Virus record (IMG/VR): IMGVR_UViG_3300042887_000976
Span: 13,673-77,672 of that record
Source: a virus
Length of the DNA: 64,000 nucleotides
Direction: 5' to 3' (one strand)
The position numbers and the translations under genes were made by a program. Under the pieces are notes generated by a model. The model had not been told where the DNA came from. It made no database searches and saw only the letters and a list, made by a program, of their open reading frames with translations. This document shows positions 1 to 64,000 of this stretch, piece by piece. Numbering within the stretch: the first letter of the stretch is position 1; every line of letters begins with the position of its first letter.

Positions 1-121
1 GACACACTTCTCGTGCAACTCCATAGTATTTGTCAGGGTTGTCGGTATCTAATGGGGGGTACCAAATATCAATATGTCGGTTTTTACAAAGACTCTTAGA
101 AATCCATTGTGGTGTGTCCAC
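1..121 (-). CDS. whiB: WhiB-family transcriptional regulator (partial, runs off the left edge; not in ORF track)
   Basis: Manual translation from GTG at 121, overlapping the upstream TAG: VDTPQWISKSLCKNRHIDIWYPPLDTDNPDKYYGVAREVC. This matches the Wbl pattern W..xxLC...D.F/WxP....A+xVC (first two Fe-S cysteines). Confidence 0.8.
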   Translation of the reverse strand, partial: MDTPQWISKSLCKNRHIDIWYPPLDTDNPDKYYGVAREVC

Positions 122-432
122 TACTCATCTTGCCTAACTACACAGTCCCATCCAAGACCTGTGTATCCCCCAAGGTCAGCCCAATGGTCTCTTTTTTCAG
201 GAGACCACGAGATTCGTGCAATCTTTAACAAGTCCATCATGACTGCTATGTCATGTGGCTTTATGTCAAAACCACCACGTGCCTCTATGGTGCGTTCAAG
301 GTACGTCTGCCAAAATGTAGCGGTCGTTTGAAAATCATATATTGGGTCACCGTAAGCATCGTTACGGTCACCATTAATGAGATTAATTGACTCTTTAAGT
401 ATGTCTGTACGGTGATTATCTATAGTTGTCAT
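121..432 (-). CDS. DUF6378-like phage protein
   Basis: ILKESINLINGDRNDAYGDP...DIAVMMDLLKIAR...DHWADLGGY pattern typical of this family. Confidence 0.75.
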   Translation of the reverse strand: MTTIDNHRTDILKESINLINGDRNDAYGDPIYDFQTTATFWQTYLERTIEARGGFDIKPHDIAVMMDLLKIARISWSPEKRDHWADLGGYTGLGWDCVVRQDE

Positions 433-1135
433 TAGGCCATGTCCACTTGCTTGATTTCTTTGCGTGAGGGTTTGTGTCTTTGTAAATCTGTGTGTAGGTG
501 CTTGTTGGGTTTTTATTGGGTTCCCAAATAATGTGTGACTTTGATTTTGGTGCTACGGGTAACTCAATAAGTACCTTTTGGGCTTCATTGATTGTTACAA
601 CTTTTTTAGCAAAATCTAAAAGGTCGGTTACTCTGCGTGCGTACACTTGTTCGTTCCATGGCTGTGTACGAAGGAATGAAATAACTCCTGCACGGTCATA
701 TTGGGTGTAATACAAAGGATAGTCGTCTATTGCGGCACATTCGTCTGTCGCAAATGCTTTTAAAATACCTTTGTTTGTACCAAAATGTAGGCTGTCAGGA
801 TAAAACCCAAAGCGTTCTAGCCAGTGAATAGTTTGTTCATAAGAAACAGAACCTCTGTGGGTCAGCAAATGAATTTTTATGTTGTTTTCCTTCAGAAGGT
901 TCCAACCTTCAACAGTGTTGTCCATAGGAGCATCACAATTAAACAATTGTGCTTTCTGCACACCTTCTACAAGCCATTCATCAAACTGTTGGTCTGTCAA
1001 ACCCCACTCTTTATAAAAATCCCATGTAGTAGGTAAGGGCAGTTCTTTGCCCATCTTAGTTTGAGCGTATGCATGAAACACTTTGGCAAAGTCGTATATG
1101 ACTCCGTCCATATCAATTCCAACATCAGTAATCAC
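416..1135 (-). CDS. HAD-superfamily 5'(3')-deoxyribonucleotidase-like protein
   Basis: IDMDGV motif I, LTHR motif II, IDD motif IV, PWN; start moved to GTG 1135 after GAGGTGG RBS. Confidence 0.75.
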   Translation of the reverse strand: MITDVGIDMDGVIYDFAKVFHAYAQTKMGKELPLPTTWDFYKEWGLTDQQFDEWLVEGVQKAQLFNCDAPMDNTVEGWNLLKENNIKIHLLTHRGSVSYEQTIHWLERFGFYPDSLHFGTNKGILKAFATDECAAIDDYPLYYTQYDRAGVISFLRTQPWNEQVYARRVTDLLDFAKKVVTINEAQKVLIELPVAPKSKSHIIWEPNKNPTSTYTQIYKDTNPHAKKSSKWTWPNDNYR

Positions 1136-2165
1136 TGAGCCACCTCTTATTCTCATCACGGGTTACCCACGCTACGGTTTTTTCTAGAGCAGTTTCAAGA
1201 TTAAAAGGTGGTTTCCACCCTGCGTTATGAATCTTGGAAGAATCCAAAGCGTAACGATGGTCATGACCTGGGCGTGTTGAATGGTAATCCACCCAGTCAA
1301 TCTCACAGGCAGTATTAAGGATGTCCGAGATAATCTCAGTCATCTCAAGTACAGACTTTTCTTCACCAGCGACATTCCAACGGTTTGGTTTCTGAGTTTC
1401 TACAGAGTTTTTGTAACGTACTGCTGGTGCTTGTGTAAGAACCCACAATAAAGCATCGGCGTGGTTACGGGCATGAAGCCAATGGCGCTCGGATGCTTGC
1501 CAGTTTGGAAACCCATCTGTAAGACCATGATAAATACCATGAAGTTCTACAGAGGTTCCATTTGCAATAGAACGAATAGTTTTTGGAAGGAACTTCTCAG
1601 GATGTTGGCGTTCTCCAAACAGGTTCATTGTGTTGGTAATGGTCAATGGAAGACCATAAGTGCGCCAGTATGAAATACCAATTGCTTCTTGACCAACCTT
1701 GCTGGCTGCATAAGGGTTGGAAGGGAGCATGGGGTCAAGCCATTCTTGGTGGGCGTGCCCTGCTGGTGCGGCTCCATAAACTTCATCTGTTGAAATCTGA
1801 ACAAAGTGCTCTAAGTTGTCATGAGTGCGTGCCCATTCATACATGTTGAGTGACCCAATAACGTTGTTATGGATGAAAGGTGCTGGGTCAGTAATACTGC
1901 GGTCAACATGGGATTCAGACGCAAGGTGTAAAACATGCGTAATATCCTTCAGTTTTTCAGAAACAGGTTGTAAAGGTGCCCTTAGGTCGTGCCACATAAT
2001 TTTTACTCGGTTTGAGTCGTAATTATGGATATCCAGAACTCTGTCTACTTTACCCGCATAGGTCAGCGAATCAAGTACCAAAATTTCACTATCGGTATTG
2101 GTAAGGAGGTGTTCAATAAGGTGATGCCCAGCAAAGCCGCATCCCCCAGTTACTAGGATTTTCAT
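1125..2165 (-). CDS. dTDP-glucose 4,6-dehydratase-like NAD-dependent epimerase/dehydratase (RfbB/RmlB family)
   Basis: GGCGFAG Rossmann motif, DSLTYAG, HLASESHVDRSI, STDEVYG, YAASK, RPGHDHRY. Confidence 0.9.
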   Translation of the reverse strand: MKILVTGGCGFAGHHLIEHLLTNTDSEILVLDSLTYAGKVDRVLDIHNYDSNRVKIMWHDLRAPLQPVSEKLKDITHVLHLASESHVDRSITDPAPFIHNNVIGSLNMYEWARTHDNLEHFVQISTDEVYGAAPAGHAHQEWLDPMLPSNPYAASKVGQEAIGISYWRTYGLPLTITNTMNLFGERQHPEKFLPKTIRSIANGTSVELHGIYHGLTDGFPNWQASERHWLHARNHADALLWVLTQAPAVRYKNSVETQKPNRWNVAGEEKSVLEMTEIISDILNTACEIDWVDYHSTRPGHDHRYALDSSKIHNAGWKPPFNLETALEKTVAWVTRDENKRWLSDY

Positions 2166-2318
2166 TTAATATTCCTCTTCAGGGTCTTGTGATTCTATGT
2201 ATTCAGCAAAGATGTCCCAAAGGTCATCATTTGTAGGGTTTAGAGACATGTATCTAAGGGTACTGAGAATCTTCCAAAGAAGATAAGTGTTAAATACTAA
2301 TAAACCAATTATTATCAT
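2166..2318 (-). CDS. small membrane-anchored hypothetical protein (50 aa, not in ORF track)
   Basis: MIIIGLLVFNTYLWKILSTLRY...; GGAG RBS; first gene after a consensus promoter. Confidence 0.55.
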   Translation of the reverse strand: MIIIGLLVFNTYLLWKILSTLRYMSLNPTNDDLWDIFAEYIESQDPEEEY

Positions 2319-2339
2319 TTTATGCTCCAAACTCAGTTG

Positions 2340-2368
2340 ATTTTAGGTGGTACTTATGGTTATGTCAA
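2340..2368 (-). promoter_or_regulatory. near-consensus SigA/sigma70 promoter
   Basis: TTGACA (2368-2363), 17-nt spacer, TAAAAT (2345-2340) in the intergenic gap. Confidence 0.85.
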
Positions 2369-3810
2369 GAGTCTTCATCAGAAAAGTCAATGACATCTGC
2401 ATACAGGGCATCGGTGGCTTCTTCGCTTAATCCACCATTAGGAAGCATCTTGCTGGTCTCCCCAACTTTTTGTCCAAACAGTCTTGAAAGAACGCCACTA
2501 GACCCACGAGTCTCAACTTCAATACGAAGCATTTCTCGGTTGTCACTGATGCGAGCCATTTTCTCCACAAGGTTAAATACTCGGTCAATTTCTGTAGAAA
2601 GGCTGGAATCAAGACCTTGTCCTTCTAGTTCTTCAGCGAACCTAGCGAACATTACACGACCTACTTGCATCTCCAATAAAGCCTTCATAGCAGCCTGAAG
2701 TTGGTCTTTGGACTTAATCTCTAAAGGCAAAGAAAACGCACATGTCGCATTTTCGTTAAATTGAGGGCATCGGGGAGCCAAATAGCAATTATTGCACTCC
2801 CTTAGTGGGTCAGCATTATATTTTAGAAGGTTAACCTTCTCAGGCTCAATTTCTAGTTCTTCTCCATCATTTCCAACGGTTCTATGGCCTAAAGACACCA
2901 CAGATTCAATGCCCATTACGGGTAGTAATGACCGCCCTCTTTCGTGCCGCTCATTTGATGGGGCTGTAGTAATACTTGACCCCCCTGGAGCCACTTTTTG
3001 AAAAGGAGGGGTAACACCCCCAATAGTAATTATTGGGGGGTCAGAAGGGGGTCCAAACTCGTCTTCGTCATCAGCCACAGAAGGGTCATAGGCCCCAAAA
3101 GTATGGGTCTCCCATTGTTGCCAAGAACGGATAGCAAGAGTGCCAACAGTGGCAACATCATCCTCCATTACAGAATCTATGTCCACATCAAGTCGTATAA
3201 TATCTGCTCGGTGCTTCTTTCTGGCAGACTCTTTTTGCTGGGCTGGATAACGGCGCAAACCATGACCATCCCAAACCTGAGTTTCCCCGTAGCGGATGAC
3301 AGAAGTCCAAGAATTGACAATAACAGCATCCCAAGGAAGGTGCTCAATGAGGTCAGGCTTAGAAGTAATGCCAATAAGTTTGGCTCCCCAACGGGCTGCC
3401 AATTGGCGAATTCTGACCATGTTACGAGGGTTTACAGCCTTGTCTGAGATGGCTACACGACCATACTTTTGACAAAGCCACGCAAGGCGTTCTAAGTCAG
3501 TTTCATCATTCCATACAGGAACATACTTATCCCCAAGCCATGCTCCATCATAATCAGGGCGACCAATAACAATGGAAATGTCATCTGCGTAATTACGTAC
3601 AAAATCATCAAAACGAGTCAAATCTTCATCATTTTCAGAAGTATAGATAATGATTTCGTTACCTTGAAAAATGTCTGACAATACAAATTCCTTCTTTTTA
3701 GGAATTGGTAAATGTGTGAGATTTAGAGCAAAATGCTTGACGTTGTTGTCAAGCAACATACGCCGATATGAACCTTTTTCTGACCCTCCGAAAAAGACTT
3801 TCACTCCCAA
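2365..3810 (-). CDS. hypothetical protein with possible degenerate TGT/DpdA-like domain and C-terminal Cys cluster
   Basis: WDAVIVNSWTSVIRYG resembles the DSxDSxSW..G.R[FY]G motif of phage TGT-like proteins; CNNCYLAPRC..C cluster; helical C-terminus. Confidence 0.45.
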   Translation of the reverse strand: MGVKVFFGGSEKGSYRRMLLDNNVKHFALNLTHLPIPKKKEFVLSDIFQGNEIIIYTSENDEDLTRFDDFVRNYADDISIVIGRPDYDGAWLGDKYVPVWNDETDLERLAWLCQKYGRVAISDKAVNPRNMVRIRQLAARWGAKLIGITSKPDLIEHLPWDAVIVNSWTSVIRYGETQVWDGHGLRRYPAQQKESARKKHRADIIRLDVDIDSVMEDDVATVGTLAIRSWQQWETHTFGAYDPSVADDEDEFGPPSDPPIITIGGVTPPFQKVAPGGSSITTAPSNERHERGRSLLPVMGIESVVSLGHRTVGNDGEELEIEPEKVNLLKYNADPLRECNNCYLAPRCPQFNENATCAFSLPLEIKSKDQLQAAMKALLEMQVGRVMFARFAEELEGQGLDSSLSTEIDRVFNLVEKMARISDNREMLRIEVETRGSSGVLSRLFGQKVGETSKMLPNGGLSEEATDALYADVIDFSDEDS

Positions 3811-4094
3811 CCTGGCCTGCGCCAGATTGATGGAGAATGGGCAGATTCCACGAGTAGACGCTCTGCAACATCGTGGTAGGGGCGAATCATGTGGATGCAG
3901 GGGTCAAGCCCTTGTTCAAACTCTTCGTATTCTCCCTCGGTCATTGGTTCTCCATCATGGGTGATGCATACAGGGGGTCCACAAAAACTGTTTTCCAACC
4001 CGTAAGCCATCCATTCATCAAAATTCATTATGAGTGGTTTTGGTGGACCGTATGGTTCTGAACCAACGCCCCCATGTTCATTAATCTGACTCAC
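3801..4094 (-). CDS. hypothetical protein
   Basis: 97 aa ORF overlapping both neighbours; Cys/His motif CGPPVCITHDG..PCIH. Confidence 0.6.
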   Translation of the reverse strand: MSQINEHGGVGSEPYGPPKPLIMNFDEWMAYGLENSFCGPPVCITHDGEPMTEGEYEEFEQGLDPCIHMIRPYHDVAERLLVESAHSPSIWRRPGWE

Positions 4095-4557
4095 GCCATG
4101 TCCTTTCTGCCTTCGCTAATGCTTGGCTTTCAATTTCCTCAACAAGTACATCCCAACTTTTTAGAACTCTTTCTTCGTTCCATTCAAGTCGGATGGTGTC
4201 GGGTACCGTCAATAGTAGCGTGGGTATACCCATATGCGCAACCTTCGCAACAGCAATTGGGTCAATATCTATGTACCAATTAATTTTGCCGTAAACAGCA
4301 TTAAAAGAAGCAACACGGTCAATCTTTACATCCACACTGTCTTCTAAAACAATGTCTACGGTAGTGGCTTTGTAGCCTTCACGCTTTAACCATTCAAGAA
4401 GAATGGGAGTATTTGTAATGCCTGTAGCCATGATGGCTAACTTGTTGTTGTACCCAGCATTTAGGGCTCCCCATAGTCGGCGCATTTCTTTTCGTGGAAT
4501 ACGAGCACCAATTTCATCACCAGGGGAAGCAATGGCATCAAAATTAATTAGAATCAC
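4081..4557 (-). CDS. hypothetical protein, possible degenerate HAD-like fold
   Basis: N-terminal ILINFDA strand and WYIDIDP motif; coupled to neighbours. Confidence 0.55.
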   Translation of the reverse strand: MILINFDAIASPGDEIGARIPRKEMRRLWGALNAGYNNKLAIMATGITNTPILLEWLKREGYKATTVDIVLEDSVDVKIDRVASFNAVYGKINWYIDIDPIAVAKVAHMGIPTLLLTVPDTIRLEWNEERVLKSWDVLVEEIESQALAKAERTWRESD

Positions 4558-5021
4558 TTGTCGTAAAGACCCATTTCAGTGCGTTGGCGATGCGTATAGT
4601 ATTCGGCGGCAGGGCAGTACATACACACATATTGTCGTTTTTCTTTAGGAATACCAGTTTTACGTCCAATAGTCTTATCGTCATTGCACCAATCAATGCA
4701 ACCCTGACTTGGTCGGTTGTGACGACTAAAACATTTGAGTGCATCAACTTTTAACTCATCTCGGAAGTCACGGATGTAAACATCTTGGTCTTGCAACTCT
4801 CTTTTAAGTGCTGTTTCTACATCTAACTTAGATGCAGTTTCTGGGTCTGTGCGATAGATTAATGCTCTACAGTTCTGAGGGTCGGGTACCTGTGCGTTAT
4901 GTCGGTCACATAGTTCACGCAACTCTTGGTCATATTCAGGTGGTCCATCATACGGACGCATCTTCCACATAACCCCATGGGTTTTGCATACAAGTAGACG
5001 GTCAAAGTCTTTATCAGCCAT
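4554..5021 (-). CDS. hypothetical Cys/His-rich (Zn-binding) protein
   Basis: CKTH, CxxxHxRP..GC, CMYC motifs; AGGAG RBS. Confidence 0.65.
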   Translation of the reverse strand: MADKDFDRLLVCKTHGVMWKMRPYDGPPEYDQELRELCDRHNAQVPDPQNCRALIYRTDPETASKLDVETALKRELQDQDVYIRDFRDELKVDALKCFSRHNRPSQGCIDWCNDDKTIGRKTGIPKEKRQYVCMYCPAAEYYTHRQRTEMGLYDK

Positions 5022-5045
5022 TTTGTGCTCCTAGTAGTTTCTGTA

Positions 5046-5065
5046 AGGTATCTTACATGATACCT
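5046..5065. promoter_or_regulatory. 7-bp inverted repeat overlapping a candidate -10 box (operator-like)
   Basis: AGGTATC-ttacat-GATACCT in the intergenic gap, covering GG-TATCAT on the minus strand. Confidence 0.4.
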
Positions 5066-5082
5066 AGTGGTGTTGTCTACTG

Positions 5083-5280
5083 TTACTGAAGGTGCGATTC
5101 AAAATTTGGGAAGTTTGGTGCTTCTTGAATATTATATTGAATTTGAAGCATGTTTTTGCGAATAGCGGCTGCTGTTGGGTCAACATTGCCACCACGGTTT
5201 GGGGTAAGTGATTTAAACTTGCCATCGCCTGCACCTAGAGTGAGGTCACGATTGCATGAGCGGGATTCATTAACTGCCAT
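5083..5280 (-). CDS. small hypothetical protein
   Basis: 65 aa ORF in tight operon packing. Confidence 0.6.
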   Translation of the reverse strand: MAVNESRSCNRDLTLGAGDGKFKSLTPNRGGNVDPTAAAIRKNMLQIQYNIQEAPNFPNFESHLQ

Positions 5281-5283
5281 AAT

Positions 5284-6813
5284 TTACTTCTTTCCTTTGG
5301 GTTTTGCGGCTGCTTTTTTAGCAGGTGCTTTAGAGGCAACTGACTTTGGGCCTTCAACTGTTTGTGGAATTAAAGTAGTTAAAGGTTTCATTGATGCTTT
5401 ATCATTTAAAGGATTTTTACCCATGACTGGTTTATAGTCTGGGTCACCAATTTTTGGTTTTGGTTTTGCTGGACCATATTTTTTAGCGCCAACTCCACCT
5501 TGCTCGTTAATCTTACGACCCTGAGTCTTGGGAGCACCAATGTTACCTGTAGCAGCAGCAGTTGCTTCTTGAGCAGTAGCATACCCAGACTTAGGACCTT
5601 GAACAGGTTGTGACATTGGTCCTGCTGCTGGCGCTTGTGGACCTGCTGTTTCGGAAAGCCAAGGTCCATTAACACCTTTTTCATTTAATTTTTGACGGGC
5701 TGTGGCAGCCTCAGGACCACCCTTTTCGTCATTAGCATGAGCGTAAAGACCATCTGGCACTTTAGTACGGTTACTTTCGTCAAGTTGACCCATAGGTTGT
5801 GGACCTGATTCAATAGCACCAGCAGGTTGTGGTCCTGCACCAATTGCAGGAGTACCTGGACGCTGTGGACCCGCAACAGGTGTTTGTGGACCTACTGGTG
5901 GAGCACTAGTTTGCTGTCCAACTGGAATTTGTGGGCGACCAGGACCTACTGGAGGAGCACCAATTTGTGGAGGAGTTCCAGGAGGCTGCATCTTTATTGG
6001 TGGCGGTGCTGGTGGAAAAGGAGGTGGCGGTGGTGGGCCATAAATTGGCGGAGTAGGACCTACTGGCGGAGTTGGAGGCGGAGTAGGACCGACTGGAGGA
6101 GTCGGCGGTGGCGGCGGTGGAGTCGGCGTTGTGGGACCAACTGGAGGAGTTGGACTACCACCACCGAATGTACTGTTGTTTCCGCTGAAGGCTGTCTGTC
6201 GTCCTCCACTATTTTTGGATTGAAAGGAGTTATCGTAATCGCCGTTTCCAACATTAGCGCCTCCCATATTACCGTAGACAGTTCCGTAGTTGTCGTTACC
6301 TTGAACCATGGTAATGCCATGTGATGCTAACGCACCACTAAAATCTCCACGCCGACCACGGCGCATACCACGACTATTAGCAGGGGAAGTAATAGATGCA
6401 TTTTGGCTTCGTCCACCACCTGCAACTGGAGGACCCATTAAACCATCGTCTGCCATATCGGAACCATTTCTTGAAGAGGCGGTTGAGCCTGAATTGTCTT
6501 TATCCATTTTACCATCACGTGAGTCTTTGTATTTTTTAGCGGCCCAGCCACCTACGCCACCAACAGTCTTTTCAATGGTATCGTTCAAGCCTGTAAACAT
6601 GTTGTAATGGTTTACACCAGTATCATAATTGGGTCCACCGCCACCGCCACGGACACCCCGAAAGGTAGAAGGTGAACCTGGAGGTGCTTGGTACGTCCCA
6701 GGTTGTCCTGTCTTACGCCACATTTCCCAGTCCATGTGGCTTTGTGGAGCACGCCCTTGCTGTTGCAAGTAGCGGTTAATATCTTTATTTGTATTGAAGT
6801 CTGAATCTGTCAT
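5284..6813 (-). CDS. proline/glycine-rich low-complexity protein
   Basis: 509 aa; PTPPVGPT repeats, poly-Pro tracts, basic APAKKAAAKPKGKK tail. Confidence 0.7.
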   Translation of the reverse strand: MTDSDFNTNKDINRYLQQQGRAPQSHMDWEMWRKTGQPGTYQAPPGSPSTFRGVRGGGGGPNYDTGVNHYNMFTGLNDTIEKTVGGVGGWAAKKYKDSRDGKMDKDNSGSTASSRNGSDMADDGLMGPPVAGGGRSQNASITSPANSRGMRRGRRGDFSGALASHGITMVQGNDNYGTVYGNMGGANVGNGDYDNSFQSKNSGGRQTAFSGNNSTFGGGSPTPPVGPTTPTPPPPPPTPPVGPTPPPTPPVGPTPPIYGPPPPPPFPPAPPPIKMQPPGTPPQIGAPPVGPGRPQIPVGQQTSAPPVGPQTPVAGPQRPGTPAIGAGPQPAGAIESGPQPMGQLDESNRTKVPDGLYAHANDEKGGPEAATARQKLNEKGVNGPWLSETAGPQAPAAGPMSQPVQGPKSGYATAQEATAAATGNIGAPKTQGRKINEQGGVGAKKYGPAKPKPKIGDPDYKPVMGKNPLNDKASMKPLTTLIPQTVEGPKSVASKAPAKKAAAKPKGKK

Positions 6814-6815
6814 TA

Positions 6816-7052
6816 CTATTGACCTGCTTGTGCAGACTTTTCAATTTGGTTAGCAAGAATACTTTGCAAAGTAGATGTGGTGCCATGTTGCTTCAAAAGG
6901 TCAGAGGCGCTTCCCCATGCTTCAGTTTCTGACATACCATGGTTGCGCTGGATATGTTGCGCAAGAATGGCTGTAAGAACATGAGGAGAATGGGTCTCCA
7001 TCAATTTACGAGCCTCTTCATGGTAGTTTGTTTCATTTTCCATTATGCCCAC
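6816..7052 (-). CDS. small hypothetical protein
   Basis: ORF in coupled array; probable start at ATG 7043 (TAATG overlap); internal ILAxxI repeat. Confidence 0.6.
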   Translation of the reverse strand: MGIMENETNYHEEARKLMETHSPHVLTAILAQHIQRNHGMSETEAWGSASDLLKQHGTTSTLQSILANQIEKSAQAGQ

Positions 7053-7348
7053 AATCCTTGCATTGAGTAGCGACTAGAACCTTCAAAGTTGTCTTCCATA
7101 AAACCATTACGGAACATAACTGGAGCACCTGAAACCCAACGGCTATAAGTTGGCATAGTTCTTGGAGTATCAAGTACATCCATTATAGTCATTTCTTGAC
7201 GGTTAAACCCACGGGTTTGTGGAAACAACTGTTGTGGTACAAGCGGACGAATTGCTCTAATTTGTTCTGGGGGTAGCAAATAAGATTGTAAAGCCTGGTC
7301 TACCAGCATCTCTGTATGAGACTGATTGGGCTTGTACGGAACTTGCAT
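7043..7348 (-). CDS. hypothetical protein
   Basis: 101 aa, TAATG-coupled. Confidence 0.65.
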   Translation of the reverse strand: MQVPYKPNQSHTEMLVDQALQSYLLPPEQIRAIRPLVPQQLFPQTRGFNRQEMTIMDVLDTPRTMPTYSRWVSGAPVMFRNGFMEDNFEGSSRYSMQGLWA

Positions 7349-7602
7349 TATTGGATGTCAGCAACAACTTGTGGTGATTGTGAAAGAGATGCAATAATGT
7401 CACGGCGGGTACCCTGCATACGGCTCATTGCACGCATGTCATGGTTAGTTTCTGCAATGCCACCTGGGTCATGGCTATTTGGAATGTTATTTGCATTTAA
7501 AGCATTGTAAGCGCCCAAAGCAGCAGCAAGAACTTGTGGTTCTGCTGCCATCATGTGTGCAATTCTTGCGGGGTTATCCCGCTCGTCAATTCCTCTAGTC
7601 AT
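7348..7602 (-). CDS. small protein with shared N-terminal tag (MTRGIDERDNPAR)
   Basis: ATGA/TAATG coupling; carries the MxRGxDxxx[HN]PxR motif. Confidence 0.7.
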   Translation of the reverse strand: MTRGIDERDNPARIAHMMAAEPQVLAAALGAYNALNANNIPNSHDPGGIAETNHDMRAMSRMQGTRRDIIASLSQSPQVVADIQ

Positions 7603-7799
7603 TGGGGTTCCTTAGGTGTATTAGATGGGTGGGCGGCACGAGAACTTTGTTGTTTTTGTTCCATAATATATTCTGTAACTGCATCGTGCGGTTCAGACGG
7701 ATTAGCAAAGTTAACCCAAAGAACATTAGGAGTATTAACATTCCGCACAACTACTGGGTTGCGCTTAGGATTATTTCGTTCATCACGCCCTCGTGACAT
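7599..7799 (-). CDS. small protein with shared N-terminal tag (MSRGRDERNNPKR)
   Basis: TAATG coupling; motif present. Confidence 0.7.
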   Translation of the reverse strand: MSRGRDERNNPKRNPVVVRNVNTPNVLWVNFANPSEPHDAVTEYIMEQKQQSSRAAHPSNTPKEPQ

Positions 7800-8086
7800 T
7801 ACTGCTCCTCGTTGTCTTTTTGCGCTTCTAAGTGTTTACGCAAATTTGTAAGACGCTCTTTTTCACGTGGGTGAGGAGCGCCATAATCTAAAGTTTGGTT
7901 AATTTCCGCAAAAGTACCTTCACTGATTTCACCTTTTGATGCAAAACGTCCTAAAGCAGTATCATTACCCTGTGACCAGTCACGGGCTACTTGCTGTGGT
8001 CCATCATTAAGTTCAAATTGAGGGGTCGGTTTTGGACGACCTACTTGGCGCTTTGGGTGGTCACGAGTATCTTTTCCACGAGGCAT
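7799..8086 (-). CDS. small protein with shared N-terminal tag (MPRGKDTRDHPKR)
   Basis: Start moved to ATG 8086, which overlaps the upstream TAA and puts the motif at the N-terminus. Confidence 0.75.
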   Translation of the reverse strand: MPRGKDTRDHPKRQVGRPKPTPQFELNDGPQQVARDWSQGNDTALGRFASKGEISEGTFAEINQTLDYGAPHPREKERLTNLRKHLEAQKDNEEQ

Positions 8087-8322
8087 TATTTTGCTCCACA
8101 TCCAACACAAGGAACACGCTTACTAGGGTGGATAGATTCCCTGTCGTGCCACTCCAATGCTTCTCCCATGTCGTCAGTGCAATTGCTACAAAGTGGTCCG
8201 TCTTCGTCTTGACCAGCATTGGCACGATTTTGGTAGTATTCCATATCTGCACCCGTCATCATGAATGATTGACGGTCAACACCACGATTAGGGTGTTTAC
8301 TAGTATCTTCTCCACGAGGCAT
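8086..8322 (-). CDS. small protein with shared N-terminal tag (MPRGEDTSKHPNR) and Zn-ribbon
   Basis: Motif plus CSNC...CVGC. Confidence 0.75.
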   Translation of the reverse strand: MPRGEDTSKHPNRGVDRQSFMMTGADMEYYQNRANAGQDEDGPLCSNCTDDMGEALEWHDRESIHPSKRVPCVGCGAK

Positions 8323-8513
8323 TAGTAATCCTCGTTTTCTTCACGGTTGTCAAAATACTGATTAGTAGCATGCGCTGCTACGCCACCTACAATAGCACCT
8401 ATTGGACCATATCCAGCAGCACCAATAGCAGCACCACCTGCTACTCGCAACATGTTATGTAGTTTGTGATGGTCCATTCCATGTCCATCATCAAAAGACT
8501 TTCTGCGTGCCAT
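8322..8513 (-). CDS. small glycine-zipper-like protein
   Basis: AGGAAIGAAGYGPIGAIVGGVAA; TAATG-coupled. Confidence 0.65.
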   Translation of the reverse strand: MARRKSFDDGHGMDHHKLHNMLRVAGGAAIGAAGYGPIGAIVGGVAAHATNQYFDNREENEDY

Positions 8514-8809
8514 TATTGATTATTCCATCCTAGTTTGCCACCCTCTACCATGCCACCTTGCGTGATGGCTCCACGAATAGCCAAATGGCGAGCATTTTGA
8601 GGTGACTCACCATAACCTCGGTAAGTGCGGTATGATGCACGAGCATTCGCAGCACCTTCGGGATTTAACATAGTTGTTGGTCCTGTGGGATGGGAGTATC
8701 CCTGTGCTCTATAGCCTGCCAAAGTGTCCTTAGACATTCCACGGAACTCACTACGTGGTGTTGAGCGGTGGTTACCACCAACTGAATTTCCTCTATGGTC
8801 AGTAGTCAT
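8513..8809 (-). CDS. small protein with second-type tag (TDHRGNxVG)
   Basis: MTTDHRGNSVGGNHRSTPR; TAATG-coupled. Confidence 0.7.
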   Translation of the reverse strand: MTTDHRGNSVGGNHRSTPRSEFRGMSKDTLAGYRAQGYSHPTGPTTMLNPEGAANARASYRTYRGYGESPQNARHLAIRGAITQGGMVEGGKLGWNNQ

Positions 8810-9204
8810 TAGTAAAAAATACCTTCAGCAGGGTCTTTTGACTCTTTGTATTTTACCGTGGGTGGGTACTCGTAGGGAGAACTGTAGCCCATTGAGTTTT
8901 TACCTGAACGAGCGTCTACTGCTTCAGAAATAGCCGTAGGAATGTGGTCAATACGGTTACCAACATTGTCATCGTCTGGAACGGGTTTGTCAGGGTGGTA
9001 AGGGGTTGAGTAATCAACACCATAATGTGCATCGTCTAGGTAATCGTTTCCTTTGCGGTGCTCATCAATAACTTCCTGTGCGGTGTCTGAATCAATTTTA
9101 TAGTAACGTTGAAGCGCTTGGATAACACGGGGGGTAGGGCGGTGCCCACCATGTGATGTATCAGGGTTTCCTACTGGATTTCCTCTATGGTCAGTTGGCG
9201 GCAT
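8809..9204 (-). CDS. small protein with second-type tag (TDHRGNxVG)
   Basis: MPPTDHRGNPVGNPDTSHGGHRPTPR; TAATG-coupled. Confidence 0.7.
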   Translation of the reverse strand: MPPTDHRGNPVGNPDTSHGGHRPTPRVIQALQRYYKIDSDTAQEVIDEHRKGNDYLDDAHYGVDYSTPYHPDKPVPDDDNVGNRIDHIPTAISEAVDARSGKNSMGYSSPYEYPPTVKYKESKDPAEGIFY

Positions 9205-9464
9205 TAGTAGTGTCCTTTCTTCAGACGCTCTTCTCTAAGGTTATACTCTTCTTCAACATCTTCAGGGTCCCAGGGGTCAAGTACTTCATCTAAGTTAGGG
9301 CGAGGGATACCATGTGGAGGTGCGTCATCTTCATGGCGGATGTTAGACGTATCAGGGCGAGGGATACCATGTGGAGGTGCATCATCATTATCTTGGGTAT
9401 TCGTGATACGTGGGTCAACTGGGCGGCGACCTGGATGGTCTCGTGAATCTTTACCTCTTGGCAT
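9204..9464 (-). CDS. small protein with shared N-terminal tag (MPRGKDSRDHPGR) and internal duplication
   Basis: Motif present; DDAPPHGIPRP occurs twice; apparently leaderless first gene of the array. Confidence 0.75.
   Translation of the reverse strand: MPRGKDSRDHPGRRPVDPRITNTQDNDDAPPHGIPRPDTSNIRHEDDAPPHGIPRPNLDEVLDPWDPEDVEEEYNLREERLKKGHY
9297..9380. repeat. 27-bp exact direct repeat, two copies, period 57 nt
   Basis: agggcgagggataccatgtggaggtgc at 9297-9323 and 9354-9380. Confidence 0.9.
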
Positions 9465-9478
9465 AACTCTATTTTACC
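9465..9478 (-). promoter_or_regulatory. -10 element for a leaderless transcript of the tagged small-gene array
   Basis: GG-TAAAAT-AGAGTT-ATG: -10 box 6 nt before the start codon, no SD. Confidence 0.6.
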
Positions 9479-9970
9479 TTATTTCCACGGCGGTGCTAAT
9501 GATTTAAGAAGAGCACGCCGTTCAGCACTAATCTCTTGAACCTGTTCTTCTCCTTGGCGAGAAGGGATGCCACGAGGACCTACTTTTCCATCATTGGTAA
9601 GACGAACAGGTTCTGCTCCAGGGGGAGCAAATTTAAGACCTTGAGATTCTAATTGAATTCCTGTCCAAAGGTTAAACTCTTCGGGCCAAACGTAGTCACC
9701 AGGGTTGATGCGCTCACCTTTATGGACACCACGGCTGTACTGCCGAGCATTCATACGACTTAATGTTCCAAGAATCTTGTCTTGGCGGCGGTTAGAAGAC
9801 ATGGTGCCAAGGTATCCGTCTGGATACTGTTCTTCTACACCTGTGCGGTACCCCGATAGCAACTGGTCTTTAGAGTTGCGCCAAACTGGAGAAGGCCCCA
9901 TGCTGGCAGCAGTTCCCATACCAGGAGGTTCATTAGCGCTACCCCACTGAGTAAATGTATTAGCAGCCAT
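9479..9970 (-). CDS. hypothetical protein (possible virion protein)
   Basis: 163 aa; YPDGYLGT...YSRGVHKGERI; TAATG-coupled. Confidence 0.65.
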   Translation of the reverse strand: MAANTFTQWGSANEPPGMGTAASMGPSPVWRNSKDQLLSGYRTGVEEQYPDGYLGTMSSNRRQDKILGTLSRMNARQYSRGVHKGERINPGDYVWPEEFNLWTGIQLESQGLKFAPPGAEPVRLTNDGKVGPRGIPSRQGEEQVQEISAERRALLKSLAPPWK

Positions 9971-10110
9971 TACTGTAACCCACCTGCGCTAGGACCACCT
10001 ACAAGACCCCCTTGACCACCACCTACTGTGGAAACGGGACGAGGGGGGCGTGACATAAACTTTTGGTATTTGCCACTAGCGGGTTGACGGTTACGCTTAC
10101 GAGAAGGCAT
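9970..10110 (-). CDS. small basic hypothetical protein
   Basis: Start moved to ATG 10110 (MPSRKRNR...), overlapping the upstream TAA. Confidence 0.5.
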   Translation of the reverse strand: MPSRKRNRQPASGKYQKFMSRPPRPVSTVGGGQGGLVGGPSAGGLQ

Positions 10111-10280
10111 TAATATGAAGTCTTCGGTGGTTCGTGGGACGGGTCTTTCTCCATCTTCCGATATTGTTCGTCTTCCCAAGCGGTCTGTTGTTCTTCTGGA
10201 TTCAACTTTGCGTATACTTTCCCGTACTCGCCATCCATGCCACCACGTTGCGTAATACGTTTTCCGTTATGTGTTGTCAT
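10110..10280 (-). CDS. small hypothetical protein (56 aa, not in ORF track)
   Basis: MTTHNGKRITQRGGMDGEYG...; AAGGA RBS; fills the gap exactly with TAATG coupling. Confidence 0.55.
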   Translation of the reverse strand: MTTHNGKRITQRGGMDGEYGKVYAKLNPEEQQTAWEDEQYRKMEKDPSHEPPKTSY

Positions 10281-10289
10281 AATCAGTCC

Positions 10290-10580
10290 TTACTTAATAA
10301 TTGGTTTAAAAGAAATTGCAGAAATTGTTTCTCCGTCATTGCCTGGGATGTCATCAAACCCAATAACAAAAGATAAATCAATTCCACGTGGGGCAACAAA
10401 GCCACGGGCGATAGCGCAGGCTTTGGCTGCTTGGTTTACTGCTGATGCGCCAATAGCACGCATTTTAGGCATTTGCCCAGCATTAATAGCACGAGCCATG
10501 ATGGAACCTACGGATTGCGGGTTACTAGAACCCGATACCTTCAGAATATCGTCAATGGTGGTGTTCAGTTCTTGTGACAT
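10290..10580 (-). CDS. spoVS: SpoVS-family (Alba-like) protein
   Basis: LKVSGSSNPQSVG...RAIGASAVNQAAKACAIARGFVAPRGIDL...AISF matches the SpoVS consensus. Confidence 0.9.
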   Translation of the reverse strand: MSQELNTTIDDILKVSGSSNPQSVGSIMARAINAGQMPKMRAIGASAVNQAAKACAIARGFVAPRGIDLSFVIGFDDIPGNDGETISAISFKPIIK

Positions 10581-10614
10581 AAAAGACTCCTAGTAGAATA
10601 GTTATACCTTTATT

Positions 10615-10980
10615 TTACTGATAACCAGCCTCATCTAAGAGCCCTGTGAGGTCTTCTAGACGCATCACAACGTATGAATCACCCAATGCTTTTTCCCCCT
10701 TACCAGGGCGTTTAACAACCAACACAGGAACTGCACCACCAAGGCGTTCAGCCTGTTCTACAGTGTCATTAAGCCATTGGCTCAGTTGGAATGCTTTTTG
10801 GTTTTTGCATTGAACCGCCACTTTTCTAAGAGGGCTCTTGCGAGCAATCCCATTGATATCCCCAGTGTCATTGCCACCAGATAATGCAGGACGGTGAGCA
10901 TTGATAAACCCCTTGTTGATTAAGTAGTCCCTTACAGAAACTTCAAACGATGTGCCTTTGGCTTTAGCCTTATTTGACAC
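10615..10980 (-). CDS. Holliday junction resolvase-like PD-(D/E)XK nuclease
   Basis: KAKGTSFE..DTGDI..VQCKN..VVKRPG..YVVM; start moved to GTG 10980. Confidence 0.75.
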   Translation of the reverse strand: MSNKAKAKGTSFEVSVRDYLINKGFINAHRPALSGGNDTGDINGIARKSPLRKVAVQCKNQKAFQLSQWLNDTVEQAERLGGAVPVLVVKRPGKGEKALGDSYVVMRLEDLTGLLDEAGYQ

Positions 10981-11045
10981 GGTAATTTTCCCGTTGCCAA
11001 AGAATAATGACAAGCATTGCGCCAATAAAAAAACCTGCAATAAAA

Positions 11046-11327
11046 CTACTCATTATGGACTACTTCTTTTGTCAGGTTTTTATGAATGTCTAGTATGTGG
11101 GACCACTCTGAGTACCAACGCTTTGCGTTGGCTTCCTCCCTTTTGGCTTCAGTACGCCAAATACCTACTTCTCTACGAGTCACATCTAGTTCAGACCTAA
11201 TCAGTTCTATTTCTGAGATTAAAGACTCAATGTGCTTTTTGTGCTCATCTCGCTCTGAGAGGGCTTGCACTAACTTTTCATTTAAAGATGATGCGGCGCA
11301 TTCATCTACACATACTAAATTAACCAT
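11046..11327 (-). CDS. coiled-coil hypothetical protein
   Basis: 93 aa heptad-rich ORF. Confidence 0.55.
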   Translation of the reverse strand: MVNLVCVDECAASSLNEKLVQALSERDEHKKHIESLISEIELIRSELDVTRREVGIWRTEAKREEANAKRWYSEWSHILDIHKNLTKEVVHNE

Positions 11328-11411
11328 TGTTTTTATTTGTCCTTAAACATTTGTCCAGTAAATGCACCACAGCAAAAGACTGCGGTTACCATAATTATGA
11401 GTGTAAAAAAA

Positions 11412-11576
11412 TCAGCCATAGGATAGCCTTTCTAGTCGTGCAATTTCTGCTTCAAGTTCTCGTACTCTACTGCGTAGATTTACAATTTCCTCAGCAGCAC
11501 GATGAACTATTTCGTTAGCAAAAAGGTCGCTGTAACCAAAACGGTCAAGAAGTTCGTCTACAAGGTCGTAAGTCAT
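11412..11576 (-). CDS. small coiled-coil hypothetical protein (54 aa, not in ORF track)
   Basis: MTYDLVDELL...RAAEEIVNLRSRVRELEAEIARLE; ATGA coupling. Confidence 0.5.
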   Translation of the reverse strand: MTYDLVDELLDRFGYSDLFANEIVHRAAEEIVNLRSRVRELEAEIARLERLSYG

Positions 11577-11764
11577 ACACGCTCCGTAACTTGCACAGAA
11601 ACAATGTGCTTTTTAAATTCACCACACCAGCCATTTATAGGAGATGTTGGAAATCCAGAATTGGTAGTAGTGGAACCAACAGGTGGATACCTACGACACT
11701 CCACCCAATCAGAACCATTAATTGGCATTGCAAATTCGCAAATAATACATGACTTATTGCCCAT
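11573..11764 (-). CDS. small Cys-rich metal-binding protein
   Basis: CxxC...ECRRYPP...FP.....WCGEF pattern common in phages. Confidence 0.65.
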   Translation of the reverse strand: MGNKSCIICEFAMPINGSDWVECRRYPPVGSTTTNSGFPTSPINGWCGEFKKHIVSVQVTERV

Positions 11765-11897
11765 AAAATGACCTTACTTTTTCTTTTAGTTTTTCGTTTT
11801 CTTCTTCTAATTTTTTACAACGTTCAACCCAAAACTTAATAACCCTGCGTTGTTCTGTCAGTTGGTCACTAATCGGTAAATCAGGCATGTGGGTCAT
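11754..11897 (-). CDS. small hypothetical protein (47 aa, not in ORF track)
   Basis: MTHMPDLPISDQLTEQRR...; fills the gap with overlaps on both sides. Confidence 0.45.
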   Translation of the reverse strand: MTHMPDLPISDQLTEQRRVIKFWVERCKKLEEENEKLKEKVRSFYGQ

Positions 11898-12157
11898 TTA
11901 AACTCACCTAAATAAAGTTTAGAGATGTTTGTAAGGTGGTCAATACCACGATTGGTGATTACCCAACCTTTTTTAGTTTCTGTAAGGAGGCCATGTCGGG
12001 TTAAAGTATTAAAAGATTCTTTAACTCTGCTGGGTTTACTAAACTTGTGGGGGAACAATGCCAGAGTCTGTTCAACACTAATTGGGCGTGTACGGTTCAT
12101 ACGAGCGTAGCGAAGTGCAACATGGGTGCCCCCACCATAAGTAAATTTGTCTCTCAT
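11894..12157 (-). CDS. winged-helix-like hypothetical protein
   Basis: FNTLTRHGLL...WVITNRGIDHL wing pattern. Confidence 0.55.
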   Translation of the reverse strand: MRDKFTYGGGTHVALRYARMNRTRPISVEQTLALFPHKFSKPSRVKESFNTLTRHGLLTETKKGWVITNRGIDHLTNISKLYLGEFK

Positions 12158-12645
12158 GCTGAGTACCGTGCCTGCCTGCGCTCTTGAGGAGCAAGGCTAA
12201 TGCGCCTGCTTAACTCACGACTAATTACCTGAGCACCACGTTCACAACGTTCAAAAACAGACTCAACTAGTTTACGGTAAGCACGCTTTTCTGAGTACAA
12301 TTGCTGGGCTTCAATAACCTCAGGTTTTGTGTCTCTACGTGCTTTAGCGAGTGTGACAGTGTCACCTTTTTCTTTGTCACTCCATTGACCGATAAGAGTT
12401 TCTGCTTCAATGACCTTTAAATCATTTGCAGCACGCTCTTCATCAATCTCAGCCAAAACCATATCGGCTTTAGCAAATGAAACCCAGGCCATAAAAAGAG
12501 TATAAAACTCCATAAGTTGGTTGTCTGGAAGTTCATCTAGGTACAATGGAATATCAGGAACGCTACCTTCAGGGCGGTCAGGTAACGAAAACTTCTTAAG
12601 GAAGTCTCCCATGATGGAATGCTTAGGAGTCAGCGGATTGTTCAA
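12154..12645 (-). CDS. helical hypothetical protein, possible recombination mediator
   Basis: Long coiled coil downstream of RecA and Cas4-like genes; start moved to TTG 12645 after GGAAGG. Confidence 0.55.
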   Translation of the reverse strand: MNNPLTPKHSIMGDFLKKFSLPDRPEGSVPDIPLYLDELPDNQLMEFYTLFMAWVSFAKADMVLAEIDEERAANDLKVIEAETLIGQWSDKEKGDTVTLAKARRDTKPEVIEAQQLYSEKRAYRKLVESVFERCERGAQVISRELSRRISLAPQERRQARYSA

Positions 12646-13417
12646 TGTAGTCTTCCTTCCAACAAACTTTTGAATAAGGGCAATATTTGCAAATGCGACT
12701 TGATGAATCTTCTGCAAGAGTCGGTCGCATTGGTGGTATCCCAGAATCTAGCGCCCTAATAACACTTTGACAACCTGCCAAGATGTCTTCAATCAACTCT
12801 GCTTGATACTTAACTGAAAACTCTTTTACGTCCTGATTGGCTTTCCATTCATAAAGGAACACACCTTCATGGATACCAAGACAGTACATATACAAGTTAA
12901 GTTGACGCAGGTGTGTTGGAAAGGGTTGGCGCACCCTCTTCCACATGTCATTCTCAGATGTAGCAGATTTGAATGACTCGTAGTCTTCCATGCGGATAGT
13001 GCCAGCGCCTACGCTCTTAATCTCAAGGATGGCACGACCTTTCTTGTCATTGATGATGCCATCAGCGTGCCCCATAAGGCGATATTCCTCATTAAGGATG
13101 GGTACTTCAACTTGTTCAAGTACACCTGCGTCTGTGAGCCACTTCTGCCACTTAGCGTGGATGGCATGGCCTTCAGCAAAGATGTTGAGTTTCTGAAATG
13201 TAAAGGTCTCACCTTGCTTTTCGTAACCCTTGATGGTGTACCAAGAAGAACGAGGGCACCAATCCTTTTTACAAATCTCCGAAGGGTGAAGATGCAAAGT
13301 ATCACGAGTGCTATTGAGTTGTTCTTTAATAAGTTCTTTTTCAACTACGGGAACAAGACGACCTTTAGAAGTAATCAAATTCTTATAGTTTTTGAGATGC
13401 CATGGTGTGTCTGTCAT
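12623..13417 (-). CDS. Cas4-like PD-(D/E)XK exonuclease
   Basis: CPR, GHAIH, GHADG, LEIKS, QLNLYM, CKYCPYSKVC (Fe-S cysteines). Confidence 0.85.
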   Translation of the reverse strand: MTDTPWHLKNYKNLITSKGRLVPVVEKELIKEQLNSTRDTLHLHPSEICKKDWCPRSSWYTIKGYEKQGETFTFQKLNIFAEGHAIHAKWQKWLTDAGVLEQVEVPILNEEYRLMGHADGIINDKKGRAILEIKSVGAGTIRMEDYESFKSATSENDMWKRVRQPFPTHLRQLNLYMYCLGIHEGVFLYEWKANQDVKEFSVKYQAELIEDILAGCQSVIRALDSGIPPMRPTLAEDSSSRICKYCPYSKVCWKEDYIEQSADS

Positions 13418-13794
13418 TTTAGTTCCTTGTATAAACGTTCCGCTAAGTCTAAAGAGTGTGTATTGCCTGTTGTTACGTAATCATGGTAGAGGTCAAGACA
13501 TCGTTTTTTGTCATCAATTTTTTTATGTTTAAAAACAATGTCCATAGGTTTGTAGTTGTGTGCAAACTTATGATGGAAGTAAACAATTAGGCCTTTACGT
13601 TTTTGCCCAACAACATTAAAAATTTGTTGTTCCTCATGAAGGTTACTCAAAGGACCTGTTATACGACCTGTTGACTTAATGTTTTCTCCATGACTACGCA
13701 GAAACTCAACAAGTTCATCAGCAGTCATACCGTCAGGACAACCAGACAAGATATTTAAAAGATGGTCAACCCTTTTAGTCACTCTGTTCTTCAA
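13414..13794 (-). CDS. hypothetical HTH-like protein
   Basis: GMTADELVE...ITGPLSNL. Confidence 0.5.
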   Translation of the reverse strand: MKNRVTKRVDHLLNILSGCPDGMTADELVEFLRSHGENIKSTGRITGPLSNLHEEQQIFNVVGQKRKGLIVYFHHKFAHNYKPMDIVFKHKKIDDKKRCLDLYHDYVTTGNTHSLDLAERLYKELK

Positions 13795-14110
13795 TCATCG
13801 CTAAAAAATCGTCCTCAACAAGAACCACATAACCACGGTTATTGAGGTCAAATTGAAGAATAGGTATGCGGTCTTCAATAATCGCACGTTGTCTTAACTC
13901 CCTTAAATCTAGTTCTTTGATTGTAATGCTTTTGGTGCCCGTTGTAAACTTGTTCTCAATAAGAAGTGTTTCAGAACGAACATCATTTTTGCGAAGCCAA
14001 CCTGAGCCACTACCAGCGTTACGACTTCCTTTGTAGGCTCCCGCTGAACGCTTCTCTTGTTTTACAGACTTTTTAAGGATGGCTTTGCGGTCTTCTTTAT
14101 CAAGAGCCAC
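13775..14110 (-). CDS. Holliday junction resolvase-like PD-(D/E)XK nuclease
   Basis: QEKR..GSGSG..KNDV..LIENKFT; GTG start overlapping the RecA stop. Confidence 0.7.
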   Translation of the reverse strand: MALDKEDRKAILKKSVKQEKRSAGAYKGSRNAGSGSGWLRKNDVRSETLLIENKFTTGTKSITIKELDLRELRQRAIIEDRIPILQFDLNNRGYVVLVEDDFLAMIEEQSD

Positions 14111-15135
14111 TAAGCGTCCAATCCAAACTTTTCCCAAACCTCTGCTTTGATAGCAGCCTGTAGGTCAAGGTCTTCACGAATACCTGCAATGAGTGCTTCT
14201 TTACCTTGCCACTTTTGGTCATGGTACGAATAGAAAGCGCCAGCACGAGTAATGATGTCTTCAGATGCTGCAATGTTTACAATGTCTTTAATAACATCAA
14301 AGTCACCAAAGTTAAAACCTTTGCTCTGTGTAAAATAAAAATCAATAACGGCTACTTGTTGTGGCTTGTAGGTTTTGTTCTTCATAGTACGAGCCTTAAT
14401 GGTTTGACCAACAGTCTCGTCTTTCTCTTTGAGCCATTCATCACGCTTAACTTCTACACGGCAGAAGTAATGAAAGTTCTTTGCTTTTCCACCTGGTGTA
14501 GTGCGATTATCGCCCCACATGACACCAATCTTTTCACGCCACTGATTAATGATAATCCCTGTACAACCTCGGTCCTCATGGACAAGAGAACGCTTCTGTG
14601 ATTTGGATGACTTACGAAAAAACTTACCAGTAAGGCGTGCTCCGAGCCCCATGGTGAATTCCTCCATTGTCTTCTCAGCCTCATCTGTTGGAACAAGTGC
14701 AGGAAGCGAGTCAATAACAATCAAGTCAATTGCACGGTTGTCCATAACTTTCAATACGAAGTCATACACATTTTCCATGATGTTGGATTCAACTACCCAC
14801 AAGCGGTCAAGGTCTACACCAATAGCCTTTGCGTATTCAGGTACATACTCTTCAGCAGCAATCCATAGGGCACAAAAATCAGGGTCTGCCGCTTGGTTAG
14901 CCGCAATGGTTTTGTATGCCAATGCAGTCTTACCTGATGATTCTTCACCAATAATTTCACTCCATTGATTGACAGGCCAACCTCCGCCAAGCATGAGGTC
15001 GTATGCCAGCACGCCTGTGGTAATACGAGGAAGTTCTTCTTGAATGCGGGAACCTTGTACAACCACCTCTTCTCCATACTTTTTATTCATAGATGAAATT
15101 AGTGCTTGTAATGTTTCGTGTGTTGCTGTTGACAT
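14110..15135 (-). CDS. recA: RecA recombinase
   Basis: TTG..DLMLGGG, GEESSGKT Walker A, IVIDS, INQWREKIGVMWG..TTPGG. Confidence 0.95.
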   Translation of the reverse strand: MSTATHETLQALISSMNKKYGEEVVVQGSRIQEELPRITTGVLAYDLMLGGGWPVNQWSEIIGEESSGKTALAYKTIAANQAADPDFCALWIAAEEYVPEYAKAIGVDLDRLWVVESNIMENVYDFVLKVMDNRAIDLIVIDSLPALVPTDEAEKTMEEFTMGLGARLTGKFFRKSSKSQKRSLVHEDRGCTGIIINQWREKIGVMWGDNRTTPGGKAKNFHYFCRVEVKRDEWLKEKDETVGQTIKARTMKNKTYKPQQVAVIDFYFTQSKGFNFGDFDVIKDIVNIAASEDIITRAGAFYSYHDQKWQGKEALIAGIREDLDLQAAIKAEVWEKFGLDA

Positions 15136-15144
15136 ATTGACTCC

Positions 15145-15519
15145 TTATGACCAGTTTGCTTCGTCACCTTGGTGGTAGATGCCATTCCAACCACATGTAT
15201 AACAACGTGGAGCAGGTGCATTACCACCTACGGTGGTTCCCCCAGTTGACTTAGTACGACTAAAAACATAACCGCCACCGCAAGCAGGGCATGTCATCGT
15301 ATCACGGCGAGTAGCCTCTCCGCCATTCGTAATGCCCATTCTTAGTGCTTCACTAAAAGATTCTGGTTGAGCAGTTGGTTGCTGTGAAGGACTTTGTGTA
15401 ATGGGTGTTTGTGTTACAGGCTGTATGTGTGTAGGAACAGATGTAACAGGATGCGTAAATTGTTGTCGTGGTGCAGTTGGTTTTTCACCTGCAAGTTTTT
15501 TTGACCACCAGTCAGTCAT
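15145..15519 (-). CDS. Zn-ribbon hypothetical protein
   Basis: CPACGG...CYTCGW; start moved to MTDWWSKKL. Confidence 0.6.
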   Translation of the reverse strand: MTDWWSKKLAGEKPTAPRQQFTHPVTSVPTHIQPVTQTPITQSPSQQPTAQPESFSEALRMGITNGGEATRRDTMTCPACGGGYVFSRTKSTGGTTVGGNAPAPRCYTCGWNGIYHQGDEANWS

Positions 15520-15865
15520 AATCTTCTTCTCCATAAGGTACTACGAACGCCAGTTTTTCAGCATCCATAATTTTGTTGAGCATCGCTACTCCATAAATAG
15601 TGAGAAGGCTTTGAAAGTCTTCGCTATTTGTTTCTGGAGAAACTTTTTCAGTTTTCTTTAAAAATTGAGTAAACCACTTAGATGATTGTTCAATTTCTTT
15701 AAGAAGACCATAATGCATGAAAACTGCCCACCTTGTCAAGACATCTTTATGCTCTTCTTCTTCTACATCTGCTGAGGGGTATGCAAACCCCATATCGGCT
15801 GCAAATGTTTGACCTTCTACAGTTGACATTCTTAGATAAAAGTTGCGTTTATCTAGACTTGTCAC
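15512..15865 (-). CDS. hypothetical protein
   Basis: 117 aa coupled ORF. Confidence 0.6.
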   Translation of the reverse strand: MTSLDKRNFYLRMSTVEGQTFAADMGFAYPSADVEEEEHKDVLTRWAVFMHYGLLKEIEQSSKWFTQFLKKTEKVSPETNSEDFQSLLTIYGVAMLNKIMDAEKLAFVVPYGEEDYD

Positions 15866-17931
15866 CCTTTTGCCTCCGCCCAGGTACTTGCCATGTCACA
15901 GGACACACGAAGAGGAACACCTTGGATAATAGTATTATGCCCCATTGCCTTCATAAACAATTCTTTCATTTCTACTGCCTCTTCTATTGGAGCAACTGCT
16001 ATTAGTTCGTCATGAACCTGAACAAGGACTTTTAAGTTAGTCCCCTTAAAGGCTCGGTCAATGTCAATCATAGCCTGCTTGCAAAGGTCTGCTGCTGAAC
16101 CCTGAACCACCGCATTAACGGCTTGGCGCTCTGCACGGGACCTAAACTCTGAGTTGACGGAAAGGAGGTCAGGAAGCCTTCTACGCCTTCCTGTGATGGT
16201 TTCAACATAACCAAGCCTGCGTCCTTGTGCAACTACCTTCTGCTTCCATTCAGTGAGACCTGAGAATTGGCGGTAATACTCCTGAATCATATGTTGGGCT
16301 TGCTCAAAGGAGATACCAGTGGTGCGTGCCAACTTACCAGCGCCACCTCCATAAGCCGTTAGAAAGTTAACTCCCTTACCAATCTGGCGTTCCTCACTTG
16401 TTACGTCTTCTATTGACTTGCCAAAGAGTAGGGCAGCCGCACCAGTGTGAATGTCAATGTTGTTGTTAAAAACTTTAAGTAATTCTTTGTCTTGGGAAAA
16501 CATTGCCATTACCCGTAGTTCAATCTGGTCATAGTCGGCAACCAACATAGTTTGACCTTCAGGAGCAACAAACAGACTGCGAATACTTGATTCACGAGGG
16601 ATGTTTTGAAGGTTGGGTCCAGAAGATGACAAGCGACCAGTGGCTGTTCGGTGAAGGTGAAATGATGGGTGTAGGCGACCCTGGTTCAACTGAGGGATAA
16701 GACCATCAACATAAGTTGATTTAAGTTTTTTAGTTTCAGCCCAACCTAAAAGCATTGTAAGAGCAGGGTGCTTGTGCTCTAAAAACTTGAGACTCTCTTC
16801 GTCTACAGATGGTTGCCCTGTAGCCGTGGTCTTGTGTGGTTTAAGGGCTAAACCACCCTCACGCTTCTTATTAAACAAAAACTGTTGTTTATGTTTTGTA
16901 GAGTCAGGATTAAAGCCAATAGGAGTGTAATCAGACAAATCTAATAAAATAGTTTGTAACTTGGTATCTAACTCTTTTCCAAGATTTACTAACTGCCTTT
17001 CATTTACAGGAATGCCGTTGTTCTCCATATGCATAAGAACTTCCAACACTTGTGAGTCTTGGTAAAAACAACGAAGTAACCCTTCGTGGGTACAAATCTT
17101 GGGCCATAAACGCTGGTGCAAAAGCCATGTCCAACGAACGTCCAAGTGCACATACCTAATGGCCTTGTCGTAGGGAACAAAGTCAATGACTTTACCTAAC
17201 TTGCCATCACGAGCGTAAGCATCATGCTTACCGTAATTTTTCATAATGATGTTCTCAAGAGAGTAAGACATTAAATTCTCGTCTACAAGGTGTTGCATCA
17301 ACATGGTGTCGGCGTAGGGGCCAACAGGGATGTCTCCTCCGTAGTACTTGCTGATAGAACGAGCGTCAAACTTAACGTTCTGCCCAATCTTTACAAGAGA
17401 ATCGTCAAAGAACAATTCTTTTAAAGCACGAAAAACATCAGCCTTATTTAGTTGTTCAGGTGCTTCATCGTAAGTTGCAGGGATTACATACTTGGCTTTA
17501 GCCATAGACTCTTGCCCATTTTTGAGCAACTTTCTGTAACCCTCAGGTGGGGTGGTTGTACCATCCCCTACCTGTTCTGGTGTCAAAGTGATACCACGCT
17601 TGTGACCCATGGGAATAGCCCATGATTTACCAGCAGTGGCTAAACCAATCCAAAACACTTCATTGCGTAGAGGGTCAAGAGCCAAAGACTTTCTGTACTG
17701 TGCTTCAAAGTTTTCACGAGCACGATTAGCAATCTCAGGACTTGGATTCTTAAGAGTGGAAAGATGTTTCTTCCAATCTTGAATCATTACTTCTTCTACG
17801 TCAGGGTGGCGCTCTAAAACTCCACGGGTTTCAACGTCAAAAGCAAACATGCCAACGTTGCGAATCTCTTCAACAACGTTGGCAAGTTCGGCAAGACTTG
17901 AAATAACGTGGGGTGTTGACCCCACCGTCAT
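15862..17931 (-). CDS. polA: DNA polymerase family A (3'-5' exonuclease plus polymerase, no 5' nuclease)
   Basis: FDVET, GQNVKFD, TATGRLSSSGPNLQNIP, ADYDQIELR, KGVNFLTAYG, VQGSAAD, VHDE. Confidence 0.95.
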   Translation of the reverse strand: MTVGSTPHVISSLAELANVVEEIRNVGMFAFDVETRGVLERHPDVEEVMIQDWKKHLSTLKNPSPEIANRARENFEAQYRKSLALDPLRNEVFWIGLATAGKSWAIPMGHKRGITLTPEQVGDGTTTPPEGYRKLLKNGQESMAKAKYVIPATYDEAPEQLNKADVFRALKELFFDDSLVKIGQNVKFDARSISKYYGGDIPVGPYADTMLMQHLVDENLMSYSLENIIMKNYGKHDAYARDGKLGKVIDFVPYDKAIRYVHLDVRWTWLLHQRLWPKICTHEGLLRCFYQDSQVLEVLMHMENNGIPVNERQLVNLGKELDTKLQTILLDLSDYTPIGFNPDSTKHKQQFLFNKKREGGLALKPHKTTATGQPSVDEESLKFLEHKHPALTMLLGWAETKKLKSTYVDGLIPQLNQGRLHPSFHLHRTATGRLSSSGPNLQNIPRESSIRSLFVAPEGQTMLVADYDQIELRVMAMFSQDKELLKVFNNNIDIHTGAAALLFGKSIEDVTSEERQIGKGVNFLTAYGGGAGKLARTTGISFEQAQHMIQEYYRQFSGLTEWKQKVVAQGRRLGYVETITGRRRRLPDLLSVNSEFRSRAERQAVNAVVQGSAADLCKQAMIDIDRAFKGTNLKVLVQVHDELIAVAPIEEAVEMKELFMKAMGHNTIIQGVPLRVSCDMASTWAEAKG

Positions 17932-18578
17932 TAGACTTCTTCCGCTGCTATTGAAAGGAGGTCCGAACGATTCGGAATCTGAATGATGTCAGCGGTGTAC
18001 GCCTTCTCCGACCAGAGTGCATGGTCTGCATCTGTGAAAGAACTGATGCCCCACTCTTCAAGGTCACGGTCACGTACCAACTGGTGAGCGGTTGCACTAG
18101 TGGCACCCTTACCAGTCTTGCTGACTGCCCAGAAATGCTTAGACAAAGGTCCAGTGCGTGGGTCGTTGTGGAAGTTCTTCAACTGGTCAATGACACGAGG
18201 TCCAACTTCGTATGAACGTAGTGCGTGGTTGCCATCGCTGGCAAGAAGTACAACGTTAAAAGCAATACGAATAGATGGACGGTTGCCTGCGTCACAAAGT
18301 GGGCACTCATCAAACTCACCGATGCAAACGAATGATTTCTGACCTTGGCGCTCAACCCAGTGCTGTCGCCATGATGCGTATGGCTCATCGCTGAGAAACT
18401 TAATGATGATGGGCTCGTCCTCAATGCGGAGGCGAGTTGCGTAAGGGGAGTCTGCATCTTTTACAGCAGAGACACCTTCCCATCCCGAACGGATAATGCG
18501 GCGAGCAGCAGGTGCTGCGGCTGCGGGTGTTGGTGCAGAAGTTGGTACTTCTGCTTCTTCGTCAAAGTCGTGGGACAT
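17931..18578 (-). CDS. single-stranded DNA-binding protein (gp32-like)
   Basis: IIKFL..QHW..C....CPLC Zn site; position next to the polymerase. Confidence 0.65.
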   Translation of the reverse strand: MSHDFDEEAEVPTSAPTPAAAAPAARRIIRSGWEGVSAVKDADSPYATRLRIEDEPIIIKFLSDEPYASWRQHWVERQGQKSFVCIGEFDECPLCDAGNRPSIRIAFNVVLLASDGNHALRSYEVGPRVIDQLKNFHNDPRTGPLSKHFWAVSKTGKGATSATAHQLVRDRDLEEWGISSFTDADHALWSEKAYTADIIQIPNRSDLLSIAAEEV

Positions 18579-18591
18579 TTCTTTACTTTCG

Positions 18592-19026
18592 TTATCTAGG
18601 CCAGTTTTGTTTTATGTGTTGTTTGGCAGACTCCCATTGACAATGCAGTGGGTCATCCAATTGGAATCTTTCCACAGTATCAATGATAAAGTCAAGTTGC
18701 CTCAGACTATAAAGTCTGTGTCCTTTAGGTTCCGTACCTGGCAGTTGGGAACCTTCGGGAGGTGGTGTGCGGAAGTTAGCCTTTGGCAAGATGCCTCGGT
18801 ACTCCCACATACGGATGGTATTGGCTTTGCGACCTAACGCTTTACCAAATTCTCCAACCGTAAAAAACTGTTGGGCTTCACCGTTAATGATGAAGACCTT
18901 AGATTTTGCCCCATTGTATCGGTCAAAGCCGTGGGTCGCAACCTTCTTTTCAACAAGTTTATTTTTAGGTGGTGTCTTTCCAGGAAAATCAGGAAGGTCA
19001 CCAAATAAATCAAGAGGGTCTCTCAT
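18592..19026 (-). CDS. MerR-like HTH DNA-binding protein
   Basis: FTVGEFGKALGRKANTIRMWEYRGILP...HRLYS. Confidence 0.75.
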   Translation of the reverse strand: MRDPLDLFGDLPDFPGKTPPKNKLVEKKVATHGFDRYNGAKSKVFIINGEAQQFFTVGEFGKALGRKANTIRMWEYRGILPKANFRTPPPEGSQLPGTEPKGHRLYSLRQLDFIIDTVERFQLDDPLHCQWESAKQHIKQNWPR

Positions 19027-19412
19027 GCTTTGAAAGCCCAAGTTTCTTTCTCAATGTAAAACGCTTGGATAGTTTCTGCAACGTCATCGTTTTCCCAAGC
19101 AAGAGCAAGTAGTTTATCTTCGTCAAGCAGTTCTACGACACGCTTAAGGTCATCCCAGCGCCCTGTTTCGTGAGCCCAGTTATCTGCGGCACCTTCATCA
19201 AAAGAACGGCTTACACGGCGTTCGTACTTCAATTCAAGTGAGCCAACCTTGAGCCACTTGTGACCTTTGTCGTCTTCAAAACCTTGGTCTTTGATTGCTT
19301 CAATAAGTTCAGCCTTCATGTCGTTCTGACGCTTTGTCAGCATGTCAAGGGCTTCTTTGGATTTCTTAAATTCTTGTGCAAGTCGTTCGTAATAGTCAAT
19401 TGTTTTTTCCAT
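19023..19412 (-). CDS. hypothetical protein (coiled coil)
   Basis: 129 aa; GAGG RBS. Confidence 0.6.
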   Translation of the reverse strand: MEKTIDYYERLAQEFKKSKEALDMLTKRQNDMKAELIEAIKDQGFEDDKGHKWLKVGSLELKYERRVSRSFDEGAADNWAHETGRWDDLKRVVELLDEDKLLALAWENDDVAETIQAFYIEKETWAFKA

Positions 19413-19413
19413 G

Positions 19414-20958
19414 TTACACCTCTGAGTTAGCCATAAACTCTGTTAATGAGCCTACGTTTAGTTCAAACTTACCATGGCTGTCGTACCCTTTGTCAATAAA
19501 CGCACCATTAATTCCACGTTTTTGTTGAAGCATTTCGTACTGCCTTTCTTCAATAGAGCCTTTCATTACGAATGAAGTAATTGTAACGTGGGGGTGTATT
19601 GAAGATAAACGGATAATACGGGCATCCCGTTGGTCTAGTTTTCCAGCAGACCATGGGAGGTCGTAGGAAATGAGGTAGTTGGCGTTCGGTAAGTCCACGC
19701 CATACCCACCTGCGTCTGACGATAAAAAAAGACGGACATTTGGGTCAGTTGCAAACTTCTGTTTAGCAATGTCCCGTTCTTCAGCAGACATTCCTCCCAT
19801 GAATAAAACGCTTTCAGAAACTTTCTGCGTTGCTTCCTGGATAATCCGTAAGTTCTTTTTAAAGAATGAGAATAAAACAACCTTATTATTCGGGTCTTCA
19901 TCTAATACATCCTTAATGTATTCAAGTACTGCGTCTAGTTTAGGACTAGTTGCTGATTTAGTCAACCAACCGTGTGCAACCACATGGCTGGCGTACTCAC
20001 TACCATCAGATGTATTGGGGTCAAGGTACTTTTCTGCGGATTCAAAAACAAGTTGTGGGTTGTCACAAAGCATACGAAGAACTGTAAGTCGGGACATAAT
20101 CTGACCTTGGGCTTCTCCTCCTGCGCCAGTGTTGTAGTGAGCCCACAAGTCAAAACCTTTACCGTATTGGTTAACCGCCGATTGAAGTTCCTGGAGAAGG
20201 TCAGCCGCAATCATGCGGTATGCCTTACCACCTGAGTTATCAAATTGAACTGGAATAACTTGGTTAATAACCTTAGGAAGTTGGTCTTGGATGTCTTCAC
20301 GGGTACGGCGAACCATTACGTCACCAATCGTTTTGTTTAGTTGTTGTAAGTTTCTGTAACGCACGGGTTTGCCGTAACTGTCACGCACAATAAAGGTGTT
20401 ATCAAAGATGTCAAACCGACCAAGAACATTAGGGTTTACAAACTGCATGATAGAAAACAGTTCTTCAGGACGATTTTCAATAGGCTGGCCTGTCAATGCA
20501 AAACGATAATGGCAAGTCTTACCAAGCCGTTTAAGTAACTTAGAACGTTTAGCACTAAACGATTTAATGATAGTGGCTTCATCAATAACCATTGCATCAA
20601 AGGCTGCTTTTTTAAACAATGGTTCATCGTGGATAAGCATCTCAGGATTAATGATTGTGTATTGAGCAGAACGAGATAAACGCCAAAGGGCTTCACGTTC
20701 TTTGGGGGTGCCATCAATAACTACTGCACGAGATGTGGTGAACTTTTTGATTTCACGGAGCCATTGGTATTTTAAAGAAGAGGGAACAACGACAATGACA
20801 CGGTCAATATCTCCAACATCTAAAAGATGCTCAACAGCCGATAGGGTGGTTGGCGTTTTGCCTGCACCCATAACCATTGCAAGAAGGATTTGACCACGGT
20901 CAACCATCTTTTCTTGTGCTTCTTGTTGAAAAGGATAGAGAGTTCCTGTAAATGTCAT
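19414..20958 (-). CDS. SNF2-family helicase
   Basis: MGAGKT, IDEA, LTGQPIEN, GGYGVDL, QRDARIIR. Confidence 0.9.
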   Translation of the reverse strand: MTFTGTLYPFQQEAQEKMVDRGQILLAMVMGAGKTPTTLSAVEHLLDVGDIDRVIVVVPSSLKYQWLREIKKFTTSRAVVIDGTPKEREALWRLSRSAQYTIINPEMLIHDEPLFKKAAFDAMVIDEATIIKSFSAKRSKLLKRLGKTCHYRFALTGQPIENRPEELFSIMQFVNPNVLGRFDIFDNTFIVRDSYGKPVRYRNLQQLNKTIGDVMVRRTREDIQDQLPKVINQVIPVQFDNSGGKAYRMIAADLLQELQSAVNQYGKGFDLWAHYNTGAGGEAQGQIMSRLTVLRMLCDNPQLVFESAEKYLDPNTSDGSEYASHVVAHGWLTKSATSPKLDAVLEYIKDVLDEDPNNKVVLFSFFKKNLRIIQEATQKVSESVLFMGGMSAEERDIAKQKFATDPNVRLFLSSDAGGYGVDLPNANYLISYDLPWSAGKLDQRDARIIRLSSIHPHVTITSFVMKGSIEERQYEMLQQKRGINGAFIDKGYDSHGKFELNVGSLTEFMANSEV

Positions 20959-21869
20959 TTAAACCACTTTGGAATAGCAGAGGCTGAGGAAACGGCTTCT
21001 ACGATTTTATCGTCAGTCATATCCCCAATATCTTTTGCGTTAGTACCATCATAGTTTAGCCAAAGAACGCCCTTGCGAAAACGTGGCAAGGTATCAAATA
21101 ACTTTTTAGAAGCGGTAATACCTGCTTCATCATTGTCCATGGCAACAATCAAACGGTCAGCATATTGTTCTAGCAAGTTAATCTGAGTCGTGCTGATAGC
21201 AGCCCCAAAACTAGCGAGACCCTGAATTTCTGAATGAATGCTTGTAAGGCGAACAACATCTAAGGGTGACTCAAGCAAAATTGCAGTCCCTCCTTTAAAG
21301 CGTTCAAGACCAAATAAAGTTTCAGACTTCTTAACACCTACAGGGTAGTTACGAACCCACCCACTCTTTTTAGATTGCCACCCCAAAAGTTCTCGTTCAC
21401 GAGTAAACAAAGGAAGAACCCAACACTCATTCTTTGTATCCCAACGCACAGAGTGCAACCTACAGGCTTCTTCTGTAAGGTTTTTTGTTTGTAATACATC
21501 TTGAGGAATATCGGCAAACTTGGAGTACTGCACAATGTCCGCTTCTTGTCTATGCACAACAGTTGGCATAGTAAGACGTTCTAGTCCCATAGTTGCAATA
21601 GTTGCGTAGTAGTCATATGCAGGTTGGTCAGAACCTGTTAAGTCTTGTACAAGTCCCATTAGTGAACCACGAGCACCACAAGAAAAACAAATCCATGCTC
21701 CTGTTGAAGCATTCATAGACCATGAAGGAGACCCATCTGCTTTGCCAGTTCTTGTTATGTGTACAGGACAGCGACCACTAATCTCACGTTCACCAACATT
21801 AGTGACTTCAACACCAATGGAGGTAAGCACATCTACAAGACTAGTAGTACCAGTTTCCATGACTGTCAT
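20955..21869 (-). CDS. DNA primase (Zn finger plus TOPRIM)
   Basis: CPVH...CFSCG; LESPLD; MDNDEAG; KDIGD. Confidence 0.85.
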   Translation of the reverse strand: MTVMETGTTSLVDVLTSIGVEVTNVGEREISGRCPVHITRTGKADGSPSWSMNASTGAWICFSCGARGSLMGLVQDLTGSDQPAYDYYATIATMGLERLTMPTVVHRQEADIVQYSKFADIPQDVLQTKNLTEEACRLHSVRWDTKNECWVLPLFTRERELLGWQSKKSGWVRNYPVGVKKSETLFGLERFKGGTAILLESPLDVVRLTSIHSEIQGLASFGAAISTTQINLLEQYADRLIVAMDNDEAGITASKKLFDTLPRFRKGVLWLNYDGTNAKDIGDMTDDKIVEAVSSASAIPKWFK

Positions 21870-23091
21870 CTTCATCTACCTCCGTAAAGTCCATGTTGTC
21901 CCAATCCCATTTAATGCGCACTTCACCTTTAGGAGCAGTACGAGCAAGAAGGACTCGGATGATTGCTTGGTTATCAATGTCAGGGTCTGATTCAACACCC
22001 AACACTAAGTCAGAGTCTTGAGCAAACGAAGAGGTGTATCCAATTGCATCAGCAGTTACTTGACGAGTTTTCTTGTTCCCCAACTTCCATGACAACACCT
22101 GGGTTGTAATAACGATAGGGATATCAAAACGCTGTGCAAGACGCTTCAGAGAGCGTGTGATGTTAGTAAGCGCTTGTGGGCTACCTTTGGGTTCACCTTG
22201 CTCGTCATCCATCAAGTACACACCGTCAACAAACAGAACGCTTGGGCGATACTGCTGTACTTTTCCAGTCAGTGCTGAAACAGTTGTAAGAGAAGAAGTG
22301 TCTTCAGTCATTACGAAAGGGTGCATGTTCTTTTGAAGACGCAAAGCCTTTGACAACTTCTCCATGTCTTTTTGAGACATGTCTCCACGCAAGATGCGGG
22401 TATGCGAAACACCCGATAGCAGTGCGTCATAACGAGCAGTCTGCTCTTCAATACTCATTTCAAAAGAAACATACATTGGTGATGTTCCGTGCATGTGAGC
22501 AGCACTTGCCATGATGAGTGTCATTAATGACTTACCCTTTTTGGCTTCACCAACAAAAGTAATTAACTGTTGTGGACGTAACCCTGCGGTAATGCGGTCA
22601 AGACCTGTAAAACCAGTTGGTATACCACGCAATGAGTTTGGTGTGTTACGCATCTCTTCATAACGAGCAAGGCGTTCCTCCCAGTTACTAATGATGTCCA
22701 CATCCCGAAGGCGAGCAGTTTCTGTACTGGCACGTTGTAGACCTGCGGAAAGTTCTTTATAGGCTTCTTCAATGTGGTTGTTGTTCAACGCAGGCATCGC
22801 AGCCGCAATTGATTGAATCAAATGTTCACGTTTGAACGCTTCATAAATTTCATCTACAAGAGCAGAGAAAGGTTCAGCAGATGCATCCAGCAATAAAGTA
22901 TCTGCGTACTCTTGCTTAAACGCACGAGCAGATGGAACTGCACTGTGTTCACGCCAATATGAAAGAATCCAAATCCATACTTCAGAAAAGTTAGGGCTGA
23001 AGTGCGAAGGCTTGATACCTGCGTTTACAACTTCTGTAACCGATGATTCTTGGATGACTTTGCTAATTAAGAGATGTTCGGCGCTTGCCAT
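21841..23091 (-). CDS. dnaB: DnaB-like replicative helicase
   Basis: GIPTGF..LD, GEAKKGKS, SFEMS, FVDGVYLM, QDSD. Confidence 0.9.
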   Translation of the reverse strand: MASAEHLLISKVIQESSVTEVVNAGIKPSHFSPNFSEVWIWILSYWREHSAVPSARAFKQEYADTLLLDASAEPFSALVDEIYEAFKREHLIQSIAAAMPALNNNHIEEAYKELSAGLQRASTETARLRDVDIISNWEERLARYEEMRNTPNSLRGIPTGFTGLDRITAGLRPQQLITFVGEAKKGKSLMTLIMASAAHMHGTSPMYVSFEMSIEEQTARYDALLSGVSHTRILRGDMSQKDMEKLSKALRLQKNMHPFVMTEDTSSLTTVSALTGKVQQYRPSVLFVDGVYLMDDEQGEPKGSPQALTNITRSLKRLAQRFDIPIVITTQVLSWKLGNKKTRQVTADAIGYTSSFAQDSDLVLGVESDPDIDNQAIIRVLLARTAPKGEVRIKWDWDNMDFTEVDEDDSHGNWYY

Positions 23092-23516
23092 TACAGCATC
23101 CATGCTTTCTGTGGGTCAACTACTGTTGCACGGATACCAATGATAGCGGCCTGTTCTTGAGTAGGAACAAGTATCCTACGGATAGAATGCTTAAAACGCA
23201 AGTCGTATGCCAACTCTTCAATATTTGAGTAAGCAAGCACTGGCAGTGATACACCTTTGCGAAAGAACCAACTTTCAATTTCTTCAGGGTACGGCAAGAA
23301 AGTATAAATTTCTGTGCTAACGCCTAAACGGTCTGAGGTGTCAATCAATGCTTTCAAAGGTAGGTCATTAGGTTTCCAATGACGAATCTCTTTCTCAGCA
23401 GTTTCTGTACTGCGCTTAAAGATGTTGTACTTTTTATCAGGAGGAGTTGCAAGCAGTCCTTCAAAGATAACGCCCTGACCAGCGTCTACGCCAAGACTAA
23501 TATCGTTACCCTGCAC
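23091..23516 (-). CDS. hypothetical protein
   Basis: Start moved to GTG 23516 (VQGNDIS) to reduce overlap with the loader gene. Confidence 0.55.
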   Translation of the reverse strand: MQGNDISLGVDAGQGVIFEGLLATPPDKKYNIFKRSTETAEKEIRHWKPNDLPLKALIDTSDRLGVSTEIYTFLPYPEEIESWFFRKGVSLPVLAYSNIEELAYDLRFKHSIRRILVPTQEQAAIIGIRATVVDPQKAWML

Positions 23517-24147
23517 GGCGTGTCCTATAGTCCAGTCCTGCTGTTTCAATAATGAAACTGCTCTCATGGATGACTGATGCAAGGTGTTGCCCGTAGCGGT
23601 GTGCAATTGTGTCTGGTGTCAAAATAGAAGTGATAAGAGTTGTTTTCTTTTCTTCATAGCGATTGTCAATTAATGCTGCCAACGCACTGCGTGCGAAGTC
23701 AGTTGTTGTGCGTTCTGAGCCAAGACTGTCCAAAACAAGGATGTCAAAAGTACGGCGCATGTACATAAGCAAGTTTGGGTCTGAGTAGCCATCCGACAAC
23801 TCACCGTGGTTGCGAGTCTCGTCATAAACCATATCCAAGTAACGGTCAGCAGTAATAAAGATTCCTGAAAGCAAATTGTTTTGCAGGGCTTCTTTCAAGG
23901 CTGCTTGAACCAAGTGGGTCTTACCTGTACCTGTTGGCCCAAATAGAAAAATACCCATTCCATTTTGAACATGCTTTTCAGCAGAGCCAGACCACTTCTG
24001 TACACCTGCAAAAGAAGCAGGGTCTCCTTTATCCTGGTCATAAGTTGTAAAACTCTTATCTGCATAACGAGCAGGTACACGAGCATTTTTTAAACGTTCA
24101 TCTACTGGTCGGTTTCTCCAGTAGCGGTCGCTACGCCATTCAGCCAT
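23506..24147 (-). CDS. DnaC/IstB-like AAA+ helicase loader
   Basis: VPARY..SF..Y, GPTGTGKTHL, LVLDSLGSE, IDNRY..K.TLITS. Confidence 0.85.
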   Translation of the reverse strand: MAEWRSDRYWRNRPVDERLKNARVPARYADKSFTTYDQDKGDPASFAGVQKWSGSAEKHVQNGMGIFLFGPTGTGKTHLVQAALKEALQNNLLSGIFITADRYLDMVYDETRNHGELSDGYSDPNLLMYMRRTFDILVLDSLGSERTTTDFARSALAALIDNRYEEKKTTLITSILTPDTIAHRYGQHLASVIHESSFIIETAGLDYRTRRAG

Positions 24148-24563
24148 TAATCCTCCATCAATCTAGCGTCAAGTCCCCACTTGCCGTATTCTTCATTAGG
24201 GTTGCTGGTACGGAAACTTTGAGCAAGTGCGTCAAGGTCTCCCAAGAATACACGCCAAGCCAAAAGTTCTGGCTTTAAAGGTTTCGTCCGCAACTTACTA
24301 GCGAAGGTGTCAATCATGCCACGAATATCTGCGTGTGTAAAGCCCGCTTCAACAAGTTTTTTAAAACCTTTAATTAGGGCGGGACCATTGACGGGGGCAC
24401 CTATGCGAGCCATGGTTTCTATTGGCATTGCATTACTAAAATAATAAACTAATCCTGTTAGGCTATCCTGACGGGGTTTCTTCTTGGGGACTGCAACTTC
24501 TTTTGGGCTGTCGGGGTCACTCCCAATGGCGTTGCCCCAGTCATCATGATGTCGTGATGTCAT
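24147..24563 (-). CDS. hypothetical protein
   Basis: 138 aa coupled ORF in the replication operon. Confidence 0.6.
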   Translation of the reverse strand: MTSRHHDDWGNAIGSDPDSPKEVAVPKKKPRQDSLTGLVYYFSNAMPIETMARIGAPVNGPALIKGFKKLVEAGFTHADIRGMIDTFASKLRTKPLKPELLAWRVFLGDLDALAQSFRTSNPNEEYGKWGLDARLMED

Positions 24564-25051
24564 GACATCAACCTAGAGTCAATCCTCTCAAATCCTTTCT
24601 TCTTCTTTTCTTCTTGTTCTTTACTCTTGTTAGGGGTGTCAGGGGTGACACTACCTATGGTGTCAGGGGTGACACTACCTGGTGTCAGGGGTGACACTAG
24701 GGGGGTGGTATCACCAGTGACACCATCAGGCAGTTTAAAAGTGTTTGGATTGTTAAAGTTCATGGAGTAAATGTTGGGTGCATTGCGCCCACCTTTAGAG
24801 CGTTTTGTCTTTATAAGCACACCCATTTCACAGAGTTTCTGTATTGCCCTAATGACCGTGCTACGGCTCAAACCTGAGTTCTTTGCCAAGGTGTTGTAAC
24901 TAGCCCAGACGTTCTGGTCGGCATCTAGATAACAACACAAATGCATCAGAACTAACGCCGTAGTTCCATCGTCATTCAGGTACTGGAGTACCCACCGTGG
25001 AATAGCCAGAAAGGGCCCTGAGAAGCGATTTAAAGGGCGTTTAGTAGACAT
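24560..25051 (-). CDS. HTH replication initiator-like protein
   Basis: WASYNTLAKNSGLSRSTVIRAIQKLCEMG wHTH; internal DNA repeats; start at ATG 25051 after GGAGG. Confidence 0.75.
   Translation of the reverse strand: MSTKRPLNRFSGPFLAIPRWVLQYLNDDGTTALVLMHLCCYLDADQNVWASYNTLAKNSGLSRSTVIRAIQKLCEMGVLIKTKRSKGGRNAPNIYSMNFNNPNTFKLPDGVTGDTTPLVSPLTPGSVTPDTIGSVTPDTPNKSKEQEEKKKKGFERIDSRLMS
24635..24725. repeat. iteron cluster, probable replication origin
   Basis: GGTGTCAGGGGTGACACTA at 24635, 24659 and 24681, plus a degenerate copy at 24707; each is internally palindromic (GTGTCA-N4-TGACAC); flanked by a strand-asymmetric T/C tract at 24595-24630. Confidence 0.8.
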
Positions 25052-25074
25052 GTGGTACCTCCGTAGGGGTTGTA

Positions 25075-25103
25075 AGTGTACACCCACCTGAGGGCGTATG
25101 CAA
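25075..25103 (-). promoter_or_regulatory. SigA/sigma70 promoter of the replication operon
   Basis: TTGCAT, 17-nt spacer, TACACT. Confidence 0.7.
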
Positions 25104-25106
25104 CGC

Positions 25107-25118
25107 TATACTGGTTAA
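25107..25118 (+). promoter_or_regulatory. -10 element for leaderless plus-strand cassette
   Basis: TATACT-GGTTAA-ATG; divergent from the replication promoter. Confidence 0.6.
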
Positions 25119-25367
25119 ATGACTCAAGAGCCAGAATCTATTGATGTTACCCAAGATGGTGATGTTCACCACCTTGAAGATACGGGTGTAACCAAAGGGA
25201 TTAACTTCCTTAACTACCACGTTTTTAACAGTGGTGGCAAGCACCTTATGACTGGTACCGCTTTAGGTAAACGTAACCTTGAATTCCGCCGAGCAGAAGC
25301 CACATCGGGTGGCTGGCACTTTAAAGAGTGCACAGGCGATAACTGCAATCATGAAAGTCCTGAATAA
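25119..25367 (+). CDS. hypothetical protein
   Basis: 82 aa; first of four coupled plus-strand genes. Confidence 0.6.
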   Translation: MTQEPESIDVTQDGDVHHLEDTGVTKGINFLNYHVFNSGGKHLMTGTALGKRNLEFRRAEATSGGWHFKECTGDNCNHESPE

Positions 25368-25534
25368 TGGCTAGTAAAAAAGAAGTATGGGATAAACCAG
25401 ACCCATCTAAAAAAGATAAGAAGTTGACTCCTGAGCAGAAGTCCGAGGCTAAAGCCCGTGCCAAAGCAGCAGGTCGTCCTTACCCCAATCTCGTAGACAA
25501 CATGGCTGTGTCTAAGAAAGATAAAAAGAAGTAA
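25367..25534 (+). CDS. small basic phage protein (55 aa, not in ORF track)
   Basis: MASKKEVWDKPDP...KARAKAAGRPYPNLVDNM; TAATG overlaps at both ends. Confidence 0.7.
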   Translation: MASKKEVWDKPDPSKKDKKLTPEQKSEAKARAKAAGRPYPNLVDNMAVSKKDKKK

Positions 25535-25803
25535 TGGCTGCAAAGAAGCGAGACCCACGCTTGGAGCGTGCAGGTGTATCAGGTTTCAACAAACCAAAAG
25601 CAACACCTGACCATCCAACCAAATCACATATTGTTGTGGCTAAACAAGGCGACCAGATTAAGACCATCCGTTTTGGTCAGCAAGGTGTAGAAGGTTCACC
25701 TGATGGTTCTGCACGCAACAAAGCATTTAAAGACCGACATGCCAAGAACATTGCCAAAGGCAAGATGAGCGCTGCTTATTGGGCAAATAAGGAGAAATGG
25801 TGA
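25534..25803 (+). CDS. small basic phage protein
   Basis: KSHIVVAK...IRFGQQG...FKDRH...SAAYWA...W, a recurring phage family pattern. Confidence 0.75.
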   Translation: MAAKKRDPRLERAGVSGFNKPKATPDHPTKSHIVVAKQGDQIKTIRFGQQGVEGSPDGSARNKAFKDRHAKNIAKGKMSAAYWANKEKW

Positions 25804-26234
25804 GCACATTAACTAACGACCTAAAGACACTGTTATCTGATTCGGTAACAATGTACTTTGTTGCCCATGGTTACCATTGGAACGTAGAAGGTTCCGATTT
25901 CAGTCAATACCATTCTTTGTTTGCGGACATTTATGAAGATGTGTATTCCAGCATTGACCCCATTGCTGAAAACCTTCGTAAACTGGATGAGTATGCACCG
26001 TTCACTCTAAGCAAGTTCATTGACCTCAGAACGGTTGAAAGTGTTGAAGTGGCACCTAACCCCAAAGCAATGGCAAAAGCCCTGCTAAAAGTTAACGAGG
26101 GTGTTCTCGTAACAATTGGCAAGGCGTTTGCTTCGGCTACTAAAGCCAATGAACAGGGTATTGCTAATTTCTTGGCAGAGCGTGAAGACATGCACAAGAA
26201 ATGGCAGTGGCAGTTGACTGCCTCCACTAAGTAA
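25797..26234 (+). CDS. dps: Dps / ferritin-like DNA-protection protein
   Basis: HGYHWNVEGSDFSQYHSLF...IDPIAENLRKL...HKKWQWQL Dps signature. Confidence 0.9.
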   Translation: MVSTLTNDLKTLLSDSVTMYFVAHGYHWNVEGSDFSQYHSLFADIYEDVYSSIDPIAENLRKLDEYAPFTLSKFIDLRTVESVEVAPNPKAMAKALLKVNEGVLVTIGKAFASATKANEQGIANFLAEREDMHKKWQWQLTASTK

Positions 26235-26987
26235 CTAAGCGGTTTTTAACTCTTCAATAAACCACTTAACCAAGATTGGTGGAAGTGGGTGAGTATGTAC
26301 TTCACCATTTTGAAGCCATGTAAAGAAACCATTTCCAATCTCTTGGGACTCATGTACATCAGCAACCACAATGGGTTCATCTTCTACTAAGACATCTACT
26401 AACTCTTGTTTAGACATCCCACTTGCGTCAGCAATTCCTTGTGCAAAAGCAGCCTTCTTCAAAAGACCAATAGTCATGTCGCCCAATTCATCACGAGTAA
26501 GTGGTTCTAATTCCACCTCTGCTTTTGGTGTCGGTGTTTCTGTAATGGTCGGTTCTTCAACTGTAGCCTCAACCACAAATGGAGTAAGACCATTACTAAG
26601 TTCCAAAACGTTAACTCCCAAATCAGTCGCAGCAACTACTAACCGATTCATGCGCCGTTCGTCTACATCATCCCAAAGGATAAGAAGAGTGCCAGCATTA
26701 GCGGCAAGTTCTTTGATGATAGTAACGTCTGCGGAGTCTCCACCGTCCACAATGTAATCGGCTGTTTCAACAAGCACCTTTGGTGCTGAACCATTTTGAG
26801 ATACTGCCAAGAATGGGATGTTATTATCCAGCACGTATGTGTACACACGCTTCTCAGATTCTGAAGCGCCCTTACGGCAGTTCAAATACAGAATGTGGTC
26901 GGCATCATTGCTGTAAATGTCTTTTAAGCAATCTTCAATAATGTTTTCTGGGTGTTCGCCACCGCCTACAATTCCATAATGTGTCAT
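26235..26987 (-). CDS. hypothetical protein
   Basis: 250 aa alpha/beta N-domain; Rho-N-like helix motif MTIGLLKKAA..GI...SGMSKQELV. Confidence 0.6.
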   Translation of the reverse strand: MTHYGIVGGGEHPENIIEDCLKDIYSNDADHILYLNCRKGASESEKRVYTYVLDNNIPFLAVSQNGSAPKVLVETADYIVDGGDSADVTIIKELAANAGTLLILWDDVDERRMNRLVVAATDLGVNVLELSNGLTPFVVEATVEEPTITETPTPKAEVELEPLTRDELGDMTIGLLKKAAFAQGIADASGMSKQELVDVLVEDEPIVVADVHESQEIGNGFFTWLQNGEVHTHPLPPILVKWFIEELKTA

Positions 26988-26990
26988 TTT

Positions 26991-27245
26991 TTACCTCAAT
27001 ACTTTTCGTTGTGTCATGTCCCCCACAAGCACTAGCAAGCGGAGGAACGCATGCACTGTACCAGCAAGGGTAGCAATTGCACAACCTGCAACAAAGATAT
27101 TAGGTAGACCTAACACAAGTGCAAGTATAAAACTGACCAAAAGGGAGAAAATTACCTTTACCCAAGGCATGGCTTCTTTAGGTGTGAGCGTGTCCAACAC
27201 ATGTGTAATTTTGTAAACTGCTAGTGCTCCAAGTATATAATCCAT
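26991..27245 (-). CDS. small membrane protein (holin candidate)
   Basis: 84 aa with hydrophobic helices and a basic C-terminus. Confidence 0.5.
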   Translation of the reverse strand: MDYILGALAVYKITHVLDTLTPKEAMPWVKVIFSLLVSFILALVLGLPNIFVAGCAIATLAGTVHAFLRLLVLVGDMTQRKVLR

Positions 27246-27248
27246 TTT

Positions 27249-28922
27249 TTACTTTCCGTAGTAGTAGTTCCATACTATGTCTATTTGGTCTTTAATGGTT
27301 ACAGGCGCAATATAATTTATAATGATGTCTCTGGTAACCGTGTTGATTTTTTGGTAATCAAGCATGTAATACGAAAAAGAGTTTTTTGCTGTACCGTGCC
27401 AACGATAGTCTGAAATACCTGTACCGATTCCAGAAGCGGCTGGAAGCAAACCACCTTCACGGGTATTACCATCAAAGTATGAGCCAACAGAGAAGGGTTC
27501 TACTAGCCAGTTTGTTAATGTCACAATGGCATTAGCAGCAAGAGTAAAATACAACACAGGTACAAGGTTAACAGTTGTTTCGCTTGTACTGTTATACGGA
27601 ATTTCGTAACGTTCTTCAAGAGGGTTAAACGTGTCTACAGGAAGTTTTTGTTGTGTGGTATTCCAAGTGTCATAAAGGATGTTTGATGGCACAGACCCTC
27701 CAGAAACATTAGATTCCCATGATGACATTTTGTCAGTTGTAGCAAGATGAAAATTATTAAAAGAAGCGCCAGCCGTTTGAGTGCTTGTAAAGTTAGTGTA
27801 AAGGTCACCCGCTGGGTAATAAGGAAAGGCTGTACGTTGGTACACCAAAACATCTATAGTTCCAGTTCCCACATTCTTTACGGTAAGTGTAGAACCATTG
27901 GTAGTTACAGATGCCCCAGTTGTACTGGTTGTACCATACGAGTAAACACCCCAAGTAGCAGAACGTGTTAAAGAGGTTTTGAAAATAGCGCCCGTACCAG
28001 TTGTGGTTGCTACCACAGCCTGATTGAACGTTGGGTCAGCAGCAAAGTTAACTCTTTGAGAATGTACTTTAAAAGTATAAGAAGCGCCAGCGCCTGTCCC
28101 TGTTGTTTCATAACTAATAGCACAACCAGTTAACGCTGAAAGGTAATAAGAAATACTTTCAATAGTTCCTTTTCGGCGGCGAATATAACCAATGTTATTA
28201 AGAAGGTTACGAACTCTTGTAGTGCCAACAATATCAATGCTTGTTTCTAATCCTAGTTGTGTTGCAAGTTCGTGTAATGCTGGGGTTACAGCAAGTTCAG
28301 GGTCAATAGACAGGGGTATTGTTTCAATAAGCGTTCGTGTTTTATCTATTTCCCACCCAAACAACTCTAAAAAATTGTAAAGAGGATTACCTTCTTGGTT
28401 AGCGTCTAAAATTCTGTAATACTCAGGAATACGTGCCCAAAGGTTGTCTATAGAATTATAAGCAATAGGTATTTGAATGTAAAGTTTTGCTACTCGTTCA
28501 TACCAAGTTGTTCCTGCAAAATCTGAATATTGAATAAACAACGAATAGTAAACCCACCTACCTGGTGAAACTCTAATTGTGTCATATATTGAAAGTACAT
28601 CATTACGACTATCTTTATAAATCTGTGCGCCATCTTTAATGGTAAGTGGTTCACCTGTAGTAGAGGCTACTATTGCCATAGATATAGGTGCCGCTGATTC
28701 ACCTGCTGGTAAAGAAGTTTGAAATGTAAAAGAAAAATCCCAAGAAAGCGTTAATTTGTCAGTATCAATAATATTGGCAGTAAACAAGTTAGCATCTGCA
28801 TCGCCTACATTTGCTAACGAAACGTATGCGTCTGACCGCAGGGCCGTGTCTTCACCCGTACCTTGAAGGAACGAACCATAACCTGCACTAAGTTTTCTAA
28901 GAGTAAAGGAAGTAGTTGTCAT
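27249..28922 (-). CDS. baseplate wedge / tail protein (P2 gpI-like domain)
   Basis: LWARIPEYYR..LYNFLELFG..LATQLG..RRKGT; follows baseplate J. Confidence 0.7.
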   Translation of the reverse strand: MTTTSFTLRKLSAGYGSFLQGTGEDTALRSDAYVSLANVGDADANLFTANIIDTDKLTLSWDFSFTFQTSLPAGESAAPISMAIVASTTGEPLTIKDGAQIYKDSRNDVLSIYDTIRVSPGRWVYYSLFIQYSDFAGTTWYERVAKLYIQIPIAYNSIDNLWARIPEYYRILDANQEGNPLYNFLELFGWEIDKTRTLIETIPLSIDPELAVTPALHELATQLGLETSIDIVGTTRVRNLLNNIGYIRRRKGTIESISYYLSALTGCAISYETTGTGAGASYTFKVHSQRVNFAADPTFNQAVVATTTGTGAIFKTSLTRSATWGVYSYGTTSTTGASVTTNGSTLTVKNVGTGTIDVLVYQRTAFPYYPAGDLYTNFTSTQTAGASFNNFHLATTDKMSSWESNVSGGSVPSNILYDTWNTTQQKLPVDTFNPLEERYEIPYNSTSETTVNLVPVLYFTLAANAIVTLTNWLVEPFSVGSYFDGNTREGGLLPAASGIGTGISDYRWHGTAKNSFSYYMLDYQKINTVTRDIIINYIAPVTIKDQIDIVWNYYYGK

Positions 28923-30445
28923 TATGCGCCAACCACACCACCTGTAATGCCACTTAAATCGTAGTCAACGGCTTTCTTTAAAAGACTTGTAGGTGCAGCA
29001 GTTATTTTGTTTCCTGAAGCAATAGCAACTCCTGATGAAGTGTTAAACCTTGAAATGCTTACGTAATCTACACCTTCTACATTCATAATTAATTTATAGA
29101 TTTCTCCAAGAGATAAAACTTGTCCAAAATACACTGCATCAAATTCAAAAATAGTATCAAGAGCAGCAGTTACTGCATCTCTAACTGAACGTTGTACATA
29201 ACCGTCTTTAACTACTACATTTGCAGTAATGTAAACAGAAGTTAAATCCACAGAACTTGCTGCTGTAGCACTCGCACCAAGCATTATTTTTGGTTCAAAA
29301 TACGTAATTGCATTTGTTTGTATGTTTGCTGGAATACTAATTGTTGAACCAAATGAAGGAAGTAAATAGTCAGTTTGAAAAGGCACTGCATAAAGTGTGA
29401 CTGTACTGCCAGCATTTGAAGCAGTTGCCTTAGAAACACCAGGAATGCGCAATGACAAATCTTTAAAATCTTGTAATGAAACTGCTCTGTCTTGTGTTCT
29501 AAGTAACGCAGGTATATTTGCTTTCATAGAAAGTACGGACTCTGCGTCATAACCACCAACAGCAGCCGTTGAAGAATCTACCTTTACACCTATAGGGGTG
29601 TTACTCGCAAAAGCAGTAATTTTGTTTGCTTTTATGTTGCCATAACTACCAGACGACCTGATATACGAAACTTTAATTTCTGCACCACTTTGTGGAATTT
29701 TACCATTAATACCATTACCAAAAACAATTTGACTGATATTGTCAGCAGATGTTGCTAATGAAAAAACACGTTCATAAGAAGCCACATCAATCAAACGGTC
29801 AACATACCGATAAGAAACTGCTGTAGGTAAACCATTTACATCTAAAGCACCTTCATATACTAGAACACTTATACTACTTGCTAAAACATTACTGTATCTA
29901 AGATTAAATTTTTGATTAGATGTACCATTACTAAAGTTTGCACTAATACTAGTTGTATTAGTAGGCGATTCGTTTATAACAGCAATTCCTTCTGTAAGGG
30001 GGATGGTTACAGCAGTAGACGATGAAGCCATAGATGCAGAGGTAGTTGATACAAAATAAACAGTTGTTTCATTATCATTTTGTGCTGGGGCTACAAACGA
30101 AGTGTAGGCAGGTATTTCTACAAGTCCTGTCCAAGCCGCCGTAGAAACTAAAGTAACAGTGGCTTTTGCTGCGTTCATTTTAATAGGTTCGTAATCTACA
30201 AGATTTGAAAAAGCAAGTAACGATTCACGTTGCGTAGCAGTGCTTACAAAAGTTTCAGCAGCAGCACGGTCTACATAAAAATGAAGAACGTCACCCATGT
30301 ATGCCCAAAGGTCTACAAGCATTACACCAAAATCTGAGGTGGAACGAGTATTCCAAGAAGCCCCAATAGGGAGTTCAGCGGCACGTGACAATAAGTCTTC
30401 TTTAATAGAATAATAATCACGGCTTGTATAATCAAAAATTGGCAT
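28922..30445 (-). CDS. baseplate wedge subunit (gpJ / T4 gp6-like)
   Basis: DYTSRDY..DFGVMLVDLWAYMGDVLHFY, FGNGINGKIP, GGYDAES, RAVSLQDF. Confidence 0.9.
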   Translation of the reverse strand: MPIFDYTSRDYYSIKEDLLSRAAELPIGASWNTRSTSDFGVMLVDLWAYMGDVLHFYVDRAAAETFVSTATQRESLLAFSNLVDYEPIKMNAAKATVTLVSTAAWTGLVEIPAYTSFVAPAQNDNETTVYFVSTTSASMASSSTAVTIPLTEGIAVINESPTNTTSISANFSNGTSNQKFNLRYSNVLASSISVLVYEGALDVNGLPTAVSYRYVDRLIDVASYERVFSLATSADNISQIVFGNGINGKIPQSGAEIKVSYIRSSGSYGNIKANKITAFASNTPIGVKVDSSTAAVGGYDAESVLSMKANIPALLRTQDRAVSLQDFKDLSLRIPGVSKATASNAGSTVTLYAVPFQTDYLLPSFGSTISIPANIQTNAITYFEPKIMLGASATAASSVDLTSVYITANVVVKDGYVQRSVRDAVTAALDTIFEFDAVYFGQVLSLGEIYKLIMNVEGVDYVSISRFNTSSGVAIASGNKITAAPTSLLKKAVDYDLSGITGGVVGA

Positions 30446-30457
30446 ATCTATATCCTA

Positions 30458-30847
30458 CTAAAAATCGGAACTTACATTAAAAGTAAAAGTTGTAATTGAA
30501 TTTGTGGTAGGTAAAGAATACACCACAGTTATAGCAATTGTACTGTCTTCTACAAAGGCTGTTTGAATAAGGTCTTCTTGAGCAATTGATATGTCTAACA
30601 CGCTACCAGTATCAAGAACTTCATTAATTTTTACAAGTGCTTCTGATTTAAAATCATCAAAAAGTAGGCTGTCTATGGACTCATACAAAAGCGACTGTAT
30701 ACCTACCCCATAACTAGTATTAATAGCCCTTTCGGCACTATTTGTGATTAACACATCTACAATTTTATTTTGGGTAATAATAGCAATATCTGAGGATTCA
30801 CTGACTCCCCCATTACTAAATGAAAATGGAATATTAATTGATTTCAT
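30458..30847 (-). CDS. baseplate wedge gp25/GPW-like protein
   Basis: IPFSF..VLIT..ER....YG.GI..LLYE. Confidence 0.8.
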   Translation of the reverse strand: MKSINIPFSFSNGGVSESSDIAIITQNKIVDVLITNSAERAINTSYGVGIQSLLYESIDSLLFDDFKSEALVKINEVLDTGSVLDISIAQEDLIQTAFVEDSTIAITVVYSLPTTNSITTFTFNVSSDF

Positions 30848-30856
30848 AATAACTCG

Positions 30857-32029
30857 CTAACTGTATATAACCGCAGAATGCGTAGAGGAAACCCAAACAT
30901 CAGAAACCAATGAAGAGGTAGGAGGTTCTACAAATGTTTCTACAGTATTAGATACAGGAGTTGTTGTAGTTGTACCATCTGTAGCAATCATCAATGTAGT
31001 AAATAATTCTGATTTAGTAAGTTCATGTTTAGCAGACTTTACATACCAAAAACCATCTAATTTAGAATTATATTTGTCTACTTTAACAATGCTTCCAGGG
31101 CGTAGTTCAGGGCTACTTGTAACTACAACTTTTGCAGTATTTGAAAACTTTCTACGAAGAGCACCTTCTACTATACGTTTTCCCATTTCATAGTTGTCAA
31201 CATTAATATTTAACGTGTCAGTAAATAAAGATTCTAAAGAATTACTTAACCCAGAAGTATCATCAGTTATAGAACTGGATAGGCTCATTAGTAATCCATC
31301 TTTATCTAGAATATGCAAAGTATCAGAAGTTCTTGTTGCAGAAGTAGTAACAGCACCAATACGTCCTTCAAAACTAATTATTTGTCCGTAAGTTGGTACA
31401 ACATTTCCATATGAACCTGTAATGCTTTTTAAAACAGCATAAGAAATGTTTCTACCAAATAATTTATAAGGGTCCCAAATATGAAGATTAGTTCCTGTAA
31501 TGGTTATTGAGTATCCAAGTTTTTTGCATGCGTCAACAAGAAACGACCAATCAGATTGGTTAGTTTGGACTAACCTAGTAAACCTGTATGAATCTTTAGG
31601 AACTGCAACAGATAACTTGTAGGTGTCTGCAATACTTACAGCAATGTCTGAAATAGTTACATTTTCCCAAGATTTAGATTTTTTAGATTTCATGATGTAA
31701 CTAGAACTCATGCAATACATGCGGGTAATTTGAAATGAACTGTGGTTTACAAGACCGTCATGAGTAACAGATGTAGGTTCTAAAAAAACAATGTACCCAA
31801 CAAAATTAATACCTGTTACACCATCAAAATCAATTTTAATGCTTATAGGTTTATCAATGTAATCAGAAACTGTTTCTGGGTTTATACCACTAATATCAAT
31901 AGTTACTAATGTATGTTTGTTTTCTTCTTCTTCAATAGTAACACGTTGCATTTGGGTATAGTCCGTAGGGACTTTGTCAATGCTTATATCAACAGTAGGA
32001 GATAAAGGAGATGCAGACTTAAAAATCAT
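30857..32029 (-). CDS. baseplate hub protein (gpD/gp27/VgrG-like)
   Basis: QTNQSDWSFL..KKLGY; LRPGSIV...G.WYV.S..H. Confidence 0.75.
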   Translation of the reverse strand: MIFKSASPLSPTVDISIDKVPTDYTQMQRVTIEEEENKHTLVTIDISGINPETVSDYIDKPISIKIDFDGVTGINFVGYIVFLEPTSVTHDGLVNHSSFQITRMYCMSSSYIMKSKKSKSWENVTISDIAVSIADTYKLSVAVPKDSYRFTRLVQTNQSDWSFLVDACKKLGYSITITGTNLHIWDPYKLFGRNISYAVLKSITGSYGNVVPTYGQIISFEGRIGAVTTSATRTSDTLHILDKDGLLMSLSSSITDDTSGLSNSLESLFTDTLNINVDNYEMGKRIVEGALRRKFSNTAKVVVTSSPELRPGSIVKVDKYNSKLDGFWYVKSAKHELTKSELFTTLMIATDGTTTTTPVSNTVETFVEPPTSSLVSDVWVSSTHSAVIYS

Positions 32030-32286
32030 GGCAATGGAATCACAAGCACTGTCCCAATAGGGATTTGGTCAGGAAATCTAACATACGGGTTTAATCCTGC
32101 AATTTTCCAATATTGTGTAGAATCATTTAAAACACGTGCTGCAATAATATCAAAGGTGTCTCCATATGTAGACACAATAGTGGTAGTACGTTGTGCAGTG
32201 TACCTAGCACCTTTTACAGCAATAGGCACGGAAACATTATCTTTTGTAGCAACTGATGCTACATAACGGGAATTTGAAAAAATCAT
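32026..32286 (-). CDS. LysM / tail X-like baseplate protein
   Basis: SRY..GDTFDIIAA..DSTQYWKIA.LNP..P.GT.L.IP. Confidence 0.8.
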   Translation of the reverse strand: MIFSNSRYVASVATKDNVSVPIAVKGARYTAQRTTTIVSTYGDTFDIIAARVLNDSTQYWKIAGLNPYVRFPDQIPIGTVLVIPLP

Positions 32287-34166
32287 CGTCTACCAAATGT
32301 TGGGTCGTTAACTGCATTAATACCCTGAGTATTGGGATTTATTATGTGCCCACTTGCTTTGGTAACACGGTTTTTTACATTATCACCAACTGCTGCTTTT
32401 GATTCTGCTGTTATTACAAGAACAAAAACAACATAAACTGAGGTGCCAAAATAGGCGCTAGGGGTTTTTAAACGTTCTTCGTCAAGACCTGCTTCGTTTA
32501 AAGAAGTACCAAAGTAGTCGTGGTTAAACTTCCCAAATGTTTTTTCTTGTTCCCATTTGTCACTGTCTAGTTCTGACCACTCTCGTAACTGTGGGTTTTT
32601 CTTAGTATTAATATATCTAAATTCAGAAGTAGCAATAGGTCGTAAATCTCCTATTACGCCATCAAAATTACCTTTTTCTGCTACTTGAACAATATCATTG
32701 GGGTTGTTATATTTTGCTTTGTTAGCGTCCGCAGCACTATAAATATACATAGTATAAGATTCAATACCAAGATTCATTGCAGTGTCTTGTTCCTGCCGAA
32801 ATGTTGAACCCGCAGTTAAAATTAGTTTGTTCCTGAAGGCGGTCTGGAGTACCTCCCCTGGTTGGTAACCAAACTCTAAGTTAGGTATTTGTGAATAGTT
32901 ATTGTCAATTTTATTTTGATACCGTCTATAAAACCAACCATTTAAAGTTTCGTTGTCTTGCCAATTAAGGTCAACTGTAGCCTCTTCGTATTGGGCAAAT
33001 GTTGGGTATGCATAGTCTACGCCTTCTTGGATACAAATTACCTGTTCTTTTACAAGTTGTATGCAATCTGCAATATTTTTACTTGTTTCTGCGTCATTTG
33101 CAGCATCAGTTTGAAGTGCTTCAGTAAGTTGTGTGCTAACGTAAGAATCTTTTTTAGCAAAGCCAATGTACATTGCTTGAACACTTAGGGTCACTTGACA
33201 AACTGTTGGAACCATGTTTCTACTGAATTTATGAAAAGCCACGTTAGAAGCAGTTACAAAACCTTCAACCATAAACAAAGATGAAAAAACAATACGAATA
33301 GGCATTGGGTTAAGGAACGCAGAGTTACCCAATACTTTGTTAAGACTGTCTGCATATTTAGTGTCTGTACCTGTACCTAAAAAATCTGTGTCTCCATATG
33401 GTTGTACAGGCTTTCCATCTTTATCAAGTTCATCTGAAGGGCGCAATTTTTTGGTTGCCTCCCAGTAAGCCTGAATGCTTCTAATAGAGTCAAATGTGAT
33501 TGATTGACCAATAATAGAATCAAGTACATACAAATCTACAAGTACACCAAGGTCACCTAATTGGTTTTGTTTATAAGCAAGACCACCTGCCTTGAGGTCT
33601 GCTCCATAATTAGCAAGGTTTGCTGAAAGGGCAGATGTTTTTTCAAGTTTTCCATTAGCATTAATGTATTCTTGCGCTGATACTTCGTGTTCACGATTAA
33701 ACAACAATTGAAATTCAAAACTTGCTTGACCTGGAATAGGTTGAAGTAACTGAGTAGGGTCTTGAAGTAGCGGGTTAAGCGTGGTAGTGCTGGCTTGCAC
33801 TGAACGTAAAATAAGGCTTGGATTAAACTGAAAAAAACAACGCCGAGTAGGTGGTGTAATACCTGTATATTTAGTAGTTAGTTGTTTATTTGTTTTAGGG
33901 TCTTTTGCTGCATTAATCTGGGTAAGTACTTCAGGAAAAATGCCTCTAATAAAACCACGTTGGATATTAGTGTTGGTTTTAGGAGCCCCAGGAACATCAT
34001 AAACATTTGGTGGAGTTTTACCTGGAAAATAAAACTCTGGGTTGTCTTCAGCCGTTCGTGATACTCCACGAGTTTCAGCGCCACTAGTAACTAAATTTAA
34101 AAACTGGTCTGAGGAATAGCCAGTTGTGTTAACATTTGCATTTGTGTTTGGGTTATATGTTGTCAT
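32283..34166 (-). CDS. tail tube initiator / contractile-system tube-like protein
   Basis: FQFNPS..F.LLFNR..GVLVDL..EGFVT..F..F..MVP..C.V; sits between tape measure and LysM genes. Confidence 0.65.
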   Translation of the reverse strand: MTTYNPNTNANVNTTGYSSDQFLNLVTSGAETRGVSRTAEDNPEFYFPGKTPPNVYDVPGAPKTNTNIQRGFIRGIFPEVLTQINAAKDPKTNKQLTTKYTGITPPTRRCFFQFNPSLILRSVQASTTTLNPLLQDPTQLLQPIPGQASFEFQLLFNREHEVSAQEYINANGKLEKTSALSANLANYGADLKAGGLAYKQNQLGDLGVLVDLYVLDSIIGQSITFDSIRSIQAYWEATKKLRPSDELDKDGKPVQPYGDTDFLGTGTDTKYADSLNKVLGNSAFLNPMPIRIVFSSLFMVEGFVTASNVAFHKFSRNMVPTVCQVTLSVQAMYIGFAKKDSYVSTQLTEALQTDAANDAETSKNIADCIQLVKEQVICIQEGVDYAYPTFAQYEEATVDLNWQDNETLNGWFYRRYQNKIDNNYSQIPNLEFGYQPGEVLQTAFRNKLILTAGSTFRQEQDTAMNLGIESYTMYIYSAADANKAKYNNPNDIVQVAEKGNFDGVIGDLRPIATSEFRYINTKKNPQLREWSELDSDKWEQEKTFGKFNHDYFGTSLNEAGLDEERLKTPSAYFGTSVYVVFVLVITAESKAAVGDNVKNRVTKASGHIINPNTQGINAVNDPTFGRR

Positions 34167-36961
34167 TATGAGTTCCTTAACAAAGCCATACGAACTTCAC
34201 GGTCTAGAAGATGCGCAACATCTTTTGCCATACGTTCTACGTCACCGCTGTAATTATTGCCACCATTTAAATTAATTGTTGGAGCAATACTAACATGAAA
34301 AGTGTTGCCACTATCTCCTTGGACGACTACAGACCCACCACGGGTGGGAGCAGACATTGCCATACCCATGCCTGATACAGGGTCACCCTGTTTGGGGTGT
34401 CCTGAGGTGGCATAACCCGCTTCTTTAACGTACTTAGTGGCTTGTGGGATATTGGTGTTTCCTAATGGGTTACCTGTGTCGTCTTTCCAATGCTCCCAGT
34501 TATTACCGTGCCCAGACAATTTCCAAGCAACTCGTGCATTTGTAGCAGGGTTAAACAGTTCTTCATTCTTTTTAAGGTTATAGTAACCTCTACGAGCAGG
34601 GCCCATAGAACCTTTCATATTAATTTGCATCAAACCATATGAAAGGTCATCGTCATCATCAGCGAATGATTTAGGGTTAAACCTAGATTCTCGGTGCGCA
34701 ATGGCTACTGCCTCTACTAACCGTTTTCCTCTAAAGCCTGCTTTGTACATAATGGCTGCTACTTGACGACCCGTTAGGGGACCTTTGCCACTGTAACTTC
34801 CAACACTAGATGACCCACTAGATGACCCACTACCTGGACTTCCACCACCCAAAGATGCGGCGCTAAGGCTTCCTCCCCCTCCTGCTCCTTGTAAGTCAAG
34901 ACCCATTGCTTCAATAGCCGCACCCATGCTAAGTCCTGCGTATCCTTGGATTTTAATGTCTACTCCCTGTTTACCAGAAGAGCCACCCATGCTACTAACA
35001 CCACCATGCATCATTGTTTCTAGCCCTTTAATAGCCGCATTGGTATCTGTGGGTTCTGCAACTACACCGTTGTGTCCCCAAGGGGCACCCATCTTTTCGT
35101 ACTGAGAGCGAGAGCCAGGAAGTTCAGCAGGTTGTACGTGCCAAGGTTCGTTATTGACATCATGAAATGAACGAAGTCCAAAGTCTTTGGCGTGTTCCTT
35201 TACCCAATCAAATTCTGTTGATGGTGCAAAGTCAACTGCCAAACCAATTTCGTGCATGGACATACCTGGAGGGGCTGCGGCTGCACCACGAACACGTTTC
35301 CAATATTGTCCTTTCCAGAAAACATCTGTTTTTTCTGGAGTTGGCTCATAACGTGATTCAAACAGTTGTTTCTGTTGTTCAGTAGAGCGCACACCACCAC
35401 CAATGTAAAGGCGTGGGTTAGCCTTCATCATTGCTTCTACTTTTTCACGCATTTTTGGGTGAAGTTTTGAAAGTTGACCACTGCTTTTAGCAACGTTTCC
35501 GCCAGTACCACCCTTTTTAGCACCTGGTTCTTTTTCACCTGTAGCGTCACCCAGGAATGCACCCGCAACACCTGCGGCAATACCTAAGGCTGGTCCAACT
35601 CCAGGAATAAAAGATAATGGAAGTGCAGCCCCCTTAAGAGCAGCACCCGCTATCCCAGCGGCTCCACGATTACGTGCTTTAAAGCCCATAGCACTAGAGA
35701 AAGTGTCATCTAGTTTTTGTAATGCACGTGTAAGGGATTGCATTCCCTTTTCCATAGCAGCGTAGTTATCCGCTTGCTTGTCATACATATTTTCTTCACG
35801 ACTTGCTTTTACACGCTCGGTCTCTTCATTTTGGTTAGCATAAGTATCTTCAACGCCAGCAATTTTGCGGTCATACTTATTGGCTGCGTCATACATACCT
35901 CTACCACCCTTCTTCTTAAACGCAATGTTTTCTTTTGCGTATTGAAGGGTAATATCTTGCATTTCTTCGGGGACACCTGATTGACGCAGACGTTCACGAG
36001 TCATTGAACCTTGTGTCATAGCACCTTGAAGAGAACTTTCGGTAGTTAACCCAAGGCGCTGAACAGTCCGTTGCACAACTTCCTTAGCACTGCGCTGTTG
36101 ACCACCAACGCCGTACATACCAGTTCCCATAGTCATAAACATACGGTTGGCTGATTCAGGACCAGCCATAGTTTTTGTCATTTGGTTTACTTGGTCAGTT
36201 GAATAACCATAACCAGAAGCAGCACGTAAAAACTCAACGCTGTTACCTTGTTTGTTAGCGTCAATACCTGTAGAGGCTTCTAAACTTAAAACACTATTAA
36301 TTCCACCAGCACCTAGTTTGTATTGGGTAAGTGGTTTGCGCTTATTATCTCGTACTTCTTGACCACTCATGCCTGTGGTTTGTTGAAGAAGCATGTCCAT
36401 GCGGTTGGCTGATAATGAATAAGCAGCGTTATTATTAATACGGTTGTTCAGTGCAGCACCAATAGCCCCTGCAATTTGCTTGGCAATGTCTGCACCAGTA
36501 GCAGCAGCACCTCCGCCGCCTCCTCTACCGCCTCCTCCGCCCATCATTGTTAAGTTTTGACTACGGTCAGTAGTGATATGGTATGTATTGAACATACCTC
36601 CACCGCCACCGCCACCAAGGAGGCTATCGGTAAGGGTGCCCGCAGGAGCCCCGTTAGGGCTTGCAGGTCCACTAGGGCTTGTAGGTCCGCCTTTACCACC
36701 GCCCATACCATTCATGGCATTGGCAACCTTCTGCATTTTGGCAGCCCATTGCTCAGTTAAAGTAATAACTTTAGGAAGGTCTGTTTTAAACTTGTTAATG
36801 TTTGTATGCAACTTGGTAAGAGCCGCATCAAGTTCTTGTAATGGTTTTAAGTCTGCGGAAAAACGATTGTTGCCACTAGCAGCAGGGTTACCCATACGCT
36901 CGCCAGGACGAACACCACTATCAAGGGTGTCTCTGCTATCTGCTATAGGATTTTCTGCCAT
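34166..36961 (-). CDS. tape measure protein with peptidase M15-like and lytic transglycosylase domains
   Basis: Helical N-half; RS..QQ..SMHEIGLAVDF..EPWHVQ; AIAHRESRFNP..SYGLMQIN..NARVA..W..W. Confidence 0.85.
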   Translation of the reverse strand: MAENPIADSRDTLDSGVRPGERMGNPAASGNNRFSADLKPLQELDAALTKLHTNINKFKTDLPKVITLTEQWAAKMQKVANAMNGMGGGKGGPTSPSGPASPNGAPAGTLTDSLLGGGGGGGMFNTYHITTDRSQNLTMMGGGGGRGGGGGAAATGADIAKQIAGAIGAALNNRINNNAAYSLSANRMDMLLQQTTGMSGQEVRDNKRKPLTQYKLGAGGINSVLSLEASTGIDANKQGNSVEFLRAASGYGYSTDQVNQMTKTMAGPESANRMFMTMGTGMYGVGGQQRSAKEVVQRTVQRLGLTTESSLQGAMTQGSMTRERLRQSGVPEEMQDITLQYAKENIAFKKKGGRGMYDAANKYDRKIAGVEDTYANQNEETERVKASREENMYDKQADNYAAMEKGMQSLTRALQKLDDTFSSAMGFKARNRGAAGIAGAALKGAALPLSFIPGVGPALGIAAGVAGAFLGDATGEKEPGAKKGGTGGNVAKSSGQLSKLHPKMREKVEAMMKANPRLYIGGGVRSTEQQKQLFESRYEPTPEKTDVFWKGQYWKRVRGAAAAPPGMSMHEIGLAVDFAPSTEFDWVKEHAKDFGLRSFHDVNNEPWHVQPAELPGSRSQYEKMGAPWGHNGVVAEPTDTNAAIKGLETMMHGGVSSMGGSSGKQGVDIKIQGYAGLSMGAAIEAMGLDLQGAGGGGSLSAASLGGGSPGSGSSSGSSSVGSYSGKGPLTGRQVAAIMYKAGFRGKRLVEAVAIAHRESRFNPKSFADDDDDLSYGLMQINMKGSMGPARRGYYNLKKNEELFNPATNARVAWKLSGHGNNWEHWKDDTGNPLGNTNIPQATKYVKEAGYATSGHPKQGDPVSGMGMAMSAPTRGGSVVVQGDSGNTFHVSIAPTINLNGGNNYSGDVERMAKDVAHLLDREVRMALLRNS

Positions 36962-36969
36962 AGTTAACC

Positions 36970-37119
36970 TTAGGATTGATTACGCCAACGAGCCATTGAT
37001 TTCCAATAATCTCGCTGACGTACTGTCATATGTTTTAGGTCGTCCAGACCAAACCCTGTATAAACAGAAGCAATCGTTTCGTATTCCCAATAAGTAAGCG
37101 TGAGGTTAACTGAATAAAA
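36970..37119 (-). CDS. tail assembly chaperone C-terminal segment (probable frameshift product)
   Basis: YWEYETIASVYTGFGLDDLKHMTVRQRDYW resembles gp51/gpT-like segments; no convincing start or RBS of its own. Confidence 0.6.
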   Translation of the reverse strand, partial: FYSVNLTLTYWEYETIASVYTGFGLDDLKHMTVRQRDYWKSMARWRNQS

Positions 37120-37900
37120 GTGAGACCCAGTCCATGATGATGAGGAGTTCTTCACTGCACTTAGCGCACTGAGTCTTCACCTCCTCCATCTTTGGCCCAG
37201 GAGGGTTGTTGGTGAGCGCTCGTACCAACTTGCTGCGGTCACTTACACCAAGGTGTTTTGCCCATTGTTCCGTATTTGTAGGTTGGTTATCGTCCCATTC
37301 GGAACAACGAGCCAACATCATTGTGTTCTGTTCAGCAGTTGTCTTAGCCTTTTTTGCTACATGTGAACTATCTGCGCCAGTTGGGTAACGTAGTTTAACG
37401 ATAGAACCATCACGCAATTCAACTTCTATTGGAAGTGTGAAATCTTTTTCTGGAAACTCAAATGAAAAATCTTCATCAAGGTTTAGTGTTACAAAGTTAG
37501 TTTCTCCGCAGTTTCCACAAGACACTTCCATTTCACGGAAACGACCGTAGGTTGCTTTCATAGCACCAATAAACAAAAGGTCTCGGTCACCAATCATCAG
37601 TTGGTCAATTAGTCCTTGATTTTTTGCAATGGGTACATCCCCAATAGTTACAACTGCTCGTTTAAGTAAAGCACTCATATAATCACTATAAACCATGTCG
37701 GATTTTGTAGTTAAAGAAACAATGGCTTCTTCATCTTCTCCGTTTAACTCACGAATAATTGCATTTTGCAACCACTCGTCTTCATGTTTTATTCCACGCA
37801 TTAGTTTTACAGACGCTGGAGGCGCTGAACCCATACGTGGGGCTGAATCTTTAATTGCTTCGTTAGCGGCTGATACCACTGATTCTGAAATATTTGACAT
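37106..37900 (-). CDS. tail/baseplate assembly chaperone (T4 gp26-like)
   Basis: IRELNGEDEE, GDRD.L, CGNCG, LRYPTG, CAKC; lies between tube and tape measure. Confidence 0.75.
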   Translation of the reverse strand: MSNISESVVSAANEAIKDSAPRMGSAPPASVKLMRGIKHEDEWLQNAIIRELNGEDEEAIVSLTTKSDMVYSDYMSALLKRAVVTIGDVPIAKNQGLIDQLMIGDRDLLFIGAMKATYGRFREMEVSCGNCGETNFVTLNLDEDFSFEFPEKDFTLPIEVELRDGSIVKLRYPTGADSSHVAKKAKTTAEQNTMMLARCSEWDDNQPTNTEQWAKHLGVSDRSKLVRALTNNPPGPKMEEVKTQCAKCSEELLIIMDWVSLLFS

Positions 37901-37924
37901 TTTATTCTCCTATTTGTTAATTTT

Positions 37925-38584
37925 TTAGACTTGTGCGTCTAGTGCTGCAATTTCTGCATCTGTCCACGCAAGCATAAAACCTTCGTGAACCAAACTTAGT
38001 TCATGCACCATAATCTCGCTACCACTTGCATTAAGACCACTCATTGTGAATGATGCAGGCCATGCATTGAAAATTTTGATACCAAGTTTTTTCTTGCCAT
38101 TTTGTGTTGTAGTACTATTACCAACATTGTCAGTGTATGAAGCATTAGAGTGTGGGTGGTCGTATACCCATACAACAACGTCACAACGATAATCAGAACC
38201 ACCTGTAGAACCAGGAGCACCTGACTGCCAGTTGTGGATAAAGCGTTGCCATTTCCACAATTGGTCTTGTTTTTCAATAACACCACGTTGGAATGAAATA
38301 GGTGCAAAGTCAGTCTGACCAACCATCTTGTGTGGGTGGGTGTTCATTCCACCTTCACGGTATTGAATAACTTCGTTAGTTACAGCCAAACCACTCATAG
38401 CGGCAAAGCCAAGGTTTTCTAAACCAACAGCAAATTTTGCAAGACTGTTGTCAGCAGAACCAGGAGCACCTGGGGCGACTGTTCCAGGTGTGTTTGGTGA
38501 ATCACTTGATGCTGTGGTTGTTGGTACTAGAAATTGTACTTCAAACTTAAATGAGCGGATTGGGTCTGTGCGTGTAGTAGGCAT
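37925..38584 (-). CDS. tail tube protein (T4 gp19-like)
   Basis: DPIRSFKF, GF..MSGL, YREGG, RGV, NAWP, L.HEG. Confidence 0.9.
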   Translation of the reverse strand: MPTTRTDPIRSFKFEVQFLVPTTTASSDSPNTPGTVAPGAPGSADNSLAKFAVGLENLGFAAMSGLAVTNEVIQYREGGMNTHPHKMVGQTDFAPISFQRGVIEKQDQLWKWQRFIHNWQSGAPGSTGGSDYRCDVVVWVYDHPHSNASYTDNVGNSTTTQNGKKKLGIKIFNAWPASFTMSGLNASGSEIMVHELSLVHEGFMLAWTDAEIAALDAQV

Positions 38585-38593
38585 AATTACTCC

Positions 38594-40129
38594 TTAGAGT
38601 GTCTCGGTAACGGTGCTTCCACCGCTGAATTGGCTTACGTTAATAACAATAAATTCAGCAGGAGTTTGCAAAGCAACACCCACTTCAACATTTACTTCTC
38701 CTGAATCAATTGTAATGCTTGTGTTGTTTGTTTCATTACAGGTAACATAAAATGCTTCAGAAGCATTATTACCTTTAAGAGCACCAGAAGAATATAAACC
38801 ACTCAACATTTTAGCAATGTTTCCAGAGATGCTAGTCCACAAGCGAGGACCATTTGGTTGGAACAATGCTGGCTTTGTAAGTTCTTCAACTTGGGCTTTA
38901 ACGTAGTTAAGAGTACGGCGGCTAGGGATGTACTTTGTATTGTCTGTTTTAATAAGGGTACGGGCACCATTAACAATAACTCCTGCACCAGGAACGTTCT
39001 TAAGCGTGTTTACATGGTTGTTATATAAAGTACCAATAGTACTCTCATTGAAGTTAACTGTAGTGCCAAAAGTATTTGCTAACGAGTAAGCGTAACCAGC
39101 AGGTGCACGACCAACCCCACGTTCTGCGTCAACACGTTGGTACAAACCAAGAATTGCGCCACCTGGGTAGGTGTCACGAAGTGCGGCTGCTCCACGAACA
39201 GCAGGGTTACTCATAGAAAGTGTTGGGTAATACACAGCAGCGTAAGAGGTACCTGAACCATAACCTTGGATACGGGTGTTAATGTCTGCGGCTGTTGTGA
39301 GTGTCTTGTCTGGGTCAATGACTAAGAAAGAATTCTTACGGGAACCTTCAACGGCTCCATCAACATAACTAATAGCGTTAGTAATAATAGATGTAGAACT
39401 TTGTCCTACAAGGTTAATTGTTAATTGACCTTCAACATTATCCAACAAGCGCAAAGTACGTGCCCAGTCAGCATCTGTAATAACACTTCCATCTGCTCCT
39501 GCTGTAAAAGCCTGGTTAGAAGCGTTGCTAACTGTGTAGGCTGTCCCCGCTGCAAAAGCGGCTGAGGCAGCAGCATTGTACATAACATCATACGCTTGGA
39601 CATAAGAAGAGTAATTGTTTAAAACTGCTGCAATATAACGAGAGTTATCAGGGTTAAGACTTAACTCTGACCAACTTTCTACTTCAGACCCACCGTAACT
39701 AATAACCAAATTAAAAGTAGGAGTAGTTCCTGTAATGTTTCCTGCGCTTACTGTTGCAGTGATTGCATTACCCCAAATTCCTGGGTTAGGAGCCCTAAGT
39801 TTAAATACTGTTTGAGCACTACTATTTGCAGTACCAGTAAAAGTACTTGAGGAAACAGCAGTTGTGCTTGCACCAGAAGTAACACGAGTTACATAAGCAC
39901 TACGTCCACCATTTGAAAAGAAATGATAAAGGGCATAACCCATTTCGTAGTTTGCTGTTAAATCACCAAATTGGTTTTTGTATGAAGCCCATGATTGTAC
40001 AAGTGCTGGTGTAGAAGGACCACGTTCAGCGGTTCCTACAAAAGCAGCAGCAACCGTAGCGGGGCTACTGGTTACATTAGTTGTAAATGGTCCTTCGGTA
40101 ACGTAAATACCTGGGCGTGAATATGTCAT
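38594..40129 (-). CDS. tail sheath protein
   Basis: RPGIYV.E, AAFVG.A.RGP, PG.WGN, APAG, GARTL, FQPN, PAEFIVI. Confidence 0.95.
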   Translation of the reverse strand: MTYSRPGIYVTEGPFTTNVTSSPATVAAAFVGTAERGPSTPALVQSWASYKNQFGDLTANYEMGYALYHFFSNGGRSAYVTRVTSGASTTAVSSSTFTGTANSSAQTVFKLRAPNPGIWGNAITATVSAGNITGTTPTFNLVISYGGSEVESWSELSLNPDNSRYIAAVLNNYSSYVQAYDVMYNAAASAAFAAGTAYTVSNASNQAFTAGADGSVITDADWARTLRLLDNVEGQLTINLVGQSSTSIITNAISYVDGAVEGSRKNSFLVIDPDKTLTTAADINTRIQGYGSGTSYAAVYYPTLSMSNPAVRGAAALRDTYPGGAILGLYQRVDAERGVGRAPAGYAYSLANTFGTTVNFNESTIGTLYNNHVNTLKNVPGAGVIVNGARTLIKTDNTKYIPSRRTLNYVKAQVEELTKPALFQPNGPRLWTSISGNIAKMLSGLYSSGALKGNNASEAFYVTCNETNNTSITIDSGEVNVEVGVALQTPAEFIVINVSQFSGGSTVTETL

Positions 40130-40168
40130 TTCTTCTCCTAGATGGGGTAGATGGTATGAAGTCTTTTA

Positions 40169-40846
40169 TTAATTCGTATAGTCAATATTAGCGACTATCT
40201 CGGTGGTCTGCTGGGTGCCATATATATCAGTTGAAGGCAGTTCTGCCGACATCTGCAACGTATAAACCTTGCGGAAAATGCGCTTACGGTAACCCGCTTC
40301 GGGGTCCAATAAGTCAGCAGTTGACCAGTCAAGGAGTTCTAATCTGCGGTCAGTGTTGTCCGCATCAATGTGAATGGAACCCCTTCGGAAGGGGAAAACC
40401 TTAGTAAGCATGTTTGCTGACAACTGACGGTCATGAAGGGCGCTACGGGTAAAAGTAGACACTTGATACAGAAGGTCAACAGGAACAAATTCATTACTTA
40501 CAAGAACTTGAAAATCATTTTTATTATCTAAATAACCAAAATCAGGGGAGTTGCTAGGCCAGTAATTCATGGCATTTGGCATAACCGAAGCACCTGTTGG
40601 GGCAGATGCTCCCCCAGCGGTGTTGTAATAGTAGATAGGAAGTTCTGAATGCTGGCGGTTTTTAGCATGGACAATGTCAAGCATTTCAATAGTGACAAAA
40701 GGGTATTCACGTTCAGTTTCAGCATCAGGGTATCTAAAGAACACCTGTACTGGGCGAGTGTTATTACGGTCATCTGTAACAGTAAGACCCGTTAAACGCT
40801 TTTTAATAGCCTCATCTTCGGCAAGTAGAAACCCTGTACGTGTCAT
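40169..40846 (-). CDS. tail completion / terminator-like protein
   Basis: Position before sheath; YPFVTI, PVDL.YQV. Confidence 0.6.
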   Translation of the reverse strand: MTRTGFLLAEDEAIKKRLTGLTVTDDRNNTRPVQVFFRYPDAETEREYPFVTIEMLDIVHAKNRQHSELPIYYYNTAGGASAPTGASVMPNAMNYWPSNSPDFGYLDNKNDFQVLVSNEFVPVDLLYQVSTFTRSALHDRQLSANMLTKVFPFRRGSIHIDADNTDRRLELLDWSTADLLDPEAGYRKRIFRKVYTLQMSAELPSTDIYGTQQTTEIVANIDYTN

Positions 40847-41268
40847 TAGTAACCACCACTTAGGAGTTCATAAGCCTTATCAGTGACTTGTGAGCCAAAG
40901 TTCTCTTTGCTTGCATGGGCAGATGAGCGTAGTAAAGGTGCTGGTGGTCTGTCTCCGTCACCAAACTCCAAAGATAACGCTTTATTGTTTTCTTTTACGT
41001 CCTCAGTAGCAACAGAATACTTAAGCATACGCTCTTCAGGAGAGTATTGAACTTGAATTTTGTCTGCCAAAGGAGCCCAACCTGTGTCTGATTGGCGGGC
41101 TTTATCCCTAATCATGGCTTGTTCAGCGGTAGATACATGGTCAATAGCGGTGCTTATAGCGGCATGATAGTTATTAATAACTTGCTCAAAGTGGCCTACA
41201 AATGCAAACATGCCCGACAAAAGGGGTGCAGAACTGTCGTTAAGTTGTGTTGAAGAAGAGCCTGTCAT
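40846..41268 (-). CDS. neck-region hypothetical protein
   Basis: LEFG...PP.PLLR motif; position. Confidence 0.55.
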   Translation of the reverse strand: MTGSSSTQLNDSSAPLLSGMFAFVGHFEQVINNYHAAISTAIDHVSTAEQAMIRDKARQSDTGWAPLADKIQVQYSPEERMLKYSVATEDVKENNKALSLEFGDGDRPPAPLLRSSAHASKENFGSQVTDKAYELLSGGY

Positions 41269-41336
41269 GGCTTGGTCCTTACGCAGTTCTAGGCAAATGT
41301 AGCACCTTGACGCTCATCAAGGATAGTACAAGTTTA

Positions 41337-41873
41337 TCAGATGGTAGGTAGTTTTGTGGGCCAAGGATAGTTCTTAACCGCATATGCTGTAGGACCTGGG
41401 TCAAAGGGCATTTCTTGGTTAAGATACACCTCTAGCCCTTCCACAACTACCAAAATGTCATCCCGAAGACGACCACGTACACGATAGGACATTACAGAAA
41501 AGTACCTACCATCATACAAAAACATGTCATTAAGGTGTTGTTTGTACTCAAAAACAGTTTCAATTCCTGCATCTCGGAAGTCTGAAACAGAAGCCACTAG
41601 GTTAACAATTTCTACGGGTTGGCGACCCTCAGGGATTGCACGCTTAGTATCTTCAGATTCTGTAATCATTAAAATAGGCACTGTAATTCCTGTTTTAAAA
41701 GATTTACCACCGCCACCTATTGCTCCCTCGTCATACACATCATCGTAGTAGGAGCCTGCACTAGCAGCATTTGCTAAAGGAGAGTGTTCGTACCAAACGA
41801 CACTTTCACCAGCATAGGATTGGTAACTGCGGTACTGCTTGCGAATGTTGTTCGCTTCTGAACGTAGGTCCAT
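41337..41873 (-). CDS. head closure / head-tail joining protein
   Basis: Beta-rich; DDVYDEG, D.F.YDGRYF; position. Confidence 0.6.
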   Translation of the reverse strand: MDLRSEANNIRKQYRSYQSYAGESVVWYEHSPLANAASAGSYYDDVYDEGAIGGGGKSFKTGITVPILMITESEDTKRAIPEGRQPVEIVNLVASVSDFRDAGIETVFEYKQHLNDMFLYDGRYFSVMSYRVRGRLRDDILVVVEGLEVYLNQEMPFDPGPTAYAVKNYPWPTKLPTI

Positions 41874-42673
41874 TAGAAGTAGGCGTTGCTCGTATAACTA
41901 GCAGGAGGCTCTGTATCAATAAAGACATCTTCCCGCAATGGCTCATCCTTTTCAGTAATAAGAATTTGACCCTCTGAGTCTTCAGTAAAGATGCGCTCCA
42001 TTGGTCCGTACTCCCCAAGTTCTTTGGCTTTGTAAAGTGGTACAAGACGGTTAGTTGTGCGAGAAACACGGCGAAGGCTGAACTGCTCAATGCGCTCAGG
42101 ACCAATGTTAAGGTTATTGGCACGCTTACGGTACTCAAGTTCCCACTGTTGACAAAGGCTCTGGAGCATGCGGAAACGCTGAGAACCAGGTATATGAATG
42201 GACTCAGAAGTCATGACATCAATGTCACGAGCATATTCTGTCATAAGAGCCTGTAGGGCTTCTACAAGGGCACCAATGCCAATGACATCCAAGACTGCTG
42301 GATTAGCCTGTTCTAAGGGAACATTGATAGTTGGTTTATGGTAATTAATTGAATGTTTTGCGTAAAACTCAAGGTCGGCAGGTAACATCCACTCGTAATA
42401 ATAACCTTCAATAATAATTTTACTGTTGGCAGCAGGGGTATCAGCCAACCTCACAATACCATTTCGGGCATCTATTGAGTAGTTAGTAGACGTAAGTGGT
42501 GTAACACTTGCACCAACAATGTTTGCAACCCAAATAGTGTTGGTGTCAATGTTAGGTTGTCCTAACTCAAATGTACGCCCAACAGCGTCAAAGTTAACTT
42601 GAAAGAACTTAGGAAAATCACGCAAATAGTTTCGTGCTACTTCTACAACATATTGAAGGGGTGTCTGCGCCAT
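41873..42673 (-). CDS. head-tail adaptor / neck protein
   Basis: IP.SQRF, LRRVSRTTNRLVP; follows capsid genes. Confidence 0.6.
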   Translation of the reverse strand: MAQTPLQYVVEVARNYLRDFPKFFQVNFDAVGRTFELGQPNIDTNTIWVANIVGASVTPLTSTNYSIDARNGIVRLADTPAANSKIIIEGYYYEWMLPADLEFYAKHSINYHKPTINVPLEQANPAVLDVIGIGALVEALQALMTEYARDIDVMTSESIHIPGSQRFRMLQSLCQQWELEYRKRANNLNIGPERIEQFSLRRVSRTTNRLVPLYKAKELGEYGPMERIFTEDSEGQILITEKDEPLREDVFIDTEPPASYTSNAYF

Positions 42674-42822
42674 TATTGGTCTCCTGAGCCCTTTCCAGGG
42701 ATAGTGTCACTAGACGGTTCATTCATCTGTGGTTGTTGTTCACGAAACCTATGAGCGGTAACACTACGAATTTTTGTAATGTCCGCAACCGTTCCCGTGG
42801 GGTTTGGGATTGGTCGTTCCAT
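42673..42822 (-). CDS. small hypothetical protein (49 aa, not in ORF track)
   Basis: MERPIPNPTG...; TAATG overlaps at both ends. Confidence 0.55.
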   Translation of the reverse strand: MERPIPNPTGTVADITKIRSVTAHRFREQQPQMNEPSSDTIPGKGSGDQ

Positions 42823-44420
42823 TACTGGGCCTCTAAGGTATCAATACGTGCGGTTAAACTTGCTATAGCAGTTTCTTGTTGTTTAATAACACCTAGAAGT
42901 TCTACAGCAAGCATTGTGTAGTTAATTGCTTCTGGTTGGTTATTTTTGTCGTAATGAACAAGATGATTTAGACCAGCATCATGCATATCTTCAGCAATTA
43001 AGCCAAACTGATTAAAACGAGTATCTTGTGAATCTTCTTCAATATACTCTGCTTTGTAATCAAAAGTCACTGGATTAATATTTAAAATTCTTTTTGTTAA
43101 ATCGGTGTAATCAACAATATTTTCTTTAACCTTACGGCTAGATGCTGATGTACCTAAAGTTAGGTTAGAACTAACAAGGACAGTACGACCTGAAACTGCC
43201 TGACTATAAACATCACTTGAGTTTATAACACGGAGGCAATTCAAGCCAAGGTAAGTATAAGAACCACCTGCTCTAAAATGTGAGCCCGATGAAGTATCGG
43301 TGGCTAAAAATTGACTAGCCTCAACTCCCGCAGCACTGCCAGTTCCCCAATAGTTACCAGATTGCATAGACCAATAAAAGTTAGTACCTGAATCGTACAG
43401 ATAACCAGCGTAATTAGAGTACCCAGCAGCCGCAGCAGTCTGAGCAGAATTAACATTAAAGTTAGAAGGGTTCCAGACATAATGGTTAGAACCATCATTG
43501 CTACCCCAAAGCCATGTAGGTTGACCACCTTGACCAGACCAGTTGAAAGTCATGGCAGTACCATTACCTCCACCTTGTGACAAAGTAGACGCTTTAGCGG
43601 CTAAAGTAGCGTTTGTAGCCGTAGCAGCGTTACCAGTAGTGCTTCCTGAACTGCCTGTGACATTTCCTGTGACATTTCCTGTGACATTTCCTGCAAGGTT
43701 TGCGGTAATAGTGCCAGCAGAGAAGTTTCCTGAGGCATCACGTAGCACAAGGTTATTTGCAGTATTGGTACTAGATATTGCAGTGTACTTAGCAAGGTTT
43801 TCCCAAGCGCCTGCGACTTTAAGCCATACACTAGATTTACCAAATGCAGCATTTGCTGTGGTAATCCAGATGTCACCGTTAGCGGCTTTAGCGCCATCAC
43901 TGTTAGCAGCAAGGGTAGGTTCATTTGCATTAATCCAAGTAGTGTTACTTGAAATAAAGAAACGTTTATCTACAATGTTGGGTGTATCAATGTACCCAGC
44001 AGAACCTGAGCCTGAGCGATAAATAGCAGCAAGAACAATGTCACCATCAACAAGGGAAGGAAATTCTGGGTTAGTGCTACTAGATGTACCTTTACGAAAC
44101 TTAGGTATTAGTGGAGTTTCTTTAGGAATGACTACAAGGTCAAAACGCTTGTTTGCATCACCACCGTCTAATACAAGTGTAAAAATTTCGTGGTTGTGGT
44201 AATAGGTACCATCAATGCGCACTTTGTACGGAGCAATATTAACAGAGTTACTAGTTGTTGAGGTCTTAGTAACAACACCGTTAGTTGCATAGTTGGTGGG
44301 GTCAAATACCACACCATTGGATGAGTTTCCAAGAATTTGGAAATCTACACTGTCGGGCTCTGCCTGGTCGCCAACCCCAGTAGCAACTGCATTGGTGTAG
44401 TTGGGAATGGTAAAGCCCAT
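42822..44420 (-). CDS. fibre protein with C-terminal intramolecular chaperone (peptidase S74-like)
   Basis: SSRKVKENI..PVTFDY..GLIAED..INY..L..IKQQ..coiled coil; GNVT repeats. Confidence 0.8.
   Translation of the reverse strand: MGFTIPNYTNAVATGVGDQAEPDSVDFQILGNSSNGVVFDPTNYATNGVVTKTSTTSNSVNIAPYKVRIDGTYYHNHEIFTLVLDGGDANKRFDLVVIPKETPLIPKFRKGTSSSTNPEFPSLVDGDIVLAAIYRSGSGSAGYIDTPNIVDKRFFISSNTTWINANEPTLAANSDGAKAANGDIWITTANAAFGKSSVWLKVAGAWENLAKYTAISSTNTANNLVLRDASGNFSAGTITANLAGNVTGNVTGNVTGSSGSTTGNAATATNATLAAKASTLSQGGGNGTAMTFNWSGQGGQPTWLWGSNDGSNHYVWNPSNFNVNSAQTAAAAGYSNYAGYLYDSGTNFYWSMQSGNYWGTGSAAGVEASQFLATDTSSGSHFRAGGSYTYLGLNCLRVINSSDVYSQAVSGRTVLVSSNLTLGTSASSRKVKENIVDYTDLTKRILNINPVTFDYKAEYIEEDSQDTRFNQFGLIAEDMHDAGLNHLVHYDKNNQPEAINYTMLAVELLGVIKQQETAIASLTARIDTLEAQ
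43654..43693. repeat. 12-bp tandem repeat x3 encoding GNVT
   Basis: cctgtgacattt three times. Confidence 0.85.
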
Positions 44421-44428
44421 TAATTACC

Positions 44429-44662
44429 TCAGAGAGTGTCGTAGATGTTTCCGTTGGTCTTGAGGTACTCATAGAGGTCTGCTGGAATATGGAAGGTTTT
44501 TCCATCTTCAAAGTTAAACTTTTGATTACCCCAATGCATCAGCCATGTGCCTTTAATACGAGCACGGCGAATGTTTGAATCAGTAGCGGGTTTAGAGACA
44601 ACTGTTTCAGTCTCATCTTCCTCAACTGGTTCTGCAAATATGTTGGTCTTTTTTGTGGTCAT
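44429..44662 (-). CDS. small capsid-associated hypothetical protein
   Basis: 77 aa directly after the MCP; AGGAG RBS. Confidence 0.6.
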   Translation of the reverse strand: MTTKKTNIFAEPVEEDETETVVSKPATDSNIRRARIKGTWLMHWGNQKFNFEDGKTFHIPADLYEYLKTNGNIYDTL

Positions 44663-44700
44663 TTTGACTCCTAGTTTATGTAACGTAATTGTTGTGCTGA

Positions 44701-44726
44701 AGGGAGGGTCTTAAGGGACCCTCCCT
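44701..44726 (-). terminator. GC-rich hairpin after the major capsid gene (terminator or mRNA stabiliser, no U-tract)
   Basis: AGGGAGGGTC-6nt-GACCCTCCCT, 10-bp perfect stem. Confidence 0.65.
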
Positions 44727-44756
44727 CCGACATCTTAGTAGATTGCAGGCTCCTTA

Positions 44757-45836
44757 TTAGGAGATTGCGCCACCCTTTGTGTTGATTACAACACGAGACT
44801 CTGCGGTGATGACACCGAAGCCCCAGATTGCATACCATGACAAACCGTGCTCACGACCGAAGTCAATGACACCACCGTCACGCAGTTCAACTGGCAATGC
44901 GATTGCCTGACCGAATGCGTTGTCACCAATCATGATTGCTGAGTACGAGTCAGCATCTGGGTTTTGGTAACCAGCGGTTGCTGGGTTGAGGTCAACGATG
45001 CTGGTTCCACCCTTGAGAACTTGGGTGGTCTCAATGAAGACTACGTCATACAGACGACCAATTTCACCGAGCATGAAGTTACCTGGAGCGGCATACTTTG
45101 TTACTTCAATGAATTCAGGCCAGTCACGAAGCGCACGGCTCTGTGAAGGGTGTACGAAACATACGTAGGTATCGCCAAGGCGAGGGATGTTCTGACCAGC
45201 AAGTACTTCAACTGCGTCTTTTACAGCAGCAGGTGAGAGCCAGCCTGGGTTAGATGCGTTACCAAGGGTACCTGCATCGTATGGCGAGATAGAACCACGA
45301 GCCGCAGCAGGTGAACGACCGAAGACTACCGAAGGAGCAACGGCTGCGCCGCCACCGAATGGTGTTCCTGGTGCGTACAACGTGTTACGAGCCTGGATGT
45401 CCATGGACTGAGCCATGTGACGACCAAGAAGTCGTGAAGATGATGCCATAACGTCATCAAATGATGCGTTGAGGAGGAGTTCAGTAACTGCAACAGCCTG
45501 ACCTTGTTCCTTAACGGTGATTTGAATTTGACTTGCAGAAAGAGCAACTGGCTCCATACGTACACCTTCAGTAAGTTCAGCACCAGTGGCTTCGCTAGTC
45601 GTAAGGTTGTTGTAACGCATAAAGTTGATTGTCAAACCAGGCATAACTCCGAGTTCCGTCTTCTTGACGGCAAACTGTTCAAAGCGTAGAACTGGCATTG
45701 CTTGGAACAAGATTTCCTTGGACCAAATTTGCTGAATTGCTGGAGAAAGTGTTGAATCACTTGAGTAGCCTGTGGTTGTAATTGAACCAAGACCTGCTCC
45801 TGTAATTGCGCCACCTTGTGGGGCTGGAAGGGCCAT
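44757..45836 (-). CDS. major capsid protein (N4-gp56 family)
   Basis: PG.TI.F.RY, LTEG, VHP.Q..LR, GEIGRLYDVVFIET, DFGRE. Confidence 0.9.
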   Translation of the reverse strand: MALPAPQGGAITGAGLGSITTTGYSSDSTLSPAIQQIWSKEILFQAMPVLRFEQFAVKKTELGVMPGLTINFMRYNNLTTSEATGAELTEGVRMEPVALSASQIQITVKEQGQAVAVTELLLNASFDDVMASSSRLLGRHMAQSMDIQARNTLYAPGTPFGGGAAVAPSVVFGRSPAAARGSISPYDAGTLGNASNPGWLSPAAVKDAVEVLAGQNIPRLGDTYVCFVHPSQSRALRDWPEFIEVTKYAAPGNFMLGEIGRLYDVVFIETTQVLKGGTSIVDLNPATAGYQNPDADSYSAIMIGDNAFGQAIALPVELRDGGVIDFGREHGLSWYAIWGFGVITAESRVVINTKGGAIS

Positions 45837-45871
45837 AAAATTATCCTCCGTGGATAGTTGTTGTTGTTAGG

Positions 45872-46675
45872 TTAAAACCTGCCCCGTGAGGGGCGGGCGT
45901 TGAGGAGCCTGTCTCGCATCTTCATGTACTGGTCCATCGGCATGTTGCGGATATCCTCCGCTGTCAATGTTTGGTATTCCGTCTGAGTTTCCATTGGCCC
46001 AACAGGGGGAGCCGTTACTGGCGCACCCCGCAGGCGACCTTGCTGTTGCGCAGTCGCTTGCTGGATTGATTCAATAATAGCATTACTTCTCTCAGTAAGC
46101 ACTGCAATTGAGTTTTCTATCTCTTCTTCGGTATTACCAAAGACGAGGTCTTGTAATTCAGGGATAATGCTGTCAGCAGCATCTTGAACACGGCTGTTGC
46201 GATAAGCCGTTAATTCTTGGATACGGCGCTCTTTTTCAAGGAGTGCTTCCTGTGCGGCACGCTGGGTTTCAATGGCATCAATACGTGCTTTGTAGTCTTT
46301 TTCTACATTTTCAAAACGCTGAGTCCACTCATCTTCCTTTTTAAGAAGCAGTTCTTTAGCACTAAGTTCGTTGTGCTCACGTTGCTTAAGAATTTCTTGT
46401 TCTTGCTTTGCACGCTCTTCTGCTTCTTGGCGGGCTGCTTCACGCTCTGCGGCGATGATAGCCATTTGCTCTTCCATGCTTTTTACACGGGTGTCAGCCT
46501 CTTCAAGACGCTTGTACATCTTGTCTTTTTCCTGTTTACGGATGTTTTCTACTTCATCCTCAGAAAAGAGTTTAGAGTTACTTTTCTTCATTGCGTCTTC
46601 AACGAATTGCTCTACTTGGGGAGCATCCGCAGGGACTGAAATAATGTCCCCTTCGGGACCTGGGTTTCTTGCCAT
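45872..46675 (-). CDS. capsid scaffold protein
   Basis: Acidic coiled coil between portal and MCP; RKQEKDKMY. Confidence 0.8.
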   Translation of the reverse strand: MARNPGPEGDIISVPADAPQVEQFVEDAMKKSNSKLFSEDEVENIRKQEKDKMYKRLEEADTRVKSMEEQMAIIAAEREAARQEAEERAKQEQEILKQREHNELSAKELLLKKEDEWTQRFENVEKDYKARIDAIETQRAAQEALLEKERRIQELTAYRNSRVQDAADSIIPELQDLVFGNTEEEIENSIAVLTERSNAIIESIQQATAQQQGRLRGAPVTAPPVGPMETQTEYQTLTAEDIRNMPMDQYMKMRDRLLNARPSRGRF

Positions 46676-46728
46676 GAGTATTACCTACTTTGTTAGTTTG
46701 GCTTATATGAACTTGTTTAGTGCTACGT

Positions 46729-48420
46729 TTAGTTATCTTCGTCAGGGTTACGGCGTTGTGCAAAACGAGCGCCATAAGCCCTGGATACTATTTTATTTAC
46801 AATTTCCTCTTCCATCGGCATTGCTGCACCAAGTCCAGGCATCGGGGAAGCGGGGCTTTCCGATGTGGATACATTACCACCTTCTGAAGGTGCAGGCTGG
46901 GCACCTCCGTCAGGCTGTGTAACCATTCCAGTAGCAAGCATGATGGCTTGCTGAATCTGCGCACGCATCATGTCCAAGGCACCTTGGTCAATAGCGTCAT
47001 CTTGCAGTTCTTCAAAAATTTCAGACAACTTCTCACGTGGGAATTCTTCACCAAGGATGCGCAAAGCGCCTTCTTTTGATTCAAGCCCAAGTTGCATCTT
47101 GGCTTGCACTTCATTCAACTTAATAAGAACATCAATAGGAAGTGGCTCAGGCCAGTGAATACTTGTTCGGTAAGTTAGAGGGTCAGCAGGGTCTAACTGT
47201 GGAAGTTGGTCACGCTCTGGTTCTGAAGCCTTACTTGGGTCGTAATTTAACAACCATGGTTCAAAAATTGCAGCAGTACGAATAATGATTTCGTTAACAC
47301 GCTCAAGACCCTTAGTAAAGTGAATCTTCTTCATGCTGTAGCGGTTCATCATTGGCTGGTATTGAATAGCCAAAGCCACGCCAGAAGTGTTTGAAATGGG
47401 TTGCATTTGCCCAAGAGCAGTTTCAGGGACACCTGTAATCTCATGCATTGTGCGCTTAATGAAATTGACGTACTCCAAGGCACCAGACATTTCACCACGA
47501 GATTCAAGGTTAAAGACGTTGGCATCTTTAGGAAGACCTGCCCACACCTTCTTAGGTCCACGCTCCAATTGAGAAGCCTTAGCGCCAGTAATAATTGTTA
47601 CAGGAGCAGCGTGATAGTTAATGATGTCTGAAACTTCAGTCATCTTCTCGTTTAGTTCACGGTTAAGTGGGATGATATCCCAGATGTCTGACTGACCCCA
47701 AGGAGAAGACGAGATAGTTGTATTAGGAATGTGTACAACAGGAATTTGACCCAAAGCATTAGGGTATTGGTCAATCAGTTCGTCATTAACAAACTGTTGA
47801 ACCATATCGTCAGACAAGATTTCAACAAAAGTGTAAACCTGACGAGTACCTTCAGGGGATGTTCCCCAAAAACGATACTTAAGTTTAAAACGAATTAGAC
47901 GGTCACGGTCATGCGGGTGGTACTCAGGGAAACAATGCGCTGGGTTAAGAGGGATAATACGAATACGTCCCTCGTGCTGCAAGCCCACAGAATCCACATA
48001 AGGCTCTTCGTAGGCAATCTTTACGAAGCAATCGCCTGTTACTGACGCTAGTTGTCCCATTTCCCAAAGAACATAATGCTTGTTGTTATCGCCATCCCAC
48101 ACTTTGTGAAGAAGTGGTGGGATTACAGCAGCATTCTGCTCAGGGACATGAAATTGAATACCTTTACCAAAACAAAAGTTAGTAATGTAGTCCGACATAG
48201 TGCGGACGTAGTTCATATAGAACTGTGATTCGCCCATCTCACGGCGGTAGGACCAGTGGTGACCAAGATACCAAGCCCATGCGGCTGAGTAGCGGTTTAG
48301 GCGTGGGCCATGGACTTCAAACTCTTCGTCTGCAAGTTCTACTAGCCCTAACGGGCTAATAGCAACTGTTAGGTCGCTTGATGCTGCTCTATATGAGGGT
48401 GACCAAAAGTCAACTGCCAT
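46729..48420 (-). CDS. portal protein
   Basis: 563 aa; VTGD.F.K, IPVVHIPN, GQSDI, SGVAL.I; SPP1-like portal pattern. Confidence 0.85.
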   Translation of the reverse strand: MAVDFWSPSYRAASSDLTVAISPLGLVELADEEFEVHGPRLNRYSAAWAWYLGHHWSYRREMGESQFYMNYVRTMSDYITNFCFGKGIQFHVPEQNAAVIPPLLHKVWDGDNNKHYVLWEMGQLASVTGDCFVKIAYEEPYVDSVGLQHEGRIRIIPLNPAHCFPEYHPHDRDRLIRFKLKYRFWGTSPEGTRQVYTFVEILSDDMVQQFVNDELIDQYPNALGQIPVVHIPNTTISSSPWGQSDIWDIIPLNRELNEKMTEVSDIINYHAAPVTIITGAKASQLERGPKKVWAGLPKDANVFNLESRGEMSGALEYVNFIKRTMHEITGVPETALGQMQPISNTSGVALAIQYQPMMNRYSMKKIHFTKGLERVNEIIIRTAAIFEPWLLNYDPSKASEPERDQLPQLDPADPLTYRTSIHWPEPLPIDVLIKLNEVQAKMQLGLESKEGALRILGEEFPREKLSEIFEELQDDAIDQGALDMMRAQIQQAIMLATGMVTQPDGGAQPAPSEGGNVSTSESPASPMPGLGAAMPMEEEIVNKIVSRAYGARFAQRRNPDEDN

Positions 48421-48441
48421 GGATTAGACCTTACTACAGTT

Positions 48442-48750
48442 TTACTGGGCAGTTTTCTTAGGGGCTGCCTTTTTGGCTGGAGCCTTCTTAGCGGCTTCCT
48501 TTTTTTCTTCAACTGCTACAGTTACTTCTTCTACAAGTTCAGGAAGTTCCTGTGATGCCTTAGTGAGGAAGTTTGCTGTTCCCTTGTCACCTACAAGTGT
48601 GCTTGCGTATGCAAGACCTGTAATGACAAGAGGCATGATTGCGGCTTGTGCGCCAGCATCAATGTTTGCCTTAGCAAGAAAATAAGAAAGTGCGCCAACA
48701 ACTGCACCCTTTAGAGTTTGGTCTGCGACCTGTTGATTCTTCGTAGCCAT
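48442..48750 (-). CDS. small membrane protein with PAKK tail (holin candidate)
   Basis: Start moved to MATKNQQ after AAGGAG; two hydrophobic segments. Confidence 0.55.
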   Translation of the reverse strand: MATKNQQVADQTLKGAVVGALSYFLAKANIDAGAQAAIMPLVITGLAYASTLVGDKGTANFLTKASQELPELVEEVTVAVEEKKEAAKKAPAKKAAPKKTAQ

Positions 48751-48799
48751 GAGTGCTCCTTGTGATAGGGTATCCTTTAATAATACTGTATCTAGAGAC

Positions 48800-49405
48800 T
48801 TACTGCTCTTGAATCTGTGCATAGAATGGAGCACCCGTATGAGGGTCATAATGAGCCGCAACGGTAAGGGCCTTGAGGGCAAGACTTTTCGCTTGGGGAG
48901 CGGTCAACTTCTTCTTGGGAAAAAGAGCCTTAAGAGCACCCAATGCGTATGGGCCCCCCGTCCCCAAAGCGTAGAGACCATTGTTGTCGGAAGCCCACGA
49001 ATAGTCGCTATCAATAACATAGATAACACCGTTAATAGCCACGAGGATTGATGACCCTTGCTCTGCAACATGGTCTGATTGGTCATTATTAGGGGACGAA
49101 TAACCCTGTGAATCAAAGCATTCTCGTAAATCAGGAATAAACTTTGAAGTAAAAAACTTGTCTAAACGTATTCCAAGAAGAGTTGCTGGTGGTGCTGGAG
49201 GGTTAAAGACATGGTGCAAAAGGTTAATTGCACGCATATCTCCAGCCGCTCCAATGATATATTTGCCGTTTTTGGCAACCTTGCCAGAACCAGGGCGCAC
49301 TGTAGATATCCGTGATACAAACCCATTTGAGTCTGTATCCGAAATGCGTGAATCGTTAGCAATTATGGCGTAACCATCACCCTGTATTCCAACAATAGTT
49401 GTCAT
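48800..49405 (-). CDS. Ntn-hydrolase (HslV / proteasome beta-like) protein
   Basis: MTTIVG, ANDS, K, GAAGD, GTGG.YALG, D..T. Confidence 0.8.
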   Translation of the reverse strand: MTTIVGIQGDGYAIIANDSRISDTDSNGFVSRISTVRPGSGKVAKNGKYIIGAAGDMRAINLLHHVFNPPAPPATLLGIRLDKFFTSKFIPDLRECFDSQGYSSPNNDQSDHVAEQGSSILVAINGVIYVIDSDYSWASDNNGLYALGTGGPYALGALKALFPKKKLTAPQAKSLALKALTVAAHYDPHTGAPFYAQIQEQ

Positions 49406-50382
49406 TCTCCGAACACTTTTCCTTTGTAAAACATTGTTCCATCGTGGATTGGAAGCATTTCAGGATGAAACGGACCATCACCTTCTTTGTAGTGTATTAC
49501 CCCTAAGCCTTGTTGCCAGTCTTCCACAATGGTTAGTGGGCGACCATCAAGGTCAATACCACCCTTAGTTGAAGGTACTTCACCTGATACACGAGCAAGG
49601 CAACCAAATGAAATAGCAGCAACTGTTTTTGCACCATCCCAATCTTGGCGTGTGCGTTCTGCCCATTCACGGCGATGGATATGTCCATACACAACAGAAA
49701 CTTTCTCTGTGCTTAGGTACTTGTGGGCAGTAGAACCACCTGAAGCAACTTTGTGACCATGAATAATTTTAATTCGGTTGTTTAACCAAAGTTGACTTGC
49801 AGGGTATCCAGCAAGGTACTCAACACCAAAGTCGTCCAAACGGCACAGGAAGGGCACAGAGAGCACAGGAAAACTATCTGGCTTGTTACCCTGCTTTAAA
49901 CCAAAAGATGCTTTTGCGTTATCTAAAATTGAGTTTGTAAGGCGTGCCTCGTGGTTACCTTCAATCCAAACAATACGAGCATACGGTGCAGCATCTCGTA
50001 GTTGTGCACAAAGGGTAGTCATGTAGTCAATGGTTGCTTGTGTAGTCAATGCATACGCAGGGCTTAGACGGTACTTACCAAATTCTGGAAAGTCAGTGTT
50101 ATCCCCATTTAATGCAATGATGTCAGGCTTTTCTGCTTTAACAACTGCTACTGCATAAGAAATAGCAAGGGGGTCATGCGTAGGGGTTAGATTTCCATCT
50201 CGTCCTCTAAAAAAACCTGCCTGAATATCAGGAAGTACAACGCATTTCTTCCAATCAGAAAGAGATGGCTTTACAGTAACTTTTGGAAGTTTAATTGCAG
50301 GACCTTGGCGTACTGGGTCCCATGATGGGCCAAACTGAGGTTTAAACTGTTCAGTTAGTTGGCCCACATCCACAACTTCCAT
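49402..50382 (-). CDS. calcineurin-like metallophosphoesterase
   Basis: PDIQ, NGD..D, GNHE, HG, GHIHR, WQQG; start may be GTG 50367. Confidence 0.85.
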   Translation of the reverse strand: MEVVDVGQLTEQFKPQFGPSWDPVRQGPAIKLPKVTVKPSLSDWKKCVVLPDIQAGFFRGRDGNLTPTHDPLAISYAVAVVKAEKPDIIALNGDNTDFPEFGKYRLSPAYALTTQATIDYMTTLCAQLRDAAPYARIVWIEGNHEARLTNSILDNAKASFGLKQGNKPDSFPVLSVPFLCRLDDFGVEYLAGYPASQLWLNNRIKIIHGHKVASGGSTAHKYLSTEKVSVVYGHIHRREWAERTRQDWDGAKTVAAISFGCLARVSGEVPSTKGGIDLDGRPLTIVEDWQQGLGVIHYKEGDGPFHPEMLPIHDGTMFYKGKVFGE

Positions 50383-50641
50383 TAATGTGTCGTTGGATAC
50401 TGCTTGTGGATATTGATTGTCCTAAGTTTTTAAGAACACGATGTAACCATGAAACACTATATGTTTTTGATTTACCGTTACCAATATCTGAGCGGATTGC
50501 GTCTACAACTCTGTCAAGAGTTTCTTGGTCTTGCACATCCAAATTTGGGCGGATACGCATCAACTTACAGTCGGTGTTGTCCCTTCCCGCTTTTGGATTA
50601 GCAAAAGCCTCTGTGAGGCTCATGGGCTTTTTGTTATCCAT
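50351..50641 (-). CDS. hypothetical protein
   Basis: C...IQRH..G.C.C pattern often seen before phage phosphoesterases. Confidence 0.6.
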   Translation of the reverse strand: MDNKKPMSLTEAFANPKAGRDNTDCKLMRIRPNLDVQDQETLDRVVDAIRSDIGNGKSKTYSVSWLHRVLKNLGQSISTSSIQRHINGSCGCGPTN

Positions 50642-50705
50642 ATTTCCTAACCTTATTCCGAATCATGAACTAGCACATGATTGTGGTCAGGATTATGTTA
50701 GCAGA

Positions 50706-50915
50706 TTAATTCTTTTGATGTGTATCAATGTGGTTGTTAAGTCTGTCCCCAACCTTTTCCACAGTGTCTTGAACTTTGTTTAGTTTTAGCATGACTGCAC
50801 CGTGGTCAGCAGAGTTCTTGTGTTTCATGTCTTTAAACTCTTTTATAGCAACAACAGCAACGCTTCCGAAGAGTCCAATAATGGCGACAACAATGGAAGC
50901 GATTGCAGGGTCCAT
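50706..50915 (-). CDS. small membrane-anchored coiled-coil protein
   Basis: N-terminal TM; DH..V; RL..HI..H. Confidence 0.65.
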   Translation of the reverse strand: MDPAIASIVVAIIGLFGSVAVVAIKEFKDMKHKNSADHGAVMLKLNKVQDTVEKVGDRLNNHIDTHQKN

Positions 50916-50918
50916 GAG

Positions 50919-51965
50919 TTATCCTCGGAAAGCGGCGCTACGAGAAGGGCGTGTACTAATGCTTACGGGTGTCTCTACAGGACGAATAAAGCCACGATTA
51001 TCAAAGATTCCACGCTTACCATCTTGAACAATTTCCTTGGCACGAAGGGCAACAACACCACCTTCTTGTGGGTCACGCACACGCATGTCATGGGCATCTC
51101 CAACTGATACTCCCTTAACTTTGACAACGGGTAGGTCAATAGATGCACCAGACTTATCACGAAGTGTTACTACGTTAGGAACAGGGTCACCTTTTTTCAT
51201 GTCAAAAGGAACAGCCACATTTCTATGACCACGTTCTGTTTGTGTTTCTACAATTTGTTTAATACGATTAGTAGTTGTATTTTCTGTAATGCTATGAATC
51301 CATTCGTAGTTGTCATAATCATTAGAATCTTCATGGTCTACAACATCACCAGTGTTGAACTTAGTGTACTCACTAAAAAGAGTTCCAGGGCGTGAACCTA
51401 GAATAATTGGGGCAGAAGGCAGACGATGCCAACCAATATCAGAAGTACCATTAAGGCGTATAATAGGGGCTCGCCCTTCACGTGCTGCTACACGCTCACG
51501 TTGTCCAATCTGGTTATGAAGAAGTCCAAGGTATTTAGCAGGCTCATGCCAAGCCATAGCAGTACGTGCTTCTTTAGCAATTTCACCAGAAGCAAGACCT
51601 AGTTGACCAGACTTACCTAAACAAGCGGCTGTACAACCTTTTGTGTTTGAACCACAAGTGTTGCAACCTGGAATTTGTGAAGCGTTAGCAGGCTGCATGT
51701 ATTGAATCCACTGATGGGAACCTAGAACAGAAGCAATACCAGAAGTGTCGTTGTGGTCAAGTTTTGTACTACCACCTAGTAAGTAAGGTTTTAAACCACC
51801 CCGCATAAGTCTTCCAGCCTTGGAAGTTCCTCTAGTATCTCGTGAGATAGCACCAAAAGTTTCTTGGGCTGCTTTAAGCCCTGGCCCTGAAGCATATTTA
51901 AGAACTTCATCTTCTGAGACTTCAGCAAGTCTTTTTTCTAAACTGGATATATGGTCAGCAGCCAT
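50919..51965 (-). CDS. GP88-like protein (radical-SAM-related Cys motif)
   Basis: C......C...CL..SG, IRLNGTSDI, EYTK, GD.HD.R..D, VV.L.AK. Confidence 0.7.
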   Translation of the reverse strand: MAADHISSLEKRLAEVSEDEVLKYASGPGLKAAQETFGAISRDTRGTSKAGRLMRGGLKPYLLGGSTKLDHNDTSGIASVLGSHQWIQYMQPANASQIPGCNTCGSNTKGCTAACLGKSGQLGLASGEIAKEARTAMAWHEPAKYLGLLHNQIGQRERVAAREGRAPIIRLNGTSDIGWHRLPSAPIILGSRPGTLFSEYTKFNTGDVVDHEDSNDYDNYEWIHSITENTTTNRIKQIVETQTERGHRNVAVPFDMKKGDPVPNVVTLRDKSGASIDLPVVKVKGVSVGDAHDMRVRDPQEGGVVALRAKEIVQDGKRGIFDNRGFIRPVETPVSISTRPSRSAAFRG

Positions 51966-52438
51966 CAGTCGGGTACTCCATCAATGTTATCTTTGTTAGC
52001 CGCACGATAAGCGGATAAACCTTTTTTCTCCCAACGACTTGGTCCACCTGATTTGTAGGTCAGGCGTGAAGGGTCGTTGAGTTTTGTAGACTTAAACCGC
52101 TGAGGCTTAAAAGCATCCAACGGGTCTGTAAAGATTTCACCGTTTCCTGTTAGGCGGCGCTGACGGTCAATACCGCCCTTTGGACTACGGCGTGGTGGTA
52201 CATACGGGTTATGAATGGCTGTAGCCGCTTCAAAGTATTTGTAATGTGTTGCAGCCTCTGCAAAGGCCATACGCCGAGCAGCAGCCGCAGGCTTAAAGTT
52301 GTACGTAGTTTTAAAACCAGCGTACACTGCCGCAATAGGTATACCACCCTCAGCACTCTGGATACGCAGTGACGATTGGTACGGCGTAGGTTCAGAGTCT
52401 TCGGCGGCACCAGGAGTTGGTGCTTCGCCGTATTCCAT
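51965..52438 (-). CDS. basic hypothetical protein
   Basis: 157 aa coupled ORF. Confidence 0.6.
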   Translation of the reverse strand: MEYGEAPTPGAAEDSEPTPYQSSLRIQSAEGGIPIAAVYAGFKTTYNFKPAAAARRMAFAEAATHYKYFEAATAIHNPYVPPRRSPKGGIDRQRRLTGNGEIFTDPLDAFKPQRFKSTKLNDPSRLTYKSGGPSRWEKKGLSAYRAANKDNIDGVPD

Positions 52439-52441
52439 TAC

Positions 52442-52843
52442 TTAGTCGTAAACTACAGTTGGGTTTGGACGGTTCATGTGTCCACCCGTGTTGTACTCAT
52501 ACTCAAAGGATGGCATGCCATCTCCTGCTACAGCGCCCTGTACGAACTCTGAGAGGACCGCAGGGGCTTCAATCCATGAAGCAGCACCTACGTGAGCACG
52601 CTCTTGCATTGTCTGCTCTGGGTGCTTGTAGAACATCTCTGGGTTGTTATGGTTCATACGCATGGGCGATGGAGCGGTGTCCATATATGCGCCTTGTGCA
52701 AAATCGTTAGGAACATCGGTGTCAGTTGCGACACCCTCTTCAAAGCGAAGAGGACCTTTGTTCATTGGGATTGATGGCGCAAAGCCACGCTCAAACATGG
52801 TGGGCGACTTCTCAGGGAACATCGGGGCGGGTGCTACGTTCAC
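52442..52843 (-). CDS. hypothetical protein (possible virion protein)
   Basis: GPLRFEEGVATDTDVP..ERAHVG; GTG start after GGAGG. Confidence 0.65.
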   Translation of the reverse strand: MNVAPAPMFPEKSPTMFERGFAPSIPMNKGPLRFEEGVATDTDVPNDFAQGAYMDTAPSPMRMNHNNPEMFYKHPEQTMQERAHVGAASWIEAPAVLSEFVQGAVAGDGMPSFEYEYNTGGHMNRPNPTVVYD

Positions 52844-52893
52844 AAAATCCTCCAAAAGGGACTGGGGTTACTTGTATATAAGGGTATCATATT

Positions 52894-54447
52894 TCAACGG
52901 AAAAAAGGATTATCAGCCACCAAAATGGTCGGCATCGTATCTTGCGTAGTCATTTGGCAAGCAATCGCCAAACTGTCGGGGTAGTCATCAAATGCACCCT
53001 TTTCGTCAGGAGCCGCCGCAAGTAAATAAGGTCCACGATAAATCTTTTCAAGGTCAGACATTTGCTGGTTAAAACGTTTCCAGGTTCGGATTCTACGGGC
53101 TTTAGAATGACCAGGAATTACAAGTTGGTCACGCTGAATAAGTTCTGTTAGGTGCACCCAACGTTCATTCTGATTCTTGGCATCTGAGGTAACCGCAAGA
53201 ACTTCAATGTCAGGCAGAAGCAGTTGTAGACGTTCTGCGACAGCACCACCGACACCCTGAGAGTCCACACCAATTCTCATACAATCGTAGTTGCGCAAGA
53301 AATCAATAATCTGGAAATACTGAGATTCCCATTCCTCGTTGTTAATCTCAAGCCAATTGAGAACACGATGCTCGTAAAAGCCAAATGGGTCTGGATGGTC
53401 CCAATCAACCCAAACAACGGTAACTACCGTGGAGTCATTTGAACGGGCTACGTCAATACCAGCCACAACAGGAGTACGCCACCATTGCTTTACAACGTTC
53501 ATGGAGGCATCGTACATACGGTCTAGGCGCTCCTCAGTAACAAACATACCCTTTTCAAGAATCCAACGATTCATGTAGGACATCTGGAATTCGTCTGAGT
53601 CTTCTCCAATACGGAGTTTTTCTTTAGAAATGAAGTTTAGGTAGTTCTTGTTGTATTTAGCCGCTACCTTCCAGTCATACTCAAAGTGTTGCTGGCGCTT
53701 TGATTTACCGCCTACAGACCTACGCTTGTTATATTGAATCATTTTATAAAAGTAAGACTTGTAACGGGTAGCGGTACCAGTAAGGCAGATAGAACCGTTG
53801 TTGAACGCCAACATGGGTTTGATTGACTTAGCAATCATGGTCTCATCGGCTTCCTGAGCCTCGTCAATAAGGACAAAGTGGTAGGTCTTAGATTCAATTT
53901 TTGCCTTGGGGTTACAGGTTTGCATACGGCAGATAGAGCCAGCATTCTTTAGGCTGATTAGTTTACCCTTACCACGAGAGCCACCAGAGGCTGCTTTGTC
54001 GTCAATCTCAGGGTCAAGTAAAAACTGAAGTGCATGTTCACTTGTCAGTTTTGAAACGATACGACCAAAGACGGTATCGGCTTGGTCTTCAGTTGGCGCA
54101 AATACCCCAACCCAAAAGCCCTTGTCAAACTTAGAAAGCCATGTTGGGTAGACCTTAGCCAACTTAGGAAGGATAACCATGAGGGACGCACAGACATTAG
54201 AAAGTACTTCTGACTTACCTGACTGGCGGGTTGCGATGACTGTGATTTCTTCACCGTCACCAATAACAATAGATTCAATTAAACGGTAAGCAATGGGAAT
54301 CTGATAAGGAAATAACTCAACGTCACAGAATTCTTCTGTAAAGATAATTAACCTTTTAACTAGGTTGTCAAGAAACTCGGCGGAGGTTTCATCAAGGTCG
54401 TCCGCTTGCTCGTATTCTTCAATTTCTGATTCATCAAGTACTGTCAC
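52894..54447 (-). CDS. terL: terminase large subunit
   Basis: FPYQ, TRQSGKS Walker A, IDEAQ Walker B, TGT, GIDVAR..D, GVD..GVG, DD.PDS. Confidence 0.92.
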   Translation of the reverse strand: MTVLDESEIEEYEQADDLDETSAEFLDNLVKRLIIFTEEFCDVELFPYQIPIAYRLIESIVIGDGEEITVIATRQSGKSEVLSNVCASLMVILPKLAKVYPTWLSKFDKGFWVGVFAPTEDQADTVFGRIVSKLTSEHALQFLLDPEIDDKAASGGSRGKGKLISLKNAGSICRMQTCNPKAKIESKTYHFVLIDEAQEADETMIAKSIKPMLAFNNGSICLTGTATRYKSYFYKMIQYNKRRSVGGKSKRQQHFEYDWKVAAKYNKNYLNFISKEKLRIGEDSDEFQMSYMNRWILEKGMFVTEERLDRMYDASMNVVKQWWRTPVVAGIDVARSNDSTVVTVVWVDWDHPDPFGFYEHRVLNWLEINNEEWESQYFQIIDFLRNYDCMRIGVDSQGVGGAVAERLQLLLPDIEVLAVTSDAKNQNERWVHLTELIQRDQLVIPGHSKARRIRTWKRFNQQMSDLEKIYRGPYLLAAAPDEKGAFDDYPDSLAIACQMTTQDTMPTILVADNPFFR

Positions 54448-54462
54448 GTATTACAGCATACA
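54448..54462 (-). promoter_or_regulatory. -10 element for leaderless terL transcript
   Basis: TATGCT, 7 nt, GTG start; no SD. Confidence 0.5.
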
Positions 54463-54552
54463 CGAAGGGCGAAGTCGGGGGCCCCACACAGGAGGGAGAG
54501 AAGTGGGACCCCCTAGAAGACTCGGTGGAAAGGGAACACCGAAATCTTCGTT
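54462..54552 (-). ncRNA. putative twin-hairpin small RNA with CU-rich loops
   Basis: Hairpin 54549-54516 (loop UUCCCUUUC) and hairpin 54513-54477 (loop UUCUCUCCCUCCUGU); G-U pairs favour the minus strand; promoter directly upstream. Confidence 0.55.
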
Positions 54553-54558
54553 CTTGTC

Positions 54559-54589
54559 ATACTAGCATTTAGGTATACCTATTTGTCAA
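54559..54589 (-). promoter_or_regulatory. promoter with palindromic operator-like spacer
   Basis: TTGACA (54589-54584), 19 nt, TAGTAT with extended TG; perfect palindrome TAGGTATACCTA at 54570-54581. Confidence 0.55.
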
Positions 54590-54806
54590 TGCTTCTATTA
54601 GAAATTTCTTCCCAAAGGTCGTTGAGGACATCCAGTGCCTCGTTTACCTGCTCAGGAGACTTGTCCTTATAACGCCAGCCATCGTAAGCCATACCTACGC
54701 TCATTAGCGTAGTATCCATCCATGAAAGAAGTGATGGGGTATCTAACTTTTTAATGCGTGGGTGAAGTTCCTTGGTGGGTGCAGTGCGCTTCCAAATCAT
54801 TACCAT
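54579..54806 (-). CDS. hypothetical protein
   Basis: 75 aa helical ORF. Confidence 0.6.
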   Translation of the reverse strand: MVMIWKRTAPTKELHPRIKKLDTPSLLSWMDTTLMSVGMAYDGWRYKDKSPEQVNEALDVLNDLWEEISNRSIDK

Positions 54807-55216
54807 GCTCCGATTTCCGTAGGGGCTGTGTCCATCAACCTACCACCTACAACGGATAATTCACCATCTATAGAGTTTGTGTAATGCTGTTTATGACAAA
54901 TACCAATTTGGAATGTGCGTTTCCACAAGTTTAAATGAAGACCTGTACCTACACGCCATGGTTCATCAATCTGCTTCATAAATCCAATACTTGCAAAGCG
55001 TGTGCCTTTAGGGACATAGTCACGAGTAATCCAATAAACAGGACCAACAACTTGCAGGATGTTGAGTGTGTCTTTTAAGACAATGCGCCCAAATGTATTA
55101 GCGGTAATGACACAAAGCCAAATACCTTGAGAACCCCAAAGAATAAATGCTACGGGTGATAGTAGGAATGATGCAACAAAAAGGCTCAGTGAGCCATAAC
55201 CAATTAACTTTTTCAT
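54800..55216 (-). CDS. membrane-associated hypothetical protein
   Basis: N-terminal hydrophobic segments; EPWR.G.G. Confidence 0.55.
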   Translation of the reverse strand: MKKLIGYGSLSLFVASFLLSPVAFILWGSQGIWLCVITANTFGRIVLKDTLNILQVVGPVYWITRDYVPKGTRFASIGFMKQIDEPWRVGTGLHLNLWKRTFQIGICHKQHYTNSIDGELSVVGGRLMDTAPTEIGAW

Positions 55217-55221
55217 ATTAT

Positions 55222-55743
55222 TTACAAATCAGAACAAAATCTTCCATACTCTTCACTGCCAGGTGAAACTCTTGAATAGCCATAAGACTCTAGAGGGTTG
55301 TTAATAAAACGCCCTTTTGAGTTTGCACCACGAAAAGATTCGTAGGTAGCAACAGGTACATTAGTATACTTATAGGTTGCATCGCCACCCTGTTGTTTAG
55401 AAGGGCGAGCAAACTTTACGTAGACAGTACCAGAGTTGATTACTTCCCGACCTAAAGTTTGGTCAGTGCTTCTGGAACCTGGTACAAACTTGTGTGCAAT
55501 AACACGGGTACTTTTAGTTGGACCACGCCCGTAGTTTTCGGGTTTATTAGGAAGTGGGGTAACTCGGTAAGTACCAAAAGTACGAGATTCTATTTGTTCT
55601 CTGTACTGTTGTTCCTCTTCATCAGATATCTCTTCGCCACGGGCTTCACGCAAACGGCGTTGTTTAAGAAGTTCTCCAACTTCACGCTGGCGTTTGTTCT
55701 CTTCTCGTTGAGCGGTGTAGTAGCCACTGAAATTGTCTGCCAT
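55222..55743 (-). CDS. KTSC-domain protein
   Basis: VYVKF...YKY.NVP...YESF..A.SKGRFIN..L; leaderless GGTAAAAT promoter at 55744-55757. Confidence 0.75.
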   Translation of the reverse strand: MADNFSGYYTAQREENKRQREVGELLKQRRLREARGEEISDEEEQQYREQIESRTFGTYRVTPLPNKPENYGRGPTKSTRVIAHKFVPGSRSTDQTLGREVINSGTVYVKFARPSKQQGGDATYKYTNVPVATYESFRGANSKGRFINNPLESYGYSRVSPGSEEYGRFCSDL

Positions 55744-55757
55744 AAGGCTATTTTACC

Positions 55758-56285
55758 TTATTCAGGCTTAGGGAGTGCTCGCCATGCTGCTTCAAATTTT
55801 ACAGCATCTTTTGCCATCTCAGGAGAAAGTTCTAAATGCAACCACTTCCCCCCAAAACTTCCTGCATTATCATCCTTGGTAAATAATTTTACCCCTGCCT
55901 CGTTCTCACCTCTTGAGCACCTGAAACCTCGTCCATAGCCAGGTTTTCCATCCTTGACATCCTTATCAAAGGCGTAGTCGTGAATCTCCTCAATGCCTAG
56001 TTCCTTGGTGTATTTGATAAACCAATCCCACATGGCAACGCCAACCTTACGGTCTGTATAGCCGATGTCTATAGCAGCACCAGTAGCGTGAACAGACATC
56101 CACTTTTCCATACCAGGGTCGCCAATCTTCTTACCCTCAGTGTGAGAATTCCTCATCAATCGGGCCTGATAAATCCCCATATTGGTGGTTTTCCAACGGC
56201 GATGGCACAAATCAGCGAGTTTTACCGTTCCAGGCTGCGCCTTCTTGCCATCAAAACTGGGGTAATAAGAGTATTTGCGAGGCAT
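55758..56285 (-). CDS. putative endolysin / peptidase M15-like Zn hydrolase
   Basis: R..R...SVHATGAAID...WLHLE (SxH-x6-D...HxE LAS-type motif). Confidence 0.6.
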   Translation of the reverse strand: MPRKYSYYPSFDGKKAQPGTVKLADLCHRRWKTTNMGIYQARLMRNSHTEGKKIGDPGMEKWMSVHATGAAIDIGYTDRKVGVAMWDWFIKYTKELGIEEIHDYAFDKDVKDGKPGYGRGFRCSRGENEAGVKLFTKDDNAGSFGGKWLHLELSPEMAKDAVKFEAAWRALPKPE

Positions 56286-56321
56286 AAAGATTCCTTTAAA
56301 GTGGGATAGGTCTATTTTAGC

Positions 56322-57158
56322 CTATATTTTAATAATGTAATTAAGAACCATTGTTGGTTGCATGTTATTGTGGGCTCCACCGCCACCTGTATCTTGGTTG
56401 GTTGCTGTGTTTGCAATGTTGGTTGCCGTGTTTGTATTTGCAGAGTAAGGACCCTGATAACTGCCTTGGTTAATATGTTGGACAGCCGCAACTAATGTAG
56501 TAAAGGAACCAGAATTTCCACCTCCAAAGTTGGTTCCTGACATACCAAAAGATTGTCCAGGACCAAGGTCGTGACCATGGGCGTTTTGATTATGGTTGTG
56601 TGAGTTCTGTATATGTGTATGGCTAGGCATTTCAGCACTTGTCAATGTCACATACTGTGACCCAACAACTGTTCCTGAACTATTGGCAATGTCCAGACGA
56701 CCAGCATCTGTGCCACCCATATTGTCAATACCAGCAACTGTGCGACCTCTAAGGTCGGGAAGTCGGAAGTCTGTTCCTGCCTCACCGCCAGTGTTGTAAG
56801 TAGTTCCTATAACTGCAAACAAATCAGGATAAGTAGCACGAACAAGTGTTTGTCCATAACACAACAACCAACTAGTTGGTGCAGAAGAACCAGCAAAGGC
56901 TGTTATAGAGCCAGTTGGGTGTTGGGGAACATAAGAGTCTGTTTGTAACCAAAAAATATTAGTTAAATTTTCATCATCAGCAGTAACTACAATTTGGTCA
57001 CCTGCTATTGGTACAGCCCATGGTGCTTTACGCCCAATGTATGAAATAGATACTTCGGAGCCAGAACCCAACAATGCTGGGATTTTTATACGGATTTCTC
57101 CTGTGTTCTTATTTGAGTAAGTAACAAGTGCTCTATGAATTGGGTGTGGACTGTGCAT
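56322..57158 (-). CDS. baseplate spike-like OB domain fused to a tail collar/fibre domain
   Basis: HRALV..GEIRIKIP..VP..GDQIVV, then PTGSI.AFAG..WLLC.G..LF.VIGT.Y..F.LPDLRGR..HNNMQP..LNYIIK. Confidence 0.65.
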   Translation of the reverse strand: MHSPHPIHRALVTYSNKNTGEIRIKIPALLGSGSEVSISYIGRKAPWAVPIAGDQIVVTADDENLTNIFWLQTDSYVPQHPTGSITAFAGSSAPTSWLLCYGQTLVRATYPDLFAVIGTTYNTGGEAGTDFRLPDLRGRTVAGIDNMGGTDAGRLDIANSSGTVVGSQYVTLTSAEMPSHTHIQNSHNHNQNAHGHDLGPGQSFGMSGTNFGGGNSGSFTTLVAAVQHINQGSYQGPYSANTNTATNIANTATNQDTGGGGAHNNMQPTMVLNYIIKI

Positions 57159-57290
57159 TTACTCTTCGTTATCAGTACTTGGGGCTACTTGGAGTTTCTG
57201 TAATGCTGCCTTGTAAGCGATGTTTTCAAGGGTAAGGCGTTTTACTTCTTCAAGTAGGCCATTGATAAGGTCGTCAGTTTGTAGTTCCAT
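57159..57290 (-). CDS. small coiled-coil protein (43 aa, not in ORF track)
   Basis: MELQTDDLINGLLEEVKRLTLEN...; AAGGAG RBS and TGTATACT -10 upstream. Confidence 0.55.
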   Translation of the reverse strand: MELQTDDLINGLLEEVKRLTLENIAYKAALQKLQVAPSTDNEE

Positions 57291-57325
57291 TTAAGGCTCC
57301 TTTGTTATGTTGTAAGTATACATAT

Positions 57326-58429
57326 TTATAATGCATTCAAAACCGTTTTTTTGTTAGCAAAATGGCGAAGTTGGTTGTGGACATACGACAACTGCTTAGG
57401 AGCCTGAATCTCAGCAAAGTCCATAACACGGGAAACCTCAGTAAGTTCTACGTATGAAGGTACTCCATAGTATTCCCTAAACCGCAAGATACCTTCTTGA
57501 AGTTCAGCCAGTTCTCTCTGGTGTACTTCTTCGTAATCCCAAATAGCAGGGTTGCGAGAAATGATGAAACTCAATGAACTAGATGCCATCCTCTTAAACA
57601 AGATGTTTGAAATGCCAGCACTAAGGGGCGTGATGTTGTCAGGACGGACACGTGCCTCAGTGCTTCCACTGATGAACTTACTAATTTGCATGGGGGTAAG
57701 TTCCTTGATTAGGTCTATTTCATCCTCTGTAAAGCGAAGTGTTCCCATGTAGTTTTTAGCAGTAACAGCCACATTTTCAGTGCTGTTAAAAGGCTCATCG
57801 GCAAGAACAGCCCATTCATAAATAAGGCGTAAAACTTCTTGAAAGGTGCGACCCACAACTGGAGCAATAGAGTTGTTTAATTTGTTAACAGCCAAGTCAG
57901 CCAATTCTGGTTTATTTTGAGTATTAGATTCCACATACATAATATGTCCGAGACCTGCCACAGACATGAATGGCTCATAGGCAACAATTTCGGCAAGACT
58001 GTTAATCAGTGAACTGTCTAGTTCTTCTACATAAAGGCTTTTTGGACCGTAATACCCATTATCACAACGCCAATCAGCACCGTCAATAACACCTGACCCA
58101 GAGAAAATAAACGTTCCAGAAGTTGCGTCCACAGGACGGTCATACAAGTCAATTATGCGTTCTACTGGGTAGAGGTTTAACACTTGTGTGACACCATCCC
58201 CAAATGCCACAAGGTTTTGAAGAGGTAGTTTTTGAAGTGGATGTTTCCATGCGGCTAGTAGCGAACCATCCTGCATTACAAAAACGTCAACAAAGTCAAC
58301 GCTTTCATATCCAATTGGGGTTTGAATCCAAATATCAACTTCCGTTGTGTTTTTTGGTAAATGCTCTAATAGAAAAAAGACCTTGTGCGTAGACAAGACA
58401 TCAATATTGAATGGTTGTGTTTGAATCAT
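57326..58429 (-). CDS. hypothetical protein
   Basis: 367 aa ORF with AAGGA RBS in the fibre region. Confidence 0.65.
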   Translation of the reverse strand: MIQTQPFNIDVLSTHKVFFLLEHLPKNTTEVDIWIQTPIGYESVDFVDVFVMQDGSLLAAWKHPLQKLPLQNLVAFGDGVTQVLNLYPVERIIDLYDRPVDATSGTFIFSGSGVIDGADWRCDNGYYGPKSLYVEELDSSLINSLAEIVAYEPFMSVAGLGHIMYVESNTQNKPELADLAVNKLNNSIAPVVGRTFQEVLRLIYEWAVLADEPFNSTENVAVTAKNYMGTLRFTEDEIDLIKELTPMQISKFISGSTEARVRPDNITPLSAGISNILFKRMASSSLSFIISRNPAIWDYEEVHQRELAELQEGILRFREYYGVPSYVELTEVSRVMDFAEIQAPKQLSYVHNQLRHFANKKTVLNAL

Positions 58430-58438
58430 GTTGTTCCT

Positions 58439-59608
58439 TTATGGTCCATAGTACTTGAACGTTACACCGCCCGCAACACCAGCACCATACCAACCCTGTC
58501 CACCTGTGCCTACAACAACACCACCAGCAACAACGGAGCCGTTAGCACCAGTGCTTTGTGTTCCACGACCACCACCACCGTTACCTCCGTTTAGACCATA
58601 TGCCCCTCCACCTGCGCCACCTGCGCCACCATTATGATTTGCACTTCCTTGTGTAGCAGCATTTGCTCCTACAGCATCAGTTCCGCCACCGCCACCGCCT
58701 GCATAATAACCAGCATCTGTTGTATAGATAGGACTATTAGGGTTATTACAAGAGTTGTATGCAGTACAGTTACCATATTTGTCTGTTGAAGCACAACCAC
58801 ATGAAGCGTCAGTCCATTGGTTGTAACCTGAAACATACGTGTAGCCATAGGTATTGCTTCCACCAGCCTTTGAAGTGTTATCTCCAGAACCAGAGGAACC
58901 ACCAGTACCACTTGGGGCACCACTAGCACCAGGGTGTGCGCCAGCGCCACCACCAGTTGCTGTATAGGTTGTGTCACCAATAACTAAAGTTGAAGAACCG
59001 CCTGCGCCTGCGCCACCCGTGCCTCCGCCACCGTTTCCGCCACCGCCACCGCCACCTATAGTTCCTGTAATGTTCTGTGTTGCAGTAGCCGAAGATACTT
59101 TAGAAGCAGCAAGTCTGTAGCCACCGCCACCTCCACCTGCGTAGTTTGCACCACCGCCACCGCCGTATATAAGCATTTCATAGATAGTTGGGGCTATTGC
59201 TGAACCACCAGTTGGTGTTATGGATGGAACAGATACTGTGTATGAACCTGCGGAGGTATTAAGGTATGTCTTCAAACTCCAAGTAGTAAACGTTGTATTA
59301 GAAGACGTTGTAGAGCCAACAGAGTTAGTTGCTATTGCACGAACATAATAAAGGGTGCCAACAGCAAGACCCGTTTGGTTTGAATAAACGGATTGACTTC
59401 CACCAGTAATACCTGTGAGAGTTGCGCCATCTGTCCAAGTTGAACCGTTAGTGCTGTATTGAAACTTAACGCTTGTAGTTTCGTTGTTAGGGGCTACTGT
59501 TGCATTAAAAGTGGCTCGGTCTTGGTTAAAGTTAGTAACAGCACCAATAGTTAGCGTAGGGGCTACAATAGTTACCGCACCACCAAAAAACCCACGGCGG
59601 ATTGGCAT
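58439..59608 (-). CDS. glycine-rich minor tail/fibre protein with FN3-like domain
   Basis: TGL..GT.YYVRA.ATNSVG; GGGGG repeats. Confidence 0.75.
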   Translation of the reverse strand: MPIRRGFFGGAVTIVAPTLTIGAVTNFNQDRATFNATVAPNNETTSVKFQYSTNGSTWTDGATLTGITGGSQSVYSNQTGLAVGTLYYVRAIATNSVGSTTSSNTTFTTWSLKTYLNTSAGSYTVSVPSITPTGGSAIAPTIYEMLIYGGGGGANYAGGGGGGYRLAASKVSSATATQNITGTIGGGGGGGNGGGGTGGAGAGGSSTLVIGDTTYTATGGGAGAHPGASGAPSGTGGSSGSGDNTSKAGGSNTYGYTYVSGYNQWTDASCGCASTDKYGNCTAYNSCNNPNSPIYTTDAGYYAGGGGGGTDAVGANAATQGSANHNGGAGGAGGGAYGLNGGNGGGGRGTQSTGANGSVVAGGVVVGTGGQGWYGAGVAGGVTFKYYGP

Positions 59609-60195
59609 TATGCGCTCAAATCGCCAATAAGGACATAACTGTTAGAGCCAATACAAAACAAAGCCGCACCTGAATATTGTGCTCGTAATTTCAATCCAGG
59701 CGTACCAACAAGTGTTGCACCACCAGCCGCAACTGTTACTTGACCAACCCCAAGGCTTAATAAATCAATGCTTTGACCAGCAGTTAATCCAAGTGAGGTG
59801 CCAACAGTTACAGTCACAGCCGAAGCGTTGCTTAATGTAACCATCTTTCCTAAGTCTGCTGTCAACAATGTGTATGTTGTTCCCGTTTGTGTATTGACTA
59901 CTTGTGCTGTAGTAAAGTCTCCAATAGGACCTGTTGCGCCTGTCGCTCCAGTTTCTCCAGTTGCTCCCTGTGGACCAGTAGCGCCAGTTTCTCCCTGAAT
60001 ACCCTGAATACCTTGTGCACCCGTGGCACCAGTTGCTCCAGTAGCGCCAGTAGCGCCAGTAGCGCCAGTTGGCCCTGGTGGACCCGTAAGGTCTGTGTAG
60101 ATGACAACCCATTTTTCTCCATCCCACTTCCACGTTTTACCAGAAGCGGTATAAAGGTCGTTTGTGTTTGGAGAGTTTGGAAAGTCAATAGCCAT
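59608..60195 (-). CDS. collagen-repeat fibre protein
   Basis: (GxT/GxQ)n; [16 protein letters not shown]-terminus. Confidence 0.8.
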
Positions 60196-60197
60196 GG

Positions 60198-61010
60198 TTA
60201 GTACTTAATGATGTAGTTGATTGCTAAAAATGGGTTCATTAAACCAAGTGCGGTGTTTGCAAATCCACCGTCACCTGAATTAAAAGGGTCAATATTGGTG
60301 TTGTGGGTATGGTCAACGCTGTGCCCACCTGTGTCAAAAGCGCCAATATCTGTATAGTGTATGTGGTTCGCTGAAGTAGCCCCAGTAAAGTGGGTGTGGT
60401 CAGCCCCTGCAAAATTTGTAATGCCAGTGTTTGAAAGACTAGTCCCTGATGCGGAAACACGTGCTCTGGCAGTACCGCTACCAGCATCTGTTACAAAATA
60501 CAGCCTGTGCTCGTGGTCGGCACTACCAGTTCCAGTCCCATGACTGTGGTCGGCACTGTGTCCACCTGAACCAGTGTTTGGGGGGTCAACACCATGGCTA
60601 TGGTTAGCACTTACCCCAGTTGAGGTCGTATTGGGTGGGTCTACAGAGTGGACATGTGTAGGAAGGTTACTTGAGGCAATAACAACACTTTCTGCACCAC
60701 CAGTTGCTGCAAGCGCTCTTGTTGTTAGACCAGTTCCAGAACCAGCGCCGATTGGCATACGACTACGCATGTCAGGAACATTAAAAGTAGTTGTACCATC
60801 CCCACTGCCGTATGTTGTTCCTATCAGTGCAAACAAGTTTGCATAAGTTGTTCTGCTTACTGCTGCTCCGTTGCAGAGAAGCCATCCTTCTGGCGAAGTT
60901 GCTCCAGCGTATGGCATTAATCCGCCGACTGGAATTAAGGGGTAACCACCAACAACATTGTCGTCAGCAACAGATATGCCTTCTTTGACTGTAAATCTTG
61001 TTCTTGCCAT
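60198..61010 (-). CDS. tail collar / short fibre protein
   Basis: [31 protein letters not shown]; repeated HxH motifs; NYIIK. Confidence 0.85.
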
Positions 61011-61012
61011 TT

Positions 61013-61363
61013 TTACTCTCCGTCCGTTGAAACAGGGTCAGGCTTGATTGTCCACAAATTAGTAGCACTACTCAAATCCCAGTTAGCCCACGATGCAGGA
61101 CGACCCGATTCTGGGGTTACTGGTAGTTGAATGGTGTTTTCAAGAGGATAAGAAACAGTAGATGTGATATCTCGCATCTCTTGTCTCCAGATGCGCCAAT
61201 CGTTTTTAATTTCCTCAGAAAGAGGGCAGTCTGGCATTTGTGTCCAGTCTGATTCTTTCAGAAGAACATCACGCATTTCACGAAGTGCCTGAGCAAGTTC
61301 TTCTTGCGTTTGTGCACCTAGCCCTGTTGTTGAAAGTGTCCAACCAAAAATTTGAATTAACAT
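61013..61363 (-). CDS. tail fibre assembly chaperone
   Basis: LR..RD.LL.ESDWTQ.PD.PL....W..WRQ..RDIT. Confidence 0.8.
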   Translation of the reverse strand: MLIQIFGWTLSTTGLGAQTQEELAQALREMRDVLLKESDWTQMPDCPLSEEIKNDWRIWRQEMRDITSTVSYPLENTIQLPVTPESGRPASWANWDLSSATNLWTIKPDPVSTDGE

Positions 61364-61364
61364 T

Positions 61365-62048
61365 TTATAATCCTACCAAACTAGAAATAACTTTAACGTA
61401 TGCGCTGGTTGTTCCAGCATCTGTAACGGTTGCTTGTACAAGAACGTCAGAACCACTAATAGAAGTAGAGATTGTTAAGGGAATACGTGTAGTTCCTAAC
61501 TCAATAACACCATACTCGGCAAGGGTTGGCGTAGTTCCGTTATGAATTAGTAGAATCTTTGACACGGTGTATTTTGACCCTTGAGTAACTTGAATAAGGA
61601 ATTCACCGCTTCTCATGGCTGTCTTATCAAATCTAGTAATTGTTGTAGCGCTATTAGTTGTAAGTGTTGTTTCTTGAACAGAGCCAGAACCACCACCAAT
61701 CATTTCTACCCAAGCAGAATCGTAGTAAATAAATGTTTTACCAGTGTCTGATTCAAACCAAAAAGCGCCAATAGATGGAGATGATGGAGGAGTATCTGCA
61801 ATACTAATACTTGCACTAGTAGCACCACTAGCAGAAGCATTTGTCCATAATGTTCCGTTGTACATTAAAACTTGGTTAGTTACAGGGGATGTAACCGCAA
61901 CGTCTGAAAGGTCATCAATAGAACCAACAGTAGAAGCAGTACCAGGAACAAACTTAGTTCCGTTGTATTTAAGTACTTGGTCGCTGGCAGCACCAGCAGG
62001 GTCAATCTCAACACCCTTGACAAATAAAGATTTGAGAAAGTTAGCCAT
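61365..62048 (-). CDS. minor tail / fibre protein
   Basis: QVLKYNG, DDLSDV, WFESDTG..FIYY, EYG. Confidence 0.65.
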   Translation of the reverse strand: MANFLKSLFVKGVEIDPAGAASDQVLKYNGTKFVPGTASTVGSIDDLSDVAVTSPVTNQVLMYNGTLWTNASASGATSASISIADTPPSSPSIGAFWFESDTGKTFIYYDSAWVEMIGGGSGSVQETTLTTNSATTITRFDKTAMRSGEFLIQVTQGSKYTVSKILLIHNGTTPTLAEYGVIELGTTRIPLTISTSISGSDVLVQATVTDAGTTSAYVKVISSLVGL

Positions 62049-62081
62049 AATAGTCCTCTACTAAGGTAGCACAGGGCTACC

Positions 62082-63332
62082 CTAAGCCAAGATTACTACT
62101 CGGTATTGGTTAGCAGTTGGTGCTGCCGCAAAGTTTACAGTAGTTGTAGGTACAGCCGAACCATCGTTTACATTAGTAATGTCAGCGTAGACAACTTCTC
62201 CAGAAGACACTTCATAAACATTGACTATTACATCGTTTGTTCCTAAACCATGTGCAATGGCATATGACGTAGCCGATGTAGAAAGGGTTTCAACATGCTT
62301 CTTTTTTGTCCATACAGGAGCAGATGCGCCTGCAACAAGGACATGGCCTGATGTACCAAGACCAAGAGTGCTTGTAGTAGCAGAACCTGTTTGGTAAACG
62401 ATTGAACCAGCGGCACCACCAGTAACGTTAGTTGCTGTTGTAGTGGTTGCTGAGTTACCTGTGTACTCGGTAGCCGACAACACTTGTGTACCAGCAATTT
62501 TAATGACTTTGGTTGACGCAAGGTCAATATGCTCAGAAGATGTCCATGCTGATGTAGCGGATATCCAGTTCCATGTCTTGTCAGTAGCACCTTTAAGGGT
62601 AAGACCACCGCCATTGGCTGTGGAATCCGTAGGGGAAGCAACATCACCTAAAACAAAAGTAATGTCATCAACAGTGACTACTGTTGAGTTAATAGTAGTT
62701 GTTGTACCTTCAACGGTTAGGTTACCTGCAATAGTAACTGTTCCAGAGGCATTACCGATGTTGAGAGTAGTAGCCGCACCAGCAAAGTTAACTGTTGTAG
62801 CCGTTGTGTTAATAAGGTCAAATGAAGAACTACCTGTAGTAAGCGAGGTTGTAATTGCAGGGCTGGTACCAAATACAAGGACACCAGAGCCAGTTTCATC
62901 AGAGATGACTCCAGCCAGTTCAGCAGATGTAGTAGCCGCAAAAACGCTTAACTTGTCAGTTGTCTTAGCAACGTTAGTGATAGCACCAGAGGAACCATTG
63001 ACTGTTGTAACGCCCGTAGAGGATGTTAAATACGTTGTGGTGTCTAGTTCCCACGTGTTAGCAGCAGTTTTTTTAAGGAAACCAGAAGTTCCTGTAAGGG
63101 CAGCAATGGCTGTAAGGTCACCATCAGCAGGTTGCCAAGTACCAGCAGCACCCGATGAAAGTTCTACCCATGCCGTACCGTTGTAATACTTGAGTTTGTT
63201 TAAACCACCGTTGGTATCAAAATAAATACCACCAGCCTTTTGGTTAGTTGTAGGTGCTGTACCAGCATTATGAACAACGGCGTTGAGGAGTTCATTGCCA
63301 TTGATATTGACATTATTTAGAAACTTTGACAT
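62082..63332 (-). CDS. virion structural / fibre protein
   Basis: Thr/Ser/Ala-rich; GNLTV.GTTTT.NS, H.LGT.DV.V. Confidence 0.7.
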   Translation of the reverse strand: MSKFLNNVNINGNELLNAVVHNAGTAPTTNQKAGGIYFDTNGGLNKLKYYNGTAWVELSSGAAGTWQPADGDLTAIAALTGTSGFLKKTAANTWELDTTTYLTSSTGVTTVNGSSGAITNVAKTTDKLSVFAATTSAELAGVISDETGSGVLVFGTSPAITTSLTTGSSSFDLINTTATTVNFAGAATTLNIGNASGTVTIAGNLTVEGTTTTINSTVVTVDDITFVLGDVASPTDSTANGGGLTLKGATDKTWNWISATSAWTSSEHIDLASTKVIKIAGTQVLSATEYTGNSATTTTATNVTGGAAGSIVYQTGSATTSTLGLGTSGHVLVAGASAPVWTKKKHVETLSTSATSYAIAHGLGTNDVIVNVYEVSSGEVVYADITNVNDGSAVPTTTVNFAAAPTANQYRVVILA

Positions 63333-63339
63333 TTAATCC

Positions 63340-63777
63340 TCACGAAAAGTATGCTTTTCCACCAAAACTGGCGGAAAACGAAATAGAAACTTGGTTCTCT
63401 GTTATATATAATACATCACCTATGACCATGTTCCCGCCATTATCAACCACAGACACAGACGGGAAGAACCCCAAATTGTGAGAGATAGTCCATGTAGCGG
63501 CTGATGTACTTTGGTTATGTATATATGAAGCACCTGCTGGTAAAACAAAATTAAGAGTTTGAGAAGGAGCAGTTCCTGTAATGTTCACCGCAGCACTACC
63601 AACTGTGACAGTACCCACAGCAAGAACGTTGGCTGGTCCAGCCACACCTGGGTCATGTACTTCTAGTACTTCAGTAGTAGGGGCAGTTACAACAGAAACG
63701 TTTTTCTTTTGTGTAACTGTTACATACTTATTAGGTGTTTTTGTAACTTCTACAGTGCTTGTTTCGTTATAACTCAT
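63340..63777 (-). CDS. virion structural protein
   Basis: W.I.HNLG..PSV.V.D...F...F.GKAY. Confidence 0.65.
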   Translation of the reverse strand: MSYNETSTVEVTKTPNKYVTVTQKKNVSVVTAPTTEVLEVHDPGVAGPANVLAVGTVTVGSAAVNITGTAPSQTLNFVLPAGASYIHNQSTSAATWTISHNLGFFPSVSVVDNGGNMVIGDVLYITENQVSISFSASFGGKAYFS

Positions 63778-64000
63778 ACAGGTGGTGCTGAAACCGCTGC
63801 TTCAACTACTAGGGTTCCAGATGATAGACAATCCCAATCACCTGCGGAATCTTGTACAAAAAGGTCAAATTGATATGAACCAGCAGGGACATTGTTGGCA
63901 TTAGAAATATGCAATTCTAGGGTTGCGCCAGCCGCTGGAGCCAAATAACCACGCTTGCTGGCTGGGGTCAGGGCAATAACAGTGTTTTCTGCGGGTGTGC
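63774..64000 (-). CDS. structural protein, C-terminal fragment (Ig/BppU-like; starts outside window)
   Basis: ...PAGSYQFDLFVQDSAG...GTLVV..; stop overlaps the next ATG. Confidence 0.55.
   Translation of the reverse strand, partial: TPAENTVIALTPASKRGYLAPAAGATLELHISNANNVPAGSYQFDLFVQDSAGDWDCLSSGTLVVEAAVSAPPV

Follow-up and report, generated by a model that had tools for sequence, protein, structure and literature searches.

A conserved N-terminal peptide, probably an address label, on unrelated small proteins of lake-water actinobacterial phages

A small-gene array with a shared N-terminus

Why should a phage begin several small proteins with the same short peptide and let everything after it differ? 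The question is raised by nine co-directional small genes on the minus strand of the window (the whole stretch of DNA analysed here, 64 000 nucleotides long), which run from position 9464 down to 7043 and overlap from one to the next at TAATG or ATGA; a preliminary description of the locus had recognized the overlaps but counted eight genes rather than nine. Five of the nine carry the peptide, hereafter the tag, at starts 9464, 8322, 8086, 7799 and 7602, where the N-terminal sequences given in that description are exact, and their consensus is M-[PST]-R-G-x-D-x3-[HN]-P-x-R. The genes at 8809-9204 and 8513-8809 also begin with a tag, in a second, divergent form (class 2). The genes, their flanks and a promoter-like site are as follows.

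9479..9970, minus strand: upstream flank of the variable island; 163 amino acids, conserved, of no family
9471..9499, minus strand: promoter-like site, TTAGCA-17-TAAAAT; 6 nt separate its end from the ATG that opens tagged gene 1
9204..9464, minus strand: tagged gene 1; 86 amino acids, class-1 tag MPRGKDSRDHPGR..., acidic cargo
8809..9204, minus strand: class-2 tagged gene; 131 amino acids, MPPTDHRGNPVG...HRPTPR, divergent form of the N-terminal module
8513..8809, minus strand: class-2 tagged gene; 98 amino acids, MTTDHRGNSVGGNHRSTPR...
8322..8513, minus strand: untagged gene; 63 amino acids, with a Gly/Ala-rich hydrophobic stretch
8086..8322, minus strand: tagged gene; 78 amino acids, class-1 tag MPRGEDTSKHPNR, CxxC...CxGC cargo (zinc-ribbon-like)
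7799..8086, minus strand: tagged gene; 95 amino acids, class-1 tag MPRGKDTRDHPKR, with orthologues in the related loci L002, L003 and L005
7599..7799, minus strand: tagged gene; 66 amino acids, class-1 tag MSRGRDERNNPKR
7348..7602, minus strand: tagged gene; 84 amino acids, class-1 tag MTRGIDERDNPAR, helix-prone cargo
7043..7348, minus strand: downstream flank of the island; 101 amino acids, untagged, conserved

Scanned in six frames, the 64-kb window gave five matches to the pattern.RG.D.{4}P.R, every one of them immediately preceded by an ATG; the chance expectation was 0.055 matches from 200 nucleotide shuffles and 0.018 from residue-shuffled proteins. In relatives the tag extends to about residue 20, beyond the 13 residues first assigned to it, and the family consensus reads M-A-[RK]-G-E-D-T-x-x-H-P-N-R-[KRQ]-V-[GSD]-R-[ED]-x-hydrophobic. 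Six residues had been called invariant; G4 and R13 are so throughout the family, but M1, D6 and P11, like V15, are conserved at above 90%, and R3 is often replaced by K or N. Codon choice nevertheless varies at both invariant positions: among 92 distinct tag-coding sequences, G4 is encoded by GGA (48), GGT (32), GGC (11) and GGG (1), and R13 by CGT (36), CGC (33), CGA (12), AGA (5), AGG (4) and CGG (2), which argues, as had been proposed from the window, that selection acts on the peptide and not on the DNA. The tag is genuine, N-terminal and conserved at the level of the peptide.

The tag is hydrophilic, with a net charge of about +2.5, and AF2, run on the tag alignment, predicted coil for residues 1-16 and a generic helix after them. 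The charge, with R3, R13, K/R14 and R17, would suit a basic arm that binds DNA or RNA, for example a repeated 13-base word, much as antiterminators do through arginine-rich N-terminal peptides, and copies of a 13-mer do lie in intergenic gaps of the phage genome. We regard such an arm as barely plausible, however: there are just three or four basic residues, the conserved acidic residues E5, D6 and E18 stand between them, the 13-mer does not occur at the array, and a PDB profile search gave no similarity to arginine-rich motifs or AT-hooks. The sole match in that search, the tryptophan-binding loop of TRAP/MtrB (TRGxDTRFH; E = 0.16), was taken as chance.

The array had also been credited with a leaderless promoter of its own, a claim that proved weak. 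The site at 9471..9499 matches the consensus at 9 of 12 positions, sites of this quality number 22 in 7 kb where 10.3 are expected, and its conservation is limited to L002 and L005, the closest relatives; in more distant relatives the first tagged gene comes after the stop codon of the upstream gene and has a Shine–Dalgarno sequence. The Shine–Dalgarno sequences of most tagged genes lie within the gene upstream. The intergenic listing held no promoter common to the array and the head genes, and the word GGTAAAATAGAG was not enriched (8 matches, 6.2 expected).

In L002, a close relative of the window phage, the orthologue of tagged gene 1 matches 20 of 20 residues in the tag but just 32% of the cargo; the window cargo contains a second short motif, DDAPPHGIPRP, twice, and the DNA alignment between the two phages ends about 110 nt into this gene. 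Both class-2 genes are missing from L002; the N-terminus of the one at 8809..9204 is also found on diverse cargos in L012, L056, L063 and L078, and L064 and L055 contain hybrids in which a class-1 tag is joined to [HY]R.TPR. The untagged gene at 8322..8513, kept in L002, possibly encodes a small membrane protein; its holin and PHROG matches were all below threshold.

The upstream flank (9479..9970) was used as the anchor for fetching relatives, of which there are 129 in IMG/VR. It has no match in Pfam, PHROG or NCBIfam, its AF2 model is of low confidence and unsuited to a fold search (pLDDT 56, pTM 0.17), and its homologue in Streptomyces phage LuckySocke, a phage without the tag, is gp177. 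This gene was considered as a partner of the tag and rejected, being present in Streptomyces phages that have no tag and lying far from the tags in the relative G048. Homologues of the downstream flank (7043..7348) occupy the matching relative position in G021, G028 and G048, and none was found in LuckySocke.

Distribution of the tag and nature of the cargos

Across 80 related loci, 99 of the 101 matches scoring at least 20 bits fell on a start codon, and all were co-directional with the anchor gene. A search of 1.84 billion proteins returned 199 representatives at E ≤ 0.001; the tag stood at residue 1 in 145 of the 150 best matches, and in three more its Met lay behind a miscalled start. The preliminary description had named in advance a motif not confined to N-termini in relatives as grounds for abandoning its reading, and the restriction was upheld in about 95-99% of matches. 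About 5% of tags are internal, following an N-terminal extension of 17-20 residues, yet are conserved. Genomes contain one to five tagged genes, clustered in an island flanked by conserved genes, and lineages of 44% and of 63-65% GC both keep the tag. In the relatives, as anticipated from the window, a profile of the tags finds them N-terminally on diverse, unrelated and interchangeable cargos, at a variable locus and in variable copy number.

The tag is confined to one group of lake-water actinobacterial phages. It occurs in 50 stretches of IMG/VR, whereas a DNA pattern scan of 185 579 prokaryote genomes, with a pattern sensitivity of about 40%, gave no true match (two hits were out of frame and due to chance), and none of the 150 best database matches looked cellular. 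Among 50 697 records of cultured phages, no tag-bearing isolate was recovered by blastn with the DNA of the region or by tblastn with a tagged protein, and the tag is nowhere in the cultured Streptomyces relatives, which have a capsid protein about 60% identical and the same portal–scaffold–capsid order. Pfam, PHROGs and NCBIfam hold no family for the tag; searched with the small proteins and 149 database representatives, they gave only three weak zinc-ribbon matches, and the ESM Atlas gave only unnamed clusters below threshold. No description of the motif strings was found in the literature searched, and we regard the tag as undescribed.

The downstream parts of the tagged proteins are unrelated, as had been stated for the window, where they form five separate BLAST clusters and MAFFT aligns nothing past the tag. 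Clusters without mutual BLAST similarity number 46 among 98 local proteins and 108 among 149 database proteins, giving at least 100 groups of cargo between which no similarity was detectable; similarity along the whole protein, the mark of an ordinary paralogous family and another ground on which the preliminary description would have given up its reading, was found neither for the five window proteins nor in the larger sets. Tagged proteins have a median length of 79 amino acids and cargos of 40-230 residues, most of them acidic. Predictions of disorder classed 132 of 146 cargos (about 90%) as unfolded, compared with none of 12 control enzymes, and short motifs, such as GIPRP and NFGHPMQNHPAF, are reused among cargos.

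Recombination within the tag

The zinc-ribbon gene at 8086..8322 is present as a whole cassette in the window and missing in L002. The breakpoints of this indel lie inside duplicated tag-coding DNA, and L002 has a chimeric tag, MPRGEDT+RDHPKR. A contig from a lake RNA library skips positions 8091-8336, the same form of the deletion as in L002; the RNA-library contigs cover parts of the array and cannot speak to transcription or timing. Cassettes are thus shown to be gained and lost through recombination within tag-coding DNA, which offers a concrete way to hold an address constant while its payloads change.

Such breakpoints might also mean that the N-terminus has no common reader at all, and persists either through duplication and recombination or through a role of its first codons in translation start or coupling. 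Every array gene is translationally coupled, and the island contains other shared N-termini (class 2, and MAFN[VI]RSI in G028), as this account would have it. We nevertheless consider it very unlikely. Synonymous sites are free while the residues are fixed over the 92 distinct tag sequences, the tag survives the change from 44% to 65% GC, it is kept in different genomic places and behind different upstream contexts, and the internal tags are conserved too; together, these observations indicate selection on the peptide rather than on DNA or RNA.

Genomic setting and the partner of the tag

The major capsid protein of the window phage is about 60% identical to those of the Streptomyces phages BRock, LuckySocke and others, which bears out its identification as an actinophage; it is of siphovirus type, and its head module consists of terminase, an SPP1-like portal (46729-48420), scaffold (45872-46675) and capsid protein (44757-45836). 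In the lineage of the window (I), the array lies between replication/recombination genes and accessory genes, not with the head genes. In a high-GC sister lineage (II), whose members G048 and G049 have no tagged genes elsewhere, they are found between terminase and portal, beside an Ig-like protein. That interval is variable and accessory in this phage group (in the window phage it holds a phosphoesterase and a peptidase), so the position of the tag there is weak evidence for a role in the head. Overall, the neighbours of tagged genes are hypothetical proteins, recombination genes, paralogues of ParB-like appearance and head genes.

One possible reader is an enzyme, for which the tag would be a leader peptide or degron, that is, a handle for processing, modification or degradation. 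The conserved positions are chemically varied (G4, D6, T7, H10, P11, N12, R13, V15 and R17), as in a substrate; only A, P, S or T occurs at position 2, so that the start Met would be removed; and residue 20 is hydrophobic in 105 of 146 tags, after which a cut might possibly be made, perhaps by an HslV-like peptidase of the phage. An HslV-type N-terminal-Thr peptidase (start MTTIVG) is indeed encoded beside the portal (at 48800-49405 in the window) in 12 of 12 complete tag-bearing genomes of lineage I and is absent from the tag-less LuckySocke; we know of no role for HslV-like peptidases in head maturation. However, one clade has the peptidase among its core genes, so that finding it together with the tag is not independent evidence. 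It was rejected as the reader, since lineage II is tagged and lacks it in five contigs, in which a terminase–portal interval is fully covered, and since G021 has the peptidase but only a class-2 tag.

Nor does any other enzyme family (radical SAM, YcaO, ligase or kinase) recur beside tagged genes. The leader/maturase systems of RiPP type share with the array the tandem genes, the conserved N-terminus and the hypervariable remainder, but they differ in having a maturase, whereas no enzyme is consistently adjacent to the tagged genes and the sole candidate, the HslV-like peptidase, is missing from lineage II; their cores are short and rich in Cys, Ser and Thr, whereas the tagged cargos are disordered and 40-230 residues long. 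An enzyme leader appears unlikely.

The tag is probably an address label, and a single partner, in our judgement, is likely to read it. The 20 or so N-terminal residues would serve as a linear peptide for addressing or docking, portable between proteins and recognized by one conserved partner; they head a fast-evolving set of small, mostly disordered and mostly acidic proteins, and the phages acquire, drop and exchange tagged genes as cassettes by recombining in the tag DNA. As the partner we tentatively pick the assembling head (portal, scaffold or capsid interior), from which the cargos, loaded into the virion, would enter the next cell alongside the DNA like the internal proteins of T4. This T4-style loading is the leading single reading, and both it and the joint statement of portable tag, single partner, cassette exchange and head loading have, in our analysis, a good deal less than an even chance of being right. 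A little more doubtful is the fuller picture of a T4-like system lacking a prohead protease, in which a population-wide repertoire of more than 200 disordered, interchangeable and mostly acidic mini-proteins would be head-loaded and injected, with the tag DNA as the recombination joint; in siphovirus-type phages of freshwater and other actinobacteria, such cargos might serve as counter-defence or takeover factors in the first minute. The preliminary tag-plus-cargo interpretation as a whole is partly supported.

The T4 targeting peptide (CTS) is N-terminal, is found on IPI, IPII and IPIII (and Alt) and belongs to the hypervariable internal-protein locus of T-even phages. The tag is like it in being short, conserved and N-terminal, in heading small proteins that are otherwise unrelated, and in occupying a variable locus whose content differs among close relatives (one to five genes, and the L002 cassette). 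The differences are that, by inspection, the tag consensus shares nothing with the T4 peptide; that the tagged phage is an actinophage of siphovirus type, in which the portal is SPP1-like, a scaffold is encoded and there is no gp21-type prohead protease by which a targeting peptide would be removed; and that the interaction of the T4 peptide with the scaffolding core is known from experiment, whereas the tag is a predicted hydrophilic coil. In encapsulin cargo-loading peptides and scaffold-derived targeting, too, a short linear peptide addresses diverse cargo into an HK97-fold shell; the encapsulin peptides are usually C-terminal and have another consensus, whereas the tag is N-terminal. At least 199 cargo clusters stand behind the tag, compared with a handful in T4. 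The T4 cargo is thought to be a counter-defence set (PMC3012670).

Circumstantial evidence points both ways on head loading. For it are the tagged genes in the head module of lineage II (G048 and G049), and the small size and predicted disorder of the cargos, which could allow them to pass through the tail channel. Against it are the position of the window-lineage array behind replication/recombination genes; the Streptomyces relatives, with a capsid protein 60% identical and no tag; the usual prohead protease, to remove a targeting peptide, of which no S78, U35, U9 or ClpP type was found in the head module of the window phage or of LuckySocke; the weakness of the claimed promoter; and the structural proteins, none of which has the tag (in G000, no head or tail protein does). 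The dissimilarity to the T4 sequence and the roughly 5% of tags that follow an N-terminal extension also argue against it. Finally, the scaffold is only 30-35% identical between lineages and the tag residues are far better conserved, which a more conserved reader would fit.

A reader of that kind might be sought in the host. The tag would then bind one conserved hub, such as RNA polymerase, the ribosome, a Clp/proteasome ATPase or a nucleoid protein, with no packaging, and the disordered tails would be recruited for takeover or counter-defence. The cargos are disordered mosaics of recurrent short motifs, like viral hub binders; the tag is nearly invariant while core proteins of the phages diverge to 30-55% identity, as a slowly evolving reader would require; it follows phage lineage or habitat rather than capsid similarity, as the tag-less Streptomyces relatives illustrate; and the lineage-I array lies among non-structural genes. 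Viral hub-docking linear motifs (e.g. clamp-binding peptides) are similarly conserved over 10-20 residues and occur in disordered, fast-evolving proteins that combine several motifs, but the tag is almost always at the extreme N-terminus. Moreover, no host protein bears the motif or obviously imitates it, either in the 185 579 genomes scanned at about 40% sensitivity or among the 150 best database matches; the tag is common to phages of 44% and of 65% GC, whose hosts probably differ, whereas Streptomyces phages lack it; and the head-module position in G048 and G049 is left unexplained. Host docking thus seems possible but rather unlikely.

If one partner, whichever it may be, reads the tag, a 20-residue peptide would index several hundred unknown phage proteins in phages of abundant lake bacteria, and the tagged proteins would become a single functional class that can be tested jointly. 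If that partner is the head, internal-protein loading would be a broader phage strategy rather than a peculiarity of T4, and the tag would provide a natural handle for packaging foreign proteins in actinophage capsids.

The tagged array and its phage

Every gene of the 64-kb window lies on the minus strand, and the source contig is an IMG/VR virus of 77.7 kb, 82% complete and with 44% GC, of which the window represents bases 13673-77672. Along the direction of transcription, terminase, portal (SPP1-like), scaffold, major capsid protein and tail genes are followed by a replication and recombination block, comprising an SNF2 helicase, a family-A polymerase, RecA, Cas4-like and PD-(D/E)XK nucleases and a SpoVS homologue. 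Downstream of this block lie a conserved 163-residue gene and then an array of nine small genes (9464 down to 7043), joined via TAATG or ATGA overlaps. The neighbouring features are as follows.

10290-10580, minus strand: SpoVS homologue (Pfam E=2e-20)
9479-9970, minus strand: 163-residue flank gene, mean column identity 70%, many invariant Gly, Pro and aromatic residues
5284-6813, minus strand: 509-residue protein with long Pro-rich repeats (PPVGPTPP...)

The capsid protein is ~60% identical to those of the Streptomyces phages BRock, LuckySocke, Alone3, GiJojo and pSt2308, which also possess a homologue of the 163-residue gene, and LuckySocke keeps the order resolvase, SpoVS-like gene, 163-residue-gene homologue, small genes; the assignment to an actinophage in the preliminary description is thus supported. 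Near-verbatim copies of the window DNA occur in 15 lake-water metagenome runs. The SpoVS homologue occupies the same place in the low-GC relatives, in the high-GC contig G048 and in LuckySocke (gp174). The 163-residue protein gave no family match despite its strong conservation, and an AF2 pLDDT of only 56; possibly it folds only inside an assembly. The Pro-rich protein has no homologue among five compared relatives. Copies of the word (C)ATTACAGAAACT are found in two intergenic gaps, 5022-5082 and 57159-57325, and none directly at the tagged array.

Five of the nine array genes start with the peptides previously quoted for them. The pattern.RG.D.{4}P.R has five matches in all six frames of the window, each directly after an ATG, compared with shuffle expectations of 0.055 (nucleotides) and 0.018 (residues), and the five proteins show no detectable similarity to one another past the tag, so that the observation of a shared tag on otherwise unrelated proteins is confirmed. 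Genes 8809-9204 and 8513-8809 begin with a divergent second form (class-2), M-x-T-D-H-R-G-x-P-V-G-x-N-H-R-P-T-P-R, which also heads diverse cargos, the parts downstream of the tag, in the related loci L012, L056, L063 and L078; the module, in one form or the other, is therefore present on seven of the nine genes. Hybrids in L064 and L055 carry the first form (class-1) followed by [HY]R.TPR, and a third shared N-terminus, MAFN[VI]RSI[LA]GRN, occurs in the same island (65168-66614) of G028, a subclade that lacks class-1 tags.

Conservation and distribution of the tag

Using the 163-residue gene as anchor, we fetched 80 of the 129 loci found in IMG/VR and ran a tag profile on their stop-to-stop six-frame pieces at a cut-off of ≥20 bits. 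This gave 101 matches, all on the anchor's strand, with profile position 1 falling on ATG or GTG in 99; the 98 distinct tagged proteins formed 46 cargo clusters (BLASTP of residues 19 to end, E<0.001). A 32-column profile built from 50 tags, run with HMMER against 1.84 billion representative proteins, found 199 representatives at E≤0.001. Of the 150 top-scoring ones, 145 align with the profile starting at residue 1, in three more the Met of the tag stands a few residues behind an evidently miscalled start, and one is an unrelated repeat protein; the tagged proteins are 50-246 residues long (median 79), with cargos in 108 BLAST clusters. The N-terminal restriction expected in relatives was found, with few exceptions, in both searches. 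Departures from a free N-terminus make up a few per cent: in one subfamily 17-20 residues (M-x-A-K-I-Y-N-L-D-E-Y-R...) precede the tag, and another has a longer first half, indicating that a free N-terminus is usual, not obligatory.

The consensus is M-A-[RK]-G-E-D-T-x-x-H-P-N-R-[KRQ]-V-[GSD]-R-[ED]-x-[FLIMYW], in which G4 and R13 are invariant and M1, D6, P11 and V15 exceed 90%. Position 2 is Ala, Pro, Ser or Thr without exception, and methionine aminopeptidase removes the start Met before such small residues; we infer that the initiator Met of tagged proteins should be removed. Among 92 distinct tag-coding sequences, four different codons encode the invariant Gly and six the invariant Arg, and the tag is retained in a lineage of 63-65% GC, which together argue for selection on the peptide, rather than the DNA, as had been proposed. 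In a PDB profile search, tag residues 2-10 resembled the tryptophan-binding loop of TRAP/MtrB (T-R-G-x-D-T-R-F-H-H; E=0.16), a likeness probably due to chance.

Each of the 12 relatives that are ≥90% complete has one to four class-1 genes, in almost every case grouped on one strand over a few kb, inside a variable island bounded by the 163-residue gene and a homologue of 7043-7348; the variable copy number anticipated for a variable locus is thus observed. LuckySocke has no tag anywhere across 114.6 kb, and no tag-bearing phage was found among the cultured phages searched. A degenerate DNA pattern (~41 bits, covering roughly 40% of known tags) matched 50 stretches in IMG/VR; in 185,579 prokaryote species, one genome each, it gave only two matches, both out of frame with stops following. 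Pfam, PHROGs and NCBIfam contain no family for tag or cargos, source annotations read only 'hypothetical protein', and a literature search with the motif strings returned no paper containing them. The tag family appears to be undescribed.

Possible readers of the tag

It is quite probable that the tag has one single reader. The T4 internal proteins are the model for head loading (PMC3012670), and by analogy the tag may load cargos into the head, the leading single reading although less likely than not. The tag-plus-cargo architecture, the variable locus and the small cargos with predicted disorder are in its favour, as is the position of the tagged genes in part of a high-GC sister lineage. 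A pattern scan also yielded these contigs (63-65% GC): G048 (100.7 kb), G049, G040, G036 and G050, whose terminase, portal and capsid proteins share 50-57% identity with their counterparts in the window, making the lineage about as distant from it as LuckySocke. In G048 and G049 the sole tagged genes, encoding 68-73 residues and preceded by good Shine-Dalgarno sequences, lie between terminase and portal, adjoining an Ig-like (TIG/Big_2) domain protein; in one lineage, then, the tag sits embedded in the head operon. In G050 and G040 the tagged genes are elsewhere, close to a helicase and beside a multi-copy family, and these differing positions indicate that the tag is not bound to one genomic place.

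L140 261-1042 and 3091-3570, L141 4343-4915 and 6586-7902 (transcribed-strand coordinates): paralogous family ...KEPV...GHHRV...INP...IPV, flanking high-GC tagged genes

By eye, the GHHRV family may resemble ParB/sulfiredoxin-like domains. The high-GC major capsid protein matches in two pieces split by an insertion (G048:22743-23954, G049:42530-43711, G050, G040 and G036), with open frames of 443-570 residues compared with 359 in the window, and the capsid gene of two of these contigs contains one in-frame TGA.

Against head loading stand where the array lies in the lineage of the window itself, the existence of relatives with a similar capsid and no tags, the lack of a usual prohead protease and the absence of the tag from any structural protein; moreover, the stretch between terminase and portal is an accessory region in its own right in the window's genome. 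The T4 capsid-targeting sequence follows the same logic, but the tag has no sequence relation to it, the usual prohead protease was not found and packaging by the tag is hypothetical; because the defining features of the T4 system are here lacking or only hypothetical, we do not file the tag system as a member.

The cargos themselves bear on a second reading. By a charge-hydropathy criterion, 132 of 146 are predicted to be natively unfolded, compared with none of 12 control proteins (enzymes and structural proteins) from the same phage; 70% are net acidic, while the tag has a net charge of +2.5, and AF2 on the tag alignment gave a coil for residues 1-16 (pLDDT ~70). Some cargos contain CxxC pairs, and the motifs D-D-A-P-P-H-G-I-[PK]-R-P-[KF], present twice in gene 9204-9464 (minus strand), and N-F-G-H-P-M-Q-N-H-P-A-F recur across unrelated cargos. 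Tagged proteins thus look less like folded domains than like mosaics of short linear motifs. Such cargos, disordered and built from several motifs, would fit a tag that docks on a conserved host protein, and so would the conservation of the tag, which far exceeds that of the scaffold protein (30-35% identical from one lineage to the other), but no host counterpart was found, and we consider this reading rather unlikely.

A recognition leader for an enzyme, or a degron, is a third reading, for which the following gene speaks.

48800-49405, minus strand: HslV/proteasome-beta-like peptidase, just upstream of the portal gene and beside a metallophosphoesterase

Its start, MTTIVG, would leave an N-terminal Thr once Met is removed, and its presence in 12 of 12 complete genomes of the window's low-GC lineage and absence from the untagged LuckySocke are in favour of such a role. 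However, the high-GC lineage has tags and lacks the peptidase, and no other enzyme recurs beside tags, making this role distinctly unlikely; leader/maturase systems are similar in form, but the enzyme is missing here. That the tag might be a nucleic-acid-binding arm seems highly improbable.

Exchange of cargos at the tag

The anchor proteins of contig L002 and the window are 97% identical, and the DNA of their first tagged genes remains similar for the initial ~110 nt, with the tag 20/20 identical and the cargo 32%. L002 lacks both class-2 genes and the zinc-ribbon gene 8086-8322; its bases 4946-4987 align to the tags of both the zinc-ribbon gene and the next gene, and its tag, MPRGEDT+RDHPKR, is chimeric, joining parts of both. 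A lake metatranscriptome library contains a contig of the same form, which skips 8091-8336; as an assembled contig from an RNA library, it establishes that the variant exists rather than that it is transcribed. This direct sequence evidence indicates that tag-coding DNA serves as a recombination joint. That the tag serves recombination or translation alone, with no reader, is very improbable, being contradicted by the constraint on the peptide. What is new is the tag itself, the size of its family (at least 199 clusters) and its behaviour as a recombination joint.

Follow-up and report, generated by a model that had tools for sequence, protein, structure and literature searches.

We found that the gap upstream of terL, the gene for the terminase large subunit (TerL), in a lake phage carries a twin-hairpin element that is under selection as RNA on the gene-sense strand. 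The gap, 131 nt between a 75-aa open reading frame (ORF) and terL when read on the minus strand, appears to encode a structured RNA of about 75 to 90 nt made up of two adjacent stable hairpins, and related lake phages of about 13 lineages have the element at the same site. The structure, its strand, the conservation of the loops, the promoter in the clade of the analysed phage and the terminator context can all be read directly from the sequences compared. With moderate confidence, we take the element to be a small RNA with a terminator end, or an RNA from the 3' end of an mRNA, whose loops would pair with Shine-Dalgarno (SD)-like sequences as those of 6C RNA do. A boundary and terminator role combined with a 6C-like base-pairing role is its most likely function.

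The window, by which we mean the whole 64-kb stretch of DNA analysed here, is the final part of a 77.7-kb IMG/VR virus record; its G+C content is about 44% and its genes lie nearly all on the minus strand. The phage record is present in many lake-water metagenomes, and all 20 matching assemblies derive from lake-water DNA. Two WhiB-family genes were found in the record (G000:C1: 11241-11453, plus strand, 64.8 bits, and 13584-13778, minus strand, 46.2 bits), the second of which extends into positions 1-106 of the window. WhiB genes are a marker of actinobacterial phages. The closest cultured relatives of the TerL protein are those of Streptomyces phages (46% identity to TerL of Streptomyces phage BRock). 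The two WhiB genes, these TerL relatives and the lake-water occurrence point to a freshwater actinobacterium as the putative host, which would use SD sequences. A search of bacterial genomes with the TerL sequence gave a single relative, a 16-kb contig with 75% identity (L294, PCAM01000041.1), in which the element is absent. This contig comes from a metagenome-assembled genome labelled Chloroflexota NP132; with WhiB genes in the window's phage, a phage contig put into the wrong bin is more probable than a clue to the host.

Homologues of the 75-aa ORF precede terL in most relatives, whether the RNA element is present or absent, and neither this ORF nor a 138-aa ORF also lying upstream matched any family in Pfam, PHROGs or Atlas. 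Comparison of the region with GenBank phages by blastn gave no DNA match; in Streptomyces phage BRock, the 350-nt gap before terL has neither a twin hairpin nor a match to the covariance model described below. The sequence-only reading from which this analysis started had called the gap the largest non-coding one. It is among the largest, but probably not the largest, as the gap at 57159-57325 measures 167 nt, provided that a 43-aa ORF located in it is not genuine, and the ranking rests on crude gene calls.

The two hairpins quoted in that reading are present on the minus strand of the window exactly as written (Table 1), separated by two unpaired bases. Their 73-nt core folds with -37.7 kcal/mol (z = -5.0; none of 200 shuffles equalled it), each loop is unpaired to 90% or more across the ensemble, and the hairpins survive folding with 310 nt of context. 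No other hairpin with a large pyrimidine loop was found across the 64-kb window. A palindromic hairpin of 12 bp with a 6-nt loop lies at 44699-44728 (minus strand), in the gap after the probable capsid gene, a 359-aa ORF preceded by the strongest of the GGAGG sites; this hairpin is likely a terminator or stabiliser. Two ORFs overlapping the twin hairpin were considered and rejected. A 15-codon ORF over hairpin 1 (54560-54513), as a leader peptide, is not conserved and has no start codon in L009, and loop lengths of 9, 10 and 12 nt disrupt its frame; a plus-strand ORF of 66 aa (54365-54565) was set aside on the same grounds.

Table 1. Features around the twin hairpin in the window, and copies of the 18-nt loop-1 unit standing atop longer hairpins in other contigs
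Feature	Position	Strand	Remarks
terL, terminase large subunit	52894-54447	minus	517 aa; GTG start without SD; Pfam Terminase_6C; PHROG phrog_2, 3.3e-27
terL -10 TATGCT, leaderless promoter	54455-54460	minus	7 nt before the GTG at 54447
Hairpin 2	54477-54513	minus	11 G+C-rich pairs; 15-nt loop UUCUCUCCCUCCUGU at 54502-54488
Hairpin 1	54516-54549	minus	12 pairs, one bulge; loop UUCCCUUUC at 54536-54528
Extended -10 TGc-TAGTAT	54559-54567	minus	hexamer ends 9 nt ahead of hairpin 1
75-aa ORF upstream of terL	54579-54806	minus	stop codon 54581-54579
-35 hexamer TTGACA, candidate RNA promoter	54584-54589	minus	within the last codons of the 75-aa ORF; kept in L002-L011
18-nt unit	L303:5346-5363		atop longer hairpin
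18-nt unit	L305:2016-2033		atop longer hairpin
18-nt unit	L306:7319-7336	minus	atop longer hairpin
18-nt unit	L308:7130-7147	minus	atop longer hairpin
18-nt unit	L314:1459-1476		atop longer hairpin
18-nt unit	L317:5573-5590		atop longer hairpin

To follow the element in relatives, we searched IMG/VR with TerL and obtained about 290 loci, among which the sequence upstream of terL takes 103 distinct forms. The carriers were the window's phage with L002-L008, and L009, L011, L012, L013/L014, L016, L017, L108, L019, L139, L049, L060 and L253. When twelve lineages were folded singly, each gave the same architecture (z from -5.0 to -9.8); these single-sequence folds are independent of the model-fitted alignment used below. 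A triple hairpin was seen in L049 and L060, the extra one preceding the twin (L049:2845-2875, L060:2841-2875), and this third hairpin also has a pyrimidine loop in L049 (UUAUCCCUUC).

MAFFT alignments of all variants were structurally poor and were replaced by an alignment fitted to a covariance model, which was built from a five-sequence seed with a hand-written structure and by which the remaining sequences were aligned. In the window and the loci searched, the model matched this site alone, on the sense strand and once per genome. In the model-fitted alignment, which includes two partial antisense rows and in which pair counts are biased towards the model structure, 94.4% of cells pair (66.3% in shuffles) and 26 of the 29 pairs have changes on both sides (11 of 13 in hairpin 1 and 15 of 16 in hairpin 2). 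The covariation score was 0.61, against 0.19 for shuffles and 0.08-0.13 for slid partners. Compensatory base changes, which the sequence-only reading had named as a check on its hairpins, are thus abundant in relatives. Across the relatives, the stems contain 27 G-U pairs and no A-C pair, and the sense strand folds better than the antisense strand by 3.0 kcal/mol on average. The presence of G-U without A-C pairs, together with the greater stability of the sense strand, indicates that the selected object is an RNA of the gene strand and not a DNA cruciform.

In a TerL tree, 21 of the 22 carriers fell in one clade of 27 rows (SH-aLRT 92), within which protein divergence reaches about 20%, and one carrier (L139) lay outside it. 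This clade also contains six rows without the element, in two groups, and their placement suggests at least two putative losses. Since six phages within the carrier clade lack it, the element is dispensable.

We next consider where the RNA would begin and end. The window, L003, L009 and L011 all keep the TTGACA hexamer and the extended -10 (TGn-TAnnnT) at equal distance from hairpin 1, with diverged spacers; the spacer between the hexamers in the window is long, at 19 nt. The composite pattern TTGACA plus TGnTAnnnT, which is retained here throughout L002-L011, occurs three times in the window against 0.36 expected, the other two matches being at 19466-19496 (minus strand) and 37894-37923 (plus strand). 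From the promoter spacing, we infer a transcript start near 54552 (within 2 nt), and a separate RNA beginning near this position is likely in the window's clade. The candidate promoter is conserved in the window's clade only, so that a promoter-driven RNA, as proposed in the sequence-only reading, would apply to that clade. A TAnnnT sequence lies 5-9 nt 5' of hairpin 1 in L253, L019 and L108 (the distance in L108 was judged by eye), and no well-placed -10 was found in L139, L049 or L060. In at least four lineages (L013, L014, L016 and L017), the stop codon of the upstream gene adjoins hairpin 1 and leaves no room for a promoter, and therefore the RNA in these lineages would be formed by the upstream mRNA at its 3' end. 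The element would then exist in two forms, as a gene of its own or as a 3' untranslated region (UTR).

At the other end, a U-tract comes directly after hairpin 2 in L011, L013, L014, L016, L017, L139, L049 and L253 (6-8 U among 10 nt), and the tails in L060 and L108 are U-rich as judged by eye. Hairpin 2 thus has the form of a canonical terminator in most relatives, so that the element would also mark an operon boundary. In the window, the tail (GACUUCGCCC) is U-poor, two of its first 10 nt being U, and without a U-tract it is uncertain that transcription ends at hairpin 2 there; a terminator scan called neither hairpin. We place the putative 3' end of the RNA at hairpin 2. The proposal that terL has a separate leaderless -10 of its own was supported by the relatives, since the pattern TAnnnT-N5-8-[AG]TG, without an SD, occurs in 82 of the 103 unique upstream regions against a background of 3.6%; the other 21 do not have the pattern, and in several of these the upstream stop codon adjoins or overlaps the terL start. 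Such a leaderless promoter makes it plausible that the element acts in cis by holding off transcription from upstream.

A role confined to cis, in which the element is an operon boundary that terminates the upstream genes, protects the 3' end of their mRNA from exonucleases and shields the terL promoter while the loops do nothing in trans, is a rival that we regard as possible, though rather unlikely. The element is always located downstream of the preceding gene's stop codon and ahead of the terL -10, with 19-39 nt from the end of hairpin 2 to the start of terL. U-tracts follow it in most lineages (at least six U in 10 nt in eight of them), and the element abuts the stop codon in L013, L014, L016 and L017 without room for a promoter. 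A leaderless gene requires a start site of its own, and relatives without the element join the upstream gene directly to the terL promoter. However, a boundary of this kind leaves unexplained why fixed loops stand beside rewritten stems, why these loops are 9-20 nt of nearly pure pyrimidine, why a promoter of consensus type starts a few bases ahead of hairpin 1 in the window's clade, and why hairpin 2 of the window has been conserved after loss of the U-tract.

Loop 1 in relatives is UUUCCUCCUUUC, UUCUCCUUUC or UCCCCUUUC, the first of which is invariant in L013, L014, L016, L017 and L108 despite their differing stems, and the GUG/CAC closing pairs are conserved together with the loop. Loop 2 retains CCCUCCUGU across the window's clade and contains CACCUCC(U) in L016 and L108. 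At least one loop of every lineage keeps CCUCC or CCUUUC. The pyrimidine-rich character that the sequence-only reading had singled out also persists in relatives, in which loops are 81-100% pyrimidine except for the terminator loops of L049, L060 and L253. Loop lengths are 9 and 15 nt in the window and 9-20 nt in relatives, with three of 7-11 nt (L139, L049, L253). Efficient intrinsic terminators have short loops (about 3-8 nt), and the loops of the element are long for plain terminators.

We compared the loops with the 3' tail of actinobacterial 16S rRNA, which we take to be GGAUCACCUCCUUUCU. The longest runs common to the loops and this presumed tail are 6-9 nt, and loop 1 of five lineages is identical to its 3' end over 9 nt. 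Taking the best loop of each lineage, these matches are singly modest against composition-matched shuffles (p = 0.013-0.33), and for this reason the argument for likeness to the anti-SD sequence rests on recurrence of the motifs across lineages and on their invariance beside changing stems.

In the reading that we prefer, a boundary combined with a base-pairing RNA, hairpin 1 would present a loop that copies the 16S rRNA 3' tail, with the core CCUUUC or CCUCCUUUC, and hairpin 2 would end the RNA and usually present a second pyrimidine-rich loop, often with CCUCC (within CCCUCCUGU in the window's phage). A sigma-A-type promoter would give rise to a separate small RNA in the window's clade, and in other clades the RNA would form the 3' end of the mRNA from the genes before it. 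By analogy with 6C RNA, the open loops may pair with purine-rich, SD-like sites in mRNAs and so block ribosome loading without a chaperone, and the module as a whole would insulate the leaderless terL promoter from transcription arriving from upstream. Accumulation of the RNA, its action in trans and its choice of targets are inferred parts of this scheme. Actinobacterial hosts have no Hfq and have many leaderless mRNAs.

The best-matching sites predicted in the window's phage are the ribosome-binding sites (RBSs) of its own early genes (ACAGGAGG). This sequence has eight copies on the sense strand and one on the other strand, and all eight are RBSs of small early genes located at positions 2469-13213 of the record (G000:C1, minus strand), just outside the start of the window. 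Three further early genes use GAGGAGG, two of them as GAGGAGGG. By our own count, loop 2 is predicted to pair with all 8 bases of ACAGGAGG and the 16S tail with 6, and the calculated loop 2 duplex is stronger than that of the 16S tail at both ACAGGAGG and GAGGAGGG sites. A loop 2 duplex that reaches or exceeds -12 kcal/mol in strength is predicted for 9 of the 26 early start regions and for 4 of the 96 other ones. In G001, the other near-complete relative (79 kb), its own loops bind the start regions worse than foreign loops do, and its early RBSs are of another type (UAAGGU or GAAAGG). Target prediction, another check named in the sequence-only reading, thus gave a match to early RBSs in the window's phage but found no support in G001, in a comparison of two genomes. 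The match to ACAGGAGG may be due to chance or specific to the lineage, and we treat predicted early-gene targeting as a lead from one genome. The further idea that leaderless phage mRNAs escape repression is weak, as most genes of this phage have SD sequences, the likely capsid gene with its GGAGG among them, and as loop 2 is most strongly complementary to the RBSs of the phage's own early genes. Pairing of loop 2 with the 3' end of the upstream ORF, seen in L013 and L014, was rejected, as it involves one apparent compensatory pair and is absent in L016 and L017.

The exact 18-nt unit GUG-UUUCCUCCUUUC-CAC was found in 17 viral contigs, 11 of which are outside the family of the window's phage. 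In most of these 11, which are unrelated phages with 42-62% G+C, the stem continues past GUG/CAC, so that the units are real hairpins; the six copies given in Table 1 come from contigs of 49-62% G+C. Their contexts are varied: ahead of a block of regulator, resolvase and helicase genes; between virion structural and tail-chaperone genes; upstream of a different TerL gene, about 870 nt away; after an RNA ligase gene; and after a transposase gene. The unit may be a modular anti-SD-loop hairpin common to phages, judging from these occurrences. Matches of the 18-mer in metagenome contigs were rejected as a sign of spread, because the 33 matches are close to chance by a rough estimate and many are strong RBSs of the opposite strand.

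Combining these leads, one could picture the RNA as a timing device that mimics the 16S tail. Loop 2 (CCUCCUGU) would outpair the ribosome at ACAGGAGG sites exclusive to early genes, build-up of the RNA would stop early protein synthesis, making it an RNA counterpart of the T4 protein RegB, the leaderless terL would be spared, and the GUG-UUUCCUCCUUUC-CAC hairpins in unrelated phages would represent a widespread, uncatalogued class of translation-control RNA. We consider this full scheme distinctly unlikely.

The likeness to the 16S tail could also mean that the loops are a decoy for a factor that recognises this tail or pyrimidine loops, such as an RNA-binding protein, S1, Rho or an anti-SD ribonuclease or toxin, and that mRNA is not the partner. 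The 9 nt of the 16S 3' end in loop 1 of five lineages and CACCUCC(U) in loop 2 of L016 and L108 would suit such a decoy, as would the conservation of the GUG/CAC closing pairs along with the loop, the recurrence of the 18-nt stem-loop unit as a hairpin in unrelated phage contigs, and the failure to find co-evolution of loops and early RBSs in G001. Yet the loops vary between clades more than expected for the site of a single protein, and the candidate partners are hypothetical; we judge a decoy improbable.

The order of promoter, two hairpins and terL in the window's clade recalls a regulatory leader of terL and the late operon, in which transcripts from the TTGACA promoter run into the hairpins, and these would control read-through to the packaging and structural genes by attenuation or put-like processive antitermination. 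The put RNAs of HK022 are likewise twin hairpins directly after a promoter, and the weak U-tail in the window makes read-through plausible. However, terL lacks an SD and is served by a conserved leaderless promoter downstream of the hairpins, so that its translation from a read-through transcript would be poor; most lineages have a strong terminator and no promoter; and a leader does not explain the conservation of the loops. A leader role is thus very improbable. A packaging signal acting at the DNA level, either pac or a cos-associated cruciform beside the terminase gene, is hardly credible, because even though the site adjoins terL and 5 of 80 related contigs end less than about 150 nt upstream of terL (slightly above a rough estimate for evenly spread ends), the stems, with 27 G-U and no A-C pairs, work on one strand only, as RNA, stability is greater on the sense strand, a role for pyrimidine loops in DNA is not obvious, and strain variation at this variable site can also break contigs. 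The contig ends in question lie 7-151 nt upstream of terL in L012 (within hairpin 1), L025, L038, L048 and L054, and could mark the termini of the genome or places where strain variation broke the assembly.

We also compared the element with known RNA families. The sequence-only reading had pointed to the actinobacterial 6C RNA and the alphaproteobacterial cuckoo RNAs as models, and membership in either family was not borne out. The window scored 24.8 bits against the 6C model (RF01066), for which the gathering cut-off is 47 (E = 0.98 when 1.3 kb was searched, 0.014 for the genome), and none of eleven loci from relatives matched 6C at E up to 10. When positions 53900-55200 were scanned with all 4227 families of Rfam, the matches at E up to 10 were 6C and three chance ones to snoRNAs; no family reached its curated score in the whole window, which also contains no tRNA. 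The element thus matches no Rfam family and is uncatalogued there. In the literature searched, we found no report of a 6C-like or anti-SD RNA encoded by an actinophage, and the C-rich-loop RNAs that mask RBSs (6C, RoxS, cuckoo) are known from bacterial chromosomes. As lake phages that are abundant and form a broad clade have conserved it with covariation, the element is a solid candidate for a phage-encoded regulator of translation.

By design, 6C RNA is the closest known RNA. It is also named B11 in mycobacteria and is the product of a chromosomal gene of high-G+C Gram-positive bacteria. Both RNAs comprise a pair of hairpins placed side by side, about 75 nt altogether, and this pair is present in all lineages of the element; the window aligns to the full 6C model (positions 1-75). 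Both have unpaired, C-containing pyrimidine loops in an actinobacterial setting without Hfq, and by analogy the loops of the element are proposed to pair directly with G-rich mRNA sites. Binding of mRNAs by the C-rich loops of 6C RNA needs no chaperone, and growth stops when this RNA is overexpressed (PMC6486639). The element differs from 6C RNA in that its loops are U-rich and anti-SD-like (CCUCC, CCUUUC), whereas 6C has runs of six C; the loops of the element bear CCC, CCUCC or CCCUCC inside U-rich tracts, with long C-runs in L139 alone. It is also encoded by phages and was seen in phage contigs only, is fixed beside terL and doubles as a terminator.

The cuckoo or alpha-r14 RNAs (CcsR, NfeR1), RoxS/RsaE, LhrC and Staphylococcus aureus RNAIII resemble the element in having CCUCC or UCCC loops able to mask an RBS, and more than one such loop per RNA. 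They have no similarity to it in sequence or model and belong to hosts of another phylum, whereas the element is borne by phages and is derived from a 3' UTR in some clades. With intrinsic terminators, the element shares a G+C-rich stem in hairpin 2 that closes a transcription unit and is followed by a U-tract in most relatives; it differs from them in the long loops of conserved sequence, in the preceding hairpin without a U-tract and in the missing U-tract of the window. A further comparison is with RegB of phage T4, an endoribonuclease aimed at GGAG of the SD sequences of early genes. This is a functional analogy only: both would act on early SD sequences and shut down early translation, RegB as a protein nuclease and the element as a masking RNA. 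If the predicted early-gene targeting is true, the element would provide an RNA-based early shut-off.
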